Source: a phage. Taken from it: a stretch of DNA of 64,000 bases. Positions 1 to 64,000 of the stretch are shown here, piece after piece. Below the pieces are notes generated by a model. It did no database searches. It worked only from the letters and a program-made list of their open reading frames with translations, and was not told the origin of the DNA. Positions within the stretch are counted from its first letter, which is position 1, and every line of letters starts with the position of its first letter. A program made the translations under genes and the position numbers. The stretch lies in sequence record PZ452611.1. The stretch is one strand, 5' to 3'.

Positions 1-39
1 TGTATTGTTGCAGATAACAACTGTTGTATTAACCGTTTA

Positions 40-1701
40 GTGTCAAGAACATATGGAGGTATGGCTGGGTGCATTTGGGAAACAGTTGACAAGTATGACC
101 ATTTCGGTATTGGGTTTGATGATCACTATGAGATGAGAAACACCAAGCTTTGGTTCAGAATGTCAATAACCAATGCCAGCAACTTCTCCACCCCTGAAAA
201 GATGATTATGACTGTAGACCTTGTTGATGGCACAATCATCTATGTTCCTTTAGCTCAATATGCTGTCAGCATCTCAGAGGATAAGAATGTTGCAGAGATT
301 CATATTGATTTCGAGGACTGCGTCGGGATGGATCAGAACAACAACATGATGGGTGTTGATCCTCGACAGGTGAGAAGGATTTTAATACCGCTTATGCCTA
401 AAGACTGGGTAAGTAATAGCACAGACCCGAGAACGGAAAATGTAGAGTGTGAGTTGCGCCTAGATCTGCTCCAGCCAGACACAGGCTGGAAAATGATGCA
501 ACTTAACAATATTCAGGTTAAAGAGCACGACGTTGGGATCTGCACCGCATATGACGATATGTGGAACGTATCTCCTTTAAGGGTGTTGAACAATATCAAG
601 CGTCTGGGCTATACCGGAACCATAAACCATTATGTTGGTATGAGTCATTATTATGACTACACATGGTCAGGAACCCAATGGTCTATAAACAGAACAGGGG
701 CGCTAAACGCTGCAGCTTATAAATGGCACGATGATTTTATGTACAATGCCAAACGACATAACTTCGACGTTATGCAATCTGTAAGTTTTGAGCTTTTCAG
801 CGATGCCTGCCCGTTGGAATGGACCCAAAGAGACTGGAACGATAACTACGCTAAAACAGGGTATACACCCTGTAGCTACCTCCTGTCTCCAACCATTGAA
901 GAGGGTATGAATTTCCTTACTGCAGTATTTAAGAATTTTGCATCAGCCGCTATGAGAAACAACCTGCCAGTGATTATGCAGGTTGGTGAACCGTGGTGGT
1001 GGTACAATACCGATACTCGTAGACCTTGTATTTATGATTACCCTACAAAGCAGGCGTTTTATGATGAGACAGGTGAGTATGCATTAGATATTGGGACTAT
1101 TGACGATCCTAAAACTGGCGGTGTTTACGACAAGTATGTAGCATTTTGTCGTGGTAAGCTTGGCGCCCGTATTGCGGCTATTTCAAAGGCAATAAAGGCA
1201 CACGCTGCATCAGCTCAGATGACAGCTTTACTGTTTTTCCCAACTATTATGGAAACCGAGCTTACGCAAAAGCTGAACCTTGCCGACCAATATAAAAAAG
1301 AAGCAGGTGCTCTTGATTTCTTCTGCACCGAGTGCTACGATTGGGTGATGCAGGGAGGTATTGAAAAGGCAAAAGAGTCTGTAAACATACCTATCGTTAA
1401 GTTAGGTTGGCAACCGTCTGAAATACAATACCTTGCAGGGTTCGTTCCTAGTAAAGAGCTTGCTCCGGTATATGGATACGACCCAACTAGGAATTACCAA
1501 GAATTTTTATGGAGATGTATTTGCGGAAACATGGCAACTATAGAGTATAGATACCCTGAGGTAAAACAGTATGTGTGGGCATACCCGCAAGTAATGTCTG
1601 ACAGCATCACTGTTACCGCTAGAGATTCTACCGTGCTTCATATGGGGCAGGTTGCTCTGAAAGGGTATGTAGAGGATGTTGTCCCGCCAGACTTCTCATA
1701 A
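40..1701 (+). CDS. hypothetical tail-module protein (possibly 5'-truncated by window edge)
   Basis: 553-aa ORF with GTG at 40; frame is open back to position 1, so the true start may lie upstream of the window; contiguous and co-oriented with tail-fibre genes; no catalytic motif recognised. Confidence 0.55.
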   Translation: MSRTYGGMAGCIWETVDKYDHFGIGFDDHYEMRNTKLWFRMSITNASNFSTPEKMIMTVDLVDGTIIYVPLAQYAVSISEDKNVAEIHIDFEDCVGMDQNNNMMGVDPRQVRRILIPLMPKDWVSNSTDPRTENVECELRLDLLQPDTGWKMMQLNNIQVKEHDVGICTAYDDMWNVSPLRVLNNIKRLGYTGTINHYVGMSHYYDYTWSGTQWSINRTGALNAAAYKWHDDFMYNAKRHNFDVMQSVSFELFSDACPLEWTQRDWNDNYAKTGYTPCSYLLSPTIEEGMNFLTAVFKNFASAAMRNNLPVIMQVGEPWWWYNTDTRRPCIYDYPTKQAFYDETGEYALDIGTIDDPKTGGVYDKYVAFCRGKLGARIAAISKAIKAHAASAQMTALLFFPTIMETELTQKLNLADQYKKEAGALDFFCTECYDWVMQGGIEKAKESVNIPIVKLGWQPSEIQYLAGFVPSKELAPVYGYDPTRNYQEFLWRCICGNMATIEYRYPEVKQYVWAYPQVMSDSITVTARDSTVLHMGQVALKGYVEDVVPPDFS

Positions 1702-1713
1702 TCAGGAGATAAA

Positions 1714-2754
1714 ATGTCAAAACCTAGTTTTCCATTAGAGATTTGGGCAGAGGAGGATCAGGTTCTGCCTAACACCCACAGACAGAACAGGCTACGCCCG
1801 ATTGATGATTTGTGGAGAAAAGGTTGGGATCTTGGTCAAAAGCCCTCATGTGAAGAACTTAACTATATTTTCAATATGCTCGGAACTTGGGCAAAATACA
1901 TTGCTGACGAGCAGATCCCCGCTCAAGAAGGCCGTTATCTGGTACGTGATAATAACTTGAGTGATCTTTTGAACATTCCTGTTGCCCGTAGAAACCTTGG
2001 GATTATTACTAAGGAAGAGGCAGACGCCAGGTATGTAAAAGTTACAGGTGATACAATGACAGGCCCATTGGGTTTGCAACGTATCAACTTTAAAGCTGCC
2101 GAGACAGATAAGGCTTGGATAGAGACAACTATTGGCCCGGATAAGACAACTCTCGACTTTGGGTTAAGTGATAATGCTGGGTCGTTTGATGATGGTGGTA
2201 CATCTACGGTAGATGCGTTTCGTTGGAGATTCCAGCCAACTCAGCCGGATATTAATCCAGAGTTCACTTTGATGTACCTTAACGCGATCACGGCTAATCG
2301 TGCGCTGTTGAAAGTGGTAGGCAATGTTGAAGTTGTCGATAACATGAGGTGCAATAACCTTACTATCAGCAATACAGCAACATTCACCAACTGTAATGTG
2401 GCTAGTCAGTTGACGGCTGGGTCAGTATATGTTAATGGTGGTGCAAGTTGTGACAGTATGGTTGTAAGAAGCCAGCACTGTGTTGTCGGTAACAGAAATG
2501 TGGTGCGCTCCGTGAATGGAGTGACGGCTAACGGTAACGGTGATGTAACGATCACTATCCCGCAGACAGGTGTGCAAGACATCAGAATCGGTGCAAGACT
2601 TGTGGACGGCGTTTCTGAATCTCCAATCCGCAACGGCTACGTTGTCACAGGCTGGCATTTCGGTGACAAAAAAGAGATGCGTGGTTCAACCTACTGGGCA
2701 GGACCTTTACAAAAACTTGTAAATGGTCAATGGATCACTGTTAATTATGCATAG
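1714..2754 (+). CDS. tail fibre protein, paralog 1
   Basis: 346-aa ORF, RBS aggag upstream; N-terminal ~130 aa (PLxIWA..., ARxNLG..., GDxMTG) and C-terminal ...QKLVNGQWITVNYA shared with ORF 3769-4812; fibre-like Gly/Asn/Thr/Val-rich middle. Confidence 0.7.
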   Translation: MSKPSFPLEIWAEEDQVLPNTHRQNRLRPIDDLWRKGWDLGQKPSCEELNYIFNMLGTWAKYIADEQIPAQEGRYLVRDNNLSDLLNIPVARRNLGIITKEEADARYVKVTGDTMTGPLGLQRINFKAAETDKAWIETTIGPDKTTLDFGLSDNAGSFDDGGTSTVDAFRWRFQPTQPDINPEFTLMYLNAITANRALLKVVGNVEVVDNMRCNNLTISNTATFTNCNVASQLTAGSVYVNGGASCDSMVVRSQHCVVGNRNVVRSVNGVTANGNGDVTITIPQTGVQDIRIGARLVDGVSESPIRNGYVVTGWHFGDKKEMRGSTYWAGPLQKLVNGQWITVNYA

Positions 2755-2768
2755 ATCGGAGGACTAGC

Positions 2769-3353
2769 ATGAAAATACTTCAAGAGTTTAAACTTTACCA
2801 ACCGGGATCTGGCGAATACCACTCCAACAAGGAAACCAAGGAGCTGACCCCTCAAGAGGTTGAGGATTACACCGCATACACTGGGTATTTTTTACGTAAT
2901 GATGATGGCGATTGGTATGTGCAGTCACGAACATTACGACAAGAAAATCCGGGTTGTATCTTCCTACTTGTTGACGAGAAGGGAATTCTTAAGACATCTA
3001 CAGAAGAACCTGATGCCTTATGGCCTGCTCCAGGTCTTCGTGTGGTTATCGCCAAAAAAGAAGAGGTACCAGAAAACATTATGCTTCACCACGACGCTTT
3101 GCGTTTAGTTGGTGATGAATTTGTCACAGATAATGAATTCTTTGTTCAACAGGCAGAGGGTGTCATAGAGACAGAACTTGCTTGGGCTACTGCTAGAATT
3201 GGTGCCTATCAAGACATGATTGACCTTGAATATGATCTTACTGATGACCAGAAACGTAACATCAGAGATTTGAAAATGTACAGGGTAAAACTTCTTGAAA
3301 TAGATACATCTAAAGCCCCTGACATTTTCTTCCCGGAGCGACCTACCCTCTAA
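2769..3353 (+). CDS. hypothetical protein (possible fibre-associated/assembly protein)
   Basis: 194-aa ORF immediately after fibre paralog 1; RBS ggagga upstream; no recognisable motif. Confidence 0.5.
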   Translation: MKILQEFKLYQPGSGEYHSNKETKELTPQEVEDYTAYTGYFLRNDDGDWYVQSRTLRQENPGCIFLLVDEKGILKTSTEEPDALWPAPGLRVVIAKKEEVPENIMLHHDALRLVGDEFVTDNEFFVQQAEGVIETELAWATARIGAYQDMIDLEYDLTDDQKRNIRDLKMYRVKLLEIDTSKAPDIFFPERPTL

Positions 3354-3364
3354 GAGGAGGTGTT

Positions 3365-3679
3365 GTGGAGTTGGATTTGGCGGCATTGTACGGTATCTGC
3401 ATGGGTACCGTTGTCCCGATCTGTGTATGGGCTTTCAACCAGTGGCACACCAAATGGAAAGGCATTTCCAAGAGGTTGGATGAACTGGAGAAAGACCTCA
3501 TCTTAGTGAAAAACAGCATGGTTACAAAAGATAAACTTGATTCCGTTATCGAGACCCGGTTAAGCAAGCTAGAGGCCGATATTAACGACCTTAAGCAGGA
3601 TGTCAGGACAGATGTCTCCGGTATCCGAGCTGATGTACAAAAGATTTTGCACATGCTCGTAGAGCATAGTAAAAGGTAA
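3365..3679 (+). CDS. small membrane/coiled-coil protein
   Basis: 104-aa ORF, GTG start 5-6 nt after AGGAGG; one hydrophobic helix (ICMGTVVPICVWAF) followed by heptad-like charged segment. Confidence 0.45.
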   Translation: MELDLAALYGICMGTVVPICVWAFNQWHTKWKGISKRLDELEKDLILVKNSMVTKDKLDSVIETRLSKLEADINDLKQDVRTDVSGIRADVQKILHMLVEHSKR

Positions 3680-3688
3680 ACAAAGGTC

Positions 3689-3720
3689 AGAACGGAAAGG
3701 ACTCCGTTCTTGCATTTTGT
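3689..3720 (+). terminator. putative intrinsic terminator
   Basis: stem AGAACGGA / TCCGTTCT with 6-nt loop followed by T-rich tract tgcattttgt, directly after stop of ORF 3365-3679. Confidence 0.5.
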
Positions 3721-3768
3721 TCTCTAAAGTGTTAAAATAGTCCTAAGGAATTTTCTCAGGAGAACGCG

Positions 3769-4812
3769 ATGACTAAACCAGTTATCCCTCTTGATATTTG
3801 GGCCAATCAGGATGTTGTGCTTGAAAATACGGGAGAGTTGAATAAGTCTCAACCAAAAAAAGAAGAGAGATTGAAAGGTTGGGATATGACACAAAGAGTG
3901 GCATGTGAAGTTGTTAACTTTGAACTTCACATGCTTTCTGCGTGGTTAAAGCATCTAACAGAAGATGTTGTCCCAGGATGGGATAATAGATTCTTAAGGG
4001 TCACTAATAATCTAGCAGACGTTCCAGACAAAGCTGCTGCACGTCAAGTTCTCAATGTATACTCGCCTGAAGAAATGGACGATCTGTATGTTGACAAGTC
4101 TGGAGACATAATGACTCAGACTCAAACTTTAGGCCTTCAAAGAATCGAGTTTGCATCTGCGTCAACAGACAATGCGGCAATATATACCACCATAACCTCA
4201 GACAAGACGATGATGGATTTCTGGATTATGGACAACATCGGTGGTGCTGACGGCACAGATCTTGATGATCCTTCTCACCAAATAGACGGGTTCCGTTGGA
4301 GATTTCAGCCTTCTGGTGGGCAGCCTGTGTTTTCGGCTATGAAGCTCAATGCTATAACTGCCAACCGTGCAAGACTGGCTATCCAAGGAAATCTTGAATG
4401 CAACGATGCAAAAAGTTCCTCTGCAAATGCCAATGCAGTTACTATACCAAGAGCCACTGTTAATGGACAACAATCCTGTGGAAGCGCTCAAATAGGTGGA
4501 AGAGTTGATTGTAACGATGAAACAGTCAGGGGTCAATATGCAACAGTTGGTGGAAGAAACGTGGTCCGCAGGGTAAATGGTAACGGCGCAGACAGTAGTG
4601 GTAACCTTACTATCCCTATGCCCAGCAGAGGGGTTGATGATGTAAGGATAGCAAACCGTTTCAAAACCACCTACAGAGAGTCAAGAGTCTACCCTGGACA
4701 TGTGATGTGTTCGGGTAACTACGCTTATAAACACCCTTATCAAGGTGATTACTGGACAGGTGCTATCCAAAAACTTGTAAATGGTCAATGGATCACTATA
4801 TCTTATGCTTAA
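3769..4812 (+). CDS. tail fibre protein, paralog 2
   Basis: 347-aa ORF; same N-terminal architecture as 1714-2754 and C-terminal ...QKLVNGQWITISYA; last ~30 nt of coding sequence identical to paralog 1. Confidence 0.7.
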   Translation: MTKPVIPLDIWANQDVVLENTGELNKSQPKKEERLKGWDMTQRVACEVVNFELHMLSAWLKHLTEDVVPGWDNRFLRVTNNLADVPDKAAARQVLNVYSPEEMDDLYVDKSGDIMTQTQTLGLQRIEFASASTDNAAIYTTITSDKTMMDFWIMDNIGGADGTDLDDPSHQIDGFRWRFQPSGGQPVFSAMKLNAITANRARLAIQGNLECNDAKSSSANANAVTIPRATVNGQQSCGSAQIGGRVDCNDETVRGQYATVGGRNVVRRVNGNGADSSGNLTIPMPSRGVDDVRIANRFKTTYRESRVYPGHVMCSGNYAYKHPYQGDYWTGAIQKLVNGQWITISYA

Positions 4813-4823
4813 AAAGAGGGTAA

Positions 4824-5090
4824 ATGAAACTAACTCAGTTTTTATGGGGACTGGTTGCGGCATCTGATGACCCTACGAAAGTGTCCCAATCTAAGCTATG
4901 GTCAAACATAGGCATGGCGGTGATGACTGGGGTGTTTATTCATATGGGGTACAATGATACGCTTCCTGAGTGGTATGCGTGGATATATGCACCTTCAGTA
5001 GCCTGCCCCCAGCTTATTAGCAAATTCATCTCGCTCCGGTGGGGTTGCCAGCACCCTGACCACGTTAAAAACGAAGAGCAAAAAGCTTAA
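4824..5090 (+). CDS. small membrane protein
   Basis: 88-aa ORF with RBS agaggg; hydrophobic segment NIGMAVMTGVFIHMGY; position after fibre gene. Confidence 0.45.
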   Translation: MKLTQFLWGLVAASDDPTKVSQSKLWSNIGMAVMTGVFIHMGYNDTLPEWYAWIYAPSVACPQLISKFISLRWGCQHPDHVKNEEQKA

Positions 5091-5099
5091 GGAGAAATC

Positions 5100-6845
5100 A
5101 TGGCGCAAGACATGACAAGCTTCGAGCAGGCGGTAGATCAAGTAATTGTTGATTCTGAACGTTTGCACTTGATTGTCAACGGTAACGCTGTGGATGAAGT
5201 TGTCGTAGAGGATGGGACCACTATCCCTACGGTACGAAAAGCCATGCTTGACACCCTTTATTTTAAAACGCCACCAATCCCTTGGGCGTATGGTGCATCC
5301 ACAACAGTTTTTAACCAGTTGTATGAGTTTAAAGGGGATACAGGCACTCAGTGGTGGTACGCCCCAGCAGCATCAAAATCTAACCCGGTTAGAATGCCAG
5401 CAGATCCTTCACAATCTCCAAACTGGAGATTATACACCGACTCTGCAGTAATGGCAAAATACTACGCAAAACTTAACAGCCCAAGGTTCGAAGGTGACCC
5501 GAGAGTACCTACACCTCCAATGGACGATAAGTCAGAGTCCATAGCAAACACAGAGTTTGTTGTTGACTATGTTGATAGCATATTTAAAGCCATGGAGGGG
5601 ATGAAAGTTACTGTAGGATCTTTGGTGGTAAAAGGTCTTACAGAACTCGCTAACACTATAGTTGGTGGCACCCTTACCTTACATGGACCTGTTAATGGGG
5701 CAGATTCTACTGCACGCTTTAGGAATCTAATCCTCACGGCAAATACTTCTACACTTACTTTTGCGTGGAGCGATCCTAAGCATGCAGACTGGAGAAGTAC
5801 AGAGCTGCAACCTCATGAAGTGTCCACCCACAGGGTTATAGCTGACACTATAACTTCTGGGAAACCAGTGGCTAATAATAACGATGTGCATTTTGATGGT
5901 CTGGGTAATAACTTTTTTGACTACGTGTACATTCGTGGTAATGCCATGAAGGCAGCAACCGAACCGACATTGCAGGTCGATGGGACCACCAGGGTTAAGA
6001 ACCTTGAGGTGACAGGTACCGTTACAGGGATAACATACTCTGTCGATGGCACCATGATCTACCCTAGCTATATTGAAAGCACGGGTGATGCATTGATAAA
6101 TGGCGATTTGGAGGTTGGCGGGTCTGTAGTTATTCGAGGTACAGCCTCTATCCAAAATATAGCTCTGAATACTCTAAGAGTCAATGAGCGTGCAACTTTT
6201 GAAGGAGAAGGGCTTACAGCTAATAAAGGTACAATTACCGAGCTGACCACCACCACTTTAACTGCAACAACTGCAAACTCTGAAAACTGCAACATTACCA
6301 GAAACTTACAGGTAAATGGAGATGTTAGTTTAAACGCCGCAGGGACTGGCACCACCTACCTTCACAACCTTGAAATATCCGGCACAGTGACTGGGTGGCT
6401 GCCAGACTTCTCTAATGTCAACTTTGTTTGTAATGGCATCAACTCCAGTGGTAAGATAACCACCTCTCAAGAAATTGAGGCGGGTAAAACCATTACTGCC
6501 CCTACTTTCCACGCAGGAAAGGTAGATTTTGATTTAGAGGAGGTTGACGCGTCCAGTGGGACATGGACACCTAACGGACAGGCCAGTATGTATGTTGTCC
6601 ACGCTAAAGGGGATTTTACAATAGGTCAGTGGCCTGGGACATCAGCGGAAGATAAACCTTATCCATTCACTGCAGTTATCTATGTAATTCAGGATGCTGT
6701 AGGTCACAACGTGACTTTGCACGATAAGTATGCTATCCTGTCGGCAACACCTGTTATTAACAACAAGGCTAACAGTGTTACCCTGCTGCAATTAACATAT
6801 TGTGGTGTTGGTGATATCGTAGACGTAGTAATTGCACAACGTTAA
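5100..6845 (+). CDS. tail fibre / tail spike-like protein
   Basis: 581-aa ORF, RBS aaggag; repeated short beta-strand-like motifs (VTGTVTG, EISGTVTG, LxVNG) and Gly/Thr/Asn-rich composition typical of fibre shafts; located in tail module. Confidence 0.55.
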   Translation: MAQDMTSFEQAVDQVIVDSERLHLIVNGNAVDEVVVEDGTTIPTVRKAMLDTLYFKTPPIPWAYGASTTVFNQLYEFKGDTGTQWWYAPAASKSNPVRMPADPSQSPNWRLYTDSAVMAKYYAKLNSPRFEGDPRVPTPPMDDKSESIANTEFVVDYVDSIFKAMEGMKVTVGSLVVKGLTELANTIVGGTLTLHGPVNGADSTARFRNLILTANTSTLTFAWSDPKHADWRSTELQPHEVSTHRVIADTITSGKPVANNNDVHFDGLGNNFFDYVYIRGNAMKAATEPTLQVDGTTRVKNLEVTGTVTGITYSVDGTMIYPSYIESTGDALINGDLEVGGSVVIRGTASIQNIALNTLRVNERATFEGEGLTANKGTITELTTTTLTATTANSENCNITRNLQVNGDVSLNAAGTGTTYLHNLEISGTVTGWLPDFSNVNFVCNGINSSGKITTSQEIEAGKTITAPTFHAGKVDFDLEEVDASSGTWTPNGQASMYVVHAKGDFTIGQWPGTSAEDKPYPFTAVIYVIQDAVGHNVTLHDKYAILSATPVINNKANSVTLLQLTYCGVGDIVDVVIAQR

Positions 6846-6852
6846 TATATCT

Positions 6853-6882
6853 AACCGCTCCTGACGGGGCGGTTTTCTTATC
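6853..6882 (+). terminator. putative intrinsic terminator
   Basis: AACCGCTCC-tgac-GGGGCGGTT hairpin followed by TTTCTTATCT after stop of ORF 5100-6845. Confidence 0.55.
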
Positions 6883-6893
6883 TGGAGAACACA

Positions 6894-9800
6894 ATGCTTC
6901 CAATCCCTTTGCTAAAACTTGGTCGTCATTTCCTCGATAAGAGGGGTGGAATTAAGGAACTTGCTGTTCTGTCATACCCAATAGACAACAGTGATGGCAC
7001 AAGCAATACAGTATCCTATGTAAATAGCTTAGCTATACTTTTTGATGATGGTCAGCTTAATATTACTGGCTATAATAGGTTCGGAGAGTGTCGGACTGGA
7101 GATCTTGATACAATAAACTATCCTAATGAGGCAGCTTGGAACGTAGACCATGTTTGGAGAGCTGACCGTGCATTTGTAATCCGCACATTCGATAATAAAT
7201 TTTTCTATATTGGTTGCACAGCTGGTCTTATCGGATCGGAGGCAGCAGGTGGAAACGATGTTTGTGTCAGAGAGTGGACACCTTTGCCGGAACAGATCGT
7301 AACAGGGTTGCATTTGGACACCCATCCTGAGAGACTTGTTGAAGTAATGGGTGGCGTAAACAATACCGTGTGGGTAATTGCTGCACCAGAGGCTGATGGT
7401 ATGCTTCACCTGTACGGCTCTGGCAATAATACTTACGGCTCTCTTCATGTTGACAAAAGTCAACACGCTACTCCAGTTAAGATCGGTGAAACATCTGAAA
7501 GTCCAGAGACAGGTCCTTGGAAAAATCCAAGAATTAATTGTGAAGTTCATGACAACTCGGTTATTTTTGGTGGTCCTAACGGATTCTGGATTGCAGGTTA
7601 CGATTTCTTACGAAATAACAGCAAAAACACACTAGTTTATCCAGCCGAGCATGTGACTCTTGACCAGTTTAAAGGCATCCCGGTGGGCGAGACATGGAAA
7701 GGGTTCATGTGTGGACCTAATGGTGCAATTATAGCCACAGAAAGGATGCACAAACCTGATGACCAACAGCTTGTTAATGTGTTTTATGGTCAGGATGTTT
7801 GGGGTGACGACACGTGGAGAAGCCTTAACATCACCTATACCCATGAAGTAATTATGGCTCGCGGGTACGGGACTAGTGGAATTTTCTTCAATAATGGTAC
7901 AAAACAGTACCGTGGTTTCTCCAGAAACCTGTGTAACGATATTGGTGCTCAATCTGCTAATAATAGTCCTAGGGCCAATTTTATTCATTACAGAGCGCTG
8001 GCAACAGCTAAGTTTGTTGAACAGACAGAGCCAGTAAGCTGGACAGAAAGCGTTTATTTTCAAGGGATCCACAGGGAAGGTTTCTTAGGCACATTCTGTG
8101 TGGTAAATGGAAAGCTTTGGTGGTCAGGAATACCACGTGGTAGTTTTTCAGGATCTAATAACCTCTTTGGCGGCAGACTTAACAGCCAAGGGTTCACAGA
8201 GATTCCGGAGAATTGGTATAAAAATGTCCCGGTAGATAGCTGGGGTATCGAAGACATCTTTGATGTCAATGGTGTGAGCAATGTTAGCAACATTTACATC
8301 GGAGATACTGTCAAGATGAAATTGAAACCTCAGCCGGAGGGTGCTACGTTCATTATTGACAAGATTGAGTTGGTAAATGCTGCAGGCACTGTTGTTACAG
8401 ATGCAAACTATCAGTTCTCCACTAACTGGAACCATGGTGGTGCTAACGAAGTTGTGGTCACCCAGTATAACCGTAACATCAACAGACGTGGTTTGTATTC
8501 TATCAAGATCACCTACCATGACAAGCATGGCACTGGAAGAACCTATACGACAAGGACTTTGAACTGGAACACTATAGTTCCTGCGTATCCGTCCAACGGC
8601 AAGTGGCATACTGTCGGTAGAAACAAACAGTTCCATGTTAACGATACTGTATACTTCGGACTGAATGGGACTCAGCCTGCAGTAGAAGGGGATACATCGT
8701 ATATGGTCCGACTCCACAGAATGGATGCTGGATCAGTCACTTATGATGTTACCCAAGAGATTTATGATCAGAGACGAAATACCTACAACAACTTGGTGCA
8801 GACACAGGCCGTATGGGAGTTCAACCCTAACGGCAGAGGTGGTAAAATGTTGCAGGTTAACGAGCAAAACGGAACGTCGTTGACTGTCCACGAACACCCA
8901 GACCCTTGGCCTGATCCTGGAAAACCTCACCCTGGCGCTCGTACACTGAAAATTGTCAGCCATGATGTAGGATATTTCGGAATACGCTGGGAAGCTACAG
9001 TAAGATATGCCGACGGGACAACAAACAACATAGGGATCACTCTTGGTGGCACTAGTGAGGATAACTCACTGAAAATTGCCTACACTCCTAGAGGCATCTC
9101 TATTGACAATATGGATGTTGTTCGCAACGGTTACGGCGATGTGAATGTCAAAGTTACTCTTGGCGAACATCTTGGTGGGGAAAGGATCATCATGTATGCC
9201 TTTGATCATGATCCGCGCACCAATGGGACTTATGCAAATCAGGCATGGAGTTACCTGATAAATGCACCTGAGCCAAATACTAAAGAGTTCTACTATGGTA
9301 TGAAGCGAGATGTGTGCAAGAAAACAGGAACACATGATTGGATTGCTATCTGCGTTAAAGATGAGCGCACAGCTTGGGATGAGCCTGTTAACAGATGGTT
9401 CATAGGTATTCCTACCAGAAGTGATAAGTATGTCGCAGAATATATTGTATGCATGGGCGGTACCAACCTAAACATGTGTTGGAACGAAGATGTAAACAAA
9501 TACTCTGATTATGACTATATGAGGGATTACTCTTGTAATTTGTGGTTTAACCAAACTACAGGTTACCCTCCGCGTCAGGCAAGGGTAAATCCTGCAATCT
9601 TTACAGATACGCAGGTTTTCTTGACAAAACAGGCCAACGAGGTCCAGACCTTCAAGAACAAATACGACCCTAATAAGTGGTTCTATAACTGCTATGGGGC
9701 ATTTTTCTGGGGACCTGGAGAATTACCTGGTGGTGGCTCTTGTTTTGAGGCTGCAACTTACGCCAGTGACAGATTTATGGGCCAGGTCAAGAAATACAAG

Positions 9801-12530
9801 ATAATTCCAGGGCCTGAAACTTTAGGTAACGCTGTCGACCCCTATATCATCATGAGTGATCTAAGATCGAACATGGATGGAACATCCATATCTATGCAAG
9901 TTCCGGTAACAAACGGATACAAGCGTGTTGTGATGATCATTAAGTGCGATCTGATAGGTAAGCAAGTTCTTGCAGAGAACGGAACTTCCACCCACCTATT
10001 TGAGACTGCTCTGCACTATCAGTTTGCTGATTCACCTTTTGCAGGGGATAAGAGAATATCTGACACAGACGCTGTGCGATGCAAGAAATTTATGCTAGGT
10101 GGTGGGTGGTGGTGGTATGAATTTGACTTAACAGACAAATTCACCGACACATCTAAAGTGGTGACAGGACTTCGTCTAGACCTGGGTGAGAACATGCATA
10201 AAAGTGTTTGTGATGGCACCTACGGTGATCCTACGGTATACTTGAAGTATGTTTCTTTTGAGCACCCTGAAGATGTTGTTTATGGTCCAAAACTGAGGCT
10301 GTTTGGCAATTGGATTGCTAAAGACAGAGAAGGGATGGGTAGGAAGGTAAGAGGCTTCCTGGTCGATGCTGGCACAGAGGATATGCTGGTGAATGCGGTG
10401 TGGCCTGAATTACCGGGAACTCAGTGGGACAATTCTGCTAAGTCTATAAACTGGTTCAATATCCACAGAGCTATGTGGGCAACTAACTGCTATCTGTGGA
10501 AAGAGTTGAATGACGGCGCTTTCGGGTTTACTGGTGGCAGAAGAATGGCAATCATTTGCTGGACAACGCTGCAGAGATGTTATGACCATGACTATGAGAT
10601 TGGAGGCAGGGCATGGAAAAATATAAGGGATAGAATCATAACTAACTTTGCAGATCCTAACGGTGGCGGGGCGTATGGTTTCGACTGCAGCAGACTTATC
10701 CATTTGAACGGATCTTCGGCCTATAAGAAAGAAGGCTACTCCGGGTCCATGATTGAATGGGGCTTGGTAAAAGATGCTCGTGTGTTGATGGGTCAGCAAC
10801 TTGCTGCTGCAATAGGACCGAACGCAGTACAATCTGTTAAACCAGCGTGGTTCGATATCCCATTATGGTCCTCTGGAACACCAGGAACTGCTGCAATCAA
10901 CCCTACCACTGGGGATCTGGAAATCTCCTGGGAGGACTTGAAGCAGGTTGGTGGCTGGGATAAGACAGGGTACCAGGTGCAATGGTGGAGAGCTGACGGA
11001 TCTTTAGCCGCTGAGGAGTTTGTTAAGGACAATTTCTACACCATGTCCTCTGCAAAAGCACAGGAATTGTTCGGTCAGGCAGCTCCGTCAACGATCACCA
11101 TGTCTATGTGCTGTAAAGACAACAGGACTGGAGCTTTGGGGCCAAGGGTTGCTAAGGTTTTCTCAGGTATTAAATGGAATCTCCCTGTTCAAAGTGTTTC
11201 ATGGAAGCAAATAGGTGATAACAAGCTGCTGGTTACCCCCGCCTGTCAGTTCAACGCAACTCTTAACGTTGATCCTGCTGTTGCGGCAAACTCAGCTAAA
11301 GCTTCTGACTTCTCTGTGTCTAACACTGCTATGGCAGATGTGAGGAAGATTGACACACTGAACGCCAGAATTACCTGTAAAAACACTTATGGCACATTCC
11401 AGATTATCAACAACTTCACAGATGCTGATTCTAAGGTAGTGAGGACAGCAAGCCAGACTCTGAGTTTAGGAACTCTGGCCTATGCGGCCCTGATCACTGA
11501 ACAGTCGGCAACACTCCAAGGAGGTGGCGTAGGTAAATCTATTGCAACACCAGTATGGAAGCCAAATGAGTGGGTTGTATTTGATCTGGCTGTTGACTTC
11601 TCTAGCGATAATAACTGGACGTGGGTAAGGAATTGCTTACCTCAATTGATGGGTGGTCCAAGCTCTGTCAGCGATAGCCACGATTCTACTGACCCCAGCG
11701 TGTTCCAGGTTGGTAAAACTCACCCAGAGACGGGAGCAACGTTGCCTGACAGGAAGTATGCTTTGGTTTGCATCTCTTACGGAAAAGCAGATGTCACCTT
11801 CTCAGGGACACACACTTATAACGGAACTTACAACTTCTCAAGGAAGTATAGTCTCAAAGCAGGGAACATTATAGACGAGGTTGGTGTGCTGTATAATCCG
11901 GGCAACGGCATAGGGATTGTTGGTGGTAAACTGCAGATGCAGGAACCTTCTATTACCCCTTCCAACGTAGCCGGGATTAGAAAGACTTGGGAAAGTAGTA
12001 ATACCAACATTGCAACAGTGGATGCCACCACAGGACTGGTAACATTTAAAGCTACTGGGAATGTCACCATAAAGTTTGTAGTTACTGATGATGCAGGGCG
12101 CAAAACGTCTTCAACATCTTTTACTGTCAAACAGATGGCACCACAGTGGAGAATGTGGATAGGTACAGCAACAAACGGGGCATACCCTAATCCGGCAGGT
12201 ACTTCTGGTATGAAGACTTTCTCTACAAGCAAACCGATGGAGTACGGCAGCGGTCCTAAGGTAGGGCAGATGGTGTACTTTGGTGCGTATATTCCTGAAA
12301 TTATAGGGCTTCCGAGAAGTCAGCTTCAGTTGCTGTTTGGGGCTGGTGTTGACGATCTTGCCACTTTCGGGTATAGCGACAACATCGAGGCTGCAAGGAG
12401 TTCAGGATGGGTAGGGTTCAGAATGGAGTCTGGAAAGGAAGGCAGGATTCTAGGGACAGCCTCTATAGGTGTTATGTTCCCTGGTGACCAGCAGTATCGT
12501 CTAGAAGCCTACGCAACCTTTTCTCGTTAA
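6894..12530 (+). CDS. large virion-associated protein with Ig-like (Big_2-type) domain; putative tail/adhesin protein
   Basis: 1878-aa ORF; C-terminal segment ...IRKTWESSNTNIATVDATTGLVTFKATGNVTIKFVVTDDAGRKTSSTSFTV matches bacterial Ig-like group 2 pattern; N-terminal region has repeated G-x-x-G beta-propeller-like repeats (tentative); follows fibre genes. Confidence 0.65.
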   Translation: MLPIPLLKLGRHFLDKRGGIKELAVLSYPIDNSDGTSNTVSYVNSLAILFDDGQLNITGYNRFGECRTGDLDTINYPNEAAWNVDHVWRADRAFVIRTFDNKFFYIGCTAGLIGSEAAGGNDVCVREWTPLPEQIVTGLHLDTHPERLVEVMGGVNNTVWVIAAPEADGMLHLYGSGNNTYGSLHVDKSQHATPVKIGETSESPETGPWKNPRINCEVHDNSVIFGGPNGFWIAGYDFLRNNSKNTLVYPAEHVTLDQFKGIPVGETWKGFMCGPNGAIIATERMHKPDDQQLVNVFYGQDVWGDDTWRSLNITYTHEVIMARGYGTSGIFFNNGTKQYRGFSRNLCNDIGAQSANNSPRANFIHYRALATAKFVEQTEPVSWTESVYFQGIHREGFLGTFCVVNGKLWWSGIPRGSFSGSNNLFGGRLNSQGFTEIPENWYKNVPVDSWGIEDIFDVNGVSNVSNIYIGDTVKMKLKPQPEGATFIIDKIELVNAAGTVVTDANYQFSTNWNHGGANEVVVTQYNRNINRRGLYSIKITYHDKHGTGRTYTTRTLNWNTIVPAYPSNGKWHTVGRNKQFHVNDTVYFGLNGTQPAVEGDTSYMVRLHRMDAGSVTYDVTQEIYDQRRNTYNNLVQTQAVWEFNPNGRGGKMLQVNEQNGTSLTVHEHPDPWPDPGKPHPGARTLKIVSHDVGYFGIRWEATVRYADGTTNNIGITLGGTSEDNSLKIAYTPRGISIDNMDVVRNGYGDVNVKVTLGEHLGGERIIMYAFDHDPRTNGTYANQAWSYLINAPEPNTKEFYYGMKRDVCKKTGTHDWIAICVKDERTAWDEPVNRWFIGIPTRSDKYVAEYIVCMGGTNLNMCWNEDVNKYSDYDYMRDYSCNLWFNQTTGYPPRQARVNPAIFTDTQVFLTKQANEVQTFKNKYDPNKWFYNCYGAFFWGPGELPGGGSCFEAATYASDRFMGQVKKYKIIPGPETLGNAVDPYIIMSDLRSNMDGTSISMQVPVTNGYKRVVMIIKCDLIGKQVLAENGTSTHLFETALHYQFADSPFAGDKRISDTDAVRCKKFMLGGGWWWYEFDLTDKFTDTSKVVTGLRLDLGENMHKSVCDGTYGDPTVYLKYVSFEHPEDVVYGPKLRLFGNWIAKDREGMGRKVRGFLVDAGTEDMLVNAVWPELPGTQWDNSAKSINWFNIHRAMWATNCYLWKELNDGAFGFTGGRRMAIICWTTLQRCYDHDYEIGGRAWKNIRDRIITNFADPNGGGAYGFDCSRLIHLNGSSAYKKEGYSGSMIEWGLVKDARVLMGQQLAAAIGPNAVQSVKPAWFDIPLWSSGTPGTAAINPTTGDLEISWEDLKQVGGWDKTGYQVQWWRADGSLAAEEFVKDNFYTMSSAKAQELFGQAAPSTITMSMCCKDNRTGALGPRVAKVFSGIKWNLPVQSVSWKQIGDNKLLVTPACQFNATLNVDPAVAANSAKASDFSVSNTAMADVRKIDTLNARITCKNTYGTFQIINNFTDADSKVVRTASQTLSLGTLAYAALITEQSATLQGGGVGKSIATPVWKPNEWVVFDLAVDFSSDNNWTWVRNCLPQLMGGPSSVSDSHDSTDPSVFQVGKTHPETGATLPDRKYALVCISYGKADVTFSGTHTYNGTYNFSRKYSLKAGNIIDEVGVLYNPGNGIGIVGGKLQMQEPSITPSNVAGIRKTWESSNTNIATVDATTGLVTFKATGNVTIKFVVTDDAGRKTSSTSFTVKQMAPQWRMWIGTATNGAYPNPAGTSGMKTFSTSKPMEYGSGPKVGQMVYFGAYIPEIIGLPRSQLQLLFGAGVDDLATFGYSDNIEAARSSGWVGFRMESGKEGRILGTASIGVMFPGDQQYRLEAYATFSR

Positions 12531-12545
12531 CAAGAGGGGGTAAAT

Positions 12546-12578
12546 AAAAAGGGGCCAAACGGCCCCTTTCTTTTTATA
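12546..12578. terminator. putative bidirectional intrinsic terminator
   Basis: AAAAAGGGGCC-aaac-GGCCCCTTTCTTTTT palindrome flanked by A-tract and T-tract, between convergent ORFs (6894-12530 + and 12580-12780 -). Confidence 0.65.
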
Positions 12579-12579
12579 G

Positions 12580-12780
12580 TTAGTAATACTCCCAACATGC
12601 ACCATCTTCAGACGGCTTGACGCGCTTACCTTTATGGTCAACATAGGTATAGCCACAACCTTCACAAATAACAGGTGCTGCATAGCCTTCCTTCCACTGA
12701 TCCTCAGTGATCAGACCTTCCAAATCTTTGCAGTCAAAGCCAAACAACTCTTCAGAGCAATCTTTACAAAAATCAGCCAT
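12580..12780 (-). CDS. small Cys-rich (zinc-ribbon-like) protein
   Basis: 66-aa ORF with CxxC ... CxxC spacing (CKDC ... CEGC). Confidence 0.45.
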   Translation of the reverse strand: MADFCKDCSEELFGFDCKDLEGLITEDQWKEGYAAPVICEGCGYTYVDHKGKRVKPSEDGACWEYY

Positions 12781-12783
12781 TTC

Positions 12784-13191
12784 TCAGTCCTCGCATTTAA
12801 CAAATTTTTCTACAGATCCACCAAGCACAGCTTGTTGTTTGATGGCACTTTCTTCATCATAGTGGATAGACTTATGTTCCGTACCTCCAAACTTACCTGT
12901 GTGGAAGGTGTGCACCCAAATCTCTTTAGGAAGGGATTTATTCTCTTCTTCCACCAACTCCCACATTCCCCATAAGTGATCTGTGATATCTCTGATGAAA
13001 TATCCCTCGCCGAGGTTTGTATTCACACTATAAGCTGATTCGTGATCTCCACAAATATAACGGAAGGCTGTGTACTCTTTACCTGGTGTGAAGTGGGTAT
13101 CCATTAGTATAGCTGTTAAAGAATAAGGGTCTCGAAAGCCCAAGAACTTTAGTTTAACAATTTCGACATTCACACTTGCAAGATTCTCCAT
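12784..13191 (-). CDS. hypothetical protein
   Basis: 135-aa ORF, tightly packed with neighbours on - strand. Confidence 0.45.
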   Translation of the reverse strand: MENLASVNVEIVKLKFLGFRDPYSLTAILMDTHFTPGKEYTAFRYICGDHESAYSVNTNLGEGYFIRDITDHLWGMWELVEEENKSLPKEIWVHTFHTGKFGGTEHKSIHYDEESAIKQQAVLGGSVEKFVKCED

Positions 13192-13354
13192 GGCAGTCTC
13201 CTCTGTTTGGTTGGTGAGATAATCCTATACAAATCTATTGTTGGTGTCAAGCTTAATTTTAAGAGATCTGAGAGGGTATTTTATTCAGGAAGGTAATCGC
13301 ACAGGGTGGGGCAATTTATGAAGGCACAGGCCTCGTTTGAGGCCTTAAATTCTA

Positions 13355-13735
13355 TTATGACACTTTGACATAGCGCTCTGACAAAGCTGGGAAGCCAAAA
13401 GTAGTGCCTATACTACCATAGGCTATCCACCATTGAAGTTCATCGTGACACCATTTTCCGATCAGGAAGGTGCTGGGATAGCGGGTCAGTATTTTGGCAT
13501 AAGCTTTAGGATCTGCATCTTCTGGGATAATGATGCTTGGAACATCTTTGTTATGACCACAGCAGCAGTTTAGCGTTTTCAAACCTGCTGCCCACAAACT
13601 CATGATAGGCTTAGCCATACACTTATCAAGGCACACACGTTTTTTGCCGTCACGAAGATTTTTAGGCACATCAACGACAACATTTGGGCGCTTGGCACCT
13701 TTAACTTTCCAATTATAAGATTTACACTTGCACAT
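13355..13735 (-). CDS. hypothetical Cys-rich protein
   Basis: 126-aa ORF; multiple Cys clusters (CKCK, NCCCGHN). Confidence 0.45.
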   Translation of the reverse strand: MCKCKSYNWKVKGAKRPNVVVDVPKNLRDGKKRVCLDKCMAKPIMSLWAAGLKTLNCCCGHNKDVPSIIIPEDADPKAYAKILTRYPSTFLIGKWCHDELQWWIAYGSIGTTFGFPALSERYVKVS

Positions 13736-13961
13736 TTAATCAGTCTCCGTCTAGAAAGCCGCACTATACGTTTTTGAGGTATATTTTACTTAAAGTCTTT
13801 ATCACCTGCCACGATTGCATGAATCCACTCATTGTGATGCTCAATAGCGGTGAGATGTAACATGATGTGGTGATCGTCATTGCCAAACATGATATGATAG
13901 GCTTTGGCAGCATTTTGATATAACTTCCACATCAGGTAATGATATCTTCGCCTCATGGCTC

Positions 13962-14432
13962 TTACTCCGGTTCAGGATCTGGGTAATCTTCAATAATAAA
14001 GGGCCATCCGTTCCGCTTAGCCGCAGACTTATACTCTATCTCCTTCATTGCAAACTCTAACTGATTCTTAGCCGGAATACATGCCGGAGAATCATCAATC
14101 CAGATATCTGGGTAGATATCAAACTGCGCCAAGTAGGCTGCCTTCTGCACACCGCCTGTGTAGAACACACCTACGTCCAACTCCTTGCGCCAATACTCAA
14201 TGTCTACGTTGTCTTGAGTGATGAATCGGAAAGTCACAAGGTAGACTGTCCACCCCTCCTTCTTCAGATCCCTGATCAGGCGGGAGAAGATGAAAGGGCT
14301 CGCATTAAACGTTCCATCAAAGTCAATGGCAATGATGTGCGTGCCGTGGCGAGTCTCATACGGATTGCTTGTGGTAAGATTGCTGTAGTTAAAAGGAACT
14401 TCTTCCCCGCAGTAGCTGTAGTCCATATTCAC
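13962..14432 (-). CDS. HAD-superfamily phosphatase-like protein (possible nucleotidase)
   Basis: 156-aa ORF with HAD motif I (IIAIDFDGTF, DxDGT) and C-terminal WIDDSP acidic motif. Confidence 0.55.
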   Translation of the reverse strand: MNMDYSYCGEEVPFNYSNLTTSNPYETRHGTHIIAIDFDGTFNASPFIFSRLIRDLKKEGWTVYLVTFRFITQDNVDIEYWRKELDVGVFYTGGVQKAAYLAQFDIYPDIWIDDSPACIPAKNQLEFAMKEIEYKSAAKRNGWPFIIEDYPDPEPE

Positions 14433-14704
14433 ACCTTCTCGTTGATAAATTTACGGGCGGTTTGGTGAGTTGTTTCTGCCGTCTTCAGAATGATATTAAT
14501 TTTATTGTCAAGATCATTCATCTCTGCAGTTAATTCAGGAATCTCCCCGGCATGCATAGTGAAATCATACATAGACATGCCCAAGATCTCATTGATTCGG
14601 CGGTTGCATTCTGCAGCACGCTGGTTCATTTTCCAAGCTAACACCAAAGCCTCTTGCGTAGCCTCCAGTGCAAAATCTAATACGTCAGCTTCTTCTTTCG
14701 TCAT
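14429..14704 (-). CDS. hypothetical protein
   Basis: 91-aa ORF overlapping stop/start with neighbours (operon-like packing). Confidence 0.4.
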   Translation of the reverse strand: MTKEEADVLDFALEATQEALVLAWKMNQRAAECNRRINEILGMSMYDFTMHAGEIPELTAEMNDLDNKINIILKTAETTHQTARKFINEKV

Positions 14705-14761
14705 CTCAGTCTCTCTTGTTGTATTGTTGGTAGGTGCATGAACACCTTATAACTCACCTTT

Positions 14762-15328
14762 TTATTCAAACTGCAATAGTAAGTCCACCACCGCGCTAGG
14801 TCTGTCAACAAATTCCCCAGGTCCACATGCCCACAGAGGGTATCCGTCCACATACCGCCAAATCCAACCTGCAGTGTGGAGTTCGAGCAGGGCAGTACCG
14901 TCCTTACTGTCAACCACTCTTTCCCACAGTGTTGGGCAGCGAAGCTTGAGAATCGGATCACCTCCCTTATACCCGTCCATGTAGATACCCATTGCAAAGT
15001 TCAGCATCATCTTTTTGTGCACTGATCTCTTACTGAGGGTGCTCATCACTTCCTCTTTGTGAATGTTTGTAAGCTTCTCTTTGGCTACCCGCAGATCGTT
15101 GCAACCATTGTTCAGCAGATCTTCCAGACACTTGATCCGGAGGTCGTGAATGTCTTTGTCGTGTACCGTTGGCACAGGGTCGTAGCGGTATAGCACTGTT
15201 GATACAAGGTTGCTCGGGTGTGGGTCTGACAGCAACCCATAACCCCAATACTCTTCTGTATCTGAAAGGACAAGACACCCAATGTCTCTGTCAAGCTTTC
15301 CTGTGTTGTAAGCCACATTGACCGCCAT
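14762..15328 (-). CDS. hypothetical protein
   Basis: 188-aa ORF on - strand. Confidence 0.45.
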   Translation of the reverse strand: MAVNVAYNTGKLDRDIGCLVLSDTEEYWGYGLLSDPHPSNLVSTVLYRYDPVPTVHDKDIHDLRIKCLEDLLNNGCNDLRVAKEKLTNIHKEEVMSTLSKRSVHKKMMLNFAMGIYMDGYKGGDPILKLRCPTLWERVVDSKDGTALLELHTAGWIWRYVDGYPLWACGPGEFVDRPSAVVDLLLQFE

Positions 15329-15330
15329 GA

Positions 15331-15576
15331 CTATAGCTCCACTAGCAAAGTGCTTTCAAAGTGCCGTTCATGCAGACCGTTGTAAGGGACCACTTCCACA
15401 ACACCATCACGGACATACGGGGCCATCATAGTGGTATAATCTCCAAACGGGTTGGTATTGTCACTAACCACAACCACCTTCTGCCCTTCCTTGGCAGAGT
15501 GCCAAATAGATCTACACTTCATCAGGTGTTCGAGAGCTCCAGGTAAAATTTTGTTACGTTCTTTACGGGTCTTCAT
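15331..15576 (-). CDS. hypothetical protein
   Basis: 81-aa ORF, 4-nt overlap with upstream gene. Confidence 0.4.
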   Translation of the reverse strand: MKTRKERNKILPGALEHLMKCRSIWHSAKEGQKVVVVSDNTNPFGDYTTMMAPYVRDGVVEVVPYNGLHERHFESTLLVEL

Positions 15577-16022
15577 AACAGATATAGCTCCTTATGAAAG
15601 TGGTCTTTTAATTTCTCACTGAGAAACTTCTTGATACCTTCCTCTAAAGTGTTTTCGATGTAGTCCAGCTTAGCTGCTTCGATGGACATATCATAGATTG
15701 CCAGCTCTAAGCTGTCAAGTCCCATCATAGCATGAACCATAAGATTTTCATCTTCAGATACATTCAGGGGACTTCCTATAACATCTGGAGGCAGAATAGT
15801 TTCCCAATTATTCTGGGTGGTAGTTCTCCCGCCATCTACTTTACGGCGCAGTTCGAATGTGTTCTTAGTGTAGAACACTTCATAAGAAACGATACGACTG
15901 TCACTCTCATAATAAACGAAGTTCAGGTAGGAGCCTAGCCGCAGTCGGCAAACTTCCACCCCAAACCATTGTTTCTTATAAGAATTCAGGCTAATGCTGT
16001 CGCATTCACGTTTGCTCAACAC
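15573..16022 (-). CDS. hypothetical protein
   Basis: 149-aa ORF on - strand. Confidence 0.45.
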   Translation of the reverse strand: MLSKRECDSISLNSYKKQWFGVEVCRLRLGSYLNFVYYESDSRIVSYEVFYTKNTFELRRKVDGGRTTTQNNWETILPPDVIGSPLNVSEDENLMVHAMMGLDSLELAIYDMSIEAAKLDYIENTLEEGIKKFLSEKLKDHFHKELYLL

Positions 16023-16038
16023 GGCTATCTCCTTTTTG

Positions 16039-16272
16039 TTAATCTTCGTAAATCAGGATTTCTGCTTTAGGTTTTCGTGCTTTCAGGTCCAGCTCTATCC
16101 AGTGCACCATAGCTGTTTCAAGAAAAACAGCTTGGATGCATCCGTCCTCAGCGTGCCCCACCAACATAACGAGATCTTCACCTTCGTCATCTGCATCACG
16201 AACATAAAGAATCTCTCCAGATTCGAAGTCTTTCACAACCTGATTGCTGGATAATTTACGAATTTTTGCCAT
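16039..16272 (-). CDS. hypothetical protein
   Basis: 77-aa ORF. Confidence 0.4.
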   Translation of the reverse strand: MAKIRKLSSNQVVKDFESGEILYVRDADDEGEDLVMLVGHAEDGCIQAVFLETAMVHWIELDLKARKPKAEILIYED

Positions 16273-16273
16273 A

Positions 16274-16537
16274 TCAGAAACCCTCTAAAAAGCTCTTGTA
16301 GAAAATAATTTCAGTGTCCACACCTGTCACGATCTTATCGTTTCGGATCTCATCTGTGAGGTAGGTATCGAAACGTAGTACTTGTGTGGTATTGTCACAC
16401 ATCCACTCAGCTGTGACCATTGCGAAAATCTTAGCATCTTCATTATCTGGTGTGAATGTTACCACCTCGCCGCACTTAAACTTTTCGATAGGTTGAGTGT
16501 TAGCTTTCGGTTCTGCGATAGTGATTTTCGTGGTCAT
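16274..16537 (-). CDS. hypothetical protein
   Basis: 87-aa ORF. Confidence 0.4.
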   Translation of the reverse strand: MTTKITIAEPKANTQPIEKFKCGEVVTFTPDNEDAKIFAMVTAEWMCDNTTQVLRFDTYLTDEIRNDKIVTGVDTEIIFYKSFLEGF

Positions 16538-16803
16538 TACTCTTCCTCCATAGTTTCACCAAATACTTCGATACGAGCATCGAGCTCGGTTGCTTTCAGC
16601 TCCCCAACAAAATCTTTTAGTTCTTTCTCGTCCAGATCGTAAGCCCACACACAAGAAGAACATGCAGATTTCACAATCAGCAGCGTAGATACACGGCCTG
16701 ACTCTGTGATCATGCTCACAATGGTTCCAACAGGGAACGTGTTGATAGCTTTTTTAACTGGTCGTTCAGCTTTGATTACTACCTCTGTTGCCATAAATAA
16801 CAT
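16537..16803 (-). CDS. hypothetical protein
   Basis: 88-aa ORF. Confidence 0.4.
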   Translation of the reverse strand: MLFMATEVVIKAERPVKKAINTFPVGTIVSMITESGRVSTLLIVKSACSSCVWAYDLDEKELKDFVGELKATELDARIEVFGETMEEE

Positions 16804-16809
16804 CCTCTC

Positions 16810-18291
16810 TTACTTAGCGTACTCAATTAATTCCACAGTTTTCCCAAAGCTCGGGATATAATTTTTATTATACCCCTCGGTGAGAACCCATAAAGTATCG
16901 TACTTTTTCCACTTGTTGTCAACAGCCTTTTGTTCAAAGTTATGCTCAAAGTATAGGTCTGTCAATACGATGACATCTTTTGCATTCGGTATGTTGGCAT
17001 CCAGATACTCGAACACGCAAGCAGCTGTTGTGCCCCATGTTGAGTGGACCTCATAGTTGATCATCTCATCTATGTTACCGCGAGTGTATACTTTAACCTC
17101 TCCAACCTCAGTTGACCAACAGAACATTGTAACCTTAAACTCTTTATACAGATTGCACAATCCGGTGATTTCATTGAACATTTTCTTTAAAGTTCTTTGA
17201 GAGATCGAGCCAGAAACGTCTAAAGCTACCACAATATCTATGGTGTTTTCCGGATTACGACCAGGAACAATAACGTGCTGGTTCTTGTTTATAGCCCCAA
17301 CTTTTCGCATTGTGCTGGTCAAAGACCCAGATCGGCGACCAGGTTTTCTGTAGGTCAGTTCAGCCTTTCGTTTAGACAACATGCGTTGCTTGATGATGTC
17401 TATATAATTGATTACAGGCTTACCTTTATTCTTGACAAACTCACGAACCGCCTCAGGGCAACGGCCTCCGGAAGCTTGCATTGCTGCCTCCAGCATGTCA
17501 CCAGAGTCCTGCATGGCCTGATCTTTATCAGATTGACTGATTACAGGTTGTGGCTGATCATACCCCATAGCCTTTCCAAGATCATCACTGGTGCCACCGT
17601 TACCACTCATGTGATCATCGGTTTGTCGCTTATCTCCTTGAGAGTTCTCACCTTTACCGCTCTTACTTTTACCGTTATTCTGATCTCTTTGCTTATCAAG
17701 AACTGCATAGACGTTCTCAGCAATCCATCCATGAAACTTCATGTCGCAGTAGCAGCTGGCTAAGAATCCAAAAGGCTTACCTTTCACGAACGTAGTGCTT
17801 TTCCCCTTCGGGAAGAAAACACAAGGGGGCTTGCTAAAGTCAACCACAAGACCTGTGTTGATAACGTGATCACAAGCAATATTGAACAGTTCCGGCTCAA
17901 AGCTTTTACCACGGACCAGGTGATCACAGATAATATGTCCCACCTCATGTGACAGAAGGAAGGCCACCTCTTTCACAGATTTTGGGGAATAGAAAACTTC
18001 AGCCATCTCAAACTGCTCGTCAGTTAGAGAAGCCTTAAGAATAGCCTTGCGTTCATCAGCCAATCCCATAATGAACTCAGGACTGTAATAAATGCGTTTA
18101 TGGTCGGTTGCCATGGTGGAGCACCATGTGTGGTTTTCTACGAACTGCAACCCTGACAGTAGTGTGCCATAAAACGGCAGCTTTTCAAGGAGATACATAC
18201 GTGCAGCCTGCAACATTCTCAGGGCATCATCTTTCTGTGAGGCAATAATTTCTGAACTTCTGCTATCCATTAAAACTCCAGAAGGGGCCAT
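16810..18291 (-). CDS. vWA-domain protein with N-terminal HExxH metallopeptidase-like domain
   Basis: 493-aa ORF; HEVGHIICDH (HExxH zinc-binding motif) in N-terminal half; C-terminal VVALDVSGSIS (DxSxS MIDAS motif of von Willebrand A domains). Confidence 0.6.
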   Translation of the reverse strand: MAPSGVLMDSRSSEIIASQKDDALRMLQAARMYLLEKLPFYGTLLSGLQFVENHTWCSTMATDHKRIYYSPEFIMGLADERKAILKASLTDEQFEMAEVFYSPKSVKEVAFLLSHEVGHIICDHLVRGKSFEPELFNIACDHVINTGLVVDFSKPPCVFFPKGKSTTFVKGKPFGFLASCYCDMKFHGWIAENVYAVLDKQRDQNNGKSKSGKGENSQGDKRQTDDHMSGNGGTSDDLGKAMGYDQPQPVISQSDKDQAMQDSGDMLEAAMQASGGRCPEAVREFVKNKGKPVINYIDIIKQRMLSKRKAELTYRKPGRRSGSLTSTMRKVGAINKNQHVIVPGRNPENTIDIVVALDVSGSISQRTLKKMFNEITGLCNLYKEFKVTMFCWSTEVGEVKVYTRGNIDEMINYEVHSTWGTTAACVFEYLDANIPNAKDVIVLTDLYFEHNFEQKAVDNKWKKYDTLWVLTEGYNKNYIPSFGKTVELIEYAK

Positions 18292-18303
18292 TGGCCCCTG
18301 TCA

Positions 18304-19347
18304 TTATTTAACGTGTTTGAAAATACCTGCCAACTCGGTCATTGTCATGCGGGTGGTCTTCATAAGATCTGTCATAGCTTTCTCCATAATTGGAGATACT
18401 ACCATAAAGTTTCCTTTAGTGAAACCTTTATTCCAGTCGGTCACCAACAGTGGTTTAAGTCCAGCTCCGAGACGTTCACCAGTTAAAGCACAGCATTTGC
18501 GAATATACGAACTCTTAAATTGGCTGAACGACAGATCAACTTTCATACCTGCATCGTAGAACGTTTGACAATAGAAAGTGTAAGCCTTAGCAATCTCAAC
18601 ATCATCAGGCAGTGCAGGAACCTCTTCTGCAATCTCCTCTTCAACCTCCTGAGGCTCTTTTTCTTCTTCAGAGGTCTGTTCTTCAATTTCTTCTGTCACA
18701 GTCTCGTTTACGATGTCTGAAATGTGTTTGTTGGCTGCACGATCAGCCATGAAATTTTTAAAATCCTGCATCGGTGACATATCTTCTTCCTCTTCGTCAA
18801 ATAGTGCTAGTTTATCTTCTTCTGTCCCGTATTGCAAGATGAAATCTTCAAAAGTATAATCACCTTTCAATTTCTCCATACGCTCTTCGCTCAGGTGGAG
18901 CATCATCTGCTGGACAATTTTTCGATCAGTTTTGTCTTTAATCAGGATTGCAGTCTTTTTATCTACCAGACAGTCTTTCAGAGCATTGCACCTCAACCCT
19001 ACCACACAACAATTGTCAATTGCGTAAGGACCTTCATCATCTATACGCTCCAAAGATGGGTAGAAAGGATTTCCCAGTCCGTTCTCATCTGTGTGCATGT
19101 CGAAAGGTATAAGGGTGTAGTCGCATACCCCCTCCCCTAAAAGTTTTTTACCAAATAGGAGGTATTCTTCCCACGACAGGTCGAACTCTATATCTCGTTT
19201 CCGTGCGTTATTCTGTTTGCGTCTATATTTTTTGAGCAAGCGCTCTAACTCTTCTGGTGTATAATATTTTTCAAGATTCATGAGTTGTCTCTCGTGCTCT
19301 GTAAGTGAAGAAATCGTATCAATTGTCTCAACAGATGTCAACATCAA
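18304..19347 (-). CDS. HNH_3-like (His-Me finger) homing-endonuclease-like protein with acidic linker
   Basis: 347-aa ORF; SLERIDDEGPYAIDNCCVVGLRCNALK resembles the xRIDxxGxYxxxNxxxxxxxxN core of HNH_3 proteins, and shares RIDD-G-Y-DN with ORF 41963-42586; central poly-Glu stretch; start codon uncertain (TTG/ATG at 19347/19344). Confidence 0.45.
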   Translation of the reverse strand: MMLTSVETIDTISSLTEHERQLMNLEKYYTPEELERLLKKYRRKQNNARKRDIEFDLSWEEYLLFGKKLLGEGVCDYTLIPFDMHTDENGLGNPFYPSLERIDDEGPYAIDNCCVVGLRCNALKDCLVDKKTAILIKDKTDRKIVQQMMLHLSEERMEKLKGDYTFEDFILQYGTEEDKLALFDEEEEDMSPMQDFKNFMADRAANKHISDIVNETVTEEIEEQTSEEEKEPQEVEEEIAEEVPALPDDVEIAKAYTFYCQTFYDAGMKVDLSFSQFKSSYIRKCCALTGERLGAGLKPLLVTDWNKGFTKGNFMVVSPIMEKAMTDLMKTTRMTMTELAGIFKHVK

Positions 19348-19354
19348 AAACGTG

Positions 19355-19383
19355 TTGACTTTACTCTAAATCTCCGATATAGT
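19355..19383 (+). promoter_or_regulatory. sigma70-like promoter for + strand replication-module operon
   Basis: TTGACT - 17 nt - TATAGT about 40 nt upstream of ORF 19424 in a divergent intergenic region. Confidence 0.55.
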
Positions 19384-19423
19384 GCACCCATTCGAAAGAA
19401 AACCAACATAGGAGCACTCACTC

Positions 19424-20323
19424 ATGGCAAATCTTAACAGTTTTAGTACTCGGTGGCAACAGGATATAACAACCAATCTCTCAGCTGGAGACATCCTTTC
19501 TGCAATTTACGAGGCTTTAGATGCTAAAGCTACTTCAAAAGCGGTTTGTACCAACCCACTAATTCCTATAGTGATGAAGGTTATTGAGCGTAGATTGGTA
19601 TCTGGGTCTGATAAGTGGACATATTTAGATAATGAAGGACACACCTATTCCAACGGGTATGTCGATATAAAAGTAGAATACGCGGTATCATACCGCCGGA
19701 GCGGTTCTGTGACTTTCAACTTTTCTGGAGGTTTCCGATCTCTGGCAACTTCACCTTTTGTTTCCTCAGAAGAGAAGTTTGAACTTCCGTTCCTTTGGAT
19801 GATGGCTAACGCGACAGGAAAAACTCCCGTGAGTATTCGCGTAAAATACAACTACAACGGGTCCAGTAAGATCTATGCCGAGAGTATCTCAGCAAGTTTT
19901 TATTTTGTGATGGGAGATGGAATCCTCAAGCATATAAAGATGTGCGATATGCACGATGTTATAAATGAAGTGACTGATAAGAATGTTCTGGTGAAGGACC
20001 TCAACAATTTCTATACACCTGGGGACTATTACGTCAACCTCCCACTGTGCATCTTTAATGCCGCACACCCTTTGGGTGAATACCTGATCGTTAATAGTGA
20101 CATTGCTAACAACATTTTTGAACTGGCAAGAGTACAAAATGAGGTATTGACATCCTGCAAGAGTGGTGATAAATTCACTGATGAAGAGATGGGCGTTTTA
20201 GAAATGATGGGGTATAAATGCAGTCTTTGGGTAGATGAGGTGTTTAATGACTACATTTACGGACAGGATATTTACCCGTTAAAGAAGTATACTGATACAA
20301 GTTTAATTTATGCGGGGATTTGA
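19424..20323 (+). CDS. hypothetical protein
   Basis: 299-aa ORF, RBS aggag 8 nt upstream. Confidence 0.5.
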   Translation: MANLNSFSTRWQQDITTNLSAGDILSAIYEALDAKATSKAVCTNPLIPIVMKVIERRLVSGSDKWTYLDNEGHTYSNGYVDIKVEYAVSYRRSGSVTFNFSGGFRSLATSPFVSSEEKFELPFLWMMANATGKTPVSIRVKYNYNGSSKIYAESISASFYFVMGDGILKHIKMCDMHDVINEVTDKNVLVKDLNNFYTPGDYYVNLPLCIFNAAHPLGEYLIVNSDIANNIFELARVQNEVLTSCKSGDKFTDEEMGVLEMMGYKCSLWVDEVFNDYIYGQDIYPLKKYTDTSLIYAGI

Positions 20324-20598
20324 CTATGATGAAGGCATGTGGTAATGTATATTACGTCGGTGAGCATGTTCAGGCAGACAGTGTGTGGAAATCTATTAAG
20401 TCCACCACTGACGATGCCTTTCTGAGCGGGTTATGTTTTCCCAGCCCAGGGGACACTCTCCCTTACCCTGGAGATTTTGTTGTCAACAAGATGGACGGTT
20501 ATACCGTGTGCCTGATGGTTGAAAAAATCTTTTTAGACACTAGACACAATCACCGTCTTGTGTTAAAATTTCAAGAATGTAAAATGACAATTGCCTAA
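20320..20598 (+). CDS. hypothetical protein
   Basis: 92-aa ORF with ATGA start/stop overlap with upstream gene. Confidence 0.4.
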   Translation: MTMMKACGNVYYVGEHVQADSVWKSIKSTTDDAFLSGLCFPSPGDTLPYPGDFVVNKMDGYTVCLMVEKIFLDTRHNHRLVLKFQECKMTIA

Positions 20599-20611
20599 GG
20601 AGACCTTACCG

Positions 20612-20968
20612 ATGTCTAAAGTTACTTATCGTGCAGCTATTTACTGCAATGAACACCCAATCAATAATGATGGTCACTGCCTTTTTAAAGAAAATCAGTT
20701 GGGCTGTATTGTCCTCCCTGATGAAGGGGAAGGTTATCTGATTGCATTGACAGGGTTTGAGCCTGAAGCTCTGGAAGCCAATCTGGACTACCTGGTAGAA
20801 GAGGGTGCTGCAGACCTGGTTGCCAATGGCCTCCCCGTAAGCCTTGACGAAGTGGAGCGCTTCATGGGTAATTACCGTGTAGTGCGTGAGTTTACTATTG
20901 AGGTTGAAACTCCAGAGTGGGGCAGCCCTGAAACTAATGTCGAAGAAAAAGAAGAGGAGGTAGAATAA
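20612..20968 (+). CDS. hypothetical acidic protein
   Basis: ORF 20591-20968; ATG at 20612 preceded by AAGGAG chosen over the upstream TTG. Confidence 0.45.
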   Translation: MSKVTYRAAIYCNEHPINNDGHCLFKENQLGCIVLPDEGEGYLIALTGFEPEALEANLDYLVEEGAADLVANGLPVSLDEVERFMGNYRVVREFTIEVETPEWGSPETNVEEKEEEVE

Positions 20969-21225
20969 TGAAAGTGCAGATCTTGACTAATGCCGAGAAG
21001 ATGTTTATTGAAGATACACCTTTTGAAGCTGGTGAGCTACAGTTTGTTTATTTTGTTGACTTAGATAAGGTGTTTCCTGCACTGAATCTGGGTCTGGATG
21101 AAGTTCCTCATAAGGTTTTGTGCCAAGTTGTTCGTGCCTTAGCGGCAGATGGAGAGTTCCACACCCTTCAAGATATCCAGACCTACGGGTATCTTGAACT
21201 ACAACGAGAAGAAGAGGTGGACTGA
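20968..21225 (+). CDS. hypothetical protein
   Basis: 85-aa ORF, RBS gaggag upstream. Confidence 0.45.
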   Translation: MKVQILTNAEKMFIEDTPFEAGELQFVYFVDLDKVFPALNLGLDEVPHKVLCQVVRALAADGEFHTLQDIQTYGYLELQREEEVD

Positions 21226-21227
21226 TA

Positions 21228-21608
21228 ATGGCCCGGTGGAAGACAACAGTTGACCTGCATGATCAGTGGTTAGGACGCATCACTGAAGACGGGAAACTAG
21301 TGGAGTGGGACAATAAGCATGTTAGCGAGTTGGCAAGCATTGTGGCTGGCAAGTTACGCTCCAAGTTCCCTGAACAACTGGATCCTGATAGTTCAAAGTT
21401 CGATCCTGAGTTGGAGGATGTTGTATACTACTTCGACACCGTTGATGACTACGACGCGTGGTTTGCAGCACGGGAGCTTTACCCACAAGGCTCTGCTATG
21501 CGTCAGATGGAAGAAGATTATCCTCCGTGTGAGCAATTCAATAGTGCAATGACTTGCCTCTATGATTGGGCAGATAAGAACCTTGTCTGGATTCGGACTG
21601 CATTTTAG
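21228..21608 (+). CDS. hypothetical protein
   Basis: 126-aa ORF. Confidence 0.45.
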   Translation: MARWKTTVDLHDQWLGRITEDGKLVEWDNKHVSELASIVAGKLRSKFPEQLDPDSSKFDPELEDVVYYFDTVDDYDAWFAARELYPQGSAMRQMEEDYPPCEQFNSAMTCLYDWADKNLVWIRTAF

Positions 21609-21652
21609 TGGGCAGGAATGGCGGCAAGGATGCTGCTTAAGGAGTAGTAGAG

Positions 21653-21922
21653 ATGTTATACCAGCAATATGAACTTCGTGCAGAAAAAGAGTTAAATTTT
21701 GACAAAGATATTCACAGATATTATTATGGGAAAGTTAGAGGGCAAGCAAGAAAGTGTACTCCAACACTCTTTTATGCCAGCAGACGACTAGCGCCAGAAG
21801 AGGCAACAGCAGAAAGGGTTGCGTACAACTGGAGAGTCACGTATGATATTGACAGATCCGATGTGATATCTGTTTTGGAAAACTTTGAAAACACTTACAC
21901 ACAAGTAGAGGACTTTTACTAA
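21653..21922 (+). CDS. hypothetical protein
   Basis: 89-aa ORF, RBS aaggag upstream. Confidence 0.45.
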   Translation: MLYQQYELRAEKELNFDKDIHRYYYGKVRGQARKCTPTLFYASRRLAPEEATAERVAYNWRVTYDIDRSDVISVLENFENTYTQVEDFY

Positions 21923-23106
21923 TGTCAAGAAACGTATTCGAAAGTGGTCAAATCACTGTCCGTGAGTTGCCAGCTATTATTCAGTTTGCCCAACGTCATA
22001 GCCGATCTGTCCTAATTTTGGGACCAATGGGTGTGGGTAAAAGCCAGGTGATGAAGCAGATCGCTGATAATATGTTCGGTGAGCGAGATGACAACCTTGT
22101 TGACGTGCGACTGTCAGATAAAGATCCTGCCGACTTATCTGGGCTACCTATCCCTGTAGAAGCGGATGGAACTACACGTACAGTGTTTGCAATTCCAGAA
22201 TTTTGGCCTGCGGATCCTGACTGGAGCGGAATTATCTTTCTGGATGAGCTCACTCATGCAGATAACTACCTGCAAAAGGTTGCAATGCAAATTATGCTTG
22301 ACCACAAGTGCGGTACCTATGCATTCCCTAAGGGTTCTGTTTTTGTGGCTGCTGGTAACCGTTCTACAGATGGTGCGGTTCTTTCGGCGCTCGAAGCCCC
22401 TCTGGCTAACCGTTTTATCATTGTAGAGGTTACAAGCAATGCAGAGGTGTTTATTGAGGACTACGCATTCCTTAATGGGGTGCACTCCTCTGTAATTGGA
22501 TATCTGAAAAGAGTTCCATCAGCTATCGATAATTATGAGGCCATGGCTGAGATTAATTGTCCATCTTTTGCCACACCGCGATCTTGGGTTGCTGCATCTG
22601 ATATCTTGCACGATTTTGACAGCGGTATTATTTCTGACGCTATGGCCCGTGTTCTTCTGCAAGGTGCTATTGGTCACACTGCAGCGGTAGAGATCTGGAC
22701 TTACCACACCAAGAAACGCAACTTACCGGAAATCGGTCGGATTATGGCAGGAGGTTGCAAAGAATACGTAGGTCCTAAACAGCCAGACATCTTGTGGATT
22801 CTTGGATCTGAAGGTTGCATCGCTATTCGTAATATGATGGAAAATGCAAGTATCTCCGACGAAGATCTTGTTAGCTGTGTGGCAAACTTTCTCGATTTCC
22901 TTTGGGAAAACTTCAAGGACGAGAACCGAGATTTTGTATTTTCAGTCTTTATGGCGATGATGAAACCTAATGCCTTAGGAAATGCCTTGCTTATCGGTAA
23001 AGGTCGTGACAAGATCGTTGCTCAGCTGATCAAAGCATACCCAAACCTGATGAAGATTGTAAAAGAGTTTGGTGAAGAGTTTAGCGCCATTTTGGCTAAA
23101 GCTTAA
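21922..23106 (+). CDS. AAA+ ATPase, MoxR/CbbQ-like
   Basis: 394-aa ORF; Walker A LILGPMGVGKSQ, Walker B IIFLDELTHA, downstream sensor/Arg-finger-like region (AAGNRSTDGAVL); size and motif spacing typical of MoxR-class ATPases. Confidence 0.65.
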   Translation: MSRNVFESGQITVRELPAIIQFAQRHSRSVLILGPMGVGKSQVMKQIADNMFGERDDNLVDVRLSDKDPADLSGLPIPVEADGTTRTVFAIPEFWPADPDWSGIIFLDELTHADNYLQKVAMQIMLDHKCGTYAFPKGSVFVAAGNRSTDGAVLSALEAPLANRFIIVEVTSNAEVFIEDYAFLNGVHSSVIGYLKRVPSAIDNYEAMAEINCPSFATPRSWVAASDILHDFDSGIISDAMARVLLQGAIGHTAAVEIWTYHTKKRNLPEIGRIMAGGCKEYVGPKQPDILWILGSEGCIAIRNMMENASISDEDLVSCVANFLDFLWENFKDENRDFVFSVFMAMMKPNALGNALLIGKGRDKIVAQLIKAYPNLMKIVKEFGEEFSAILAKA

Positions 23107-23115
23107 GGAGGTTGT

Positions 23116-23496
23116 ATGGCTAAAGTAGGTAAGCGGGGAAACTACCTGGTGGTATTGACCGAGGAGCCGGAGAAGGAGTACGAATGCAGCTCCACTTGCG
23201 TGATCGATATCCGAGAAAAAGATGTAGATGAAATCTGGTTTAAAATATTGGACGCTTGCGACAGCAGTGATTATTTCTTCATCTATGTCAACGATAAGGC
23301 TGGGTTCTTCCATGACGACGGAGAGTTGCCGTATGAAATCTATGAACTTGTAGAGGCTTGCCATCGTGGAGATGCGGAGTTGTTTGGCTTACGGCTGAAA
23401 AGCGGTAAATTCTTCTATCAAGATGAGTGCATGAATCTTCATAACTTTGTAGAGGGAACTTGCAACGATGGAGAGATTTTGGCACACTACGATTAA
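23116..23496 (+). CDS. hypothetical protein
   Basis: 126-aa ORF, RBS aaggagg upstream. Confidence 0.45.
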   Translation: MAKVGKRGNYLVVLTEEPEKEYECSSTCVIDIREKDVDEIWFKILDACDSSDYFFIYVNDKAGFFHDDGELPYEIYELVEACHRGDAELFGLRLKSGKFFYQDECMNLHNFVEGTCNDGEILAHYD

Positions 23497-23509
23497 TTTC
23501 TAAGACCTC

Positions 23510-23536
23510 CCCCGCTTCGGCGGGGATTTTCTATTT
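23510..23536 (+). terminator. putative intrinsic terminator
   Basis: CCCCGC-ttcg-GCGGGG tetraloop hairpin followed by ATTTTCTATTT. Confidence 0.6.
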
Positions 23537-23545
23537 GGAGTTATT

Positions 23546-24046
23546 GTGAAAATTAAGATCTTTGCTATTATTTTGAGCGCATTTTTATCGCTGCCTGTTG
23601 TTGCAGCACCAAAACAAAAAGTATACCATACTTGCAAGCCATCAGATACTAAGGAAAACATTCTAGCATGCAATATCTACAGGGAAGCTAGAGGGGATGG
23701 CACGATGGGTATGCTGGCATCTGGGTTTGCCACCCTAAACAGGAAATCTCACCCCAAATACCCAGACACCATAAGAAAGATTGTCTACCAACCTAACCAG
23801 TTTTCGTGGACAAACCACGGCAAAACTTTTAAGGTGACAGAAAAAGATTCATGGGATCACGCTAAAAGTCTTGCAAAGATGCTTCTAAAGGTCTATAATA
23901 ACAACCATGTTGCATACATGGCTATGGACATAACAGGTGGAGCAACACACTACCATACAACCAAAGTACGACCGAAATGGGCAAAAAAGATGCAGAGGAC
24001 AGCTCAATTCGGGAGCCATATCTACTACAAGGAGCGCAATAAATGA
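23546..24046 (+). CDS. SleB-like cell-wall hydrolase with N-terminal signal peptide
   Basis: 166-aa ORF (GTG start after ggag); N-terminal MKIKIFAIILSAFLSLPVVAAP signal-like segment; NIYREARGDG...LNRKSHPKYPDTIRKIVYQPNQFSW matches the conserved core of the SleB/Hydrolase_2 family. Confidence 0.55.
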   Translation: MKIKIFAIILSAFLSLPVVAAPKQKVYHTCKPSDTKENILACNIYREARGDGTMGMLASGFATLNRKSHPKYPDTIRKIVYQPNQFSWTNHGKTFKVTEKDSWDHAKSLAKMLLKVYNNNHVAYMAMDITGGATHYHTTKVRPKWAKKMQRTAQFGSHIYYKERNK

Positions 24047-26025
24047 TTGTAAACAGTAATGAAACTAAAGCAGTGCTAACCGGAAATATGGAGGTCACCA
24101 GGGGCTCAATTTCTCTTAACAAAGAGACTTTTGGGCTAATCATTAAAGGGATTTACGAAGATAAGGTGCTGGCAAGCTGCCGTGAACCAATCTTCAATGC
24201 TGTGGACTCTCATGTTGAGTCTGGACGGGGTGATGTGCCGATCATTATTCACTCTCCTACAGACCTTGAACCATACTTCTTTGTGCAGGACGTTGGATTG
24301 GGCATGTCAGAAGAGATGGTCCGCAACACTTTCATGAACCTCGGTGAGTCAACCAAGCGCAACAGCAACGCTCTGGTTGGCAATAAAGGTGTTGGTTCAA
24401 AGGCTCCGTTCAGCATGGTGGACACTTTCGATGTTATCAGTGTGCACAATGGTATTGAAAGCACATATCTATTGTTCTTGGATCAGGGTATCCCAAACGT
24501 TACCAAGATCCGCGAGCGGAAGACTGAAGAGCACAACGGGGTAAAAGTTCAGTTCCATGTTAAGAAAGAGCATGTCCTGAAATATCGCACTGCTATTGCA
24601 TCGTGCTTACGCTATGCGAAGTTTCCGTTCATCGTCACCGATCCCATGACCAGTAAGATGTTAGAAGGTGACAAGGTTGAGGCACAGTATCATTACGAGA
24701 AGGATGGCTGGAAAATGACCATCCTGAAAGGTTATACCAGTTCTGATGAGAGCCGTGTTGTGATGGGTCACCAACCTTACCGCTCCAAGTTCCTGGAGAC
24801 ATTGACCGATTACCCTGCAATCTGCGTGGAAATTCCTATTGGGGATTGCAATATTAACCCTGGGCGTGAATGGACCATAGAGGGCCATGACGACGGTGGA
24901 TTCCAGGATCGCCTGGAGGCATTTGTCAAAGAAGGTATACGTCTTCGCGGGGCAGAAGTTGTTGCAGAACTGGAGACGGCAAAAACCTCCGCAGAAGCAC
25001 GTGAAATGATGAAGAATAGTGGAGTGTTCGGACACATCTTCGGCAAGAACTTTATGTGGAACCGTTGGGAAGAAACAGGGCTTGGCGACTTAGGCGATTG
25101 TGAAATTTTCGCTGGCGGCTTAAATAAAGGCCGCATAGGCTATGCTCGTTACGGAAAGTCGGAGTTCTTACGAGGTGTATACCTTGTATTTAACGACGGA
25201 GACGGCAAATATAACCGGAATAAGTGTAACTACTTAAGCGAGATCACCGGACGCAACGTTTTCTATTGCCGGAACACGGATCTGGTGAAAGAGTTTAAAG
25301 AGGCGGCACACCATCCGTTCTTTGCAGATACGGTCAAATTGTTATCGGAGCTTCCACGCCGACCTGCGAAGAAAGGTGAAACCAAAACTCGTTACGAGCC
25401 AGGCTACTGGGTTAAGAAGCTTAGAGAGGATGGCTACTTCCATCGTGAGCGCCTCACGAAGGCAGAGTTCAAGAAGATTAAGCATTGCATCCCTTATGAG
25501 GGGGATATCCAACGGGGAAGCTGCTGGCTGGGCCAGATGAGTAACATCTACCAGCAAAATTATGACCGTGTGCGTGCTGCACTCCAGATTCCTGAAGGTG
25601 AAGATCTGTACCTGGTATCAGAATCTCGTCTGCTTTGGACTGATCCTGATTGCCAGTATGTTACAGAGAAGAATGTGGAACATTTGTTGAAAGAGGATGC
25701 TTGGAAATTCTTACTGACTCGCGCAGCAAATGAAACTTCATATGACAGCCTGTATAGACAATTAGGGAAAATTATCCCCATGCAGGATTTTGGAAATTAT
25801 CGGCCACATTTCCACAAGTGGGAAGGTAACACCGCGTGGAAGCACAGTGAGCTAAATCATCGTGCCAAAATCTTAATCGCCAACCGGGTTAAGTGCGGGA
25901 AGGCCTATATTGCAAGATTGGAAAAGAAATATCCACTTTTGAAGCATGTGGGCTTGAAATATTGGGACACTCCTGCTATGATTGAATACCGTGAACTGAT
26001 CGATACAAAGAATAACATCAAATAA
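24043..26025 (+). CDS. rIIA: rIIA-like protein
   Basis: 660-aa ORF; N-terminal GHKL/HATPase-like region (REPIFNAVDSH...DVGLGM...GNKGVGSKAPFSMVDTF) with the layout recalled for phage T4 rIIA; immediately followed by an rIIB-like gene. Confidence 0.7.
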   Translation: MIVNSNETKAVLTGNMEVTRGSISLNKETFGLIIKGIYEDKVLASCREPIFNAVDSHVESGRGDVPIIIHSPTDLEPYFFVQDVGLGMSEEMVRNTFMNLGESTKRNSNALVGNKGVGSKAPFSMVDTFDVISVHNGIESTYLLFLDQGIPNVTKIRERKTEEHNGVKVQFHVKKEHVLKYRTAIASCLRYAKFPFIVTDPMTSKMLEGDKVEAQYHYEKDGWKMTILKGYTSSDESRVVMGHQPYRSKFLETLTDYPAICVEIPIGDCNINPGREWTIEGHDDGGFQDRLEAFVKEGIRLRGAEVVAELETAKTSAEAREMMKNSGVFGHIFGKNFMWNRWEETGLGDLGDCEIFAGGLNKGRIGYARYGKSEFLRGVYLVFNDGDGKYNRNKCNYLSEITGRNVFYCRNTDLVKEFKEAAHHPFFADTVKLLSELPRRPAKKGETKTRYEPGYWVKKLREDGYFHRERLTKAEFKKIKHCIPYEGDIQRGSCWLGQMSNIYQQNYDRVRAALQIPEGEDLYLVSESRLLWTDPDCQYVTEKNVEHLLKEDAWKFLLTRAANETSYDSLYRQLGKIIPMQDFGNYRPHFHKWEGNTAWKHSELNHRAKILIANRVKCGKAYIARLEKKYPLLKHVGLKYWDTPAMIEYRELIDTKNNIK

Positions 26026-26035
26026 GGAGACCAAG

Positions 26036-27241
26036 ATGATTTTCATCTACGAACATTTCAAAACCCGTAAAGAAGCACGAGACCGCCGTGCAGAACTTGA
26101 GAAGAAGGGTTTCACATGTGCCATTGAGAAAGGCGACACAACCTGGACACTGGCAGTTGGTGCCCCAGAGTTGTTCGATCCTGACCGTGACAGCGTCTGC
26201 TACACCCGTGAGGATTTTGAAACCCGCGAAGAGGCCCGTTTATTTCGATACGGTCTGGAAGATAACGGTAAGTACGCTATGATCTTAGATTTAGGCGAAG
26301 GTTCCGTTAAACGTTGGGGCGTGGTATACCCACTGTGTGTTGTTCACGGTGTGGGGTTCACTGGGGTAGCAATCAAGTCAGAAGAACCTTTAGTAGAAGT
26401 CAAAGATCCGGTGCTGGAGGTGGTGAGCAGTGTGTCTCAGCAACAGACTCGAAGCATCGAGCCTTTGGTAGTTATTTGTGGTGAACTCCTCCAGATCACC
26501 TGCAACGAAGGCATTTTTGAAATTCGCCGCAGCGAAAGTGAGGAAGTTTACCAGAAAGTCTTCGACCATATCTCTGTTCAGGAATATGATGAGGCAATTG
26601 GTGAAATCCTTGTCTGGCTGGAACGCAAGAATGAGTTCACCACACTTGCAGACAACCTGATCATGAAAGATGGTAAGCTCTACTACTACGGTGTAGAGAT
26701 GCGATCCACCATTGCAAAGAAAATTGAGAAAGATTATGCAGACGGAACGCTGGATGACCGCTATGTGAAATTCCTCGTTCGCCTGCTACGCAATCCTTCT
26801 GCAAAATCTGTAAACATGCTCTACGATTTTATGCAGGCCAACGATATCCAGATTGCAGAAGATGGTCGAATCATTTGCTACAAAGGGGTTCAGTTTAACG
26901 GCAGCAAGTGGGTGGATTGGCACAGTGGTAAAGTTCCACAATACCAGGGTGCTTTTGTATCCATGCCTCGTAACTTTGTAGAGGATGATCCGGAAGCTGC
27001 GTGCTCCTATGGCTTACACTGCGCCAGCAAAGAGTATGCAAAGAGCTACGGCACTGTAATGACTGTTATGGTTGATCCTGCAGATGTGGTTAGTGTGCCA
27101 TACCAACACAATAGCGCTAAGTGCCGTGCATGCCGCTATGAGATTGTGGTAGCTCCGGAAGCACGCAAAGATGGAGACCCTATTGAATATGTAGTTGATC
27201 GTGACGGTAACACTATCGACATTCTTTACGAGGAGGCGTAA
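26036..27241 (+). CDS. rIIB: rIIB-like protein
   Basis: 401-aa ORF; C-terminal segments LYDFMQANDIQIAEDG, GLHCASKEYA and VDPADVVSVPYQHNSAKCRACRYEIV parallel conserved rIIB blocks as recalled from T4 rIIB. Confidence 0.7.
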   Translation: MIFIYEHFKTRKEARDRRAELEKKGFTCAIEKGDTTWTLAVGAPELFDPDRDSVCYTREDFETREEARLFRYGLEDNGKYAMILDLGEGSVKRWGVVYPLCVVHGVGFTGVAIKSEEPLVEVKDPVLEVVSSVSQQQTRSIEPLVVICGELLQITCNEGIFEIRRSESEEVYQKVFDHISVQEYDEAIGEILVWLERKNEFTTLADNLIMKDGKLYYYGVEMRSTIAKKIEKDYADGTLDDRYVKFLVRLLRNPSAKSVNMLYDFMQANDIQIAEDGRIICYKGVQFNGSKWVDWHSGKVPQYQGAFVSMPRNFVEDDPEAACSYGLHCASKEYAKSYGTVMTVMVDPADVVSVPYQHNSAKCRACRYEIVVAPEARKDGDPIEYVVDRDGNTIDILYEEA

Positions 27242-28611
27242 TGGAAAAAGGGCAGTATGATGTAGGCACAGATGCTGCCCTCGTTGCAATCATGAGCGGT
27301 GAGAATGTCTTCGTTTCAGGACCCGCAGGTTGTGGGAAGACGTACCTCATCAACATGATCCAGTCAATGTATGGAGACTCTTGCATAACGGTTGCCCCGA
27401 CAGGGGTAGCCGCTTTAAACGTTAATGGAGCAACAGCACACCGAACCTTCGATCTTGCAGCAGGTGTGAGCATGGAGTCGGACTGGACCGCAATAAGGGC
27501 AAAAACAGCAAAGCCTTTGAAAAGCAAGGCATTTACCATCCTAATTATCGATGAAATCTCTATGATCCGTGCTGATAAGTTTATAGAGATGGATAGGAAA
27601 CTCCGCTTCCTTCGAAAAAATGACAAACCTTTCGGGGGCATACAGGTCATATTGTTTGGCGATTTTTACCAGGCACCTCCTGTTGTCTCTTCTATGGAGA
27701 AGGAAGCCTACTTCAACTTCTACCATACGGACCTGTGTTGCTATACCGAATCTTGGAAAGAGCTTGACCTCCACAACATAGCCCTAATAGATCAGTTCCG
27801 ACAGGAGTCTATTCGATTTGCTACAATGCTCAACTGTGTTCGTGAGGGTCGTCGCATAAAAGAGGTTGTAGCAGAACTTAATGCTCGCTGTTACAAAGGA
27901 GGTGTACCAACAGACGCTCTCACAATTTGCGCCACCAACAAACAAGCAGAGGAAGTGAACAGAAGGTTCTATGATGCCATCAACGCCCCAGAGAAGGTAT
28001 ACACTGGTGAAATGAAGGGTAAGTTTCCCTCCACCCTGCCAGTTGAGCAGGAGATGAAGTTGAAAATTGGCATGAAAGTTATGATAACCGCCAACGATGT
28101 TGACCCGACGCACAAAGTACCTTATTATGTTAACGGAACACGTGCTACAATTGTTAAATTTAAGAACAAGGCGGTGGTGGTAGAGCTTGAAGATGGAACA
28201 CAGGTTGACATAGAGCAGAGGTTGTGGGAGAATAACGAGTATAAGCCATCTCAGAGATACAACATTGCAGAAAGGAAGATGGAGAAGTTTATAGAGAGGG
28301 TAGTGATTGGGTCATACAAGCAACTTCCTCTGAAATCTGGGTACGCCGTAACATCTCATAAAAGTCAAGGACTTACACTAGATTGTTACAACCTAGACCT
28401 TGGAAAGAACGGAGCTTTCTCTCCTGGGATGACGTATGTCGCTTTGAGTAGAGTTAAGACAATACAAGGAATAAACTTGTTGCGTCCACTAAGAGAGGTT
28501 GACATTATTGTTGACCCGCGAGTCGTAGAGTTTTACAATACAACATTCCCTGACTTAGACAAAATTGTCAGGAAAGATTTTGAAACCAGAGCAGAAGAGG
28601 GGGACGTATGA
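27241..28611 (+). CDS. SF1B DNA helicase, Dda/RecD/Pif1-like
   Basis: 456-aa ORF; Walker A GPAGCGKTY, Walker B ILIIDEISMI, helicase motif VTSHKSQGLTLD, C-terminal LSRVKT. Confidence 0.7.
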   Translation: MEKGQYDVGTDAALVAIMSGENVFVSGPAGCGKTYLINMIQSMYGDSCITVAPTGVAALNVNGATAHRTFDLAAGVSMESDWTAIRAKTAKPLKSKAFTILIIDEISMIRADKFIEMDRKLRFLRKNDKPFGGIQVILFGDFYQAPPVVSSMEKEAYFNFYHTDLCCYTESWKELDLHNIALIDQFRQESIRFATMLNCVREGRRIKEVVAELNARCYKGGVPTDALTICATNKQAEEVNRRFYDAINAPEKVYTGEMKGKFPSTLPVEQEMKLKIGMKVMITANDVDPTHKVPYYVNGTRATIVKFKNKAVVVELEDGTQVDIEQRLWENNEYKPSQRYNIAERKMEKFIERVVIGSYKQLPLKSGYAVTSHKSQGLTLDCYNLDLGKNGAFSPGMTYVALSRVKTIQGINLLRPLREVDIIVDPRVVEFYNTTFPDLDKIVRKDFETRAEEGDV

Positions 28612-28949
28612 GTTTGTGGAGAAATATCGTTAACTACGTGTGCGGCAATCCAACTCCTGAAGAGAAGGATGTTGTGATTCACGATTTTACTAAAAGATCT
28701 TGTGAAAAAGATCTACTGCTAACAAAGGTGACTGATAAAGATCCTGCAGTAGGAGACTGGGCAGGTTTTGCGTTTACATCGGACAAATACACCTTTAACA
28801 AAGGTGACTACCTTGTTGTGGATTTTAACGAAGACATTGAGGGTGCTGAACCTTACTATCAAACCCTTATTGTTGCAGGGTGTGTTGATCTCTCTGCAGG
28901 CATGCACAGTTTGATTCTTTTTGAGCTTGACTCTGAAGACCTTGAGTAG
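28608..28949 (+). CDS. hypothetical protein
   Basis: 113-aa ORF overlapping stop of helicase gene. Confidence 0.45.
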   Translation: MSLWRNIVNYVCGNPTPEEKDVVIHDFTKRSCEKDLLLTKVTDKDPAVGDWAGFAFTSDKYTFNKGDYLVVDFNEDIEGAEPYYQTLIVAGCVDLSAGMHSLILFELDSEDLE

Positions 28950-29010
28950 TAAGATGTGAGTATAAAGGGGAGGCACTCCTCCCCACAAAAACTAAGGAGA
29001 GCACCAAACG

Positions 29011-30336
29011 ATGAGTAAAACCAAATTAGAACTTACCTGGATAGGTAAAAACGAGCGCAAAAAGTTAGAGCAGCACATTTTGTTAGAAGATTCTAGCAAG
29101 TCTTACCACAGCCAGAAAGTGACCGAAAACGATATTTTTGATAATAAACTGATTTTTGGAGATAACTTATTAGCATTGAAGGCGCTAGAGCAAGAGTATG
29201 CAGGCAAAGTGAAGTGTGTTTACATAGACCCACCATTCAATACCGGGAGGGCTTTTGAGCACTACGATGATAGCCTGGAGCATTCCGTTTGGCTGGGCTT
29301 AATGAGGGATAGGTTAGAAATAATTCGTAATCTTCTAAGTGATGATGGGGTAATATTCGTTCACTTAGATGATTGCGAAATGGCGTATTTAAAAGTTTTG
29401 ATGGACGAGATTTTTGGTCGTGCAAATCAGTTAAATACCATATCGATGACCACAAATTCCCCTTCGGGATTTAAGGCAACAGGAGCCACAGTTTTCTCCA
29501 CAGCAAACTTTTTGCTTGTATATGCAAAAGATCGCACCCAGAAACCGCTTAACAAAATCTATATACCTAAAGGGTATGATACAGGATATAACAAATACCT
29601 ATTAAACCCGGATGACCATTATAAAAATTGGACGTGGTGCGGTATTGCCGATGCGTTTGCAAAGGCCAATGGCTATAAAGATGCAAAAGAAGCTAAGAAA
29701 AAACTGCCTGACACATTCGATGATGAATTAGCACAATTCGCAATTGATAATGCAGAACGTGTATTTCAATCTGTTGCAATTGGTGGTGGCGCTAAAATAA
29801 AGAGAAAAGAAACTATCGAGAAGTCAAAGAAAGATAGGGATAAGGTTTATGTACATCCGAATGAGGATGTTGAAGGATTTTATATCGCAAATGGTAGGCA
29901 AATGGTCTTTTACTCCAACAGGCTTTTGGAAATTGACGGTGAGATGCAACCTGCGGAACTAATAACTGATGTTTGGACAGACATTAGTTGGAATGGAATA
30001 GCAAATGAAGGCGGCGTTAGTTTCAAAAATGGAAAAAAACCAGAAGCGCTTTTGAAGCGGATTCTCGAAATGTGTACGCGAGAAGGTGATTTGGTATTGG
30101 ATTCATTCGGCGGTTCGGGAACTACTGCTGCTGTAGCCCACAAGATGAAAAGACGTTGGATCTTGATCGAACTGGGTGATCATTGTCATACCCATATTAT
30201 CCCTCGCTTGCAAAAAGTGATTGATGGTGAAGATCAAGGTGGTATTTCTAAGTCTGCAAGCTGGCAAGGTGGCGGTGGCTTCCGCTATTACAAACTTACC
30301 CAGACCTTAATTACGAAAGATAATTCTGATCAATAA
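29011..30336 (+). CDS. DNA methyltransferase, beta-class amino-MTase (N6-adenine or N4-cytosine)
   Basis: 441-aa ORF; catalytic motif IV VYIDPPFNTG precedes AdoMet motif I VLDSFGGSGTT near C-terminus (circular permutation characteristic of beta-class N6A/N4C MTases); RBS aaggag. Confidence 0.7.
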   Translation: MSKTKLELTWIGKNERKKLEQHILLEDSSKSYHSQKVTENDIFDNKLIFGDNLLALKALEQEYAGKVKCVYIDPPFNTGRAFEHYDDSLEHSVWLGLMRDRLEIIRNLLSDDGVIFVHLDDCEMAYLKVLMDEIFGRANQLNTISMTTNSPSGFKATGATVFSTANFLLVYAKDRTQKPLNKIYIPKGYDTGYNKYLLNPDDHYKNWTWCGIADAFAKANGYKDAKEAKKKLPDTFDDELAQFAIDNAERVFQSVAIGGGAKIKRKETIEKSKKDRDKVYVHPNEDVEGFYIANGRQMVFYSNRLLEIDGEMQPAELITDVWTDISWNGIANEGGVSFKNGKKPEALLKRILEMCTREGDLVLDSFGGSGTTAAVAHKMKRRWILIELGDHCHTHIIPRLQKVIDGEDQGGISKSASWQGGGGFRYYKLTQTLITKDNSDQ

Positions 30337-30349
30337 AGAGTACAATCAA

Positions 30350-30655
30350 ATGATGAAACGTTATAAACCATACACTTTTGAAATCGATTTCGAACTTGAC
30401 GATATGTTTACTGTGGAAGCTCAGGCAGTTGTTCAGTTGCCAGATCCGGAGTGCCGGGATTCTGATGTTGACTGTTACGGATTTAGACAAATCACCGATG
30501 TGCATGTTTACCACAACGGTGAAGAGGTGGACTTCCACCAACTGCCAAACGATATGCGCCACTCAATTTACAAACGTGCAGCCCGTGAACTAGAGTCCTA
30601 TCTGGATGCAGCGACGACAGCAGCTGCATTTGCTGAAGAAGTGGGAGGTTTCTGA
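30350..30655 (+). CDS. hypothetical protein
   Basis: 101-aa ORF. Confidence 0.45.
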   Translation: MMKRYKPYTFEIDFELDDMFTVEAQAVVQLPDPECRDSDVDCYGFRQITDVHVYHNGEEVDFHQLPNDMRHSIYKRAARELESYLDAATTAAAFAEEVGGF

Positions 30656-31050
30656 TGATTACAGGTGTGAAGATTATCCAATACCACTTAACCAAATTGG
30701 AAGATGCTGAAAAAGAGCTTGCAGAAGTTCTGAATAGTGGATATACTTTGCTATCATGCGCCTGCTCAGACACATACGCTGTGTGGACACTTATCCGGAA
30801 GGAAGAGCCTGCGGGGATCTTGGTGCCAAACCCTAAGATCATTAGTGAGGTGGATGACTACGCTCAGGACGGCCTGCCAGAAGGCTGGGAAGTATGGGAA
30901 GGTGGTGAAAACCCTGCACCAGGTAAGTGGGTAAAATACAAACTGCGTAGTGGCGCACAGTACGCTGACTATTCTGATGACCTGGACTGGAGTCATTCTT
31001 CACCAGAATCATCTGCAAGTTCCTATGATATCATAGCTTTTAAGGAATAA
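30655..31050 (+). CDS. hypothetical protein
   Basis: 131-aa ORF with ATGA overlap. Confidence 0.45.
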   Translation: MITGVKIIQYHLTKLEDAEKELAEVLNSGYTLLSCACSDTYAVWTLIRKEEPAGILVPNPKIISEVDDYAQDGLPEGWEVWEGGENPAPGKWVKYKLRSGAQYADYSDDLDWSHSSPESSASSYDIIAFKE

Positions 31051-31062
31051 GGAGAAGGTGGT

Positions 31063-31545
31063 ATGTCAGATTTTATGTGGAAAGTTGGTTATTCCTCCCC
31101 TGAAATGTGTAAGGCCTGTTTTGTGAAAATAGGTCGCGAGGATATCGACAAAGTGATTCTTAAGTTTCGTGATGTGGCTGTAATCGGCAACCGAGTGCTT
31201 AAGCACTTAAAGAATCTGAAGCTCACCAAAAAGAAGTTCTTTGGACTTTTCGAAGAGAAGGTTGATGCTTGGACCCATTGCATTCAGGAAGCTAAATCTC
31301 ACTACAGTGCTATCATTACCCCAGAACGGGTAGCCAAGATGGAAGGATTCATCAACAGCACAGAGTTTGAGTGCCTGAAAGCTGCACTTGATAGTTATCC
31401 GAAATGCCTCAAGCACTTGGACAAGTATGTAGAAAAGGATGGGGAAATGTATCTAACCCTGGACGCATATTATGAGATGCAAGAAATTTTAAATTTAGAT
31501 TTGACATTGGTATCCACCGAGTATACAATAGGTATCCGGGTTTAA
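31063..31545 (+). CDS. hypothetical protein
   Basis: 160-aa ORF, RBS aggag upstream. Confidence 0.45.
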   Translation: MSDFMWKVGYSSPEMCKACFVKIGREDIDKVILKFRDVAVIGNRVLKHLKNLKLTKKKFFGLFEEKVDAWTHCIQEAKSHYSAIITPERVAKMEGFINSTEFECLKAALDSYPKCLKHLDKYVEKDGEMYLTLDAYYEMQEILNLDLTLVSTEYTIGIRV

Positions 31546-31551
31546 CACTAG

Positions 31552-31578
31552 GCCCTGCCCGAAAGGGTGGGGCTTTTT
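31552..31578 (+). terminator. putative intrinsic terminator (repeated element, copy 1)
   Basis: GCCCTGCCC-gaaa-GGGTGGGGC hairpin (G-U wobble pairs) followed by TTTTT; identical 22-nt core recurs at 42602-42629. Confidence 0.55.
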
Positions 31579-31596
31579 GCATTAGGAGACAGCAAA

Positions 31597-32361
31597 TTGA
31601 AATTCATCTACAAAGAACACTACCACAAAGGTGTTGTGTGGAGTCTATTTGACGGGTCTGGTGGTGCAGTTATTGACTGGGCAAAAGCTGGGTACCTGTG
31701 CCTGTGCTTTAATGCAGAAGGTGCTGACCACGGCAGTTATGCAGAGGTGATAACCGATCATCCTAACATTCACTATGTGGATTATTGGATTGACCCATGG
31801 TTCCCTCAGGAAACTTTTTGCATGTATCCAGCTCCAGACTTTATTCTTGCATTTCCTCCGTGCACGCATTTAGCGGTATCAGGTGCTGCACATTTTAAGA
31901 AAAAGCTGGCTAAGGATCCTTTGATCCAAATTAATGCTGTAAAGGATGCTCGGGTTGCGGAAGAGTTGGGAGAGATTTACGATTGCCCGTGGCATGTAGA
32001 GAATCCTGTAGGGGTTATGTCCACACTGTGGCGAAAACCTGATTACCGTTTTCATCCTTCGGATTATGGTGGGTATTTACCGGAGGATGATGTAAACCCC
32101 TGGTTTCCTGAATTTATAGCTCCACGTGATGCCTATCCAAAAATAACTTGCGGCTGGATAGGCAATGGATTTATAATCCCGGCCACAAAACCTGTCCCGC
32201 AAATAGTTGACGCGGTTAGCGGGTATTCCATGCAACACGCCAAGCTGGGTGGAAAGAGTGCAAGAACGAAGATGATCCGAAGCCTCACGCCACGTGGCTG
32301 GGCAAAAGCCGTATTCTTAGCAAACGAGCCTGTAGTAAGGAGCAGAATTAATGGGAAGTAA
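31597..32361 (+). CDS. short C5-cytosine-methyltransferase-like protein
   Basis: ORF 31567-32361; TTG at 31597 follows AGGAGA by 7 nt (upstream GTG sits inside the terminator hairpin); motifs LFDGSGG (AdoMet motif I-like), FPPCTHLAVSG (motif IV-like, catalytic Cys), HVENPVG (motif VI ENV-like); only ~255 aa. Confidence 0.5.
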   Translation: MKFIYKEHYHKGVVWSLFDGSGGAVIDWAKAGYLCLCFNAEGADHGSYAEVITDHPNIHYVDYWIDPWFPQETFCMYPAPDFILAFPPCTHLAVSGAAHFKKKLAKDPLIQINAVKDARVAEELGEIYDCPWHVENPVGVMSTLWRKPDYRFHPSDYGGYLPEDDVNPWFPEFIAPRDAYPKITCGWIGNGFIIPATKPVPQIVDAVSGYSMQHAKLGGKSARTKMIRSLTPRGWAKAVFLANEPVVRSRINGK

Positions 32362-34429
32362 ATTTATGGCATCTGCATACAACCGTTTCGGTGAGCCAAA
32401 CCCGAAAGCAACTAAGTATAAAAGTGGGGGAAGTGTGAAACGAGACTATCGTGATGAAAAAGAGGTTGAAACTGTAGAGACTGTTTTAGAAAATACTAAA
32501 ATCGTCCCTGTCCCACAACAAAATATCGGTCTGATGGCTGCACAATATTTTGGTGTGCGATCAGCATTGTCCCAAGAAGACGGTGTGACAGTTACTGCAA
32601 CATATTTCCCATATTACGACCGCTACGGGAATCTGTCCGGTTTCAAAAAGCGTGACTGGACGATCCCCAAAGAGCAACGTGGGCACTTTACGACGGTTGG
32701 GATCGTAAAGGCTAACTCCCAAATGTTTGGGCAAAAGCTGTGTGCATCTTCTAACAACCGTAAGCAGATTAACGTTTGTGAGGGGGAAGGCGATGTTATT
32801 GCAGCATGGCAGGCTGCATATCAGATACAAGTAAAAGGGATTCTCACCAACGCTAAAGCCCCGGCAAAGGTGAAACAGTGGGCTAAAGAGGTCCAGGACG
32901 GGATCGATGCAGTTATCAACGGGGGTGATCTGGCAGGAAAACCCTGCCTGCCTTTTGTTGGAATTAACTGTGGATGTGCAAACGCAGTAGATACTTTTGC
33001 AAACAATGAGAAATTTATCCGTAGCTACGGAACAGTGGTCCTTGCAATGGACAACGATGCAGCTAACGAGGTAGAGAAGCAAAAACACGTTATCAAAGGT
33101 GTTGAAGCCACACATAATATCGCGGCATTTTTGATGGCGGATAACGTTTACCACGTGGAATACCCCAGTGAGGTAAACGACCCTGACGGTGTAAAAGATA
33201 TCCGTGACATGCTGAAGGCTAAAAAGCTGGAAGATATTGTCAACATGTTCCGTCACCCAGTCAAATATGTGCCCGATGCTGTATCTGATTTAGAAGACTT
33301 CTCCATTGAATCTCTTCGTAAGAAGACTTCTAATGGCGTAGATATCAGCGCGGAGTTCCCTAAATTGCAGAAGATGCTGAAAGGACTCCACAAAGGCACC
33401 TTGATGATGCTGACAGGCCCATCTGGCGGTGGTAAAACAACTGTAGCCAAGAAACTAGAACACTGCATTGCAAAATACTTGATGGATCCGACATGCCCTA
33501 AAGCCGATGATTATGAAGAGGATGATCGCCTGTGTCTGATTCACCTTGAAGAGGACCCTGAGGAAGCAATTAACTCTCTATACGCCAACCAGTTGGGGTT
33601 TGATGTTAAAGAGTTTGTTGAAGACCCTAGTCAGTTCCTGACTGATCAGGAGCATGCTGAGATTCACCAATCTTGGGCCAAGGCTGGAAAAATCAAAGTG
33701 TTCAAGCATTTTGGGTCTATTCCTGTAGATGAGTTGATCACTAAGCTTAAACAAATGGTGTGTCTGTATCACTGCCGTTACATTGTGCTGGATCACCTGT
33801 CCATGGTAATTTCAGGGCTTAATGTTAAGGATGAGCGCAAAGAACTTGACATGGCTATGACGCAACTAGCCGCGTTCTGCAAGCAGTTTAATGTATTTAT
33901 CTTGGTGATCGCTCACCTGAAACGCATAGAGATTGTGCCTCCAAAGGACAAGGATGGGAATCCGTTACCTTTCTGGTATCCTGTACGAAAAGAGAACCTT
34001 CGGGGTAGTGCCGGATTGGAGCAACTTAGCTGGGTAGTTGTTGGGGTGGAGGCAGAAGAGATGGTGGATCGTTCCCGTGGACGTGTCCGACTGGTAGGTC
34101 TTAAAAACCGCCCAGCAAAAACGTTAGGCATTGCGGATACCTTAGTTATGGATCCCCACACAGGTAAGTTCCATGATGCCAGCAACTGGTACTGGGACAA
34201 AGAAATGCAGATGTTCACAGACGGCGAAGGTGGGGAGGTTGTTTGGAGACCTCAAGCTATGTTTGAGGATCAAGGGCACGCAGTTGTAGAAACACCTGTA
34301 GGTAGGGTTGTGGCTGATAAGGTTGTAACTCCTACTGTTAACCCTGTTGACACACAAGAAGACCTCCCGTATGATGATCCGTCCTCTGACCATGTTCCCG
34401 GTTTTGAGGATGATGAAACACCTTTTTAA
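32351..34429 (+). CDS. DNA primase-helicase (Toprim domain fused to DnaB/gp4-like helicase)
   Basis: 692-aa ORF; Toprim motifs CEGEGDV and LAMDNDAAN; helicase Walker A LTGPSGGGKTT, Walker B IVLDHLSMV, motif H4-like RGSAGLEQ. Confidence 0.7.
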   Translation: MGSKFMASAYNRFGEPNPKATKYKSGGSVKRDYRDEKEVETVETVLENTKIVPVPQQNIGLMAAQYFGVRSALSQEDGVTVTATYFPYYDRYGNLSGFKKRDWTIPKEQRGHFTTVGIVKANSQMFGQKLCASSNNRKQINVCEGEGDVIAAWQAAYQIQVKGILTNAKAPAKVKQWAKEVQDGIDAVINGGDLAGKPCLPFVGINCGCANAVDTFANNEKFIRSYGTVVLAMDNDAANEVEKQKHVIKGVEATHNIAAFLMADNVYHVEYPSEVNDPDGVKDIRDMLKAKKLEDIVNMFRHPVKYVPDAVSDLEDFSIESLRKKTSNGVDISAEFPKLQKMLKGLHKGTLMMLTGPSGGGKTTVAKKLEHCIAKYLMDPTCPKADDYEEDDRLCLIHLEEDPEEAINSLYANQLGFDVKEFVEDPSQFLTDQEHAEIHQSWAKAGKIKVFKHFGSIPVDELITKLKQMVCLYHCRYIVLDHLSMVISGLNVKDERKELDMAMTQLAAFCKQFNVFILVIAHLKRIEIVPPKDKDGNPLPFWYPVRKENLRGSAGLEQLSWVVVGVEAEEMVDRSRGRVRLVGLKNRPAKTLGIADTLVMDPHTGKFHDASNWYWDKEMQMFTDGEGGEVVWRPQAMFEDQGHAVVETPVGRVVADKVVTPTVNPVDTQEDLPYDDPSSDHVPGFEDDETPF

Positions 34430-34487
34430 TGTTTAACCAAGAGTGGGAGGGGTAGTACAACCGCCTCCCCTTTAAGGAGAACTGTAT

Positions 34488-36917
34488 ATGAGCATGTGGT
34501 CTTTCGATTTTGAGTCATCCGGTTTGCTGGAAGACCCAGATCTTTATTATCACTGCGGCCTGTTTAAAGAGTTGAATAAGAACCGTTTTATGCTGTTCCT
34601 TCCTCTGAATGACCGCACACACTACTCCGAGGAGGATATAGAGAAGGCTAAGAACTTTATTCTGGCAAAGAAAACTCTTTATAAGGATTTTGAAGTTCGC
34701 ATAGCAGATTTTTCAGAGTTGGAAGGTTGGCTTACAGGCAATTCTGACTGGTCACCCACAGCTTTGAACTGCCACAACTGCTACAGCTACGACTTTATGC
34801 TGATGGAGAGATTGTCCGGTATTCATTTTGATATGTTCCGTGATCCTAAGTGCATGGGGACTATCAACGACCACCAGGTTAATCTGTTTGATACGTTGGC
34901 GATGAGCCGAATCTTGTGGCCTGATCGCCCTTTACCAAAAGGTTGTCCGGACTCTGTATTCAACCCGGTTACTAAGAAAATGCAGCCTGTTGGTCCTCAC
35001 GGCCTTATGGCATGGGGCTACGCCCTTGGTAACCAGAAAGTTCAAATTGATGACTGGCGCGATCTTCCGTTGTGGAAGTATGTGGATCGTGTATTCGAGG
35101 ACGTTATCATCCAGGAGCTGCTCTGGAAAGAGCTGGTAGCGGAATCAAAAGGTGTATTCTACGGCAAATCTGACATGCAGAACTTTATGTACGATCCAGC
35201 CAAAGAGAAGCCGAAAGGGTTCAAGAAGATCACCTGGAAGAACGCATTACGTCGAGGCATGCTGCAGCACTTCCTGATGGAGCTGCAGGCCCGTCAGGGT
35301 GTATACTTCGACATAGATGGAGCTATTGCTTTACGTGACCGTTGCGATGCGTGGATGAAAGAAATCGCTGATCGTGTTGAACCACAACTACCTTTAAAAG
35401 AGCTGTCAATGTCTCAGCGGCCCAAGTTCCCTGAAAAGCCGTTTAACCAAGACGGGACAATCTCTAATAATGGTTGGAAATGGTTAAAAGATAAGCTTGG
35501 CTATCCTGTAGACATGAGTGCTTTAGAGTTCAAAGCCCCGCCTAAGCGAGCATTTACCTCTACAGGAGATGTCAGCAAGATGGGGATAAAATGGTGTGAA
35601 GAGATGGGCTGCAAAGACCCCGATAAGATGGCTGATTTCTTGAGAGGCTATATTAAGGGCACCTCCACACCACAACCCTTACCTAAAGAGCTGATGGATC
35701 AGGCAATAAGTGATCTGCAGCAGAAGCGAATGCCTGACTGCAAGATACCTATGAAAATCAGCAATCAGGACGACATCAAGCGATACCTAATCAGTGCTGG
35801 TTGGCTCCCAACAATGTGGAGAACTAAAGATGTAACTAAAGACAGCAAGAAGAAAGCTTTACCTGATGCAGATGTTGATGCACGAGTATATGCATATATG
35901 GACGAGCTTTTGGAGTCAGAGTATTGTGACCTAATTATCAACTTCTGGAACAAAACTGATGCTAAGTTCCAGACAACCGTGCACAAGTTCCGAAGCTTTC
36001 CTAACTCCGAAAGGATTAAAAAGGAAGTATTCGGGAAAATACGTAGAAAAGCCAGGGCACTTATTACTTCTCCGCAACTGAAAGATACGTTTGGACACCT
36101 GTGTCCGAATCTTGAAAAATTGAACGGAGAGATGGCTAAAGATATCGTCTTGTGGTTATCATTGCGAAACCGCAGATCGGTCCTTGATCCAATCAAGGAG
36201 GATAAGGTTGATACTGGTCTTCTTAATCACCCACGTTTGAAGATTGACCATAAGCTTCCTGCTAAAAGCTCTGGATTAACAAACACTTCCAGACAGAAAC
36301 ACAGTATTTGTGCAAACATGCCTAAACCATCTCCTAAAGTGGTTATGGGTAAAGAGATGCGTAGTCTGTGGGGTGTTCCTCCGGGATACTTTGAGATCGG
36401 TATTGACGGGTCCAACTTAGAGCAGCTTATCGGGGCTTGGGGTGCCTTTGAGTTCGACAACGGCTTGTATTATGATGTTGTAAGTAACGGAGACGCACAC
36501 CAAAACAATGCTGAGGCATATACAAAAGTAGCAGGCAGAGAGGTGTCCCGTAACGACGGTAAACCTATCACGTATGGGGTTATGTACGGGGCACAAAAAG
36601 ATAAAGTTGCAGATATGCTGGACATCTCCCCAGAGTTGGGACAAAGGGTAATCGATGCACTCTGGGATGCCAACCCAGGTCTTAAGGGGCGCAAAGAGGA
36701 TCTGGAGAAATTCTGGGAAGCAACAGGTAAGAAGTTTATCTACTCTTTTGATGGTCATGCTATCTGGACCCGATCTAAACACTCTTTACTTAATGCATAC
36801 CAACAAAATGGCGGTGCATCGTTGTGTGACTTAGTTGGAATACTCATGCACCACCAGATGGTGAAGCGTGGGTGGTACGATGAAGGTGTTCGTCGTATTA
36901 TTTATTACCATAAATAA
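34488..36917 (+). CDS. DNA polymerase, family A, with N-terminal 3'-5' exonuclease domain
   Basis: 809-aa ORF, RBS aaggag; Exo I FDFESSG, Exo II HNCYSYDF; Pol motif A IDGSNLEQL, motif B RNDGKPITYGVMYGA (K...YG..YG), C-terminal YDE. Confidence 0.75.
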   Translation: MSMWSFDFESSGLLEDPDLYYHCGLFKELNKNRFMLFLPLNDRTHYSEEDIEKAKNFILAKKTLYKDFEVRIADFSELEGWLTGNSDWSPTALNCHNCYSYDFMLMERLSGIHFDMFRDPKCMGTINDHQVNLFDTLAMSRILWPDRPLPKGCPDSVFNPVTKKMQPVGPHGLMAWGYALGNQKVQIDDWRDLPLWKYVDRVFEDVIIQELLWKELVAESKGVFYGKSDMQNFMYDPAKEKPKGFKKITWKNALRRGMLQHFLMELQARQGVYFDIDGAIALRDRCDAWMKEIADRVEPQLPLKELSMSQRPKFPEKPFNQDGTISNNGWKWLKDKLGYPVDMSALEFKAPPKRAFTSTGDVSKMGIKWCEEMGCKDPDKMADFLRGYIKGTSTPQPLPKELMDQAISDLQQKRMPDCKIPMKISNQDDIKRYLISAGWLPTMWRTKDVTKDSKKKALPDADVDARVYAYMDELLESEYCDLIINFWNKTDAKFQTTVHKFRSFPNSERIKKEVFGKIRRKARALITSPQLKDTFGHLCPNLEKLNGEMAKDIVLWLSLRNRRSVLDPIKEDKVDTGLLNHPRLKIDHKLPAKSSGLTNTSRQKHSICANMPKPSPKVVMGKEMRSLWGVPPGYFEIGIDGSNLEQLIGAWGAFEFDNGLYYDVVSNGDAHQNNAEAYTKVAGREVSRNDGKPITYGVMYGAQKDKVADMLDISPELGQRVIDALWDANPGLKGRKEDLEKFWEATGKKFIYSFDGHAIWTRSKHSLLNAYQQNGGASLCDLVGILMHHQMVKRGWYDEGVRRIIYYHK

Positions 36918-37184
36918 CATTGTGGCTTCATAGAGTAATCTATGTCGAATAACCTCTTTAACTGCGGGAAGCCTAAACCTTATGGCAAGGTAATCCGCAA
37001 CGAAGCGCTCAAAAGAGCGAACGCTCAGAGGCCATTCCGAAAGGAAGTAGACCAGCAAGTGCGGTCGAAATGGGAGGATTCCTGTGGTTGCTTATCATAG
37101 GAATATGAGATGGTCCGATCCTACGTGAAAACGTATGGCTATGCACGTAATGGTGCGGGGTAGCTTAACGACCTACCTGAACTA

Positions 37185-37541
37185 TTGGATGAGTACCAAC
37201 TTCAAGTGCCTGACACACCGAAGTATAAGACTGTGTACACCTTCGACACAATTGAAGAACTGGAAGCATTTAAGGCAGAGCAGGAAGCCAAACTTCATGT
37301 GTTCGACGGTCATAAGTACAAAAAGGCACGCAAGGATGAGGACGGAAACGAAGTGGTTGACAGAGACGGAAACACGGTGTACGATCCTATCCTGAACGAT
37401 AACGGAAAGCTTGAACTTATCTGGAGCCCTGTGGGTGAAATGGTGGTGCATTGCTTCTGGCAAGCTTCTAAAATGATGGGAGTCCCGTTCCAGATCACAG
37501 GTGAATACTTGTGTGGTAGTAACTGGGGTGATTGTCACTAA
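37185..37541 (+). CDS. hypothetical protein
   Basis: 118-aa ORF (TTG start, no clear RBS). Confidence 0.35.
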   Translation: MDEYQLQVPDTPKYKTVYTFDTIEELEAFKAEQEAKLHVFDGHKYKKARKDEDGNEVVDRDGNTVYDPILNDNGKLELIWSPVGEMVVHCFWQASKMMGVPFQITGEYLCGSNWGDCH

Positions 37542-37590
37542 TGTAAACTATCAGCACAAGGAGGTGCTGTTGAGCAAAGAGGAGACTTTT

Positions 37591-37875
37591 ATGGTAGTAG
37601 AGCCAACAAAAACATTTACATCCATGACCATTCCTGTTATTATGCAGGTGGAGTGTGTTCAGGTATCTCAAGTGTGGCCTGGCACCAAAATCCCAACAGG
37701 GCCTGATTTCTTTCAGGTTGGGAAAGTGTACAATGTCTGGAAGGCACCAGATTGTTACCCTTTCATTAAAGATGAACGTGGGATGCTGTGGTATCTTGGA
37801 AATGACTTGACACTGCACCTTGGGAATGCTATTATTGCAGTATTCAGATTTAACAAGAAGGAGACCGATCAATGA
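37591..37875 (+). CDS. hypothetical protein
   Basis: ORF 37501-37875; internal ATG (M31) preceded by GAGGAG chosen as start. Confidence 0.4.
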   Translation: MVVEPTKTFTSMTIPVIMQVECVQVSQVWPGTKIPTGPDFFQVGKVYNVWKAPDCYPFIKDERGMLWYLGNDLTLHLGNAIIAVFRFNKKETDQ

Positions 37876-38099
37876 CGACTTTGGTTAAAGCTACCTTTGT
37901 AGAAGAAAAGATGACAGACATGTCATTCTTTAAAGAAGGAAAGACCTACGAGGTTTATTACGATAAAGCTCGTGCAAACAAAATGATTAAAGACGAGGAA
38001 GGGGTTGACTGGTATATCTCTCACCTGGCAAACGGTGAGTATCATATCTACGGAACCACTTTGCTTGCCAAGTTTGTAGTTGTTGAAGAGGACCTATGA
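37872..38099 (+). CDS. hypothetical protein
   Basis: 75-aa ORF with ATGA overlap. Confidence 0.45.
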   Translation: MTTLVKATFVEEKMTDMSFFKEGKTYEVYYDKARANKMIKDEEGVDWYISHLANGEYHIYGTTLLAKFVVVEEDL

Positions 38100-38290
38100 A
38101 AGTAAAGTATCTTGCTGAAGGTATGAATAGGTATTTTACCCTTGGTGAAGAATATTGGCCCTTTACAAACAACGGCGATGTCTACGTGAAAGATAATTTC
38201 GGCACGCCGTGGTTTCTGCACTCTAATGGGCTGGGATACTCCATTTACTGCGGTGCAGTGAACAACACAACTCTTGCAGAGTTCGTTTAG
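38096..38290 (+). CDS. hypothetical protein
   Basis: 64-aa ORF with ATGA overlap. Confidence 0.4.
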   Translation: MKVKYLAEGMNRYFTLGEEYWPFTNNGDVYVKDNFGTPWFLHSNGLGYSIYCGAVNNTTLAEFV

Positions 38291-38300
38291 AGGAGGTAGG

Positions 38301-38672
38301 ATGTTAGTAAAAGGTACCCACACAGTCAAACAACGTATTGAAGTTGAGATTGATGATTGTGAGCTGAAGCATATTTTACGGTCATGCTCCAACGTTTTGC
38401 TCCTTAGTATTCTTCAGGAGCGAGCGGAGAATGAGTTCTTAAATGCATTGGCAGGCCGTCCCGGTGACTTCTGTGTGCGTAAGCGTGGTGACAACAAGTC
38501 ATGGTTGTGGGAAATCGATGCCGACTGGGATTACCACAAAAATGAGGGTATAGATGAGCCTATTCGTGAACTGACTGAAAACGAAGTTCAGATGTACGAA
38601 GATGTTTGCCAGTGGGCAAAAAGTCAACAAACCTACCTTGATCCTTGGTGGATGATTGAAAATAGTCGTTGA
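38301..38672 (+). CDS. hypothetical protein
   Basis: ORF 38274-38672; ATG at 38301 preceded by GAGGAGG. Confidence 0.45.
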   Translation: MLVKGTHTVKQRIEVEIDDCELKHILRSCSNVLLLSILQERAENEFLNALAGRPGDFCVRKRGDNKSWLWEIDADWDYHKNEGIDEPIRELTENEVQMYEDVCQWAKSQQTYLDPWWMIENSR

Positions 38673-38748
38673 CAAGAAGTAAGGTTAGATGTAAGATACT
38701 CCTCACAAACAGAGTATTGATTGTTAAATAATTAAGGAGACCTCTAAG

Positions 38749-39003
38749 ATGAAAATCATGTTGAAACCAGAATGCGTTGCAAACGACCGAGCTTTTAAAG
38801 ATTGCACACTTGGCGCTACTTATGAAGCAGAGTTTTGTGAGAACCCTTTGGTAAAAGCCCTTTTGGAAGAAGGGGCCCCTCTATCACAAGAAGAGCTTGA
38901 TGAGCTGGAAAACTCAGCACAGTGCCTTACCTTTAAAGATGATGAAGGAGACTCTGTCTGGTGCACTGTTAACGAAGTAGTTTTTGTAAAAACTGAACAT
39001 TAA
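38749..39003 (+). CDS. hypothetical small protein (tandem paralog A)
   Basis: 84-aa ORF, RBS aaggag; shares AF(K/R)DCT ... D(E/N)GD(S/C)V(W/F)CT pattern with next gene. Confidence 0.5.
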   Translation: MKIMLKPECVANDRAFKDCTLGATYEAEFCENPLVKALLEEGAPLSQEELDELENSAQCLTFKDDEGDSVWCTVNEVVFVKTEH

Positions 39004-39006
39004 TAC

Positions 39007-39035
39007 TTGACAACAGCGATAGGACCTAATACAAT
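39007..39035 (+). promoter_or_regulatory. sigma70-like promoter overlapping an inverted repeat
   Basis: TTGACA - 17 nt - TACAAT; spacer/-10 embedded in palindrome TAGGACC...GGTCCTA. Confidence 0.5.
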
Positions 39036-39066
39036 GGTCCTATCAAAACGAAAGGGGACCACAGCA

Positions 39067-39327
39067 ATGACCAAACAATATCAACGAATTAAAGCCAAGG
39101 TTAAGCCAGACTACCTAGAGAAGGACTCTGCTTTTCGGGACTGCACAGCTGACAAAGTTTACACAGGGGCCGTCCTGTTGAACGATGAACTTGAAGTAGA
39201 TATTCTGGGTAAAGAGGCCGTTATCGAGGATGACAACGGTGACTGTGTTTTCTGCACCACACGGGAGCTAGAAGTCTTAGAATACTTCGGTGAAATCTTC
39301 AACTCCTTAGACGACGAGGAAGCGTGA
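39067..39327 (+). CDS. hypothetical small protein (tandem paralog B)
   Basis: ORF 39007-39327; ATG at 39067 (M21) lies downstream of the promoter and an RBS-like aaagggga; paralogous to 38749-39003. Confidence 0.5.
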   Translation: MTKQYQRIKAKVKPDYLEKDSAFRDCTADKVYTGAVLLNDELEVDILGKEAVIEDDNGDCVFCTTRELEVLEYFGEIFNSLDDEEA

Positions 39328-39716
39328 TGAAAAATATTTGGGATATTGATATCTTTGAAGCCTCTAAGCTTGACGGTGCTGATGGAGTGATTATGGTGTC
39401 TGATGGCAAGGCAACACTAACTTCCGGAGACATCATCTATGCCTTGGACGAGCTGGCGCTTCTGAAATCTACCGGTAACACTTTAGAGGAGCGTCTTCAA
39501 GGCTTCGCCTTCAAAGAAGGCACAAATACCGCCATGATGTGCACCACACGGACAGTTCAGGTGGGTAACGGTGTCTATATGATCATTGCTGTGTGTCCTA
39601 AATTCAGCAACGTCAACAAAGATGATACTGACGCTGTCAACGATGTGGTTGTTCTCTTCGTTGGTGACGCTATGGCAGATCTGATGAATGCAGGAGAGGC
39701 AGCAAATGAAGACTGA
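39324..39716 (+). CDS. hypothetical protein
   Basis: 130-aa ORF with ATGA overlap. Confidence 0.45.
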   Translation: MMKNIWDIDIFEASKLDGADGVIMVSDGKATLTSGDIIYALDELALLKSTGNTLEERLQGFAFKEGTNTAMMCTTRTVQVGNGVYMIIAVCPKFSNVNKDDTDAVNDVVVLFVGDAMADLMNAGEAANED

Positions 39717-40008
39717 AAACATCACCCCCGCAGGGTTCTTAAAAGTATACCGTGAACTGCTATACACTACAGAGGACAGTGTTCTAGAGTATCCAGAATA
39801 TCTTTTGCTGTATAAGTATCTGCAGGAGGCTGGTGAAAATCTGCCAGTTAGTGCAGAAGGTGGTCCGAACTGGATATACAGCGCATGGAGAAAGGTTGAC
39901 ATTCTCCCAGACCCAGGTAAAGATATGGTAGTTTGGCAGCTTATCAACAACATCGGGATTCCAATCTTTGATGAAGCTGTTAAAATCTATTTTGAACTTG
40001 ACGATTAA
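39706..40008 (+). CDS. hypothetical protein
   Basis: ORF 39688-40008; ATG at 39706 preceded by aggaga. Confidence 0.4.
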   Translation: MKTENITPAGFLKVYRELLYTTEDSVLEYPEYLLLYKYLQEAGENLPVSAEGGPNWIYSAWRKVDILPDPGKDMVVWQLINNIGIPIFDEAVKIYFELDD

Positions 40009-40025
40009 TATCAGGAGACCTTAAG

Positions 40026-40271
40026 ATGGCTGAAGTAGTTGCTCGCGCAGGACAGAAAGTACGTTGTGTGGAAGTAGGTTTTGGTGGCAAAGGGTGTCAA
40101 AACTTGACTCAAGGTAAGGAATACGCTGTTATTTCTGGTGGTGGCGACGAGAGTATTGTGTTCGAGGGCCACATCCTGGATGCTGAAAACTTTGAAATCT
40201 TTGACGACGATGGAGATCCGATCACCTGCCTGCTGGACGGGAATTGGGGAACTTTCGAAGTGATTGGCTAA
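40026..40271 (+). CDS. hypothetical protein
   Basis: 81-aa ORF, RBS aggaga. Confidence 0.45.
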   Translation: MAEVVARAGQKVRCVEVGFGGKGCQNLTQGKEYAVISGGGDESIVFEGHILDAENFEIFDDDGDPITCLLDGNWGTFEVIG

Positions 40272-40354
40272 CAAATACCTATTGTAATTTACAGAAGGGG
40301 ATGCTAAAATAGTGTCTCCTTCTATGTTGTTCAAATAAAATCGGAGATTCCATA

Positions 40355-40720
40355 ATGGAACAAATGAACGATCAAGCGTCGGTTGCGATGAACGAGCAAG
40401 AACAACCTCAAGAATTTTTCTTAGGGTTAAGTAAAGATCAAGTGTCTCTTCTGCTAGTGCTTTCTTCTTTCATGGGAAGACTTCAGGAGCTCACACAACA
40501 GCCAGAGGCTGAACAATTATTCCAAGCTTTGCGTGAAGAAGAAAAATATCGTCGTTTGGACTATGCCTTAGGTTGGGTAGCTCAACAACGGGATATGCTG
40601 ATGGCCCTCTCTGGGACCACAAGTTTTGCAATGGGCCTGTTGGCTCAAGTTCAGGACAAATTAATTCAAGCAGGGTTCGCACACACGGCAAGCACTAACG
40701 AAGAACAAGGAGACAAATAA
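40355..40720 (+). CDS. hypothetical protein
   Basis: 121-aa ORF, RBS ggaga. Confidence 0.45.
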   Translation: MEQMNDQASVAMNEQEQPQEFFLGLSKDQVSLLLVLSSFMGRLQELTQQPEAEQLFQALREEEKYRRLDYALGWVAQQRDMLMALSGTTSFAMGLLAQVQDKLIQAGFAHTASTNEEQGDK

Positions 40721-41991
40721 TGAGCGTTATTCAACAATTCGCTAACCCAATGAATCCGCGTGAAACTGTTTTACTGGCTCACGGCATGATTAAACGTGTT
40801 AGCATCAAGCCTATCAAAGGTGCTGATCCTACAACAGGTATTAAAACCACTGTGTGGCAAGGTAAGAAAATTGAATCCAGCCACACCATCTCTTTACTGA
40901 TTTCTGAACTGGATTCCTCTGATAACCTGCTTCAAGGTGGTGAAGAGGTCTGGATCAGCATGGGTGATAAGCTGCTTAAACCAGGTCATCAAGACTCTGT
41001 CTCTGTTAAGATTGATGACAAGTGGGAAACCGTAACGCCAGGATGGATCGTAAATATCCCTTTGAAGGCAAACGAGCATAACGGTAAGACCTATTACAAA
41101 GGCTCACTGGCTAAGATGGTTAAGCTGGGCGCAGGAGAGGCTCCAGCAGCGACTCAGCAGCAAAAACAGCAACAAGGTGCACAATCACAAGGCCAGAAGC
41201 AGAAACCTCAGCAGAATGCCAATCAGGACGTTTTACGCATCTATGGCGATGTGACTCAGATTGTTGGCAACGTGGTTACTGTTAATGACCACAAGATTGG
41301 CGAAGGTGCCATGGTTGTCACTGATGAGCAGCTTAAAGACCTGGTGGTAGGTGGTCGTGTTGCAGCCATTGTTGACAAAGACACTGGAAACATTATCAGT
41401 GGTTTCAAAGCCTATCCACCTAAGGCAGAGAACGGCACTCAAGGCTCTGGTGGCAAGCGTAAATCCTCTTACGACCCTATCGGTGTGGAAACGGGGCATA
41501 GCATCAATGCGTTGCAAATCATCCTGGATCGCGGGTTTAAGGTAGACGACCCACTAGGAGTGGCTAAAACACTGCACGTAGTCACCATTGAGCTTAAGAA
41601 AGAGTATGCTCAAGCCACCAACCGAACTGAAGATGAAGTAGGTGCCAGTGTCGGTAATGCGGTGTTGAACGCTTGTCGCCGTATTGACAAGAAAACGAAA
41701 GTTGATGATTTTGCAGCGGCAATTACTGCAGAAGCAAAAGATGTCTTGACTAATCTGGCTGAGCCGTTGTACGATTGGATCAAGAACGGTGCTGGGTCAA
41801 CCGACCATCAAGAACCTCAGGCTGCCAAACAGGAAGCAGCTCCACAGCAAAACACTGTAGACGCTCCTCCTGTAAATGATGAGGAAGATGACCCGATGGA
41901 TCAGAATCCGGCGCAGTATGACTTCTGTGATGACATACCTTTCGCTCCGGTAGGTTTGCAATATGGCAAAAGTAGAATCCACGCATTGTAA
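40720..41991 (+). CDS. putative DNA-binding protein (possibly SSB-like)
   Basis: 423-aa ORF; Gln-rich linker ([20 protein letters not shown]) and near-C-terminal acidic D-F-C-D-D-I-P-F resembling the DDDIPF tip of bacterial SSBs; lies in replication module; assignment tentative. Confidence 0.4.
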
Positions 41992-42586
41992 GAGGTGCAT
42001 CAAGTGCGGGGAGGTGAAAGACCTCTCCGAGTTCTACAAACACCAAAAGATGTCTGACGGTCATCTTAATAAGTGCAAAGAGTGTTGCAAGAAGGCCAGT
42101 AGGGAGGCTGACCAATTTTCCTACGACTCTTCAGAAAAAGGTGTAATACGCGTGCTGTACAAGGCTCAAAAGTGCAACAGCAAGCAAAGAGGTCACCCGC
42201 CTCCGACTTACACCAAAAAAGAGTTTAAGGAGTGGCTATACCTAAACGGTTACAAAGAGTTGTATGATCAATGGGTAGCCAGCGGATACGACAAAAGGAA
42301 AAAGCCTTCTTGTGATAGGATAGATGATTTCAAAGGGTACTCTTTTGATAATATCCGTTTAACTACCTGGGGAGAAAATAAAGACAAGCAGACGGAGGAT
42401 ATTCTGTTGCATAGAAGCACCAGCGGTAGACGGTGTAAAAATGTAAGGAGACTGGACATGAATGGCAACGTTCTTAAAGAATGGGTATCCCACAATTCTT
42501 GTAGAAGAGAAACCGGAATATGTGTTGATTACTACATTCATGAAAAAATTCCAGCTCCCGATGGATACCTCTATGAATACTTTTAG
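41963..42586 (+). CDS. HNH_3-like homing-endonuclease-like protein with N-terminal Cys cluster
   Basis: 207-aa ORF; N-terminal CKRCIKC...CKECC zinc-binding-like cluster; [25 protein letters not shown] matches HNH_3-type core and the motif in ORF 18304-19347. Confidence 0.5.
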
Positions 42587-42601
42587 CACCTAACTGACAT
42601 A

Positions 42602-42629
42602 GCCCTGCCCGAAAGGGTGGGGCATTTTT
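42602..42629 (+). terminator. putative intrinsic terminator (repeated element, copy 2)
   Basis: same GCCCTGCCCGAAAGGGTGGGGC core as 31552-31578, followed by ATTTTTG. Confidence 0.55.
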
Positions 42630-42648
42630 GTATAAGGAGATCTGAAAA

Positions 42649-43065
42649 ATGACATTAGAAGATATCATTGTTAAACCTGAGAACTATGACCAATACAACC
42701 TGTCAACTCAATCTGTAGACCTCGGATGCGCCACAGTCAGTGCATGGCTGGTTAACGGAAAAGAGCTTGACGAGTGCCTGGAAGCACACATGTCGGTGAA
42801 TAAATTTCTTGATGAAAATACCCACTGGCTAGAGGGTGCAGGAGTATATGCTTCATGGTTGGAGAGTATGGGATTCGACTACCAATCTGAAGAGGGGTGG
42901 TGGAGCTATTTAGCTATCTGCCCAGAGACGCTGCAATGCTTCATGAAATATTCTGAAGATTTGGAGTACCGGGCGGTGGTTGATAGTGCCATTGCCCGTT
43001 ATAGCCGTAAACCTTTTTCCCACGACATTAAAACTGTGGAAGAGTTTGTTGAAGTTTTCTGTTGA
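42649..43065 (+). CDS. hypothetical protein
   Basis: 138-aa ORF, RBS aaggaga. Confidence 0.45.
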   Translation: MTLEDIIVKPENYDQYNLSTQSVDLGCATVSAWLVNGKELDECLEAHMSVNKFLDENTHWLEGAGVYASWLESMGFDYQSEEGWWSYLAICPETLQCFMKYSEDLEYRAVVDSAIARYSRKPFSHDIKTVEEFVEVFC

Positions 43066-43161
43066 CACAGGTTGAAAGGTGTGCAATTATAACTTCATAG
43101 AACGGGAGGACGTGATGAACGAAGAAAACTGGGATGTATAACTAACAGGAGGCCACTGCCC

Positions 43162-43359
43162 ATGATTTATCGAATCCGTGTAAGAGAAGATGCACCAGGC
43201 TGTTACTTTGACTGGCGTGGGTGGTGGTTTCTCCACCCGATGGATGGACTCACAGATAGAATGCTGGATGCTGCCCTTTATACAGATACCGACATAGAAT
43301 ATAATCTCTATCTGAAGGACGGTATAGATAACGGTCTATTTGAAGCAATTCCTGTGTAA
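43162..43359 (+). CDS. hypothetical protein
   Basis: 65-aa ORF, RBS aggagg. Confidence 0.45.
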   Translation: MIYRIRVREDAPGCYFDWRGWWFLHPMDGLTDRMLDAALYTDTDIEYNLYLKDGIDNGLFEAIPV

Positions 43360-43427
43360 GAGACTGTGATAGCCATGTTTTATGATCTTCCTGTAGCACC
43401 ACCACCTGTTGAACCTGGAGAACTAAG

Positions 43428-43853
43428 ATGATCTATGAAATTCCAAAACTGATTCGCGACGATGCCCAAAACGCCCACACCTTTATCATGGGCAAGCGCA
43501 TGGATATTATTTGTCATAAAGATTTCTGGGAAAGTAGTTACTTCACAGAGTATTTTGGTAAACTGGACAATGGTCTGCTGATCCAGTTCTACACCGACGA
43601 GGAAAACAATATCTGCTGGGAGTTCGAAACTGAAGATATCCATAAACTTCTCACCTTCCTCGGTATTAAGGTTGAGGCCAAGTTTGAAGAAGGTGAGTGC
43701 GACGATTGTGGATTCTACGAGGTAACAGATTTCTATCTTCCGAGTGGTGAGAACCTTTACTATGAAAGCCACTTCGGTAACTCCAATATGCCACAGTGCT
43801 GGACTGAGTTTTTTGAAATTGCGGAAGAGGAGCTGGCATACCGTGATTATTGA
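43428..43853 (+). CDS. hypothetical acidic protein
   Basis: 141-aa ORF, RBS ggagaa. Confidence 0.45.
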   Translation: MIYEIPKLIRDDAQNAHTFIMGKRMDIICHKDFWESSYFTEYFGKLDNGLLIQFYTDEENNICWEFETEDIHKLLTFLGIKVEAKFEEGECDDCGFYEVTDFYLPSGENLYYESHFGNSNMPQCWTEFFEIAEEELAYRDY

Positions 43854-44301
43854 TACTGTAGAGGGAGATCTAATCTCTCTTTTCAAGAAAGGGTCGGGCC
43901 ACATGATCCACGGTTGTAACTGCTTTCACACAATGGGTGCAGGCATAGCGAAAGATATTGCCCGTGAGTTCCCTCAAGCACTGGCAGCCGACAAAGAGAC
44001 TGCCTATGGTAATCTGGACAAGCTGGGTATGTTTTCTTGTTGGGAGCATTTTGCCAAGAACAGGGTCGTATATGGAATCAACCTGTATACCCAGTTCTAC
44101 CCAGGGCCCAATGCTGAATACTTCTCAATAATGAAAGGTTTTGAGCGAGTCAACGAGGTATTCAAAGGTGTGTCATTGCCGTTCTACATTCCTAAAATTG
44201 GATGCGGTATTGGCGGTCTAAAGTGGGAACATGTAGAAGATGTAATTAATCTTGCAACCACAGATATTGATGTGGTTGTAGTAGAGTACAAAAAGTGTTG
44301 A
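43843..44301 (+). CDS. macrodomain protein (ADP-ribose binding/processing)
   Basis: ORF 43744-44301; GTG at 43843 overlapping upstream stop; VIIDTVEGDLISLFKKGSGHMIHGCNCFHTMGAGIAKDIA and IPKIGCGIGG match macrodomain N-x-x-N ... G-x-G-(I/V)-A and glycine-rich diphosphate-binding loops. Confidence 0.6.
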   Translation: MIIDTVEGDLISLFKKGSGHMIHGCNCFHTMGAGIAKDIAREFPQALAADKETAYGNLDKLGMFSCWEHFAKNRVVYGINLYTQFYPGPNAEYFSIMKGFERVNEVFKGVSLPFYIPKIGCGIGGLKWEHVEDVINLATTDIDVVVVEYKKC

Positions 44302-44522
44302 CGACCATCTTCTGAGGTGATATAGTTTCCACAACAACTAAGAGAGGAGAGCACTGTGGAGACTAAAATCTTAATTCTTGCTGTGGTAGATACAACCGAA
44401 GGAGCTATATTCGAATCTGCAGGAGGGTATTTCTACCTACCCTACGGAAAAAGAACTGCCGAACCGGGTAAAGATTCAATCATCAAAGTGTTCCCGTGTG
44501 CTTTCTGGCTGGAGATTCTGGC

Positions 44523-44735
44523 ATGAAAACCTGCATGTGTGTGTCCACGCAATCGGATAATCAAGGGCTGTTTGAAGAATATCCAGTAATAGATGGGCCT
44601 AGCATATCCTTGTGCGACTTCCTGACTGGGACACGTGGTGGCTGTACAAAAGTGATGAATATTCAGGCTATTACTTTGCAAAAACATTTACCGGAGAGTT
44701 GGTATTTGTTCTGGAGGACTGAGGAGGGCTTATGA
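44523..44735 (+). CDS. hypothetical small Cys-containing protein
   Basis: ORF 44496-44735; internal ATG at 44523 overlaps stop of an unlisted 56-aa ORF (approx. 44356-44526). Confidence 0.35.
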   Translation: MKTCMCVSTQSDNQGLFEEYPVIDGPSISLCDFLTGTRGGCTKVMNIQAITLQKHLPESWYLFWRTEEGL

Positions 44736-44926
44736 GAAACAAGAAAGAACTTTACTCTGGCGAGTGGATCAACGATCAACAGATTGGAGAGGTAACCTGC
44801 TTCCGATGTTTTACCAGGTACAATATTAAAACTGCACCAAAAAGTGTTCCAAAGACTGATGGTTATTACATAAAAGAACCTTATTGCCCAAAATGTAAAT
44901 GCCGATTATATTGGAGTAACCTGTAA
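44732..44926 (+). CDS. small zinc-ribbon-like protein
   Basis: 64-aa ORF, RBS gaggag; CFRC ... CPKCKC pattern. Confidence 0.45.
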   Translation: MRNKKELYSGEWINDQQIGEVTCFRCFTRYNIKTAPKSVPKTDGYYIKEPYCPKCKCRLYWSNL

Positions 44927-44930
44927 AAGA

Positions 44931-44958
44931 TTGACATCTGAAAACTGCAGTGTATAAT
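44931..44958 (+). promoter_or_regulatory. sigma70 consensus promoter
   Basis: TTGACA - 16 nt - TATAAT immediately after stop of ORF 44732-44926. Confidence 0.6.
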
Positions 44959-44989
44959 ATATGCATAAACTAACAGAGAGTGATGTATT

Positions 44990-45181
44990 ATGGTAATTTT
45001 TAACCGGGATGGTATCATAGTTAGACAGCACCCGTTCCTTGAATACTATCAAATTGAGCAATGGTGCTACGGGGATTGCAGTCACTCCTATGGGCAAAGT
45101 TGGGGATATCGTACAGTTTTTGAATCCACAGACCTTGACAAAGTAAGACAGAAAGTTTTAGAACTTATTAACAACAAGTGA
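44990..45181 (+). CDS. hypothetical protein
   Basis: 63-aa ORF downstream of consensus promoter. Confidence 0.4.
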   Translation: MVIFNRDGIIVRQHPFLEYYQIEQWCYGDCSHSYGQSWGYRTVFESTDLDKVRQKVLELINNK

Positions 45182-45188
45182 GTATGAT

Positions 45189-45521
45189 ATGGTAACATTA
45201 GAAAGACGTAAAGCTATCGCCGCCACACTGGCAGACATCTTTTGGGAGTGCAATTTAAAAGATACTAGATATTGTGGCGCATCTGTAGATGCATTGTTCC
45301 CACGGCCCACTATTGTTGCAATGGGGAACCTGTTAAACGTAGTGTATGGAGCGTGGGACAAAGAAGGTGGATTTTATATCTGGCAACCTGACTACGGGAC
45401 CTGGAAAGAGGTAAGGGGTGCGGATGACTTTGGGCCTGCAGTTGCTAAGATGGATGGCTGGGAAATCTATGTTGGAAACGACATGAAGCTGAAGGGCGAG
45501 ATTGTTTACTGGTTACCTTAA
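45189..45521 (+). CDS. hypothetical protein
   Basis: 110-aa ORF. Confidence 0.45.
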   Translation: MVTLERRKAIAATLADIFWECNLKDTRYCGASVDALFPRPTIVAMGNLLNVVYGAWDKEGGFYIWQPDYGTWKEVRGADDFGPAVAKMDGWEIYVGNDMKLKGEIVYWLP

Positions 45522-45541
45522 GAAAGTGCAGGAGATAAAGT

Positions 45542-45787
45542 ATGAACAAAGGGTGGACATTTGTAGACGGCGTTAAAAACATGCCTCTAGGAAAGTATAT
45601 TGTAGCCATGGCTGATGAGGATGGCAATGTAGATTTCGGAGCTTGCGAGGTTGTTCTTGCAGGATCTGGTAACTATGTGAGTAAAACCGGGATAATTAAC
45701 GGTCAGTTCTACTTTGATCACAACCCTGTTGTAGCGTATATGGCTATGCCAGAGTTTAAGTTCCCAAAGGAGGATGCAGATGTTTAA
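45542..45787 (+). CDS. hypothetical protein
   Basis: 81-aa ORF, RBS aggaga. Confidence 0.45.
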   Translation: MNKGWTFVDGVKNMPLGKYIVAMADEDGNVDFGACEVVLAGSGNYVSKTGIINGQFYFDHNPVVAYMAMPEFKFPKEDADV

Positions 45788-45977
45788 GCTTAAATCTGCA
45801 TGGAACATCGCTGTGGGTGATGAGATCCGTATCCCCGGTGGGAAGACCATTATGAAGATATCTCGTATTGAGTACGAAGGTGACCGTGTATTCCACATCT
45901 TCGCAGAAGATGGTCGAGAAATTTATATACAGGCAGGTTCTCACATTTATATCCGTAAGAAAGGGGACGACAAATGA
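45774..45977 (+). CDS. hypothetical protein
   Basis: 67-aa ORF, RBS aaggagg. Confidence 0.45.
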   Translation: MQMFKLKSAWNIAVGDEIRIPGGKTIMKISRIEYEGDRVFHIFAEDGREIYIQAGSHIYIRKKGDDK

Positions 45978-46303
45978 CAGAGATCATCATTTCAACTGCA
46001 GGGTATGTGTTCCTGACAATCATTGCACTGACTATTTTGGTGACAGTGTATGGGTTTGTTATCCTTCCTATCCTTGAGACATTTAGTTTGTGTCGGTGTT
46101 GGAGAAAAGCTTACGGTCCACAACCATGGAAGGACTGGCCCCACCTAGTGCGCTTAGCGTTCTCTTATGCTTACGATCACTCCAGCAGTGCATGCATAAC
46201 CGGATACCACGCCCACAACTGGAGCTGGGAAGGGTTGAGGAAATGGAATGTTACAAAGACCATACCTCTGCGCATGTACAAACCTAAAAACAAAGACAGC
46301 TGA
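45974..46303 (+). CDS. membrane protein
   Basis: 109-aa ORF; N-terminal two hydrophobic helices (IIISTAGYVFLTIIALTILVTVYGFVILPIL). Confidence 0.45.
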   Translation: MTEIIISTAGYVFLTIIALTILVTVYGFVILPILETFSLCRCWRKAYGPQPWKDWPHLVRLAFSYAYDHSSSACITGYHAHNWSWEGLRKWNVTKTIPLRMYKPKNKDS

Positions 46304-46599
46304 TACTTGAAAATTCCTGGCATATCAAGTATAAGGGGGATTTCTAAAATGGATTTCCTCCTTTTGATATTTCACCGGGCTGGATATTTTAAAATTCTTA
46401 GAAAATCAGAAAATGGATCGAAAACTAAAATGGATTTTTTCAGCACAGGCGCGGAAAATTGTGCCAATCTATCTAGCCGTTTGCACCATATTCGAGATCA
46501 CCGTTCCAGATTTCCCACACATACACACCTCTCCACCATACCTTTCTCCACTCACTCTTAGTGATTTATGACGGAAAACCCATCGCTATCAGTGAGTTG

Positions 46600-46800
46600 C
46601 GGTACAATTTTTCCAGTACTCGATCTACTTTTCATCTCATGGCTTGGATTTTCTGAAAATTTTTCTCGATAAATTTCTCAGTACTCGATCTGTTTTTCGT
46701 TTTCTGAATCGGATTTTCTGGAAATCGTTCCGGAGCTCGACCTGAAATTTTTGGGGACGAAATCGATTTTTCGTTTTCAGAAATGGATTTTTAAAATTTC
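46600..46800. repeat. tandem degenerate ~55-bp direct repeats (3 copies)
   Basis: units containing tt(c)cagtactcgatct...ttttc...ggattttctg(g)aaa repeated head-to-tail; no ORF >60 aa with RBS. Confidence 0.6.
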
Positions 46801-46899
46801 TATATGGGAATATTTTATGGGATACTGTTTTATAGGAAATTGTTACGGAGGGTAATTAGCATGCTAACTAAATTTATGAAATGCGAAAAGTTCTCATTT

Positions 46900-47230
46900 A
46901 GAATTTTGAATGATAATCATTCTCGTTTGCAGAATAACGGGCACCCCCGGTGATTGTCTCCCGGCCCCTACTGCCCCGGCTTGTTATTATAGTAACACAC
47001 AGGACAAAGAAAGCAAGAAGTTTTTGCATAAATTTTTAGACGATAATGATAATCGTTCTCATTTTATGCAGCGCCCATCCCCGGTGGTTGTCTCCCCCGT
47101 CACCGGTGCCTGCCGTCCTTTCGATAGGTATATTGTGCCACCTGGCGGGGCCGCTGTCAACACTTTTCAAAAAATTTTTCTAACCTGATGCGCTAACCGC
47201 TGCAACCTGGCGGGGCCAGCCTGGCAGGAC
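46900..47230. repeat. direct repeats in non-coding region
   Basis: two copies of ~70-bp unit (gataatc(g/a)ttctc(g/a)ttt...cccc(c)ggtg(a/g)ttgtctccc) ~130 bp apart, followed by three acctggcggggcc motifs. Confidence 0.5.
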
Positions 47231-47318
47231 CTAACTGACCAGGTAGGAGAGAATGAAGGCTTATAATCTGGTGGGCCTGTGCTATAGGATAGGTAACAAT
47301 TGAAGAGGAGGTACAAAA

Positions 47319-47501
47319 ATGAAAGGTAATATGATCCCCCTGGAAAATGTAGCGATTAATGACGCTGAGGCTATCGCCCTGGTTGAAAAGGCTATGGCGG
47401 GAGCGTTGGAACATAAAGAAGAGTACGAAAAATGGTGGTTAACCTGGCGGGGGCGGCGGCTGGAGAATTCTGCCCAAAAAATAATTTTAACTAATGGTTG
47501 A
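47319..47501 (+). CDS. hypothetical small protein
   Basis: 60-aa ORF, RBS gaggagg 7 nt upstream; first gene of the early-type cassette region. Confidence 0.45.
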   Translation: MKGNMIPLENVAINDAEAIALVEKAMAGALEHKEEYEKWWLTWRGRRLENSAQKIILTNG

Positions 47502-47527
47502 CAGCTCGGACAGTTCTTGTTATTCTT
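47499..47527 (+). promoter_or_regulatory. sigma70-like promoter
   Basis: TTGACA - 17 nt - TATTCT upstream of the 47581 start. Confidence 0.45.
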
Positions 47528-47580
47528 ATCCTCGCAAGGTGAACAACACCACACTAATTAACAGAGAGGATAAAAAAATC

Positions 47581-47778
47581 ATGAACGCCTACGGAATCAA
47601 AGTACGTCGCAGCACTCGCCAGGTGGTCACCGATCAAATGGTTTGCCAGGTGGACGTAACCATCAACAACGGGCAAGGCCTTTATAAATTTCGTCGCGGT
47701 CATAGCTATACCCTGCAACAGCTTAATCGTTGCGCCCTGACAAAAGGTCAGATCAACCACTGGTTTAATAAAAAATAA
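47581..47778 (+). CDS. hypothetical small basic protein
   Basis: ORF 47494-47778; internal ATG (M30) preceded by agagagg and A-rich spacer, downstream of promoter. Confidence 0.45.
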   Translation: MNAYGIKVRRSTRQVVTDQMVCQVDVTINNGQGLYKFRRGHSYTLQQLNRCALTKGQINHWFNKK

Positions 47779-47782
47779 GTAT

Positions 47783-47811
47783 TGACATATAGTCCGACAC
47801 CAAATACACTA
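47783..47811 (+). promoter_or_regulatory. sigma70-like promoter
   Basis: TTGACA - 17 nt - TACACT. Confidence 0.5.
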
Positions 47812-47842
47812 AAAGCACAAAAGACACTAAGAGGATAAAATC

Positions 47843-48241
47843 ATGAAAACCACTACCTTTAATTTTGATAATGCAGACTTTTCTTTTTCTGATGTCAAGA
47901 ACTGCCGCCGTGATCGTGGATTTTACAAGGCTTATAATCTGGTGGGCCTGGACGATGACAATAATTTGCACGAAGTAGCTGAGATCCGGTATTATGCCGC
48001 CGCCAGTGGGAACACTTACTACTGCGTTTTTTGGATACACGACAACAAGAACAATAAGTACGGCTATACTGGCGGCAAGGCAAGCGGTCACGGTTATGAT
48101 AAAGCTAACGCAGCACTTGAGAGCGCATTAAATGCCATGGGGATCACTGCCGACGGCTGGATCTACGAAGAAGAGTTTTTGTCGGCACTTGCTGACCACC
48201 TAGGCTATAAAAAGCACATTGTAACATGCGCCCACGAATAA
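47843..48241 (+). CDS. hypothetical protein
   Basis: 132-aa ORF, conserved UTR context aagaggataaaatcATG. Confidence 0.5.
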   Translation: MKTTTFNFDNADFSFSDVKNCRRDRGFYKAYNLVGLDDDNNLHEVAEIRYYAAASGNTYYCVFWIHDNKNNKYGYTGGKASGHGYDKANAALESALNAMGITADGWIYEEEFLSALADHLGYKKHIVTCAHE

Positions 48242-48247
48242 AAATCA

Positions 48248-48275
48248 TTGACACGCTGCAAAATTTAAGTAAACT
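48248..48275 (+). promoter_or_regulatory. sigma70-like promoter
   Basis: TTGACA - 16 nt - TAAACT, followed by 5'-UTR hairpin GGCGGG-aatgttt-CCCGCC. Confidence 0.5.
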
Positions 48276-48323
48276 AGACACAAAAGGCGGGAATGTTTCC
48301 CGCCAGCACAAAGGAAAAAGATC

Positions 48324-48728
48324 ATGAATAAGAACGTACGCCGCATCATGAACGAGTTGGCAAACGATGAAAAAATTATTGACATGCATTTGATCAACAT
48401 TTGCCGCCGTTGTGTAACATATAACAACCGCGCCGCAAAAGCGCGTGAGATGAACGCAAAAGGCACCTTAAAGCCATTCCAGGTGGTGGTAAAGGCCATT
48501 AAAGATGTAACTAATACGGCAAACCAGGTACAGGGGAACACCAACGAGAGTACCAATATTGATCCGGCTTACATCATGAAACGGATCCGGACCTGCAAGA
48601 ACAAAGAGCAAGTGTATAATGTCATAGACTGGTTGGATTCTATGGGCGATGTGGTTTACAATAGGTTTTCTGCAGCTATCGAGATCCAGCTTGACAGGTT
48701 GGACGGTAAAGTACTAAAAACTTACTAA
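48324..48728 (+). CDS. hypothetical protein
   Basis: 134-aa ORF. Confidence 0.5.
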   Translation: MNKNVRRIMNELANDEKIIDMHLINICRRCVTYNNRAAKAREMNAKGTLKPFQVVVKAIKDVTNTANQVQGNTNESTNIDPAYIMKRIRTCKNKEQVYNVIDWLDSMGDVVYNRFSAAIEIQLDRLDGKVLKTY

Positions 48729-48808
48729 GTTTATTTTTAGATGGCCTTGACTCCAGGGCCATCGATAAAGTAAACTAATCCCAGTTAAGCGAAAAAGGAG
48801 GCTTGAAG

Positions 48809-48928
48809 ATGAGCACTACACGCCAACACACAAAGGTAACGATTATCGTTTGCATCATTGGTTACATCCTGGCGCAAATGTTGATGGGTAGCGCCAATGA
48901 TTTCGCAAAATTTTTCTTAGACTTTTAA
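48809..48928 (+). CDS. small hydrophobic peptide (39 aa)
   Basis: not in >=60-aa ORF track; ATG preceded by aaaaaggagg; sequence MSTTRQHTKVTIIVCIIGYILAQMLMGSANDFAKFFLDF has one predicted TM helix; coordinates +/-1. Confidence 0.3.
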   Translation: MSTTRQHTKVTIIVCIIGYILAQMLMGSANDFAKFFLDF

Positions 48929-48956
48929 TTGACAAGCTAACTTAAATCAGTATAAT
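48929..48956 (+). promoter_or_regulatory. sigma70 consensus promoter
   Basis: TTGACA - 16 nt - TATAAT. Confidence 0.55.
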
Positions 48957-49008
48957 ACTAAGCACATAAACGGGAAAACTTCCCAGAACACCAAAAGGAG
49001 AAAACATT

Positions 49009-49359
49009 ATGAATACTTCCATCACTATGACCGCCGAAGAAAAAGCCCTGCAGATCGCCGCTCTGAAAAAACAGATTGCAGAACTTGAAGACAAGATCGA
49101 CAATTTTGAAATCGACGAAGACAAATACGACGATAAATATGATGAATGGTTGGACGAGATCTACGGCGAAATTATGATCGGAAACATTTCTTTTCTTCCG
49201 TCGCGTATCCTCAAGGAGCTAGATCCTATCGCTTACCGCTGCGGATTTAGCGACTACATCGACAGCCTGGATATTGAGGACGATGAAGAATACCAGGAAT
49301 TACAGACAGAGCTTGAAGAAGTGAAAGAAGAGCTTGCAGAACTGGAAGAAAACGAGTAA
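49009..49359 (+). CDS. highly acidic coiled-coil protein
   Basis: 116-aa ORF; very high Asp/Glu content (EDDEEYQELQTELEEVKEELAELEENE). Confidence 0.5.
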   Translation: MNTSITMTAEEKALQIAALKKQIAELEDKIDNFEIDEDKYDDKYDEWLDEIYGEIMIGNISFLPSRILKELDPIAYRCGFSDYIDSLDIEDDEEYQELQTELEEVKEELAELEENE

Positions 49360-49448
49360 ATTTATTTTTAGATGGCCTTGACTTCAGGGCCATCAATAAA
49401 GTAAACTTTAGACTGTTAACACTTAACCAATACAGAGGAGTTAAAACC

Positions 49449-49694
49449 ATGGCCGCACTAATTACCAAATATTATGCCCCTACCAACACCAAAAGCGCCC
49501 GTATCATGGTAAAAGGCTTCGGACGTAAAAAGGTGTACACCTGGGATTATTCCCTAGACATGGAAGACAACTACACCAACGCGATGACAGATTTTATTAA
49601 TGAGCTGAACACGCGGATCTTGACAAATTATAAAATTACCGATATTGCCTATATAGGGGAAGGCGGGATCTGTTTTGTCGGTATCGTCAAATAA
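49449..49694 (+). CDS. hypothetical protein
   Basis: 81-aa ORF, RBS agaggag. Confidence 0.5.
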   Translation: MAALITKYYAPTNTKSARIMVKGFGRKKVYTWDYSLDMEDNYTNAMTDFINELNTRILTNYKITDIAYIGEGGICFVGIVK

Positions 49695-49770
49695 ACTGTT
49701 TTTTCGGTGGTCCTGGTAGCAGGGCCATCTATAAAGATAGTTTATCAGCACAATGAAAGGAGAAAGTAAC

Positions 49771-50124
49771 ATGATCAGCGGGGCAAGTTTTATTATTGGC
49801 GCTATTGCTACGGCTTTAATTGTAAACAAGATCCAATCCAAAAACGAAAAAGAGAGCAACGCGCTTACAGAATACCCATTTTGGGTATTCAACGACAATG
49901 AAGACTACATTATCAAGTACAAGGATGAGAAAGGGGACCAGGTAACACCGAGACCGATCCCAGCTTACAAGATGCAAGAAACATTATACCGCTTAAAGGC
50001 TGGCGGCGCAAAAATCGTAGACTTTTGGGGATATGATTGCAAGGATCAGGAGACTATAAAACGTCGTATCCGGGCGATTCAGGCAAATATTGAGATCAGT
50101 AAAGGGGGCGTTTATGAAAATTAA
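49771..50124 (+). CDS. membrane-anchored protein
   Basis: ORF 49753-50124; ATG at 49771 preceded by aaaggagaaagtaac; N-terminal TM helix ISGASFIIGAIATALIV. Confidence 0.5.
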   Translation: MISGASFIIGAIATALIVNKIQSKNEKESNALTEYPFWVFNDNEDYIIKYKDEKGDQVTPRPIPAYKMQETLYRLKAGGAKIVDFWGYDCKDQETIKRRIRAIQANIEISKGGVYEN

Positions 50125-50311
50125 TTTCGAAAAAATTGTAAAGCGCCCCCACGATTCCGAAGAGCTGCCGGAACGCCGCCAGCGTAACAATAAACTGAAT
50201 AAACCGAAAAGGTTCGGGAAGATCTGGAGAAATCACTATGATCGCAAATTACCGGGCCTGCTTTTGGAACGTGAACGACAGGCGGAACGATACCGCCACA
50301 AAGACAAATAG
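50114..50311 (+). CDS. small basic protein
   Basis: ORF 50090-50311; ATG at 50114 preceded by aaaggggg; Arg/Lys-rich. Confidence 0.4.
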   Translation: MKINFEKIVKRPHDSEELPERRQRNNKLNKPKRFGKIWRNHYDRKLPGLLLERERQAERYRHKDK

Positions 50312-50319
50312 CAACCAAC

Positions 50320-50350
50320 GCCCCGCCATTGTGCGGGGCTTTTTATTTCT
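50320..50350 (+). terminator. putative intrinsic terminator
   Basis: GCCCCGC-cattgt-GCGGGGC hairpin followed by TTTTTATTTCT. Confidence 0.6.
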
Positions 50351-50492
50351 ATCCCGCCGATAGCGCCCCTGGTTGGCCCTACAAGCGCCATAAAGGCCCC
50401 TACCTATGCAATCCCCTTTCTTAACCTGAAAACAGCGTCTAGGGCCGTTTTATGGCGTTAAAAATATTATTGACAGTAATTCTATTTAAAGC

Positions 50493-50521
50493 TTGACACC
50501 TTGGGATAGTCCGGATATACT
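50493..50521 (+). promoter_or_regulatory. sigma70-like promoter
   Basis: TTGACA - 17 nt - TATACT; a second TTGACA lies 23 nt upstream. Confidence 0.5.
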
Positions 50522-50556
50522 AACCACATCAAAGCAAGAAGGAAGGAGTAAACGCC

Positions 50557-50817
50557 ATGCGTAAATTAAAAAATTTTGATAAAGTAGATGTTGTCCTGAA
50601 TAATTTTTACTACTGCAATAATAAAGCCGTTTGGTGGCGTGATAGTTCCACCGATAAAGTTAAAGCGCGCTTTCTCCAAGGGCACTGGCAAGGCCGCCCA
50701 GTGATTAAAATCTCGGGGCAATTGGTAGCGTTTAAAAATTGCCGCCGTGTTGATGACGTTGAAGAGATTCTAAACATTTTACGCCACAATAATTTAAAAA
50801 ATAGTGTTGACAAGTAA
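50557..50817 (+). CDS. hypothetical protein
   Basis: 86-aa ORF, RBS aaggaagga. Confidence 0.5.
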   Translation: MRKLKNFDKVDVVLNNFYYCNNKAVWWRDSSTDKVKARFLQGHWQGRPVIKISGQLVAFKNCRRVDDVEEILNILRHNNLKNSVDK

Positions 50818-50834
50818 GTCTCAATAAGTATACT
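50807..50834 (+). promoter_or_regulatory. sigma70-like promoter
   Basis: TTGACA - 16 nt - TATACT followed by hairpin GGCGGG-aaaactt-CCCGCC at ~50845-50863. Confidence 0.5.
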
Positions 50835-50891
50835 TAAACACACAGGCGGGAAAACTTCCCGCCACTAACAAAGAAAATAGGAGAAAATATC

Positions 50892-51515
50892 ATGACCACC
50901 GTTAACATTACCACAGGTTACAATTTAGCTTTCGACGTGCTGACCGACGAACAAAAAGAAAAAGCCGTTGAAATGGTCCGAGAAAGAGAAGAACACAGCG
51001 GGGATAACTTTTTTGCAGAAAGTGTAATTGAAGACTATAAAGAATATGTCTTTCCAGAGTATGGCCTTGAAGATACCAAGGTACATTGGTCCGGCTTTTG
51101 GTGCCAGGGTGACGGCGCGTCAATCAGTGCGGAAAACGTGGATTTAGAAAAATTCTTGCGTAAAGTAAAGGCCCTGACCAAGTTCCGATCAATTCGTCAC
51201 TTGTTCGGCACAATGCACGATGGCGAGCTATCCGCAAGTGTTGAGCGTGATCCATATAGCCGCTATAGTCACGAAAACACTGTAAGCGGGTACATCGATA
51301 CTACATGGCTAGACCTGACCGCCAAACAAGAAAATAAAGTGGAAGATCTGGAAGAGCTGATCACCGAGACGGTACGGGAGCTATCCCGCAAGGTTTACGT
51401 AGACCTGGAGGAGGCCTATCTAGAACAGTTCACTACCGAAAACCTGATCGGCCTTATTGAGGCCAATGATTGGCGGTTTGATGTGGATGAATATGGAGAG
51501 ATGAGTTTTTCATAA
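50892..51515 (+). CDS. hypothetical acidic protein
   Basis: 207-aa ORF; acidic; conserved-looking WSGFWCQGDGAS segment; no family recognised. Confidence 0.5.
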   Translation: MTTVNITTGYNLAFDVLTDEQKEKAVEMVREREEHSGDNFFAESVIEDYKEYVFPEYGLEDTKVHWSGFWCQGDGASISAENVDLEKFLRKVKALTKFRSIRHLFGTMHDGELSASVERDPYSRYSHENTVSGYIDTTWLDLTAKQENKVEDLEELITETVRELSRKVYVDLEEAYLEQFTTENLIGLIEANDWRFDVDEYGEMSFS

Positions 51516-51523
51516 ATAAAGTG

Positions 51524-51551
51524 TTGCAATAATCTAAAAACCTGCTATATT
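51524..51551 (+). promoter_or_regulatory. sigma70-like promoter
   Basis: TTGCAA - 16 nt - TATATT followed by hairpin GGGGCAA-gacgtt-TGCCCC. Confidence 0.45.
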
Positions 51552-51604
51552 AAAACTCAAGGGGCAAGACGTTTGCCCCCACACAAAACAAAGAGGAAAA
51601 CATC

Positions 51605-51985
51605 ATGAAAAACACTACCAAAGCTATTTACACCGTTATGTTTAACCTGGTTACCTTTCGCGAGGATATGAAAGATCTTCCGCGTGAAACAGTGTGCGAC
51701 CATATCGAAAACTATCGCAAACTAATCAAAGAGTTGCCTTTAAAACGTGATCAGTATGCGGCTAACGCCATGCTTAATGCCATGATCAAAAAGATGATCC
51801 AGTGTGATTTAATTCTAGCCTATGATTATGCGGGTGGTCGTTTTGCAGTATACAATCAGCCCGTGCCCGGTATGGGCACCATCGAAGAATTGCACGCGCT
51901 CAATCTAAAACAAGATGTGTGGGATAGTATGCCCCGCGTGGTGGTGTGGGCAGAAAGCGGGAAGATTTACGGCGATAGTTTTTAA
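51605..51985 (+). CDS. hypothetical protein
   Basis: 126-aa ORF with conserved UTR context aaagaggaaaacatcATG. Confidence 0.5.
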   Translation: MKNTTKAIYTVMFNLVTFREDMKDLPRETVCDHIENYRKLIKELPLKRDQYAANAMLNAMIKKMIQCDLILAYDYAGGRFAVYNQPVPGMGTIEELHALNLKQDVWDSMPRVVVWAESGKIYGDSF

Positions 51986-52049
51986 TCAGGTAACAGGCGG
52001 CATATTTGCCGCCTTATTGTTAAACAAAACTGCAAAAGAGGTACATAGA

Positions 52050-52421
52050 ATGGAATTTATTATTTTGGCTGTATTGGTTGCCTTGTTTAACGCCTGGATC
52101 GCTGGCAAGATGGGCAGATCCGCCTTTTTATGGTTTATTATATCTATTTTCCTGGGGGTGGTTGCAACTATTGTATTGGTTATCCTTGCAATTGTTGACA
52201 AGGGGAATAATAGAAAGGGTAAAGTATTTTCAGACCTGTACGACGCTCAAACGTTTGTCAACGCCTATTATAGTGATCTTCCAGTCTCCCTACGCTGCAG
52301 CTTGGCACAACAGGTTTTTGATGAGGCTAAAACCAGAGATCAAGCCCATGAGATATGTTTAACTGAGGCGGATCGCCTATTTGAGAGGAATAGAAAATAT
52401 GTGGGCCAACCGTTTAAATAA
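52050..52421 (+). CDS. membrane protein (two TM helices)
   Basis: ORF 51915-52421; ATG at 52050 preceded by aaaagagg; MEFIILAVLVALFNAWIAG and FLWFIISIFLGVVATIVLVILAIV hydrophobic helices. Confidence 0.5.
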   Translation: MEFIILAVLVALFNAWIAGKMGRSAFLWFIISIFLGVVATIVLVILAIVDKGNNRKGKVFSDLYDAQTFVNAYYSDLPVSLRCSLAQQVFDEAKTRDQAHEICLTEADRLFERNRKYVGQPFK

Positions 52422-52644
52422 TGCCACGTTAATTAATCCCTTTAGTGAAGATTTGAAGCCAGCCGCCTGGCGTGACGGATTCAATAACGAACGCTTTATT
52501 TTCAGGCCTGATCTTGAGGAATTTTATAACAATGGATCGAACAACAGCGGAGATAATTTTTCTTGTGGTGTGTGTCGTGATAGGACTCCTGGGGGCCATT
52601 GTAGATCGCGTCACTACTACCAGAAGGAAAGGGGGAGACGATGA
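52399..52644 (+). CDS. hypothetical protein (frame ambiguous)
   Basis: ORF 52381-52644; ATG at 52399 with gagagg RBS; overlaps alternative-frame 41-aa TM peptide 52532-52657; low-complexity composition. Confidence 0.3.
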   Translation: MWANRLNNATLINPFSEDLKPAAWRDGFNNERFIFRPDLEEFYNNGSNNSGDNFSCGVCRDRTPGGHCRSRHYYQKERGRR

Positions 52645-52900
52645 CAACCAAGGATAAGCCATGCACCGATAAGGTGCGCCGCGTTATGGTATGGCTTGAG
52701 ATTATCGCCCTTGAAATATTGCTAGGCGTAGGGATGTACTTTATCGCTGTAAGTAACTAAGAACGGCCCCCGATCATGGGGGCCTATCTTTTAAAAAAAA
52801 ATTTTCTTCCGGGGTGTTGCAATCCGGTCCGGAATGTGGATAATAACAATCAACGGGGAGCTAATCCCCACCACCACAAAAACCAGAAAGGAGAAACAAA

Positions 52901-53101
52901 ATGAGCAACAATATCCGCGTTATTAACTTCAAAAAAGAAGAAAAAATTGCCGTGCTGATTGACGGTCAAGAAATCTTCAAGGGCGACTATGAAGATCATC
53001 AAACGGCGATTAGTATCACTCGCGTGATTGGTTACCATAATTTCTACCCCCAAGGCGCTGAGGCAGCAGTTAAACGAATCAAAGAGATTGTAGGCCTGTA
53101 A
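52901..53101 (+). CDS. hypothetical protein
   Basis: 66-aa ORF, conserved UTR context gaaaggagaaacaaaATG. Confidence 0.5.
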   Translation: MSNNIRVINFKKEEKIAVLIDGQEIFKGDYEDHQTAISITRVIGYHNFYPQGAEAAVKRIKEIVGL

Positions 53102-53192
53102 AATTTATTTTTAGATGGCCTTGACTTCAGGGCCATCAATAAAGTAAATTTAAACCCTGTTAAAATAATCAGTGCAAAAAGGAGTAATGATC

Positions 53193-53492
53193 ATGTTTAT
53201 ACCCGCCAATAATCTTTATTTCTTTGATGGTCAGATCGTAGACGGTGTGGAAGTGGAGATCACTGGGTGCCCTGGTGGTCAGGCTATGACTTTTCGGAAT
53301 AATGCCTTTGATGATTCTCGTATCGTTATGAGAATGGAAGTTACAAAGCTGGACGACAAGAAAACGCTCATTGACTATTCCGTGAAAGATCATCCAGACT
53401 ACCACATGATCTATGGTGATTTGTGTATTGTTGACCGTGACAAGGTGGGCGGCATTGTGATCGCTATTGTGAACGATGTTTTCTCTGAATAA
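53193..53492 (+). CDS. hypothetical protein
   Basis: ORF 53172-53492; ATG at 53193 8 nt after aaaaggag. Confidence 0.5.
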   Translation: MFIPANNLYFFDGQIVDGVEVEITGCPGGQAMTFRNNAFDDSRIVMRMEVTKLDDKKTLIDYSVKDHPDYHMIYGDLCIVDRDKVGGIVIAIVNDVFSE

Positions 53493-53550
53493 TTCCGGCA
53501 AATGATGCAAAATAAGGCCCCTAGCAGGGCCTGCAGCGATATAATCACAT

Positions 53551-53584
53551 AAAGGCTATGCGGTTGCATGGCCTTTATTATTTT
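53551..53584 (+). terminator. putative intrinsic terminator
   Basis: AAAGGCTATGC-ggtt-GCATGGCCTTT hairpin followed by ATTATTTT. Confidence 0.5.
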
Positions 53585-53716
53585 AGCGTTACAGCGTCCC
53601 CAAGGCGCTTAAAAAATTTTTAAAGAAGTACTTGCATCAAGTCCTACAATATGGATAATAGGACGTGTCAGGGGGGCGGCCCCCAATCATTAACCGGATA
53701 GATAGGAGTTAAAATC

Positions 53717-54001
53717 ATGGCTATTGTCACCGTTGGCGATGTAGTGGAAATGGAAGCAAAATACTTAAAAGCGGGTATGCATATCCTACGGAATGATCAA
53801 GAATTGTTATTAACGATGGTAGACTATAATCCCGGCCAGGATTATCCAAGCATCGACATACTTTTTGAGTATGTTGATGAAGAATTGAAAGAGGATGAGG
53901 CTTATCAGGGTGAATTCTGCAATTTCTTTTGCCCTGATGAGGTTGTAAAAGTTATCTATCAACCTGGCGTACCTTTCCCGCTGCACGCTATCAATAAATA
54001 A
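53717..54001 (+). CDS. hypothetical protein
   Basis: 94-aa ORF, RBS ataggag. Confidence 0.5.
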   Translation: MAIVTVGDVVEMEAKYLKAGMHILRNDQELLLTMVDYNPGQDYPSIDILFEYVDEELKEDEAYQGEFCNFFCPDEVVKVIYQPGVPFPLHAINK

Positions 54002-54055
54002 ACCTGGCGGGGCCGAAAAGGCCCCAATTATGAAAATAAAGAGAGGTAAATCATC

Positions 54056-54289
54056 ATGATGGAACAAATTAAACGCGCTGAGGCTATTAATGGCAATGTG
54101 ATCTATTTTGTCAGCAAAAACGAAAAAGGCGTACCATATGCGGCGGTAATAGTACAACCTGACGGCGATTATTGGTTTACTGTATACGGATCTTATTCTT
54201 TCGGGCGTCCGGTTCATGATAGAATTTTGAAAGTAGCGAATCCGACCGGGAAAAATATCACAGCAGAAAAATTTTTTGAAAATAGTTGA
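54056..54289 (+). CDS. hypothetical protein
   Basis: 77-aa ORF, RBS agagagg. Confidence 0.5.
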   Translation: MMEQIKRAEAINGNVIYFVSKNEKGVPYAAVIVQPDGDYWFTVYGSYSFGRPVHDRILKVANPTGKNITAEKFFENS

Positions 54290-54313
54290 CATGACCATAT
54301 AAGACTGTAATAT
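54286..54313 (+). promoter_or_regulatory. sigma70-like promoter
   Basis: TTGACA - 16 nt - TAATAT followed by hairpin GGGGGGC-aacaa-GCCCC. Confidence 0.45.
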
Positions 54314-54365
54314 ATAAATCAAAGGGGGGCAACAAGCCCCACCAACCACAAAGAGGATAAAAATC

Positions 54366-54545
54366 ATGGCTATTATTGCAAAGACTGAGATCGTAGGCTT
54401 AGATTCTATTCTCCTCGCATATGAGGAAGCTATAGAAATGTATGTGGTTTCCTATGGTGAATATATCCGTGAATATAAATCTATTGATCTGGCTTTTGAA
54501 TGTTATATTCGCCAGGTTAATAAAGCGTACGATGATTATCGTTAA
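54366..54545 (+). CDS. hypothetical small protein (59 aa)
   Basis: not in ORF track (just under 60 aa); conserved UTR context aaagaggataaaaatcATG; coordinates +/-1. Confidence 0.4.
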   Translation: MAIIAKTEIVGLDSILLAYEEAIEMYVVSYGEYIREYKSIDLAFECYIRQVNKAYDDYR

Positions 54546-54635
54546 AATAGCTTGACAACAAACAACCATCTAACAAAGCATAATACATAAGGCGGTGGAA
54601 TGGTCCGCCACCTGGAACAAGAAGAGGAAAACAAG

Positions 54636-54740
54636 ATGAAACAGAAATTAATTGATGCGGTGATCCTGGTTATTGCCCTGGGTATTGGCCTGATTGCAAC
54701 CATGTCTAATATGATCTTGTCTTCCAACGGTATCGGGTGA
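54636..54740 (+). CDS. small hydrophobic peptide (34 aa)
   Basis: ATG preceded by agaagaggaaaacaag; MKQKLIDAVILVIALGIGLIATMSNMILSSNGIG; coordinates approximate. Confidence 0.3.
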   Translation: MKQKLIDAVILVIALGIGLIATMSNMILSSNGIG

Positions 54741-54749
54741 GGTTGGCAA

Positions 54750-54965
54750 ATGATCACTAACAAAACAGGCAAAACAGAATTTTTACGCAACTTACAGATC
54801 GGCAAGCCTGAGATCTGGTATTGCACTAAAACACCACGTGACGAAATGAAAGACTTCACCGCCACGCTGCAACGGGTAAAGATATCCATCACGCAGAAAA
54901 AGGCCTTATTAGTGGTGGAAGGTGAGATCCCCCAAACCGTTGTTATAGTTGAGCGTACAGCATAG
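54750..54965 (+). CDS. hypothetical protein
   Basis: 71-aa ORF. Confidence 0.45.
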   Translation: MITNKTGKTEFLRNLQIGKPEIWYCTKTPRDEMKDFTATLQRVKISITQKKALLVVEGEIPQTVVIVERTA

Positions 54966-55056
54966 TTTAATTTATACCGATACCCGAAAATTAACCAACA
55001 AAGCATAAACAGGCGGTTACCGCCGCCTTAAACGTAGCAGAAAGAGGATAGACACA

Positions 55057-55341
55057 ATGAAAAAGATGATCGCAGTGGTTGCCCTGGTTGTTGGACTTAA
55101 TGCGCCTGTAATGGCTAAAGAGCTGGCAAAAGAGGTTAATCTAACGGATATTCATGCCGTCAATCAAATCGGGGTTACTTATCGCTTATGCCTTGCCGCT
55201 AAAACTTTTAATGACGGTACAACAGAGTACTACGGATTCGAGGGTATCCGGTGCGGTGAGCTTGCTCGCGACCTTAAGGAAGATTCAGACCTGGAGGATC
55301 TGCCCATAACCGTGAACGGGAAAACTTACGTGAACCGTTAA
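55057..55341 (+). CDS. secreted/periplasmic small protein (signal peptide)
   Basis: 94-aa ORF; N-terminal MKKMIAVVALVVGLNAPVMA signal-peptide-like segment; RBS aagagga. Confidence 0.5.
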   Translation: MKKMIAVVALVVGLNAPVMAKELAKEVNLTDIHAVNQIGVTYRLCLAAKTFNDGTTEYYGFEGIRCGELARDLKEDSDLEDLPITVNGKTYVNR

Positions 55342-55343
55342 CC

Positions 55344-55478
55344 ATGAAAAAGATAATCATCACCTTGGGGATTGTGGTGGCAATATTGGCGCTCTTCCCC
55401 CTTATGGTTAGGTATGTGCTGATCAGTGTTATTCTAGTGGTCAGCGATCTGGTGTTATATATTAACTCATTGTTTTAG
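55344..55478 (+). CDS. small hydrophobic peptide (44 aa)
   Basis: ATG directly after stop of upstream gene; MKKIIITLGIVVAILALFPLMVRYVLISVILVVSDLVLYINSLF; coordinates approximate. Confidence 0.3.
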   Translation: MKKIIITLGIVVAILALFPLMVRYVLISVILVVSDLVLYINSLF

Positions 55479-55486
55479 GTGCGATA

Positions 55487-55678
55487 ATGACCACTGATGA
55501 AGCTGTAAAAGTGTTGGCGGTATTGAGATATCATAATCAAACAAAGGTTATAAACGATCCTGATTATGTTGACTCAAAGCGTGAAGATGAGACATTGACC
55601 GCAATATGGATTATTCAAGAATTGCTAAAGCGCATGACAGAGAAAAACCGACCGGACTACATAGGCGAAAAAATATAA
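55487..55678 (+). CDS. hypothetical protein
   Basis: 63-aa ORF. Confidence 0.45.
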   Translation: MTTDEAVKVLAVLRYHNQTKVINDPDYVDSKREDETLTAIWIIQELLKRMTEKNRPDYIGEKI

Positions 55679-55694
55679 TATTTATAAACTACAA

Positions 55695-55726
55695 AACAGG
55701 GCTTGCAATGGTCCTGTTTTTTGTTA
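55695..55726 (+). terminator. putative intrinsic terminator
   Basis: AACAGG...CCTGTT hairpin followed by TTTTTTGTT. Confidence 0.45.
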
Positions 55727-55805
55727 TACTTATTCCACGGCAGGCACCTGGCGACGGGGGGAGACAATCACCGGGGGGTGCCTGTCATATAAGAACTATA
55801 AAAAC

Positions 55806-55834
55806 CGTTGACATCTGCCAGGGGGTGGGGTAAC
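55806..55834 (+). promoter_or_regulatory. sigma70-like promoter
   Basis: TTGACA - 17 nt - TAACAT followed by hairpin GGGCA-aaag-TGCCC. Confidence 0.45.
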
Positions 55835-55890
55835 ATTTATCTTGAAGGGGCAAAAGTGCCCACACAACAACCAGAAGAGAGGAAAACATT

Positions 55891-56163
55891 ATGTCAAGCT
55901 GGATTAATCAAGAAGTCGAATCACGTTTTAATGCTATTTGGGATCTCATCGAAAAAGAGGACGGAACATCAAGCCCTTACCTCAATAATCTTGAATTCCA
56001 TTTTGTGGAAGCGATGAACGCAGAACATGATCACGAAGGTGGTGCGGACGAGTTCGCTAAAAGGTATGGCTTCAACAATGCCAACGAAATGATCGAGGCG
56101 GTTGTACTCCAGGCTGAGGAAGATTATCAATTAAAAACGCTTGAATTCTGCCGCCGCAAGTAA
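55891..56163 (+). CDS. hypothetical acidic protein
   Basis: 90-aa ORF, conserved UTR context. Confidence 0.5.
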   Translation: MSSWINQEVESRFNAIWDLIEKEDGTSSPYLNNLEFHFVEAMNAEHDHEGGADEFAKRYGFNNANEMIEAVVLQAEEDYQLKTLEFCRRK

Positions 56164-56223
56164 TAAGATAATGACACGGGCCAAAAGGCCCACTAATCAG
56201 AACCACACAAAGAGAGAAAGAAA

Positions 56224-56442
56224 ATGACAACCCGTAAAATTAAAGTTGTTTGCATTGAATCTACTGGGGGCGCTTTTGTAGTTGGTCAGGAATATAATGC
56301 GGTTTTAATGGGTACGGATTGGAAGGTTAAAGGCCTTAATGGTTACGAGTACGGCACTACTTGCGGCTTGCGTGGTCGAATCGGATACGTGAGTTTAGAC
56401 AATAAAGAAAAATTTGTTTTCGACACCCTTGTGAGTAAATAG
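56224..56442 (+). CDS. hypothetical protein
   Basis: 72-aa ORF preceded by hairpin GGGCC-aaaa-GGCCC and agagagaaagaaaATG. Confidence 0.5.
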   Translation: MTTRKIKVVCIESTGGAFVVGQEYNAVLMGTDWKVKGLNGYEYGTTCGLRGRIGYVSLDNKEKFVFDTLVSK

Positions 56443-56519
56443 CATGAATTGCTAAAGACTGATCTGCGAACTGCTGTATTATCAACTAATCAAAACGAAC
56501 CACATAAAGAGGAAACATC

Positions 56520-56783
56520 ATGAAACGTCTGGATCAGCTTAAATTAGTTCAGTACATGGCCTACAGAATTCTTGAAGTCCAAAAAGGTAGCAAAAAAGAG
56601 GTTTGCGAGAAAGCTTATAAGATCTTTACCCGCAAAAAAGATGACTGGATGCTACGCCAGACCAAAAAGGCTGACATCTTGGGGTACCTGGAAGAAGAGA
56701 TCCGACTTGAAGAGCAAGAAGAGATCCGCCGCAGTGAGGCAGATTATCAGGCAGCTTGGGAAAACTGGATGAGTAACAAATAA
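56520..56783 (+). CDS. hypothetical protein
   Basis: 87-aa ORF, conserved UTR context aaagaggaaacatcATG. Confidence 0.5.
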   Translation: MKRLDQLKLVQYMAYRILEVQKGSKKEVCEKAYKIFTRKKDDWMLRQTKKADILGYLEEEIRLEEQEEIRRSEADYQAAWENWMSNK

Positions 56784-56852
56784 TACAACAAGTTGCACGA
56801 TCAGGGGGGCAATAAAGCCCCTTGATCACATAAAAATTATGCTATCCTTGGT

Positions 56853-56881
56853 TGACAAGGATCGGCAGTTTTGCTATATTC
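56853..56881 (+). promoter_or_regulatory. sigma70-like promoter
   Basis: TTGACA - 17 nt - TATATT upstream of ORF 56930. Confidence 0.5.
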
Positions 56882-56929
56882 TTTTTTGAAGGGAAGTTGT
56901 AAGAAAATTAACTAAGAGGTAAAAACACC

Positions 56930-57349
56930 ATGAACATTAAATCTAATAATCCGGCATATAGCTTTGATAACGCTTTTTGTCACGGTCCGGCGGCGAAAGG
57001 ATTCGAAATCGATGGTAAACTAATTATTGTCAATGTTGACGGGGAAGAGGTTGCAGTATATCCGGTGGCAGACGTTAAAAGCCGTTTGCAATGCCGCATG
57101 GATGTTACCGCCTACCAGCTTGATCCGGTCCGCATAGTTGCCCTGGTCCTGGAGGAAGAGATCAAAGCCATGCATCATAGCAATAAGTTTATCGGTGACG
57201 CGCAAGATAATATGAAGGTATGCCGCTATAAAGTTAATGAAGTGCTTAAAGAATACGGCTTCAAAGATCTGATGATCAAGCGTGATGAAAAATTCCGTTA
57301 TCGTAACGACCTGGCAAATCGAATCTATGAAATATACGAATCATTATAA
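56930..57349 (+). CDS. hypothetical protein
   Basis: 139-aa ORF, RBS aagagg. Confidence 0.5.
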   Translation: MNIKSNNPAYSFDNAFCHGPAAKGFEIDGKLIIVNVDGEEVAVYPVADVKSRLQCRMDVTAYQLDPVRIVALVLEEEIKAMHHSNKFIGDAQDNMKVCRYKVNEVLKEYGFKDLMIKRDEKFRYRNDLANRIYEIYESL

Positions 57350-57367
57350 TTTCTTAACTAAACTATC

Positions 57368-57396
57368 AGGGGCTTTAAAAGGCCCCTTTCTTTTGT
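57368..57396 (+). terminator. putative intrinsic terminator ending the early-type cluster
   Basis: AGGGGC-tttaaaa-GGCCCCT hairpin followed by TTCTTTTG. Confidence 0.6.
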
Positions 57397-58329
57397 CTGT
57401 ATTTCTCCTACCACAAACGGCCCAGCCTGGCAAGTGGAATAATTGACTAGCCAGCAATTACCAACACTGTACAAATATACATATAAAATAACTATTGCAT
57501 AATCTTTCATCTTGTGGTAGCAGGGCCATTTTTACACGTTTTCCTTCCAAAATTGCACGTAATGCAGCTATTGCATAAAATTTAACCTGATGCACATCTT
57601 CAATAGCTTGTCAACAACTAAAAATCTTTATAAGTCATACACTTACATAACCACAAAAGCGTGTTCTACGTGAAAAATCGAGTATAACTATAGCCGCCAG
57701 ATCTCAGAATTTACGTACGCTCACCATTCTATAGTCTGCTAAGTATTTATTCCAACCATAGAATAACAGAATAGTCAATACCTGCATAAAATAATTATTC
57801 GTGTAAACTGCATAACATAAATCAGCCGGGGTGTCAACATTTTTCGTAAACGGCTCGAAATTATCACTGTGAGCTATCATAAACAGAGAAATCTTTAGTC
57901 GTCTAATGTTTACTGTACGTTACTATACTAACTGGAATCATTAGATGACTAATAAAAAGATAAGAAATCATTAACAATGCAATTGTTTTATTCATAACAA
58001 TAAGGCAACTATGCAAACGAATGGCATGGCGCGACGGAGTCGCGACATAATATAAAAGCAGTAACCATCACCCCCGTGATAGTTTGTCTGCAAACTATTA
58101 ATCAGATCATAGTTGCCTTGTATTTAGTTAATCATGACATAAACTCAGGCATAGCCTTCGTCTCGAGGATGTTAACAAGCAAGGCAACTATAGATCTTCT
58201 AATAGTTGCCCTGCTTTTATATTATGTCATAGAAACACCCGAAGGGGTGACCAAAGGTCACCTGGCATAGCCAGTGAAATATTGTAAACAAGTTAATTAT
58301 TATCATGCAAACGAATGGCATGGCTTATC

Positions 58330-58500
58330 ATCTCTGTGTAAATAGTTTGTTTGTAAACAGTTTATACGTGAACAGTTAGCTGTGTAAACTATCAGGCATG
58401 TAAGCTATTGAGCATGTAAACAGTAAAGGTCGTGAACAGTAAGCGAGCGAATAGTAATGGCGTGAACAATGACAGCGTAAACAGTCAGGCATGTCAATTA
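58330..58500. repeat. iteron-like array (about 11 direct repeats, period ~15-16 bp)
   Basis: GT(A/G)AAC(A/T)(G/A)T cores (gtgtaaatagt, ttgtaaacagt, cgtgaacagt, gtgtaaactat, atgtaagctat, atgtaaacagt, cgtgaacagt, gcgaatagt, cgtgaacaat, gcgtaaacagt, atgtcaatta) at regular ~15-16 bp spacing in a non-coding stretch. Confidence 0.65.
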
Positions 58501-59953
58501 TGTTCAGTGTGTCACCATTATGTCATATTGTGTCAGACAAGTTTTTCTCCTCTTTGTCAAGTGCTGCATGAAAAATTTACAATCTGGTATGGTAGCATTT
58601 TTGCGGCCCTGTTTACATTCAGTACTGTATGTATAAGCCTTGTTGTGTGGGCGCTTAGACGTCTAGACGGTTGGAAGTCTGCAGGTCAATATCTAATCTA
58701 TTGGTTGCTAACTATATCCCACACAAATAGTAAGAAATGCAATTGTTATATGCGTAAACTGTAACTCATGTTATCAATCCCTGTATGGATCGCCAGTGGT
58801 GCGCATAATAGGTATTATGTTAAATTGCCAGTAATGATAACTATTCTCACAGTGATAGGTATTCTCATTCAACCCCACAAGATAGGTTGCAAATGTTGTG
58901 CCACTGTGTGAACGGCCTCGCCTATTAATTTGCCTCACTGCCTCGATATTTGAGAATTATTATAAGAATGAGAAGTATTCCCATTTCGTCCGCCTGGCAG
59001 CACTCCTGTAGGTCAGGTCAAAATCGGGAGAGAACTGGACCTGTTCAGATATTTCTGGCTGGCTCTTCAGGTCTGTGTGGGAAAAGCCGACCCCTCCGGC
59101 GGCGGGGAGGGGGTCAATTAAAAAATTTACGGGGCATATGAAGCGCTCTTCAGGTAAGGCATGTATTATGGGATGAAACCCTCTTCAGGAAATGATATTT
59201 GTGGGTGTGATATTTGCTGGAAAGCTAGATATGACTGGACTCCTGGCGGGGCAGGGGTAGTACAGACAGGGGAAATATGGGGGATGTAGTTGGGTAAATT
59301 GATCAGGCAGGTAGAGTATGGAATATGTTACGAGTATGTTAAATATGGAGGGTGAATATCTGCAGGATTTGTGTGTAAAATCAAAGACTTAAGTGGTGTT
59401 GTGGTATTTTCTATAAATAATTCAAGTTTAATAGGTGATATTTGTCCCTATCCACTTTGTGTGGTAAACAGATTCAGATGAGATTGGTTTACGAGTGTAT
59501 ACATAATATACAAATTAAAGATACAAGAAACCCCCCTCCCCCTTCGGCTACCATTCACCTTTTCCTCTGACTGGTACTTAAACACTTATTCAGACTCTTC
59601 AGGTTATCACCCATATATCATATGGCAGTGACTGGTGTCCTCCGGCCCCTCTTTCGTCACCCGTCCGCTTCGCCATGCTAATGCCATAGCCAATGGTTCG
59701 GTTGTTCACCCTGTTCACTCAGGTGTATCTCCATACCCCTTCAAACCGAAGAGAACAGAAAACCCGAATTACTCGGTAAAAGAAAAGAGAAGAACTTAAT
59801 TTTATCAGGATAAGCAAGAATGTCAAGGCATGACTGCTCACTAAACAAGCAAACAGTCATGTGTGGGAGGTAAGTGATTGTGGTGGTAGGAAATTTAGTT
59901 GAAAGATGTGTTATAGGTGCTCCCAGCACTTTAGCCGGGTAGCTAATTGTGTG

Positions 59954-60169
59954 TCAGTCCAGCGGTTCATCCTCTACTTCACTGAAATCAATGTTCATGG
60001 TCTCTTCCCAACCATCGATCTCAGCACAAGAGTGAAGTTCTTTAGGGTTTACTCCCAAAGCCTCAGCAACAGAGTCTATATTTAACACCTCTGGCAGGTA
60101 TGATTCATCGAATTCAAGGTAAATCAGGCCACGAGTGTTGTCAGCCCCACCAAATATTTCTATCTTCAT
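59954..60169 (-). CDS. hypothetical acidic protein
   Basis: ORF 59954-60235; internal ATG (M23) preceded by agaggag chosen as start. Confidence 0.4.
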   Translation of the reverse strand: MKIEIFGGADNTRGLIYLEFDESYLPEVLNIDSVAEALGVNPKELHSCAEIDGWEETMNIDFSEVEDEPLD

Positions 60170-60289
60170 GAAATCTCCTCTGGAAATGAGAGTGTGAACA
60201 GGGTTTATACGTTCCAATGCACTGGAATTATGCACGTTTGCCTCTTCAGGCCATGCTTTAGCATGAGGAACCTGTGTGGGCTCGGTGCT

Positions 60290-60595
60290 TCATAGTCTAC
60301 CACCCCTGAACTCTTCGTGCTCAGGCATAATAGAGAACCAGATATCTACGATGTCCTCCCACGTCAGGTCATCAGCCTCAGGATCTATCTGGAGCGAAGA
60401 TGGAGAATCTTCAGAATCGAAGTTTTCCTCTTTCGCTGGCTCAGCCAAGGGACATATAGTCACTCCTTTGGATGTCTCTTCAGATGCATGTGTGTTTATC
60501 ATGTTCCACCCGTGAGTATTCCTGCAACAGCTGCTATGGACGTAATGATCATCAGGATCACCACCAAAACTTCGGACAATGTTTTCATTGTGCAC
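60290..60595 (-). CDS. hypothetical acidic protein
   Basis: 101-aa ORF on - strand, GTG start with poorly spaced RBS; uncertain. Confidence 0.3.
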   Translation of the reverse strand: MHNENIVRSFGGDPDDHYVHSSCCRNTHGWNMINTHASEETSKGVTICPLAEPAKEENFDSEDSPSSLQIDPEADDLTWEDIVDIWFSIMPEHEEFRGGRL

Positions 60596-60862
60596 TCCAT
60601 ATTCTCTAGACTATGTGTTGATACTATCACTGGAGCGGTAATGTGTCAACAGAAACGCCGCGAGGGTTTGGTTAAAATCCGAGCGTATGGTGATTTGGGT
60701 CAAAACGGACGTGCGTTCTCGCTACGCTCGAAAGAGAGATTTGTTTGTAGACCGTCCTTAAACGCTCTGTAACGAGATTATCTGTCCAAGGTATGCAATC
60801 GTGCACCAGATAAAGAAAAGGACGCCACAGAGCGTCCTAGGTGTCTTAAATTTGATATTTTG

Positions 60863-61174
60863 CTATACCCATGAGGGTTTATCAAGGTTGGAGTAGCTGA
60901 AAGGTGTCAAAAGGTGATTGTCAAAATCTCTCAAACTATCCAGATCTTTTTCCTCGTCCTGGCACCATCTGTGCCTACATTTATTGTTGTAGTGCATAGA
61001 ATGCATAGCGTTCTGCAACTTAACAGGTACAAGTGATTCAGGAGTAGATAGTATTGTTGGGTATGCCAGAACCACCTCAAACAGTGGAAACACATCGAAA
61101 CTAAAGTCTACCTCTGCAGAGGTTGATGGCATATAGGAGTATTTAGCCGCCTTTGTAGACATAATCCACCTCAC
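60863..61174 (-). CDS. hypothetical protein
   Basis: 103-aa ORF with ATGA overlap to upstream gene. Confidence 0.45.
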   Translation of the reverse strand: MRWIMSTKAAKYSYMPSTSAEVDFSFDVFPLFEVVLAYPTILSTPESLVPVKLQNAMHSMHYNNKCRHRWCQDEEKDLDSLRDFDNHLLTPFSYSNLDKPSWV

Positions 61175-61503
61175 ACAGGTTTGATAATACCTTTACCGAA
61201 TAACTCTTCGTATCTAATCCTATCCGGATCCCACTCCTGGATAATTTCGAAGACAATATCCAACCCTGGGATGATCACTTCTCCAGTGTCAAGCTTAGCA
61301 AGAACAAAACCGGAAGGTTGAATGGTTTCCCAGTTACGGCGATCAGAGTAGAGTACTTCGAAAATATCACCAACCTCAACCCGTTTCTGTTGCTCAAGAT
61401 GCTCCAGGTTCTCTTTCATGCGGATGCAGCGGATTTTTCGTGCAGGCCATAGACCGCCTGCATCACGTTCATTTAGCTCTTTTACAGTAATCGGTATACC
61501 CAT
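61171..61503 (-). CDS. hypothetical protein
   Basis: 110-aa ORF, RBS ggagat upstream on - strand. Confidence 0.5.
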   Translation of the reverse strand: MGIPITVKELNERDAGGLWPARKIRCIRMKENLEHLEQQKRVEVGDIFEVLYSDRRNWETIQPSGFVLAKLDTGEVIIPGLDIVFEIIQEWDPDRIRYEELFGKGIIKPV

Positions 61504-61519
61504 CCCAAATCTCCTTCAT

Positions 61520-61552
61520 AGATAGTAAAAAGAGGGGCCCAAGCCCCCCTCT
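61520..61552 (-). terminator. putative intrinsic terminator / attenuator (minus strand)
   Basis: on - strand AGAGGGG...CCCCTCT hairpin followed by TTTTTACT, between ORFs 61559-61864 and 61171-61503. Confidence 0.45.
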
Positions 61553-61558
61553 TTGTCA

Positions 61559-61864
61559 TTATTCTACAGAGCGTTTGAACAGAATGTCTGCCTCGGACAT
61601 GTGCTCAACCTCTTCTTCGATTTTAGCTCGACGTTTTTCAGCCTCATAGCGAATATCGAACTCAGTAGCCACCAGAGATTTGATGAATTTAGGAGAATAC
61701 AGATGATCCTGCTTCTCAACGAGAATGATATCCTTAATGGCATCTTTCAGATCTTTAATCTGAAGTTGGAGTTCCACCAGTTCTTCGATTGTTTTGCGAA
61801 GGCGATCACGCTCTGCAGTGTCAGAAGGAAGAGAGGTGAACAGTTCAACTTTAGATTTAGCCAT
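61559..61864 (-). CDS. hypothetical coiled-coil protein
   Basis: 101-aa ORF, RBS taaggag upstream on - strand. Confidence 0.5.
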   Translation of the reverse strand: MAKSKVELFTSLPSDTAERDRLRKTIEELVELQLQIKDLKDAIKDIILVEKQDHLYSPKFIKSLVATEFDIRYEAEKRRAKIEEEVEHMSEADILFKRSVE

Positions 61865-61892
61865 AGTAAGAGTCTCCTTATGTTGTTTTAAA

Positions 61893-62144
61893 TTAACGTT
61901 CTACAAAAATACCGTTCAGTTCAATAACCAGGAATTTCTGGTCTTCACTATCGTCTCGTGCCAGCACCTCACAGACGTATCGGTCATCTCCATCATCATC
62001 GCAGTCAAATACAAGACTGAGAACTTTATCATGATAAACCTTCGCCACTACCGCCTCGTAAGTATTGCCGATTGTGAATCCAAGATAATCTCCAATGCAT
62101 TTGACAACAACATGATCGCCAGCATTCAAGTCAATCTTCGTCAT
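61893..62144 (-). CDS. hypothetical acidic protein
   Basis: ORF 61893-62210; internal ATG (M23) preceded by aaggag chosen as start. Confidence 0.45.
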   Translation of the reverse strand: MTKIDLNAGDHVVVKCIGDYLGFTIGNTYEAVVAKVYHDKVLSLVFDCDDDGDDRYVCEVLARDDSEDQKFLVIELNGIFVER

Positions 62145-62299
62145 TACTGCGCTCCTTGGGTAATAATATTGTATGTAAAACTTTAACCAGAGATGTGAAT
62201 AACGCCCCAAAACACACCGATAGCGCTAAAACAGACAAGGCCATCATTAAAGCTTCAGTAAAATCAGTCACTCCTCACCTCTTGTTAGTCACTATACTG

Positions 62300-62563
62300 T
62301 CATTTATCCTTGCCGTCAAGAACTTTTTTAAATCTTTCAGGGATATCGCCTGTTCTTAGATAGCTCATGACCTCACAAGGTTCCCACTTGAATTTCTTAC
62401 AAAGCAGGGCGGCTGAGATTGTTTCATTGCGAAAAGAAAGGATATTAATATCCCATTCTGAGAACCCCAACTTCCGAAGGGTAGCTACAGAAATCCTCAC
62501 CGCAACCCAGCAGCAAAAACATGCAACAAACGCCACTGCTATAACCCACATCAGGATGTTCAT
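62300..62563 (-). CDS. membrane protein
   Basis: 87-aa ORF; N-terminal TM helix ILMWVIAVAFVACFCCWVAV; RBS aaggtg. Confidence 0.5.
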   Translation of the reverse strand: MNILMWVIAVAFVACFCCWVAVRISVATLRKLGFSEWDINILSFRNETISAALLCKKFKWEPCEVMSYLRTGDIPERFKKVLDGKDK

Positions 62564-62652
62564 ATAAGCACCTTACTGAAATACAAGACACAGTGTTAAG
62601 GTTACTGACCAGCAAATAATTAATAGTGCCGTTGCAACCTTGGCAAGATTTA

Positions 62653-62940
62653 TCATAGTGCCTCTAAGATTTCATATCCTTCTGGTCGGAATACAAGCCA
62701 CTCCGTGGCTCCGTTTGGTCGATACGCTTTATACAGAACAACCTGATCTCGGCACATGCACATGGCTACATAGTTTTCATCCACACCTGCAGCCTGCATT
62801 GCATCTTCTTCTCCGGCAACTGCTTTGCTTACAACTTCCTTGGTAGGCAGGTGTGCGATCAGCTCGTCACCATCATTAATTCCAAAATGGCGGAGTTCTC
62901 CATTGGTATCTTTAATCTTAATCTTAACCAGATCTTTCAT
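62653..62940 (-). CDS. hypothetical protein
   Basis: 95-aa ORF, RBS ggagga. Confidence 0.5.
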   Translation of the reverse strand: MKDLVKIKIKDTNGELRHFGINDGDELIAHLPTKEVVSKAVAGEEDAMQAAGVDENYVAMCMCRDQVVLYKAYRPNGATEWLVFRPEGYEILEAL

Positions 62941-63269
62941 TAGTCTTCCTCCAGGTTCAAAGGCCCTAAGATTTCATATGCCAGATTAGAAGTTACCAGA
63001 GGGTCTTCTGCATCTTTAGTATTATACCACCCGTGGATAACTAGAGCTCCACCACGCTGCATGTCAAACTGGAACTGTTTTGCCATGTACTCATCAATCT
63101 CTAGGATTTCCATGAGGTATTTAATGTTTGGAAGATACGCAGTCACTACAGTTCCTTCCACCAATCCTTCAGGCCAACCCACGTCCGGATGACAATCTGG
63201 AACTAGAGTGGTCAGCTTAATGGTGTACGCTTTTTCTGCACGAGCCTTCAGTAACGGGTCAATCTTCAT
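62940..63269 (-). CDS. hypothetical protein
   Basis: 109-aa ORF, RBS gaggagg, ATGA overlap. Confidence 0.5.
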   Translation of the reverse strand: MKIDPLLKARAEKAYTIKLTTLVPDCHPDVGWPEGLVEGTVVTAYLPNIKYLMEILEIDEYMAKQFQFDMQRGGALVIHGWYNTKDAEDPLVTSNLAYEILGPLNLEED

Positions 63270-63619
63270 TATTCGTCCTCCTCTTCGGTGCCTGCTTCCA
63301 GTAATAAGTTAAGAATATCTTCTGCACAAGGCTCATAGAACTCTTGACCTTCATTATCGATGATTTTGTAGTCATCCCCGCGAATAATCAGAGGATCACT
63401 CTCAAAATTATCGAGACCTTTAACAACGACAACACGATCGATTGCCATCATTGTAAGAACTTTATCGACATCTTCCTCTGCTACACCATACTGCAGTAGA
63501 ATGTCTTTGGTAGGAGGAACAGCATCTACCACAACACCGTTACCAAAACCTTCCGGCAAGTTAGCTAAAATATCTTCCGGAACCACACTAACATCAAAAC
63601 CAGTAATTTCTACTTTCAT
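63269..63619 (-). CDS. hypothetical acidic protein
   Basis: 116-aa ORF, RBS gaagagg, ATGA overlap. Confidence 0.5.
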   Translation of the reverse strand: MKVEITGFDVSVVPEDILANLPEGFGNGVVVDAVPPTKDILLQYGVAEEDVDKVLTMMAIDRVVVVKGLDNFESDPLIIRGDDYKIIDNEGQEFYEPCAEDILNLLLEAGTEEEDE

Positions 63620-63880
63620 TTACAGCACCTCTTCGTCAACTACTTCATAAAAATGGCCTGGGATTGCAATAGCGTTCTCACCTTCACCTACAAACACAGT
63701 TCCGTCAAGAATCAACATCATAAGAATTTCTGGAATATCCTCTTCCGGAACGTTGCCAAAACCTTTAATCAGTGTGTAGGTTGGAAGATTTACCTCTAAG
63801 ATGTCACCATCTTTAGAGCGGAAATCAACACCATCCTGAATCTCTGCCATTTCAAGGTTTTTCAGTTTAATCTTCATCAA
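63620..63880 (-). CDS. hypothetical protein
   Basis: 86-aa ORF, RBS gggagac upstream on - strand; first gene of a leftward operon. Confidence 0.5.
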   Translation of the reverse strand: MMKIKLKNLEMAEIQDGVDFRSKDGDILEVNLPTYTLIKGFGNVPEEDIPEILMMLILDGTVFVGEGENAIAIPGHFYEVVDEEVL

Positions 63881-63924
63881 TCAGTCTCCCGTCTTGTTAA
63901 GATGAAGGTATTATTTCACACAGG

Positions 63925-63960
63925 GTTGGTGTTGTCAACACCTGTGTGCAAGAAAATTAC
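63925..63960 (-). promoter_or_regulatory. putative promoter with overlapping palindromic operator (minus strand)
   Basis: on - strand TTGACA - 17 nt - AATAAT upstream of ORF 63620-63880; -35 hexamer sits at the centre of palindrome GGTGTTG-T-CAACACC flanked by CACAGG/CCTGTG. Confidence 0.4.
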
Positions 63961-64000
63961 TGAAACAGTGCAGATAAATTACCTTCTGGTGGGAACTTAT

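Follow-up and report, generated by a model that had tools for sequence, protein, structure and literature searches.

The window analysed here, a stretch of 64,000 nucleotides of phage DNA (PZ452611.1), carries at 43843-44301 on the plus strand a gene that was confirmed as a genuine, stand-alone macrodomain of 152 amino acids. The best reading of its product, which we hold with moderate confidence, is that of an orphan antitoxin-like hydrolase that would remove DarT2-type ADP-ribose from phage single-stranded DNA. Across the window the DNA matches E. coli O157 typing phage 5, or rV5 (Vequintavirus), at 100% identity, and there the exact CDS is already annotated as "macro domain protein" or "tk.4 phosphatase". 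The annotation as a macrodomain and the concept of counter-defence are both public already; the idea is sound and not new, and the weight of the finding for the field is incremental and confirmatory. If the reading is true, the rV5-like phages would, like the T-even and the PhiKZ-like phages, possess an orphan antitoxin-like enzyme against DarTG2. The rV5-like phages are broad-host-range candidates for E. coli O157 typing and therapy, and the reading therefore bears on host-range prediction for DarTG-bearing clinical E. coli.

The gene and its macrodomain fold

The open reading frame begins with GTG and ends, as read from the sequence, with a TGA stop at 44299-44301 on the plus strand. Its coordinates are those of the deposited CDS AKE45542.1 "macro domain protein" (KP869103.1; ECTP5_00668) and also those of rV5 gp204 "tk.4", and we describe the gene as Tk.4/AdfM-like. 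A longer mechanical reading frame from 43744 was rejected on the grounds of the deposited CDS and the alignment with T4 Tk.4. The GTG at 43843 is favoured because the N-termini of the two proteins align, MIIDTVEGD of rV5 standing against MIVKYIKGD of T4. A putative Shine-Dalgarno-like sequence, GGAAGAGGAG, was read at 43823..43832 (+), 10 nt upstream of the GTG, a position within the 3' end of gp205, the preceding gene.

The earlier note on this DNA had called the product a macrodomain from two strings, EGDLISLFKKGSGHMIHGCNCFHTMGAGIAKDIA and PKIGCGIGGLKW, both of which are present in the 43843-44301 reading frame, and the call was borne out by sequence, profile and predicted fold (AF2 and Foldseek). 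The protein gave a significant match to the Pfam Macro family PF01661 (25.9 bits, gathering cut-off 22) and matched PHROG 335 with E = 4e-60. A large protein database yielded 303 homologues, most of them with PF01661, and about 2,700 phage records carry a member of the family. The match to the macrodomain family is far above chance. When the family profile was compared with the macrodomains of the PDB, BT1257, SCO6735, DarG, TARG1 and Poa1p were matched with E = 2e-15 to 5e-12, and every match with E < 1e-9 was to one of these five. The structure prediction that the note had proposed as a check returned a macrodomain fold with a pLDDT of 96.2 and a pTM of 0.91, in which strands and helices alternate to give an alpha/beta/alpha sandwich, and the glycine-rich loops of the ADP-ribose-binding type, HGCNCFHTMGAGIA and PKIGCGIGG, are present. 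Foldseek gave a probability of 1.00 to many solved macrodomains, including Poa1p, TARG1 and DarG, and its list was headed by Poa1p, TARG1, DarG, BT1257 and SCO6735, which make up the ALC1-like class.

The rV5 protein belongs to this ALC1-like or TARG1-like class and not to the MacroD, PARG or macroH2A classes. The MacroD-type macrodomains have the first-loop motif GGGV-D, and the first loop of the rV5 protein is MGAGIA, unlike that motif. A JGI label that appears on homologues is "O-acetyl-ADP-ribose deacetylase (regulator of RNase III)". This MacroD/YmdB-type label was rejected as a generic COG transfer, as the comparison of the family profile with the PDB gave no MacroD, YmdB or Af1521 chain at E <= 0.01.

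Active site and proposed mechanism

The alignment of 109 homologues, down to about 36% identity, contains 13 invariant columns, including N26, Q84, G120 and G122. The first ADP-ribose/phosphate-binding loop, H23-A36 (HGCNCFHTMGAGIA; codons at 43909..43950, +), holds the family-invariant residues G24, N26, C27, G34 and A36. In alignments to SCO6735, DarG and Poa1p, His23 corresponds to SCO6735 His24 and Poa1p His23, and Asn26 to SCO6735 Asn27 and PhiKZ AdfM Asn23. The segment N80-Y93 (NLYTQFYPGPNAEY; 44080..44121, +), defined by invariance, column mapping and loop lengths, has N80, Y82, T83 and Q84 invariant in the family. Gln84 occupies the position of DarG Lys80 and TARG1 Lys84 and is followed by an 8-residue "PGPN" loop common to T4 Tk.4. 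The second glycine-rich, diphosphate-binding loop, P117-W128 (PKIGCGIGGLKW; 44191..44226, +), has P117, G120 and G122 invariant and G125 and W128 near-invariant, and Gly124 stands in place of TARG1 Asp125, the same as in DarG. In the catalytic-residue mapping that the earlier note had put forward, Asn26 and the glycine-rich loops were conserved, and the catalytic Lys of DarG and TARG1 was replaced by Gln84.

The motifs HxCNC, NxYTQ and PxIGxG place the rV5 protein in the Gln-type subclass, in which the residues equivalent to SCO6735 Gln85 and Asn27 are here Gln84 and Asn26, both invariant. It was reported that the Gln of SCO6735 is essential for the hydrolysis of thymidine-ADPr-DNA, the Q85A and Q85E variants being inactive, and that N27S is nearly inactive, the Asn locking the Gln (PMC9411070). 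The N23A change in PhiKZ AdfM also reduced activity (PMC13309987).

On this basis we suggest that gp204 would be a catalytically competent Gln-type ALC1-like macrodomain, expressed from a sigma-70-driven early or accessory region. A host DarT2-type toxin would ADP-ribosylate thymidines of the single-stranded replicating phage DNA; the cleft of gp204 would then take up the ADP-ribose, with the two glycine-rich loops gripping the diphosphate and Asn26 placing Gln84 against the distal ribose. The N-glycosidic bond between ribose and thymine may then be hydrolysed, leaving free ADP-ribose and replicable DNA.

A non-catalytic reader of ADP-ribose, or a remnant of evolution that no longer has a role, is the least probable explanation of this protein. 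The classical Lys/Asp catalytic dyad is missing, and the gene is dispensable on K-12, but an anti-defence gene would be expected to be dispensable on a defence-poor laboratory host, and both the breadth of the family among phage records and its invariant columns, which include Asn26 and Gln84 (essential in SCO6735), speak against a remnant. A role as a sponge for, or degrading enzyme of, immune signals derived from ADPR, such as gcADPR of Thoeris and His-ADPR, is also very improbable. Macrodomains bind ADPR derivatives, His-ADPR is sensed by host Thoeris II effectors via a macrodomain, and such signals have been proposed by Iyer et al. as targets of phage macrodomains. However, literature searches gave no experimental example of a macrodomain acting against Thoeris, and hydrolases of 1''-linked adducts have the same catalytic-type residues that are invariant here.

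Genomic neighbourhood and transcription

The upstream gene gp205 (43428..43853, +) encodes 141 amino acids of a function-unknown family, PHROG 8157. Its 3' end overlaps the start of the macrodomain gene by 11 nt, and the two genes are probably co-transcribed. Their adjacency was found only in one near-identical contig (L011) and is lost outside the close relatives of rV5; the next relative (L012) has its gp205 homologue about 1.9 kb on the downstream side of the macrodomain gene. Since the adjacency is not conserved, the idea that gp205 is a constant partner, such as a split DarT-binding module, was rejected.

A strong intrinsic-terminator-like hairpin followed by a T-run was predicted by consensus scan at 42602..42623 (+), downstream of the endonuclease VII-like gene, and likely bounds, on the upstream side, the small transcription unit of the macrodomain gene. 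Beyond that gene, a perfect sigma-70 consensus promoter (TTGACA, 16 nt spacer, TATAAT) at 44931..44958 (+), which is the annotated rV5 promoter P205, starts the next unit. Therefore, the macrodomain gene stands in a host-RNA-polymerase-dependent (early-type) region.

Scans of ten neighbours with Pfam, PHROG and PADLOC gave no partner toxin or pathway near the macrodomain gene, only function-unknown families, the endonuclease VII-like protein and a phage zinc-binding domain. No ART, NADAR or DarT gene adjoins the macrodomain gene or is found in the rV5 annotation. Likewise, no NARP1 genes are annotated in rV5, and tblastn with Adps and Namat of Vibrio phage Gary and of VF16 against the window and the rV5 genome gave noise only (E >= 3). 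Genes for RNA ligase 1, a Sir2-like protein and a phosphoesterase are encoded elsewhere in the rV5 genome, the RNA ligase/Sir2 cluster lying about 50 kb from the macrodomain gene.

E. coli has several ART-based defences, and another reading is the removal of ADP-ribose from other macromolecules, namely from proteins (Glu/Asp-linked) or RNA (uracil-linked or other) modified by host ART toxins or phage enzymes. Macrodomains are often promiscuous, and two members of this class, SCO6735 and TARG1, have Glu-ADPr proteins and U-ADPr RNA among their substrates as well. On the other hand, rV5 has no annotated ART gene whose product would need reversal, the T4 homologue was a hit only with DarTG2 among the systems tested, and the CmdT-type adenine-ADPr on RNA has so far been described as irreversible. 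We consider this explanation improbable.

Comparison with known systems

The closest functional precedent for the proposed role is T4 Tk.4, which was named AdfM (anti-DarT factor, macrodomain) in the 2025 HIDEN-SEQ preprint (bioRxiv 10.1101/2025.11.20.689424). A transposon screen on DarTG2 hosts had T4 adfM as its only significant hit, the gene was conditionally essential on such hosts alone, and a clean knockout was sensitised to DarTG2; this evidence is genetic and comes from a preprint (bioRxiv 10.1101/2025.11.20.689424). T4 Tk.4 is 39% identical and 67% similar to the rV5 protein over the full length (residues 1-150, E = 6e-44). Both are stand-alone proteins of about 150 amino acids with an identical HGCNCFHTMG segment and with NLYTQ(F)xPGPNxEY, where Gln stands in for the catalytic Lys and is followed in both by the short loop. 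In full-length homology, motif set and orphan status gp204 agrees with Tk.4: neither has a toxin partner, and both genes belong to an early/accessory region and can be dispensed with on K-12. The two differ in phage family (Straboviridae versus Vequintavirinae) and in neighbours, which are vs-tk.4-tk.3 in T4, and the anti-DarTG2 phenotype is that of the T4 member only; literature searches found no DarTG2 tests on any Vequintavirus.

The Bas54 orthologue (bas54_0092), 97% identical to the rV5 protein, is non-essential on K-12, all 31 of its 31 TA sites being disrupted, and 45 of the 46 sites of T4 tk.4 were disrupted on the same host. Such dispensability is typical of conditionally useful anti-defence genes. 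The earlier note had suggested a counter-defence against host ADP-ribosylation, and our analysis lends support to it, as the same role is reported for T4 Tk.4/AdfM and PhiKZ AdfM.

Another member of the same broad family (PHROG 335-type) is Adpp of Vibrio phage Gary (KNV71_gp137), the ADPR-1''-phosphate phosphatase of NARP1-AP, which dephosphorylates ADPR-1P in vitro and is needed by NARP1-AP against aRES. Its activity falls under the processing of NAD-derived nucleotides, which the earlier note had offered as a looser alternative. Gary Adpp is 32% identical to the rV5 protein, with the motifs HxCNC/Gln/PxIGCG in common and a similar DarG-HMM score. Its Gln stands in YGQ and is followed by a 7-residue insertion, and MGRG takes the place of the MGAG of rV5. 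In the operons of Gary and VF16 the order is Adps, macrodomain and Namat (NARP1), whereas rV5 has neither Adps nor Namat.

The rV5 protein could accordingly be read as an ADP-ribose-1''-phosphate phosphatase like Adpp or Poa1p, converting ADPR-1''P to ADPR, with the substrate coming from RES-domain NADase defences (aRES) or from RNA-repair chemistry (the RNA ligase, Sir2-like and phosphoesterase genes). Several observations point this way. In addition to the motifs in common with Gary Adpp, Poa1p heads the Foldseek list and has H23 and the CNC motif in common with rV5, and the "phosphatase" label of PHROG 335 and RefSeq reflects such a reading. Iyer et al. also argue that phage macrodomains mostly target small ADPr derivatives, and ADPR-1''P activity is common to many macrodomains in vitro. 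However, Adpp helps only by feeding ADPR into NARP1, of which rV5 has no Adps or Namat homologue, the RNA ligase/Sir2 cluster is distant, and the closer relative T4 Tk.4 gave a DarTG2-specific phenotype. Moreover, the sampled macrodomains that are linked to NARP1 or Namat have a longer loop, and rV5 and T4 Tk.4 have the short form. We regard the phosphatase as the main rival of the preferred reading, though an unlikely one.

Within the family, identity to the rV5 protein is 39% for T4 Tk.4, 36% for one NARP1-AP-linked macrodomain (L073) and 32% for Gary Adpp. In 195 of 200 bootstraps the distance from the rV5 protein was smaller to T4 Tk.4 than to Gary Adpp. The clades recovered by neighbour-joining are themselves solid, but one that joins rV5 with the T-even phages appeared in only 15 of 200, so that a sister relation of the two is unsupported. 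The sequence distances of the family are nearly star-like, and the substrate specificity of the rV5 protein is therefore something that we infer and not something shown. The DarG models of NCBIfam and PADLOC were rejected as a means of telling AdfM from Adpp; their scores are uninformative here (with PADLOC 46.5 bits for rV5, 36 for T4 and 44.6 for Gary).

The 8-residue loop after the Gln in rV5 is common to T4 Tk.4, DarG, PhiKZ AdfM and TARG1, and in all the NARP1- or Namat-linked macrodomains sampled this loop is 3-7 residues longer. A NARP1 link was found for none of 45 short-loop phage members versus 5 of 41 long-loop members (Fisher p = 0.02), an association that comes from few, partly related examples and non-independent samples. 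Genome context, that is, NARP1 present or absent, together with the loop-length signature may distinguish AdfM from Adpp. PHROG 335 bears the single label "phosphatase", and experiments now support two different anti-defence roles, AdfM and Adpp, for members of this one family that lie at similar distances in sequence; as a side result, this may help its annotation.

A broader version of these ideas is that the Gln-type Tk.4/PHROG-335 family hydrolyses any 1''-linked ADPr adduct and that the rV5 protein is bifunctional, acting on T-ADPr DNA and on ADPR-1''P, ADPr-RNA or ADPr-protein, with the length of the post-Gln loop tuning the AdfM or Adpp role. We put this forward tentatively and think it rather unlikely; if true, one protein of 152 amino acids would blunt several ADP-ribose-based defences. 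Literature searches found no phage macrodomain that had been assayed on synthetic T-ADPr or U-ADPr substrates.

The removal of DarT2-type ADP-ribose remains the reading that we prefer. Human TARG1/OARD1 and yeast Poa1p, which are eukaryotic housekeeping proteins, were the top structural matches (E about 1e-9, 21-25% identity). TARG1 has a loop of the same length as rV5, and its Lys84/Asp125 dyad is replaced by Gln84 and Gly124. The best PDB sequence and profile matches were SCO6735 of Streptomyces coelicolor (PDB 5E3B) and BT1257 of Bacteroides (2FG1/2AFC), about 22-27% identical to the rV5 protein. Like rV5 they have Gln at the position of the DarG Lys, and His24, Asn27 and Gly128 have conserved counterparts. 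SCO6735 was reported to cleave thymidine-linked ADPr from DNA and to rescue cells from DarT (PMC9411070). It is a cellular, DNA-damage-inducible gene, and its mobile loop is 5 residues longer, with Lys89 and Lys94; the loop has 8 residues in rV5 versus 13-14 in SCO6735 and BT1257. The DNA-binding Lys34 of SCO6735 is Ala33 in rV5 and its Val25 is Gly24, so that the features of DNA binding by SCO6735, an extended Lys-rich mobile loop and Lys34, are not found in the rV5 protein, which counts against the preferred reading.

The likeness to DarG, which the earlier note had drawn, is supported for the counter-defence role, which is reported for the T4 and PhiKZ proteins, and does not extend to the catalytic Lys. 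DarG (T. aquaticus 5M31/5M3E, M. tuberculosis 5M3I) and PhiKZ gp104 AdfM have the ALC1-like fold in common with the rV5 protein (TM 0.74-0.76), as well as the conserved Asn, the glycine-rich loops and the 8-residue loop. However, DarG of T. aquaticus and M. tuberculosis has Lys80 in a PTK motif where rV5 has Gln84 in YTQ, and because this Lys is absent the rV5 protein is not a DarG in the strict sense. The C-terminal DarT-binding domain of DarG (about 330-340 amino acids at full length) is also absent from the 152-residue protein; the NCBIfam DarG model gave 45.4 bits (cut-off 250) and matched at positions 3-144 only, the macro part, and the PADLOC model at positions 9-143 of 329. An adjacent darT gene accompanies DarG and not the rV5 gene, as no ART is annotated and the neighbours have no Pfam or PADLOC match except the zinc-binding domain. 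The DarG HMM gave 46 bits for rV5 versus 133 bits for PhiKZ AdfM, with identities of 21-24%. PhiKZ AdfM, an orphan phage macrodomain of an unrelated lineage, strips DarT2 ADP-ribose from DNA in vitro (PMC13309987).

The gp204 reading frame and its surroundings

The ORF at 43843-44301 (+) opens with a GTG start codon and runs for 152 codons before a TGA stop. Its translation contains both strings, EGDLISLFKKGSGHMIHGCNCFHTMGAGIAKDIA and PKIGCGIGGLKW, on which the earlier note had based the claim of a phage-encoded macrodomain. A Shine-Dalgarno-like element, GGAAGAGGAG, read from the sequence on the same strand, ends 10 nt ahead of the GTG, and the first 11 nt of the ORF also belong to the end of the upstream gene. 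Read from 43843, the N-terminus MIIDTVEGD pairs residue by residue with MIVKYIKGD of T4 Tk.4, and the deposited annotations also start the CDS there. An alternative GTG at 43744, taken from a mechanical ORF list, was dropped, as these two lines favour 43843.

A 4-kb piece spanning the gene showed 100% identity to Escherichia coli O157 typing phage 5 (KP869103.1) and 99.9% identity to phage rV5 (NC_011041.1), both belonging to Vequintavirus. The former labels the CDS 'macro domain protein' (AKE45542.1), and the latter records it as gp204, gene tk.4, product 'phosphatase', and remarks that it is 'similar to RB49 Tk.4'; the macrodomain observation is therefore already public. Some phage records labelled Campylobacter (e.g. 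MG065655) share ~94-97% identity with E. coli phages of the rV5 type, and seem to be mislabelled as to host or contaminated.

The gp204 gene lies within a long rightward block of small, mostly function-unknown genes punctuated by sigma-70-type promoters, downstream of replication genes (rIIB, helicase, methyltransferases, primase-helicase and DNA polymerase). A putative small transcription unit, gp207/206-gp205-gp204-gp203-gp202-gp201, is bounded by a strong terminator-like hairpin directly after gp208 (42602-42623, +) and by a perfect consensus promoter (44931-44958, +). No defence- or ADP-ribose-related domains were found in the neighbours of gp204. As a conserved partner, gp205 failed the linkage test; neither its overlap with gp204 nor its adjacency is kept beyond close relatives. 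The 64-aa gp201 (44732-44926, +) matches the Pfam 'phage zinc binding domain' (PF23903, 8e-22); in several T-even-like contigs (L018, L020, L021, L023, L025) a homologue follows the macrodomain gene 1-1.7 kb downstream, and the rV5 annotation notes that the RB49 homologue adjoins RB49 Tk.4, a proximity that amounts to weak conserved synteny. Upstream of the unit, annotations of gp208 (41963-42586, +) vary between 'endonuclease', 'endonuclease VII' and 'putative homing endonuclease'. The protein has a PHROG 1035 (endonuclease VII) match at 7e-41, and its Cys-rich N-terminal part also matches a Lar-like restriction-alleviation PHROG (2e-6).

Two further features were observed in the window. Rfam RF00028, a group I intron, is matched at 36902-37137 (+) with 64.7 bits (gathering score 50; E = 4e-14), and the match opens at the 3' terminus of the DNA polymerase ORF (34488-36917). 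As the rV5 RefSeq lists 'DNA polymerase' twice here, as gp223 and as the short gp220, a self-splicing intron seems to interrupt the polymerase gene. Between divergently transcribed blocks, a 2.6-kb stretch without genes (~57354-59959) includes an AT-rich dip, where GC is 0.32-0.37. Within the stretch, iteron-like GTAAAC(T/A)RT repeats recur with 16-nt spacing at 58368-58501, and one more copy lies at 58754; a 20-nt sequence is repeated exactly in direct orientation (58011 and 58305), and 58044-58061 and 58211-58228 form a perfect 18-nt inverted repeat. It is reported in the HIDEN-SEQ paper that the equivalent intergenic region of phage Bas54 tolerated zero transposon insertions (bioRxiv 10.1101/2025.11.20.689424). 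This stretch qualifies as a candidate for a replication origin or for an essential regulatory region.

Fold and active site

The macrodomain call of the earlier note was borne out by Pfam Macro (25.9 bits; gathering score 22), by an AlphaFold2 model built with 109 homologues (mean pLDDT 96.2, pTM 0.91), in which strands and helices alternate regularly, and by Foldseek, where solved macrodomains ranked first. The best PDB structures were Poa1p, TARG1, the DarG proteins of T. aquaticus and M. tuberculosis, BT1257 and SCO6735 (E 1e-9 to 2e-7, TM 0.68-0.76), with viral X-domains and macroH2A far lower in the list. Searched against PDB sequences, a family profile picked out the same set (E 2e-15 to 5e-12), with no MacroD/YmdB-type chain among the matches at E <= 0.01. 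These fold and profile matches make gp204 an ALC1-like (TARG1-like) macrodomain. The protein also matches PHROG 335 ('phosphatase', 4e-60), and it has 303 homologues in a large protein database and relatives in ~2,740 phage records (tblastn).

Across 109 homologues, with a lowest identity of ~36%, 13 columns are invariant: G24, N26, C27, G34, A36, D50, N80, Y82, T83, Q84, P117, G120 and G122. Alignment with solved relatives places Gln84 where DarG has its catalytic lysine (Lys80, 'PTK' motif) and TARG1 has Lys84; TARG1 Asp125 is replaced by Gly124, DarG being alike in this respect. Asn26 is the counterpart of SCO6735 Asn27 and of Asn23 in the PhiKZ AdfM (anti-DarT factor, macrodomain), and His23 that of SCO6735 His24 and Poa1p His23. 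In SCO6735, Gln85 is essential, Q85A and Q85E abolishing ADP-ribose removal from DNA thymidine; Asn27 is required for locking Gln85 in place, and a water-mediated mechanism, unlike the Lys mechanism, was proposed (PMC9411070). Since the equivalent Gln85 is essential, Gln84 is not a mark of decay. SCO6735 differs in its longer, Lys-rich mobile loop, which gp204 lacks, and in having Lys34 where gp204 has Ala33. We regard it as very probable that gp204 is catalytically active, hydrolysing a 1''-linked ADP-ribose adduct in an accessory, host-dependent role; that it is an inactive reader is hardly credible. On K-12, insertions disrupted 31/31 TA sites of the Bas54 orthologue, bas54_0092 (97% identical), which was classed as non-essential there; it was not depleted in the one comparison considered (log2FC +0.42, q = 1).

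Relatives and probable substrate

Transposon sequencing on a host with the DNA-ADP-ribosylating defence DarTG2 found tk.4 to be the sole T4 gene significantly depleted, and a clean knockout was DarTG2-sensitive; Tk.4 was named AdfM, enzymatic ADP-ribose removal from DNA being those authors' inference (bioRxiv 10.1101/2025.11.20.689424). On K-12, T4 tk.4 is non-essential (45/46 TA sites hit). Between Tk.4 and gp204, identity is 39% and similarity 67% across residues 1-150 (E = 6e-44). The name AdfM was independently given to PhiKZ gp104 too; this protein strips DarT2-made ADP-ribose off an oligonucleotide in vitro, N23A lowering the activity, and rescues DarT2-exposed cells (PMC13309987). It is a true macrodomain of the DarG-like, Lys type (DarG HMMs, 133-138 bits), only ~21% identical to gp204 and of a lineage other than Tk.4. 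Our literature search found no report of a DarTG2 challenge of any Vequintavirus.

For gp204, the analysis itself shows the ORF, fold, class, conserved set of active-site residues, orphan status and lack of NARP1, along with dispensability of the orthologue. We infer its catalysis, substrate and phenotype from T4 Tk.4, SCO6735 and PhiKZ AdfM, and by this analogy somewhat favour an orphan remover of DarT2-type ADP-ribose from phage DNA thymidine. The protein would be made early from host-polymerase promoters. When a DarT2-type host toxin ADP-ribosylates thymidines of phage ssDNA, the macrodomain would bind the ADP-ribose, Asn26 and Gln84 would position the distal ribose, and hydrolysis of the ribose-thymine bond would regain a replicable template. 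A toxin-binding domain would not be needed, because the phage has merely to erase the lesion.

A further characterised relative suggests another substrate. Adpp of Vibrio phage Gary is a Poa1p-like macrodomain encoded between Adps and Namat in a NARP1 operon. In vitro it turns ADPR-1''-phosphate into ADPR, and the operon needs it in order to overcome aRES, a RES-domain defence (bioRxiv 10.64898/2026.01.28.702374). Gary Adpp and the VF16 homologue fall within the broad family that includes gp204 and Tk.4; they are 32-35% identical, have HxCNC, Gln and PxIGCG motifs in common and match the same ~2,700 phage records. The uniform 'phosphatase' label on Tk.4-type macrodomains in such records (PHROG 335; RefSeq) stems from the A1pp/Poa1p motif and masks no fewer than two roles that differ by experiment, AdfM against DarTG2 and Adpp as the ADPR-1''P phosphatase of NARP1-AP. 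With Adpp and Poa1p as precedents, gp204 could be an ADPR-1''P phosphatase, which we consider unlikely: Adpp is useful only as a NARP1 feeder, and rV5 lacks NARP1, as searches for Adps and Namat in the window and the rest of the genome gave only tblastn noise (E >= 3) and none is annotated.

Identity to gp204 is 39.3% for T4 Tk.4, 36.1% for the L073 macrodomain inside a metagenomic NARP1-AP operon and 32.4% for Gary Adpp, and sequence distance by itself is weak evidence on the role. Neighbour-joining bootstraps recovered both the rV5-like clade (200/200) and the T-even clade (191/200) solidly, left their sister relation unsupported (15/200), and placed gp204 nearer to Tk.4 than to Adpp in 195/200; DarG-HMM scores did not discriminate AdfM-like from Adpp-like members. 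The loop from Gln84 to the next helix has 8 residues in gp204 (QFYPGPNAEY), as in T4/T2 Tk.4, other large enterobacterial myovirus contigs, DarG, PhiKZ AdfM and TARG1, and this short signature also speaks against the phosphatase. All NARP1/Namat-adjoining macrodomains found (Gary/VF16 type, L073, L061, L079, L118, L103) have 3-7 extra residues. NARP linkage was seen in 0/45 short-loop and 5/41 long-loop members (Fisher p = 0.02), an association that is suggestive only because the samples are non-independent. Taken together, NARP1 absence and the short loop favour the AdfM reading.

Removal of ADP-ribose from protein or RNA, for which the promiscuity of SCO6735 and TARG1 offers precedent, seems improbable, and degradation or sequestration of ADPR-derived immune signals more improbable still; gp204 may also be bifunctional. 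Outside the window, rV5 NC_011041.1 65706-69558 (L008 39607-43459) encodes a phosphoesterase, an ATPase, RNA ligase 1, a Sir2-like protein and a nucleotide pyrophosphohydrolase. These genes make up an RNA-repair/NAD-linked module like those that Iyer et al. discuss; it could yield ADP-ribose derivatives for a macrodomain to process, but is ~50 kb away from gp204.

Comparison with known systems

The macrodomain/Tk.4 annotation of gp204 and counter-defence in its relatives were already known. It is modestly new that one 'phosphatase' PHROG covers two experimentally supported anti-defence roles, AdfM and Adpp, at similar sequence distance, and that NARP1 context and post-Gln loop length may separate them. 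The protein would work like the DarG macrodomain, though it is not a DarG: it lacks the catalytic Lys, the C-terminal DarT-binding domain and the darT neighbour, and scores far below the DarG equivalog cut-off. It belongs to the Tk.4/PHROG-335 family of Gln-type phage macrodomains, whose T4 representative is the published AdfM.

Follow-up and report, generated by a model that had tools for sequence, protein, structure and literature searches.

Location and coding content of the region

The DNA analysed, a 64-kb stretch referred to below as the window, is phage rV5/O157 typing phage 5 (TP5), a lytic E. coli phage, with 100% identity. The region under study is bounded on the left by the stop codon of rV5 gp195 (46301-46303) and on the right by the ATG at 47319. 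No tRNA or tmRNA genes were found in the window, and a Pfam search gave zero hits for the rV5 ORFs that flank 46304-47318. The region as a whole, its left half and its right end comprise:

46304-47318, unstranded: the entire non-coding region, which separates rV5 gp195 from the gene that opens the downstream small-gene array
46335-46445, + strand: conserved block I, where (A)TGGAT(T)TT motifs cluster; AAATGGAT is found at 46347, 46411 and 46428
46446-46605, unstranded: variable spacer, identity 0.57-0.79, with small indels
46603-46961, unstranded: the part of the window with the highest AT content; GC falls to 0.26 in 150 bp
46606-46735, + strand: two ~65-bp direct repeats, iteron-like, with the core GTACTCGATCT at 46616 and 46681; conserved in vequintaviruses
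46745-46791, + strand: third, degenerate repeat copy, 74% identical to the reference copy
46856-46867, unstranded: perfect palindrome of 12 bp, TTAGCATGCTAA, found nowhere else in the window and conserved in relatives except at one position
47161-47318, + strand: variable leader with indels; its last part is the ribosome-binding site AAGAGGAGG that serves the gene at 47319

An earlier note, made from the sequence alone, had seen no credible ORF here, and this was borne out: 46304-47318 is non-coding and the ORFs inside it are not conserved as frames. Two genes, gp194 and gp193, are annotated inside it in the rV5 record and none in the record of the 100% identical TP5. That the region encodes these proteins, or is a functionless decaying gene remnant, was judged very improbable. 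Both ORFs do stand in the rV5 GenBank record and gp193 is intact in four of six Vequintavirus relatives, but it is truncated in the other two, its ATG falls within a Fur box, and no ribosome-binding site is present. The gp194 frame is broken: it is disrupted by the variable spacer, diverges after ~30 codons and stops at 32 codons in three of the six relatives. Nothing is annotated at that place in TP5, V18, nimi or PDX, and distant relatives retain the DNA motif but no ORF. Neutral decay was excluded because conservation exceeds that of the coding flanks. Coding potential was rejected for gp194, gp193 and two minus-strand ORFs by comparison of frames with relatives; a minus-strand ORF of 43 codons is intact in relatives, yet all its amino-acid differences are non-synonymous, and distant relatives lack it. 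Two doubtful ORF annotations (gp194 and gp193) of the reference record are thereby corrected.

Repeats and AT-rich DNA of the left half

Conserved block I is 0.93-0.95 identical among seven vequintaviruses (46350-46449). The clustering of the aaatggat motif pointed out in the earlier note is striking, four of the five window copies of AAATGGAT lying in 46347-46788, but their total is not above chance (5 vs 4.0 expected).

Three head-to-tail repeats had been described at 46600-46800 with a period of ~55 bp. Copies were indeed located at 46606, 46671 and 46745, with 74-75% identity to the reference copy, but their spacing is 65 and 74 bp. Besides the core, each ~65-bp repeat carries a T-tract and GGATTTTCTG(A/G)AAAT (at 46646 and 46711). 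Conservation in relatives, proposed as a check, applies to the first two copies only: the CTCGA core of the third (46732-46742) is not conserved, and the block 46748-46830 is 0.91-0.99 identical. Analogous G(G/T)(T/A)CTCGATC repeats are present in GAP31 and phiTE. Tandem Repeats Finder reported no array in 46304-47318, just two trivial rows of 12-15 bp. Within 46603-46961, the T-tracts of the + strand are mostly set apart by multiples of ~10 bp (the gaps are 11-21 bp), and we read them as probably phased with a ~10-bp period. At the other end of the region, the variable leader carries a ~45-bp deletion in two relatives.

Tandem cassettes with predicted promoters in the right half

Two direct repeats of ~70 bp had been noted before the first early promoter, and both are there: the blocks 46909-46928/47045-47064 and 46942-46962/47076-47096 are 90% identical at a spacing of 134-136 bp. 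They are tandem copies, A and B, of one cassette that fills the right half (46880-47160). Its predicted parts are a leftward sigma-70 promoter, a G-rich hairpin of ~50 nt that the leftward transcript would form, and a Fur box overlapped by a weaker rightward promoter; in each cassette the Fur palindrome lies ~50-70 nt downstream of the predicted leftward start.

46880-46898, unstranded: weak Fur-like box 0, AATGCGAAAAGTTCTCATT; the GAP31 counterpart is the near-perfect palindrome AATGAGAAGCATTCTCATT
46906-46935, + strand: predicted rightward promoter P_furA, TTGAAT-18-CAGAAT, read from the sequence and overlapped by box A
46909-46927, unstranded: Fur box A, AATGATAATCATTCTCGTT, palindromic; the 19-mer from 46906 has four mismatches to the Fur consensus
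46928-46987, - strand: hairpin copy A, G-rich strand, with outer stems AAUAAC/GUUAUU and GGGCA/UGCCC and a loop with GAGACAAUCACC
46989-47016, - strand: predicted leftward promoter P_L(A), -35 TTGCTT (47016-47011), 16-nt spacer, extended -10 TGtTACTAT (46997-46989)
47024-47053, + strand: putative rightward promoter P_furB, TTGCAT-18-GATAAT, predicted by reading the sequence and overlapped by box B
47042-47060, unstranded: Fur box B, GATAATGATAATCGTTCTC, which matches 17 of the 19 positions of the E. coli Fur consensus
47064-47120, - strand: hairpin copy B, G-rich strand, loop GAGACAACCACC, z = -2.0
47132-47160, - strand: predicted leftward promoter P_L(B), TTGACA-17-CACAAT with TG, called by the scan tool at 10/12
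47205-47217, + strand: second ACCTGGCGGGGCC motif, directly 3' of a -35-like TGCAAC

The -35, spacing and -10 of the predicted leftward promoter are kept in 14 of 14 aligned copies, most with TGn before the -10, and the GAP31 equivalent of P_L(A) was called by the scan tool (TTGATC-16-TATTAT with TG). The rightward promoters P_furA and P_furB have modest -10 elements (CAGAAT; GATAAT, 18-nt spacing) and fall below the promoter-scan threshold. In orthologues, read as the reverse complement of alignment A1, TTGAAT of P_furA is found in 9/10 and CAGAAT in 7/10 plus variants; conservation of the rightward -10 could instead reflect that it overlaps both the hairpin stem and the box. No terminators for the leftward or the rightward transcript were found in rV5.

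The GC-rich spacer of P_L(B) is itself the first ACCTGGCGGGGCC motif (47140), and phiTE has a similar GC-rich spacer within TTGACA-ACCTGGCCGGGCCGGGC-CACAAT. Three such motifs had been counted ahead of the first early promoter; those at 47140 and 47205 are exact, but the third (47442) has one mismatch and lies inside the first downstream ORF, beyond the region's right border. Further matches, exact at 54002 and with two mismatches at 59241, bring the number in the window to five, against 0.56 expected, and three copies of CCCCGGTGATTGTCTCCC are present in the window, where 0 are expected. A further copy of the cassette, copy C of rV5 (55735-55795), retains promoter and hairpin with a decayed box, and all three parts, promoter, hairpin and Fur-like box, occur together in a paralogous copy on a Certrevirus-like contig.

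Fur-like palindromes

Sites were scored against the 19-bp consensus GATAATGATAATCATTATC (7-1-7 or three-hexamer palindrome). Box B is the sole site in the 64-kb window with three or fewer mismatches (0.06 expected). A Fur-like match at 55346, which sits in a coding start, was judged to be chance. Box A with its flank, GATAATCATTCTCGTTTGcaGAATAAC, matches GATAATCATTCTCGTTTG-GAATAAC, which precedes the start codon of E. coli mntH by 38-63 nt; 18 consecutive bases and GAATAAC are in common. The mntH gene is reportedly repressed by both Fur and MntR, and the matched sequence upstream of it is taken here to be a Fur operator. Across genera, box A is the best-conserved segment of alignment A1. Each relative examined has at least one site, usually two that overlap, with five or fewer mismatches to the consensus in the same place; by eye, up to four palindromes were seen in phiTE and anhysbys and two in GAP31.

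From these sequence likenesses we infer that the palindromes of 46880-47160 are candidate operators of the host Fur protein; their real ligand could be a phage-encoded protein instead. Like Enterobacterales Fur operators, the rV5 boxes are AT-rich 19-bp palindromes of the GATAATGATAATCATTATC type. At classical Fur-repressed genes the Fur box overlaps the -35/-10 interval of the promoter, and the rV5 box would likewise overlap that interval of a predicted promoter. The boxes differ from Enterobacterales operators in standing in gene-free DNA of a strictly lytic phage, in being tandem-duplicated and coupled to an opposing promoter and a hairpin element, and in being followed by no protein-coding iron gene. 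A literature search on Fur boxes in rV5 or in lytic phage genomes returned nothing relevant.

Hairpin element

Every hairpin copy folds with an outer stem around an invariant loop, GAGACAAnCACC. Copy A matched the covariance model with 42.7 bits (E 4e-7) and copy B in part (47070-47110, 16.6 bits, E 0.38). In the stem 83-86% of cells are paired, against 22-55% with the partner slid, and many of the pairs are G-U, permitted on the G-rich strand only. Covariation was not above controls in MAFFT and model-fitted alignments (62 of 500 and 338 of 500 shuffles reach the observed pairing), just one to three pairs are changed on both sides, and RNAalifold on the raw alignment gave just the Fur-box palindrome and a 3-bp stem. 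The stem may be conserved sequence and not a selected RNA structure. In Rfam 15 the best match in the window scored 21 bits against a gathering score of 126, and nothing relevant was found in three relatives. The put RNAs of phage HK022 are promoter-proximal RNA stem-loops repeated behind early promoters. The predicted rV5 element resembles them as a structured element directly behind early promoters in several copies per genome, but differs in having no sequence or Rfam similarity to put and in that two of its three copies face away from all genes.

Conservation across phages

Among seven vequintaviruses the segments 46350-46450, 46650-46800 and 46900-47150 are 0.88-0.99 identical, equal to or above the coding flanks. 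Outside the genus, distant blastn matches retain only ~46869-47017, at 80-88%; the genera that share it are Seunavirus, Certrevirus, Mydovirus, Henunavirus and Phapecoctavirus. Phapecoctavirus keeps the layout, with AT-rich direct repeats beside the boxes, and has different repeat sequences. In relatives, a gene for a small protein and a second RNA element also belong to the leftward unit; Pfam recognised DUF7170 alone among these relative-specific small proteins, in some relatives, and no homologues of their genes were found in the 64-kb window. Hundreds of phage genomes share the two unannotated conserved non-coding motifs defined here. The suggestion of a regulatory region is thus supported by predicted promoters on both strands, by palindromes that resemble Fur operators and by blocks conserved at least as well as the coding flanks.

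Genome ends and DNA entry

The earlier note had also offered a packaging site or a genome end captured within the window. Vequintaviruses have defined terminal repeats of 458-459 bp (PMC7471380, PMC6563267), and the annotated 459-bp terminal repeat of Gotham (1-459) and the start of EdH4 align to window positions 58994 to 58510 with 92-93% identity. The terminal repeat thus maps to ~58510-58994, ~12 kb to the right of the region, and that suggestion was not supported. A long non-coding stretch bearing repeats might suggest a physical end, a terminal-repeat boundary or a packaging site inside the window, but besides the Gotham and EdH4 alignment, the records of 122 relatives start at many places, the region is contiguous and internal in the listed relatives and in 113 of the 122 matching records, and it has no similarity to the terminal non-coding region beyond 11-mers; this reading is hardly credible.

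Because the terminal repeat maps to 58510-58994, the distance of the region from the left end is, by homology, ~11.1-12.3 kb in EdH4 coordinates, or 8.2-9.1% of the genome. In T5 the first-step-transfer DNA amounts to 7.9% (bioRxiv 10.1101/866236), and by analogy the region might be the counterpart of the T5 injection stop, a protein-bound, repeat-rich, non-coding edge of the first-entering DNA or terminal pre-early block. As in Non-coding Repeat Region 3 of T5 (Davison 2020, bioRxiv 10.1101/866236), it is untranslated, conserved, ~1-2 kb long and rich in direct and inverted repeats, is predicted to carry sites for host proteins, lies ~8-9% from the left end and bounds early genes that are transcribed towards that end. 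The non-coding iss region of the T5-like phage DT57C contains four Fur-box matches with one or two mismatches, plus DnaA boxes. The likeness is positional and compositional only, however: the phage families are unrelated and without common proteins, and homologues of T5 A1, A2 and other pre-early proteins were not found in the 64-kb window. The T5 region lies within a terminal repeat of ~10 kb and has DnaA boxes, whereas the rV5 terminal repeat is 459 bp and DnaA boxes are absent from 46304-47318. We regard an injection stop as quite doubtful. In Bas54 another intergenic region, of ~2 kb, tolerates no transposon insertions; it is taken to be the terminal one.

Possible roles: replication origin, Fur titration and promoter switch

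The role that we prefer for the region, and to which we would give about an even chance, is that of a conserved cis-acting control hub: a face-to-face promoter switch that would be gated by host Fur, on the inner border of the terminal block of early genes. From the observed sequence matches, conservation and repeated cassette architecture we infer Fur binding, promoter activity, an RNA and the logic of the switch. With iron present, Fur-Fe2+ on the boxes would hold off the rightward promoters, and with these off, transcription from the leftward promoters would enter the AT-rich repeats; the left half (46335-46870) would be its target. If Fur were iron-free, or titrated by replicating phage DNA, the rightward promoters would open; their transcripts would collide with, and be antisense to, the leftward ones, and would read towards the downstream small-gene array. 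The predicted arrangement resembles pR/pL of coliphage 186 and Pe/Pc of P2, with convergent promoters ~60-90 bp apart and an operator on one of them, and would, as in 186 and P2, give transcriptional interference and overlapping antisense 5' ends. Those phages choose between lysis and lysogeny with phage repressors; rV5 is lytic, and its presumed repressor is a host metal sensor.

The earlier note had listed a secondary origin, and the left half may double as a transcription-primed one. It is also possible, though clearly less probable than the switch, that an origin is the main function: tandem leftward G-rich transcripts would invade the adjacent AT-richest DNA and prime or open it for the T7-like polymerase and primase-helicase of the phage, and the Fur boxes and opposing promoters would just modulate this. 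In the primary origin of T7 an AT-rich stretch follows two tandem promoters, and oriF and oriG of T4 each pair a promoter with an unwinding element. In rV5, P_L(B) and P_L(A) are predicted tandem promoters that lead directly into the AT-richest 150 bp (GC 0.26), and the phage encodes a DNA polymerase and a primase/helicase that are T7-like, with no recognisable initiator; the likeness to T7 lies in architectural features only, and the rV5 promoters differ from T7 and T4 origins in being of the host sigma-70 type and in being accompanied by iteron-like repeats, Fur boxes and an opposing promoter. Two good 65-bp repeats, their core conserved across genera, and one degenerate copy adjoin this AT-richest DNA with its closely spaced T-tracts, and in Phapecoctavirus the layout is retained with different repeat sequences, as is usual for iterons; Tandem Repeats Finder nonetheless finds no array. 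No adjacent initiator gene is present, the flanking ORFs being without Pfam hits, and DnaA and IHF consensus sites are absent from the region. GATC (Dam) clustering was rejected as an origin hallmark (4 per kb in the region vs 5 per kb in the window), and cumulative GC skew shows a local dip only, with no inflection. Over the AT block an A-rich leftward RNA would be made, whose hybrids with DNA would be weak, and the leftward unit of relatives, with its small protein gene and second RNA element, is more operon-like than primer-like. The authors of the rV5 paper were unable to locate an origin (PMC3606486), and a literature search on the origin or transcription starts in Vequintavirinae returned nothing relevant.

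An unlikely alternative to the Fur-gated switch would leave the phage promoters out of account: the boxes would act as a decoy that soaks up host Fur as phage DNA amplifies, so that host iron uptake and iron-sparing would be derepressed and would feed the iron-dependent ribonucleotide reductases of the phage. The Fur regulon is derepressed by multicopy Fur boxes in the FURTA assay. Many genera carry two to four high-quality boxes per genome, the T5-like iss region has its four strong ones, and rV5 encodes NrdAB and NrdDG (PMC3606486). Palindrome arrays are also common in unrelated viral contigs, with at least two boxes within 300 bp at 49 of 122 sites (background 0.15 per 600 bp). A decoy would, however, have to titrate several thousand Fur molecules per cell, and rV5 has just two good boxes. 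In paralogous cassettes box, hairpin and promoters are strictly coupled in position, which argues for cis regulation and not for mere copy number.

Significance

Unrelated large lytic coliphages, the rV5-like myoviruses and the T5-like siphoviruses, might both place Fur-operator arrays in the gene-free border of the terminal early block; this is put forward tentatively and is thought rather improbable. If true, the phage would read or manipulate host iron status at the very start of infection, possibly through a Fur-gated promoter switch, through Fur titration, or through DNA-bound Fur that pauses entry or organises the incoming genome. Palindrome arrays are found in many further viral contigs, so that this could amount to a general and hitherto undescribed kind of coupling between phage and host. 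The rV5-like phages are broad-host-range candidates for therapy and biocontrol, and both the gut and infected tissue are poor in iron; a host iron sensor in the phage control region would, if confirmed, make infection dynamics depend on iron availability.

Identity and coding status of the region

The window was identified as Escherichia phage rV5 (O157 typing phage 5, genus Vequintavirus). Positions 46200-47400 were 100% identical to KP869103 and 99.9% identical to NC_011041, and the region was found in 113 more records with 80-95% identity. Genes for a T7-like DNA polymerase, a primase/helicase and methyltransferases lie upstream in the same orientation. The limits of the gene-free region are as follows:

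46301-46303, stop codon of rV5 gp195
47319, ATG of the gene that opens a long array of small co-oriented genes

Two genes, gp194 and gp193, are annotated within the region in the rV5 record, and none in the identical TP5 record or in several relatives. Both were compared across six vequintavirus relatives: the frame of gp194 diverges after ~30 codons and stops at 32 codons in three, and gp193 is truncated in two. A 43-codon ORF on the minus strand is intact in vequintavirus relatives, where the differences are solely non-synonymous, and is missing from distant relatives. On these grounds the whole stretch was treated as non-coding. Among seven vequintaviruses, 46350-46450, 46650-46800 and 46900-47150 have identities of 0.88-0.99, equal to or above those of the coding flanks; 46450-46650 and 47200-47300 are variable, with indels. 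Judged by its conservation, the region is far from neutral, and coding or neutral DNA is essentially excluded as an explanation.

Two oddities of annotation were encountered. A 285-bp "Rho-independent terminator" in the rV5 record nearly coincides with CDS gp191 (locus L001, 5292-5576; NC_011041, 116195-116479) and is probably an annotation slip. Sixteen GenBank records titled "Campylobacter phage" (host C. jejuni) contain the region; the six listed have ~92% identity to rV5 and vequintavirus-sized genomes. The host label of these records looks doubtful.

Position relative to the genome end

Vequintaviruses have defined direct terminal repeats of 458-459 bp (PMC7471380, PMC6563267). Window positions 58994..58510 match, in reverse orientation, the terminal repeat annotated for phage Gotham (1-459) and also the beginning of EdH4 (92-93%), which places the physical end probably ~12 kb to the right of the region, in another non-coding stretch (~57400-59600). 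A genome end within the region, as an earlier note made from the sequence had offered, is thus essentially excluded; counted from the left end, the region sits at ~8.2-9.1% of the genome (11115-12317 of 136031 in EdH4 coordinates). The DNA around 58510-58994 contains the window's second AT-richest stretch. In a transposon screen of the vequintavirus Bas54, zero insertions were recovered in one ~2-kb intergenic region, which is probably this terminal non-coding stretch.

Cassette architecture and predicted leftward promoters

In distant blastn matches, conservation was limited to ~46869-47017 (80-88%), a segment that recurs in Seunavirus (GAP31, PVP-SE1, 4MG), Certrevirus (phiTE, CR3), Mydovirus, Henunavirus and Phapecoctavirus, among others. 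Alignment of fourteen copies, all read on the opposite strand from the flanking genes (alignment A1), gave a single repeated architecture:

sigma-70 promoter, -35 TTGnnn, 16-17-nt spacer, -10 of the type TAnnnT, TGn before the -10 in most copies
G-rich segment, ~50 nt, with the invariant loop (G)AGACAAnCACC
ATTCTGCAA
palindrome ATGAGAATGATTATCATT

Promoter scanning gave a leftward TTGACA-17-CACAAT with TG in rV5 copy B and a leftward TTGATC-16-TATTAT with TG in GAP31. Copies A and B stand in tandem in the region and correspond to the two "70-bp" direct repeats of the earlier note, which were borne out. Of its three ACCTGGCGGGGCC motifs, two are exact and inside the region, the third falls in the next ORF, and an additional exact copy was found at 54002. 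We take the motif to be a GC-rich spacer behind a -35-like hexamer, a position that it occupies in the leftward promoter at 47160..47132 and in phiTE (TTGACA-ACCTGGCCGGGCCGGGC-CACAAT). The copy at 54002-54030 forms a hairpin, GGGGCC-GAAAA-GGCCCC, between two genes.

A third cassette, copy C, is located at 55735-55795 on the + strand. Within 55695-55840 (+), the copy, with promoter TTGCAA-17-TATACT, is oriented as the genes are; next come another promoter, TTGACA-17-TAACAT, and an ORF at 55891-56163. Its Fur box is decayed. A second copy is present in CR3 and in Certrevirus-like contigs as well, and behind that of locus L157, the sole such copy with downstream sequence read, a Fur-like palindrome again stands.

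All copies fold into an outer stem around the invariant loop, with stem sequences that vary between copies and many G-U pairs compatible with the G-rich strand only:

phiTE, stem AUAGCGGG/CCCGCUAU
rV5 copy C, stem GGCAGGCACC/GGUGCCUGUC
locus L155, stem GGCGGGCA/UGCCCGCU

In the alignment, 83-86% of stem positions were paired, vs 22-55% with a slid partner; 62-338 of 500 shuffles matched the observed pairing, and two-sided changes occurred in just 1-3 pairs. As this formal test is not convincing, the structure is named a conserved promoter-proximal hairpin-forming element, with a likely RNA nature. An Rfam search with the window and three relatives gave no family match to the hairpin.

Predicted Fur boxes and rightward promoters

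The palindrome is a predicted Fur box. Box B (47042-47060) matches GATAATGATAATCATTATC at 17/19 positions and is the sole site with ≤3 mismatches in 64 kb (expected 0.06). Box A (46909-46927) has 4 mismatches to the Fur consensus. When box A and its flank were compared with 5,426 E. coli genomes, the best match was found ahead of mntH, 38-63 nt from the start codon (phage GATAATCATTCTCGTTTGcaGAATAAC vs mntH GATAATCATTCTCGTTTG-GAATAAC); this is the Fur operator of mntH. The mntH gene is repressed by Fur and MntR, as Patzer and Hantke reportedly described in 2001. Fur-consensus matches occur at the equivalent place in all relatives examined, with up to four palindromes by eye in phiTE and anhysbys. 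The near-invariance of the palindrome across phage subfamilies, amid diverging surroundings, argues for a conserved host factor as its ligand and not a co-evolving phage protein. Rightward promoters were predicted over both boxes from sequence alone:

box A, + strand, TTGAAT-18-CAGAAT, conserved in most genera
box B, + strand, between TTGCAT and GATAAT

The boxes appear to be placed as Fur usually sits on repressed promoters, and the candidate promoters are weak by consensus.

In most genera the outer stem of the hairpin (ACATAGCGGG...CCCGCTATGT) shares ATAGC/GCTAT half-sites with the palindrome AAACATAGCAAAGGCTATGTTT, which comes after the Fur box in the E. coli mntH promoter (locus L158, 700-760) and which we take to be the MntR operator. 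The likeness could be accidental, or it could point to an origin from an mntH-like promoter of the host.

Proposed promoter switch and alternative readings

We give about even odds to the core of the following mechanism, in which the region acts as a face-to-face promoter switch, gated by host Fur, where the terminal early-gene block has its inner edge. If iron is present, Fur would keep the rightward promoters shut and the leftward promoters would prevail; with Fur-Fe absent, rightward transcription would open toward the small-gene array, and its transcripts would counter the leftward ones by collision and antisense pairing. Leftward transcripts from the predicted promoters of copies B and A would cross the Fur boxes and then enter the left half, which holds:

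46856, 12-bp palindrome, unique
AT-richest DNA of the window (GC 0.26), T-tracts mostly at multiples of ~10 bp
65-bp repeats and an (A)TGGAT cluster

The triple "55-bp" repeat of the earlier note exists as two ~65-bp copies and a degenerate third (74-75% identity), which TRF did not detect in the window, and its AAATGGAT motifs are clustered, with 4/5 window copies in the region. Analogous repeats in GAP31 and phiTE have the core CTCGATC in common, and Phapecoctavirus has other AT-rich direct repeats in the equivalent place. A transcription-primed origin, coherent given a T7-like replisome with no recognisable initiator, is a tentative alternative; however, the region has no DnaA sites, IHF sites or GATC clustering, and neither a skew inflection nor an adjacent initiator gene was found for it.

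Service of the boxes as a Fur decoy is unlikely, and a T5-like entry or boundary element is less likely again. In T5-like phages the left end is followed by pre-early genes that read toward it and, at 7.9%, by a non-coding region that is conserved and rich in repeats; rV5-like phages keep this order, their non-coding region lying at 8.2-9.1%. The two have no proteins in common. One IMG/VR match to the Fur-box 16-mer belongs to DT571/2, a T5-like phage closely related to DT57C. The boxes of DT57C, four sites with 1-2 mismatches to the palindromic Fur consensus, lie within its 1.9-kb untranslated gp011/gp012 gap (locus L160, 6829-8725), which we take to be "Repeat Region 3" of T5, the injection stop region; DT571/2 has about nine half-box repeats in addition (locus L044, 6700-7000). 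Davison's account of the injection stop region treats DnaA boxes and does not mention Fur (bioRxiv 10.1101/866236). The origin, decoy and T5-like readings are not mutually exclusive.

Distribution in viral DNA and a second conserved element

Of the 122 distinct IMG/VR sites that contain the 16-mer, the full 19-bp palindrome is present in 57 and at least two boxes within 300 bp in 49, counts by which Fur-box arrays look widespread in viral DNA. The palindrome AATGA(T/G)AATCATTCTCATT is arrayed in many unrelated contigs (L014, L041, L053, L055, L085, L090, L108 and others), some perhaps prophages with flanking host DNA.

Just right of the Fur-box cassette, relatives carry a second, very strongly conserved non-coding element that is not in the window:

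locus L005, 2640-2800
locus L003, 2640-2810
locus L004, 2603-2773

A near-invariant GTTAGCCCCGCCTTT(T/A)CGCCGTGGGGTGG is present in 9/11 relatives, and 226 phage records contain the element (Seuna-, Mydo-, Certre-, Phapecocta-, Justusliebig- and Avunavirus), with no RNA or regulatory annotation among the records listed and no matching Rfam family. It has a strong predicted leftward promoter and stems with some compensatory changes, and its opposite strand has a hairpin resembling a terminator. The element may accordingly specify a leftward RNA or, alternatively, the 3' end of a rightward sRNA of ~200 nt that Fur would repress. Cassette copy B seems to stand in for it in rV5-like phages.

The literature searched, mostly non-subscription papers, contained no account of the boxes, cassette or origin of rV5-like phages. 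The component parts (Fur operator, sigma-70 promoters, iteron-like repeats) are of known kinds; what appears to be new is their combination, the extent to which they are conserved in hundreds of genomes of lytic phages, and the T5 parallel.

Follow-up and report, generated by a model that had tools for sequence, protein, structure and literature searches.

The stretch of phage DNA analyzed here (64,000 nucleotides, hereafter called the window) is 99.9% identical to Escherichia phage rV5 (DQ832317, reverse strand). The region under study corresponds to ORF164-197 of rV5, every one annotated as hypothetical, and carries 29 genes on the + strand, somewhat more than the 'about 25' small ORFs counted in an earlier sequence-only reading. 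Upstream on the same strand lie the genes for rIIB, helicase, methylase, primase, DNA polymerase and endonuclease VII. Whereas the upstream + strand genes are tightly packed, 23 of the 29 array genes have their own spacer of 57-245 nt. The basic cassette consists of an AT-rich stretch holding the stop codon of the preceding gene, a sigma70 promoter of host type (as a rule TTGACA-16-TAnnnT), a short hairpin formed by a G-run and a C-run, an unstructured leader that is rich in A and C, poor in U and equipped with a strong Shine-Dalgarno sequence and, finally, a small gene with a hypothetical product. The individual cassettes are listed in table 1; the motifs that the earlier reading had quoted from cassettes 10, 11 and 21 are indeed located where it had placed them.

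Table 1. Cassettes and terminator-like sites of the array (positions in the window)
Feature	Span	Strand	Promoter or repeat	Hairpin	Genes and other elements
Cassette 1	47216..47501	+	canonical -35 box absent	47216-47247; 47257-47278 (holds TATAAT)	gene 1, 47319-47501, 60 aa, PHROG 21957
Cassette 2, promoter only	47498..47778	+	TTGACA-17-TATTCT 47498-47526 (GenBank P195B)		gene 2, 47581-47778, 65 aa, pI 10.4
Cassette 3, promoter only	47782..48241	+	TTGACA-17-TACACT 47782-47810 (GenBank P195A)		gene 3, 47843-48241, 132 aa
Cassette 4, class I	48248..48728	+	TTGACA-16-TAAACT 48248-48275	GGCGGGAATGTTTCCCGCC 48286-48304, -13.1 kcal/mol	gene 4, 48324-48728, 134 aa
Cassette 5, class II	48727..48928	+	51-nt repeat 48727-48777, begins at upstream stop codon; -10 TAAACT	GATGGCC-TTGACTCCAG-GGCCATC 48740-48763, loop holds -35 box	gene 5, 48809-48928, 39 aa, hydrophobic
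Cassette 6, class I	48929..49359	+	TTGACA-16-TATAAT 48929-48956 (12/12, GenBank P192)	CGGGAAAACTTCCCG 48971-48985, weak	gene 6, 49009-49359, 116 aa, pI 4.1, coiled coil around conserved core
Cassette 7, class II	49358..49694	+	51-nt repeat 49358-49408	49371-49394	gene 7, 49449-49694, 81 aa
Cassette 8, degenerate class II	49693..50311	+	repeat 49693-49743	49706-49729, two G-U pairs	gene 8, 49771-50124, 117 aa, overlapped by gene 9, 50114-50311, 65 aa, Pfam Phage_1_1 (T7 gp1.1 family)
Intrinsic terminator-like site	50320..50348	+		GCCCCGC-CATTGT-GCGGGGC, then TTTTTATTT	
Cassette 9, promoter only	50493..50817	+	TTGACA-17-TATACT 50493-50521 (GenBank P186)		gene 10, 50557-50817, 86 aa
Cassette 10, class I	50807..51515	+	TTGACA-16-TATACT 50807-50834	GGCGGGAAAACTTCCCGCC 50845-50863	gene 11, 50892-51515, 207 aa, pI 4.5
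Cassette 11, class I	51524..51985	+	TTGCAA-16-TATATT 51524-51551	GGGGCAAGACGTTTGCCCC 51561-51579	initiation context AAAGAGGAAAACATC-ATG 51590-51607; gene 12, 51605-51985, 126 aa, phi92 gp227 homologue
Cassette 12, hairpin only	51995..52760	+		AGGCGGCATATTTGCCGCCT 51995-52014	coupled genes 13, 52050-52421 (membrane), 14, 52399-52644, and 15, 52641-52760
Intrinsic terminator-like site	52765..52800	+		GGCCCCC-GATCAT-GGGGGCC, then T/A run	
Cassette 13, class I	52817..53101	+	TTGCAA-16-GATAAT 52817-52844	GGGGAGCTAATCCCC 52855-52869	gene 16, 52901-53101, 66 aa
Cassette 14, class II	53101..53492	+	51-nt repeat 53101-53151	53114-53137	gene 17, 53193-53492, 99 aa
Hairpin pair	53515..53585	+		53515-53532; 53549-53578, T run after, terminator-like	
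Cassette 15, class I, weak -35	53631..54001	+	CTTGCA-17-GATAAT 53631-53659	GGGGGGCGGCCCCC about 53671-53685	gene 18, 53717-54001, 94 aa, pI 4.2
Cassette 16, hairpin only	54009..54289	+		GGGGCCGAAAAGGCCCC 54009-54025	gene 19, 54059-54289, 76 aa
Cassette 17, class I	54286..54545	+	TTGACA-16-TAATAT 54286-54313	GGGGGGCAACAAGCCCC 54324-54343	gene 20, 54366-54545, 59 aa
Cassette 18, atypical class I	54552..54965	+	TTGACA at 54552, poor -10	54590-54613	genes 21, 54636-54740 (34 aa, hydrophobic), and 22, 54750-54965
Cassette 19, hairpin only	55011..55678	+	decayed copy of cassette-18 promoter region upstream of hairpin	AGGCGGTTACCGCCGCCT 55011-55028	genes 23, 55057-55341 (signal-peptide-like), 24, 55344-55478, and 25, 55487-55678
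Terminator-promoter composite	55693..55730	+	-35 box in loop; TATACT	AAAACAGGGC-TTGCAA-TGGTCCTGTTTT, T run	
Cassette 20, class I	55808..56163	+	TTGACA-17-TAACAT 55808-55836 (GenBank P168)	GGGCAAAAGTGCCC 55848-55861	gene 26, 55891-56163, 90 aa
Cassette 21, variable	56141..56442	+	TTGAAT-17-TAAGAT 56141-56169, weak	GGGCCAAAAGGCCC 56178-56191	gene 27, 56224-56442, 72 aa
Cassette 22	56485..56783	+	leader/TIR repeat alone, no promoter	none	gene 28, 56520-56783, 87 aa
Cassette 23, class II-like	56799..57349	+	TTGACA-17-TATATT 56852-56880 (GenBank P164)	56799-56827; 56840-56867, covering -35 box	gene 29, 56930-57349, 139 aa
Terminator-like hairpin	57368..57395	.		AGGGGCTTTAAAAGGCCCCT, T run after	end of + strand unit

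Sigma70 matches scoring at least 10/12 number 10 on the + strand of positions 47200-57400, against 1.9 +/- 1.4 (maximum 6) in 300 dinucleotide shuffles, and none is present on the - strand of the same interval. Six array promoters are already annotated in GenBank, and the rV5 paper reports 33 promoters genome-wide (PMC3606486). The independent promotion proposed before is thus supported on sequence grounds, given that these consensus promoters are enriched, strand-specific and intergenic. Strong promoters are not restricted to the array, being spread over the whole + strand unit (about 18.8-57 kb); the geometry of promoter plus downstream hairpin is instead concentrated there, with a single case elsewhere, at 28927. 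Simple hairpins with dG <= -9 kcal/mol occur in 18 of 22 intergenic spacers (1.7 +/- 1.0 in shuffles) and in none of 38 coding windows of 80 nt. In the 23 genes that have a spacer to themselves, the initiation regions (TIR, -22 to -1) contain 13.4 bits of information, as compared with 3.6 bits in a set of 35 further genes from the same + strand unit, and their composition is richer in A (53% vs 36%) and poorer in T (10% vs 23%). This likeness could reflect selection for translation instead of shared descent; a blind repeat search, for its part, recovers the modules independently.

Each ORF had been credited with promoter, hairpin and initiation region; this is too general, and the strict order of promoter, hairpin and ribosome site is found in only about 10 of the 29 genes. 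These constitute class I, in which the hairpin follows 8-12 nt behind the -10 box (genes 4, 6 [weak], 11, 12, 16, 18, 20, 21, 26 and 27). In the five genes of class II (5, 7, 8 [degenerate], 17 and 29), the hairpin sits over the -35 box and is therefore absent from the transcript of that promoter. Three genes have a promoter without hairpin (2, 3 and 10), three a hairpin without promoter (13, 19 and 23) and two are classed with neither (1 and 28), while six are translationally coupled and lack a spacer (9, 14, 15, 22, 24 and 25). In the eight rV5 cassettes with strong promoters (genes 4, 6, 11, 12, 16, 20, 21 and 26), the distance from the -10 box to the start of the hairpin is 8-15 nt, the value of 15 belonging to the weak hairpin of gene 6; it is 6-11 nt in eight cassettes of phage phi92. 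The hairpin end lies 17-31 nt from the ATG in both sets, and the promoter spacer is 16 nt in 13 of these 16 cassettes (gene 20 being read as TTGACA-16-TAATAT). Class I transcripts are predicted to start 2-5 nt upstream of the hairpin and to be otherwise unstructured and U-poor; the predicted folds of the 5' UTR show a single hairpin close to the 5' end and, behind it, an open leader, the Shine-Dalgarno sequence and the start codon.

Perfect pairing is maintained in at least eight stems that differ in sequence. When rV5 is compared with three relatives, 2.6% of stem positions have changed, vs 10.9% of loop and 4.5% of flanking positions (stem vs loop, p = 2e-9). These observations indicate that hairpin structure, rather than sequence, is conserved. 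On the other side, at the low divergence available, orthologous stems show no compensatory double substitutions and six one-sided changes; a further 21 pairs are apparently broken, in several cases owing to mis-paired paralogues or replaced segments. Class I stems are perfect palindromes devoid of G-U pairs and, therefore, compatible with a functional form in either RNA or DNA.

Most hairpins have no U-tract, as previously noticed, but five are followed by a T run and resemble intrinsic terminators, cutting the array into five blocks (table 1). Promoter activity, start sites and timing being predictions, we envisage that host RNA polymerase would fire each promoter soon after infection, with the terminators splitting the array into transcription blocks. 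The class I hairpin would cap the 5' end of the transcript and would be expected to delay decay that depends on this end, and the leader, being open and poor in U, would favor efficient translation, as suggested by the geometry and by precedent in E. coli, in which 5' stem-loops are the subject of established work. The mRNA-stabilizing role proposed earlier fits class I geometry; since the hairpin belongs to its own predicted transcript for only about 10 of the 29 genes, this role cannot explain class II and hairpin-only sites. In read-through from upstream, class I hairpins and those over -35 boxes might act as attenuators or 3' protection.

Comparison of genomes shows that the modules, because they are repeated, also serve as short homologies for the gain, loss and swap of genes, both inside the genus and in exchange with phi92-like phages. 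The comparison with related phages that had been recommended revealed junctions in module repeats for three of the four gene gains or losses mapped, the repeats marking recombination junctions. Direct leader repeats (56193-56219 and 56485-56511) lie on either side of gene 27; the cassette of this gene is absent from FFH2 and inoa, with mapped junctions, FFH2 retaining one chimeric leader at the site, and is also missing in the annotations of ev168 and JES2013. A 246-nt gene of relatives has its junction in the cassette 18 TIR (54620-54651), and a 312-nt gene of phages inoa and ev168 has its right junction at the promoter-terminator hairpin upstream of cassette 20. The fourth event, concerning a 351-nt gene of relatives that has left a remnant at 53493-53510 in rV5, is an ordinary internal deletion away from repeats. 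In phage Mangalyan, additional cassettes are present, all of which possess a promoter and a hairpin of their own. One block in this phage is nearly identical to the phi92-like phage VEcB; one junction of this mosaic lies inside a conserved gene. Further, rV5 ORF205 shares 84.5% DNA identity with a gene of T4-type Krischvirus, spanning exactly the ORF.

All 29 products belong to PHROG families of unknown function, in agreement with the sequence-only reading that recognized no family, with the exception that gene 9 encodes a homologue of T7 gp1.1, the single Pfam match. An early, host-takeover role is plausible in view of the host sigma70 consensus, this T7 gene 1.1 homologue and the published view that, in the related genus Certrevirus, the early region is marked out by promoters of this kind lying among short ORFs with hypothetical products (PMC7344957). 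The idea of an anti-defence island finds no direct support, Pfam and NCBIfam searches with the remaining array proteins having returned no matches. The two highly acidic proteins, correctly identified as such (genes 6 and 11), had been proposed as DNA mimics, a function that likewise lacks support. The product of gene 6, for which no PDB match below E = 1 was found, is a helical hairpin that surrounds a small conserved core, SRILKELDPIAYRCGF; that of gene 11 has invariant SGF..QGDG and H127 and a nearly invariant E128. It is possible that they are mimics with a new fold. The N-terminus of the gene 23 product (MKKMIAVVALVVGLNAPVMA/KE) resembles a Sec signal peptide by eye, as anticipated. The array genes probably fulfil dispensable early accessory functions.

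The modules most closely match the promoter-early stem-loop (PeSL) cassette known from T4-type phages, the published features of which (PMC2839356) correspond to those of rV5 cassettes. The earlier reading had noticed neither this correspondence nor the link of the repeats to recombination junctions. No report of PeSL cassettes in rV5-like phages was found in the searchable literature. For one PeSL stem-loop, its authors measured terminator activity, not stabilization (PMC2839356). We consider it likely that the array represents the variable, accessory end of the long early and replication gene unit of rV5, made of PeSL-type regulatory cassettes. Modules of rV5 type are present also in phi92 and phi92-like phages; the 51-nt class II unit occurs in 121 Vequintavirus records, with about three copies each, and the 82-nt phi92-type unit in 491 places of 142 records, several rV5-like groups being among the matches. 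The PeSLs of Krischvirus MIZ5 share their layout with rV5 cassettes, including the CA-rich leader. The module array is non-random and real, and represents an already known type of element, here encountered in a new group of phages.

The array of small plus-strand genes (hereafter genes 1 to 29) shows a pattern that is more than chance. Its plus strand holds 10 sigma70 promoter matches of at least 10/12, where 1.9 ± 1.4 are expected from 300 dinucleotide shuffles (maximum 6), and the minus strand of the array holds none at this level; a site of at least 8/12 precedes 18 of the 23 genes that have a spacer of their own. Hairpins of -9 kcal/mol or better occur in 18 of the 22 intergenic spacers, as against 1.7 ± 1.0 after shuffling, and in none of 38 coding windows. 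Information content over the 22 nt that precede the start codon is 13.4 bits in the 23 spaced genes versus 3.6 bits in 35 further genes of the transcription unit to which they belong, with a composition of 53% A and 10% T versus 36% A and 23% T, and the consensus of this translation initiation region (TIR) in the array genes is AAAGGAGaAAAcAtc-ATG. The same modules were recovered by a blind repeat search. A comparison of hairpin folding energy between the strands was discarded as an overall difference, because the hairpins had been chosen on the plus strand and the comparison was thus biased.

The sequence-only reading had placed a promoter, a hairpin and a conserved TIR before nearly every ORF. 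Classification of the 29 genes retains this strict layout for about one third of them, the rest departing from it in the ways listed in the table. In class I cassettes, in which the hairpin lies downstream of the -10 box, the promoter is typically TTGACA-16-TAnnnT and the leader is rich in A and C, with about 6% U (counted over eight strong-promoter cassettes). When folded, the predicted 5' UTRs of this class (n = 8) present 2-5 free nucleotides (9 in gene 6), one hairpin and then an open leader, the Shine-Dalgarno (SD) sequence and the start codon. In class II cassettes the hairpin lies over the -35 box; that of genes 5, 7, 8 and 17 is carried by a 51-nt repeat starting from the preceding stop codon (AAATTTATTTTTAGATGGCC-TTGACTTCAG-GGCCATCAATAAAGTAAACT), which begins at the TAA of genes 4, 6, 7 and 16, and that of gene 29 is a separate hairpin. 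Five hairpins followed by T runs divide the array into blocks and look like real terminators. One of these terminator hairpins has its tip inverted with respect to phage FFH2, GCGGTTGC versus GCAACCGC, the flip being at the centre of the palindrome and the stem being kept. Elsewhere in the window, a promoter with a downstream hairpin is found only once, in the replication-gene part of the unit.

Cassette classes and positions (in the window) of the features discussed
Feature	Genes	Position	Description
Array	1-29	47319-57349	29 plus-strand genes; products of 34-207 aa
Class I	4, 6, 11, 12, 16, 18, 20, 21, 26, 27		promoter, hairpin 8-12 nt past -10 (15 nt in gene 6, weak hairpin), leader of 19-32 nt, ATG
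Class II	5, 7, 8 (degenerate), 17, 29		-35 box covered by hairpin
Promoter only	2, 3, 10		without hairpin
Hairpin only	13, 19, 23		without usable promoter
Neither	1, 28		without promoter or hairpin
Coupled	9, 14, 15, 22, 24, 25		without spacer
A/T runs		48248, 50807, 51524, 52817, 54286	upstream of -35 boxes
Better start codons		47581, 54636	examples of ATG behind a strong ribosome site
Acidic protein	6	49009-49359	116 aa
T7 gp1.1 family member	9	50114-50311	overlaps end of gene 8 by 11 nt; sole array protein with a named family
Acidic protein	11	50892-51515	207 aa
Intact ORF	17	53193-53492	99 aa
Terminator hairpin		53549-53578	tip inverted in FFH2 (L008)
TIR junction		54620-54651	246-nt gene absent from rV5
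Hairpin junction		55693	end of 312-nt gene of inoa, at promoter-terminator hairpin
Direct leader repeats	27	56193-56219, 56485-56511	on either side of the gene
N run of typing phage 14	11	50709-50858	L002 4873-5148; falls on promoter-hairpin element before the gene
rV5 ORF205		44986-45185	outside the array; L014 1497-1696; own 12/12 promoter at 44931
Other promoter with hairpin		28927-28990	TTGACT-17-TAAGAT, 11 nt, then GGGGAGGCACTCCTCCCC
Stretch upstream of array		46300-47300	about 1 kb without convincing gene
Imperfect direct repeats		46606-46791	three copies, 65-74 nt
Motif ACCTGGCGGGGCC		47139, 47204, 47441, 54001	four copies
Direct repeat AAGGCTTATAATCTGGTGGGCCTG		47256-47279, 47927-47950	perfect, 24 nt; upstream of gene 1 and within coding sequence of gene 3
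Non-coding gap		57400-60000	2.6 kb, between two convergent transcription units
GT[AG]AAC-type repeats		58368-58424, 58477, 58754	in the gap; 16-nt spacing in 58368-58424
Direct repeat		58011, 58305	in the gap; perfect, 20 nt
Inverted repeat		58044/58211	in the gap; perfect, 18 nt

The 10-kb array is 99.9% identical to positions 116651-106567 (reverse strand) of Escherichia phage rV5, DQ832317.1, where it spans ORF164 to ORF197, all annotated as hypothetical, and where GenBank already marks six sigma70 promoters and two terminators. In its parts dealing with transcription, the rV5 paper puts this gene set last in a unit running through genes 10-1-238-164, counts 33 promoters and 20 terminators genome-wide and gives stem-loops as terminator symbols on the genome map only (PMC3606486). 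The tightly packed genes upstream, on the same strand, encode rIIB, a helicase, an adenine methylase, a primase/helicase, DNA polymerase and endonuclease VII. All 29 array genes match PHROG families of unknown function and are therefore real conserved genes. Gene 9 matches Pfam PF08200, Phage_1_1 (T7 gene 1.1 protein), with 44.2 bits (cut-off 21, E = 2.6e-11), this being the sole Pfam match among the 29 proteins; NCBIfam gave no match for the ten larger proteins tested, and a tRNA search of the whole window found none. The GenBank record can be corrected in several start codons, which are better shifted to an ATG behind a strong ribosome site, and in one split gene, since gene 17 is a single intact ORF in the window and in its relatives and appears in DQ832317 as ORF177 and ORF178, probably through a sequencing or annotation frameshift. 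ORF198 and ORF199, annotated by GenBank in the stretch directly upstream of the array, look doubtful; on the other side, the non-coding gap looks from its repeats like iterons or a replication origin.

The cassettes recur in phi92, a phage of a different subfamily, where they precede 8 of the 11 small genes examined. Among these eight, the promoter is TTGACA in seven and TTGCAA in one, the spacer is of 16 nt in seven, the hairpin lies 6-11 nt past the -10 box and the leader measures 17-25 nt. Stems of differing sequence (GGCGGGAA.., GGGCGGCA.., GGGGCAA.., GGGCC.., GGGGAG..) retain both pairing and position, and in the comparison of rV5 with inoa, FFH2 and typing phage 14 substitutions affect 2.6% of the positions in stems, 10.9% in loops and 4.5% in flanks (stem versus loop, p = 2e-9). 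Copies of the 51-nt class II unit, about three per record, are present across 121 Vequintavirus records, and the phi92-type class I unit occurs at 491 places in 142 records, strong matches coming from phi92-like and ESCO13-like phages and weaker ones from other rV5-like phages. No Rfam family was matched, the sole hit in 44000-61000 reaching 31.5 bits where the gathering score is 94.4 (E = 0.82). A covariance model of the class I element was dropped because the MAFFT alignment of 16 elements put stems of unequal length out of register, so that its pair counts would mislead; the structure of this class is instead supported by the shuffles, the diversity of paralogous stems and the substitution rates of stems versus loops.

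We compared the gene content of the array, which varies among six relatives, by mapping junctions across the whole region in typing phage 14, FFH2 and inoa and over selected stretches in Mangalyan and VEcB, with ev168 and JES2013 followed by annotation tables only. In a small sample of four indels mapped to the nucleotide, three are joined at one end or both within a leader/TIR repeat or promoter hairpin, and the fourth is not. Gene 27 lies between direct leader repeats in rV5 and is absent from FFH2, which has a single chimeric leader; a 246-nt gene of FFH2 and others is absent from rV5 with a junction within the TIR; a 312-nt gene of inoa ends at a promoter-terminator hairpin; and a 351-nt gene was lost from rV5 through an ordinary internal deletion. 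Mangalyan has extra cassettes, each with promoter and hairpin; a block of its sequence is near-identical to the phi92-like phage VEcB and returns to rV5-like sequence within gene 22; one of its genes is found in only three Vequintavirus records versus about fifty phi92-like ones. Two apparent replacements were rejected: that of gene 28 in Mangalyan is merely a longer annotated start, and that in typing phage 14 is an N run in the assembly, which the repeated element before gene 11 may have broken. Just outside the array, rV5 ORF205 and a gene of MIZ5, a T4-type Krischvirus, share 84.5% DNA identity from end to end of the ORF and no further, the flanks of the two genes being unrelated, and this confinement points, at the level of sequence, to a recent transfer of a single gene between phage families. 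A tentative reading, which we hold as possible rather than probable, is that rV5-like, phi92-like and T4-type Krischvirus phages have in common a portable module for expression, made up of promoter, 5' hairpin and U-poor leader, with leader/TIR repeats, and not only the stem-loop, as preferred crossovers; single ORFs would pass from one phage family to another much as integron cassettes do, though with no integrase, and each would bring its early expression and mRNA protection with it.

These comparisons show directly, as far as sequence goes, that the elements exceed chance, are conserved, keep fixed positions and go together with gene exchange. With regard to their function, host polymerase would fire the array promoters early; the class I hairpins, fixed 2-5 nt from the predicted start, would act as 5' stabilisers, as suggested by established work on 5' stem-loops, and the remaining hairpins may be attenuators or serve in 3' protection. 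A serious rival is the view of the authors who described the promoter-early stem-loop (PeSL) cassettes of T4-type phages, that the hairpins are purely attenuators or terminators, which insulate cassettes from read-through and have no 5'-end role in their own mRNA. This explanation, to which we give a real but minority chance, draws on a PeSL stem-loop that lowered downstream lacZ about as strongly as rrnB T1 (PMC2839356). It also accounts for the class II and hairpin-only sites, which follow stop codons and lie outside any transcript of their own, and for the G-U pairs in the stems of class II and terminator hairpins, which pair on the plus strand only. However, intrinsic termination normally needs a U-tract, and class I hairpins have none, being followed by A/C-rich sequence. 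Moreover, separate canonical T-run terminators are already present in the array, and in 16 cassettes, drawn from two subfamilies, the hairpin keeps its start close behind the -10 box (6-15 nt, mostly 9-11), a constancy that a mere insulator would not need. Read on the minus strand, T-rich runs such as TTTTGTGTCT come after some of the class I hairpins; these could be antisense terminators, a reading not adopted here, but they are of short length and no more than the complement of the A-rich sequence that is transcribed first.

A different explanation concerns the genes rather than the hairpins. Phage anti-defence genes are usually found among small, variable, early-looking accessory genes, and the array genes are of this kind, vary between close relatives and include a T7 gp1.1 homologue; the sequence-only reading had seen here a host-takeover or anti-defence island, with the two acidic proteins (pI 4.1 and 4.5) as DNA mimics of the Ocr/ArdA type. 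We consider this unlikely, given that, beyond the gp1.1 homologue, Pfam gave no match among the 29 proteins and NCBIfam none among the ten larger ones, and that the viral proteins matched in structure all lack characterisation. The 207-aa protein could be modelled with confidence (pLDDT 86.8); the model finds no meaningful neighbour in the PDB and, among viral proteins, uncharacterised ones only, and the invariant SGF..QGDG and H127 of the protein, together with the nearly invariant E128, are suggestive of a pocket. In the 116-aa protein a conserved core of 45 residues is framed by a helical hairpin, and no PDB entry matches it below E = 1. As neither protein is similar to Ocr or ArdA, the idea of DNA mimicry, though conceivable, found no support.

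Most doubtful of all is that the palindromes act as DNA, either as operators for a dimeric phage regulator shutting the early promoters or as cruciform or hairpin recombination sites, for although class I stems form perfect palindromes in the interval from about +3 to +22, where repressors typically bind, with a GGCGGGAA...TTCCCGCC core common to rV5 and phi92, and although the inverted terminator tip of FFH2 is a DNA-level event and the mapped PeSL crossovers fall within the stem-loop or adjoin it (PMC2839356), at least eight unrelated stems in the same position argue against a single sequence-specific binding protein, the loops that would be the operator centre change four times faster than the stems, and two mapped junctions lie in the leader/TIR, outside the palindrome.

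If cassettes of the PeSL type also work in rV5-like and phi92-like phages, large virulent coliphages in general, and not T4 relatives in particular, would exchange their accessory genes in units of promoter-bearing modules. In practical terms, the cassettes offer a simple sequence rule for locating variable early genes, the likely home of host-takeover and anti-defence functions in phages employed in E. coli O157 typing and biocontrol, and compact natural parts for expression design (strong promoter, 5' hairpin, open leader).

Among known systems, the Certrevirus phages CB7, CR3, CR8 and CR9 are of the same subfamily, and in them conserved sigma70-like early promoters lie among short hypothetical ORFs (PMC7344957). 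Like the published rV5 promoters, these are of host type, clustered in a small-ORF region and read as early; the passages of the two papers on promoters, terminators, stem-loops and hairpins mention promoters alone for the rV5 group and contain neither the hairpin nor the stereotyped leader nor the link with recombination (PMC7344957, PMC3606486). A 2026 preprint naming Vequintavirinae and transcriptomics was also considered and is in fact on T5-like phages. The array further resembles the T7 early region (gene 0.3 to 1.3) in its small, presumably early genes, in the predicted use of host polymerase, in intergenic RNA structures that would shape mRNA stability and in the gene of the gp1.1 family. 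However, the T7 region has three tandem promoters and long RNase III sites on one transcript, whereas the array has many internal promoters and hairpins of 5-10 bp, too short for RNase III. Stabilisation of E. coli and phage mRNAs by 5'-terminal stem-loops is known from the 5' UTRs of ompA and papA and from the hairpin that starts T7 gene 10 mRNA; class I cassettes share with these a short stable hairpin a few nucleotides from the (predicted) 5' end, followed by an open ribosome-binding region, but differ in that their start sites are predicted and that the same hairpins also occur without a preceding promoter.

The nearest match is with the PeSL cassettes of RB49/phi1, PST/T4 and nt-1/KVP40 (Arbiol et al. 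2010, PMC2839356; Comeau et al. 2014, PMC4122927), reported for T4-like phages only in the searchable literature of phage papers. These consist of an AT-rich region with an upstream stop codon, a sigma70 promoter, a poly-G/poly-C stem-loop in one of five positions, SD and start codon, and are dense before orphan genes of hyperplastic regions and at indel junctions (PMC2839356, PMC4122927). The rV5 elements have the same parts within about 100 nt, are dense before genes without known homologues in a variable region, and delimit genes that closely related phages have gained or lost. Two of the published subclasses, with the stem-loop covering the -35 box or following the -10 box, have counterparts in rV5 (5 and about 10 cases, respectively, with 3 more lacking a promoter), while in RB49/phi1 the commonest position is between the boxes or over the -10 box (PMC2839356); the PeSLs of Krischvirus MIZ5 share the design of rV5, including the CA-rich leader, but have the stem-loop over the -10 box. 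Further differences are that the dominant rV5 form has its whole hairpin downstream of the predicted start, and hence in the cassette's own mRNA, that two of our mapped crossovers lie in the leader/TIR and not at the stem-loop, and that promoter and terminator activity and mini-circles have been demonstrated for PeSLs, the rV5 cassettes being known from their sequence. Finally, PeSLs belong to Straboviridae and the present cassettes to Vequintavirinae and Stephanstirmvirinae, rV5 being a Vequintavirus outside the T4-type myoviruses; we treat the T4-type lineage as a property of the described examples and not of the mechanism. We conclude that the array is a hyperplastic region of the PeSL type, real and well defined, and best classed as a new member of an already described type of regulatory cassette, from a phage lineage in which that type is new.
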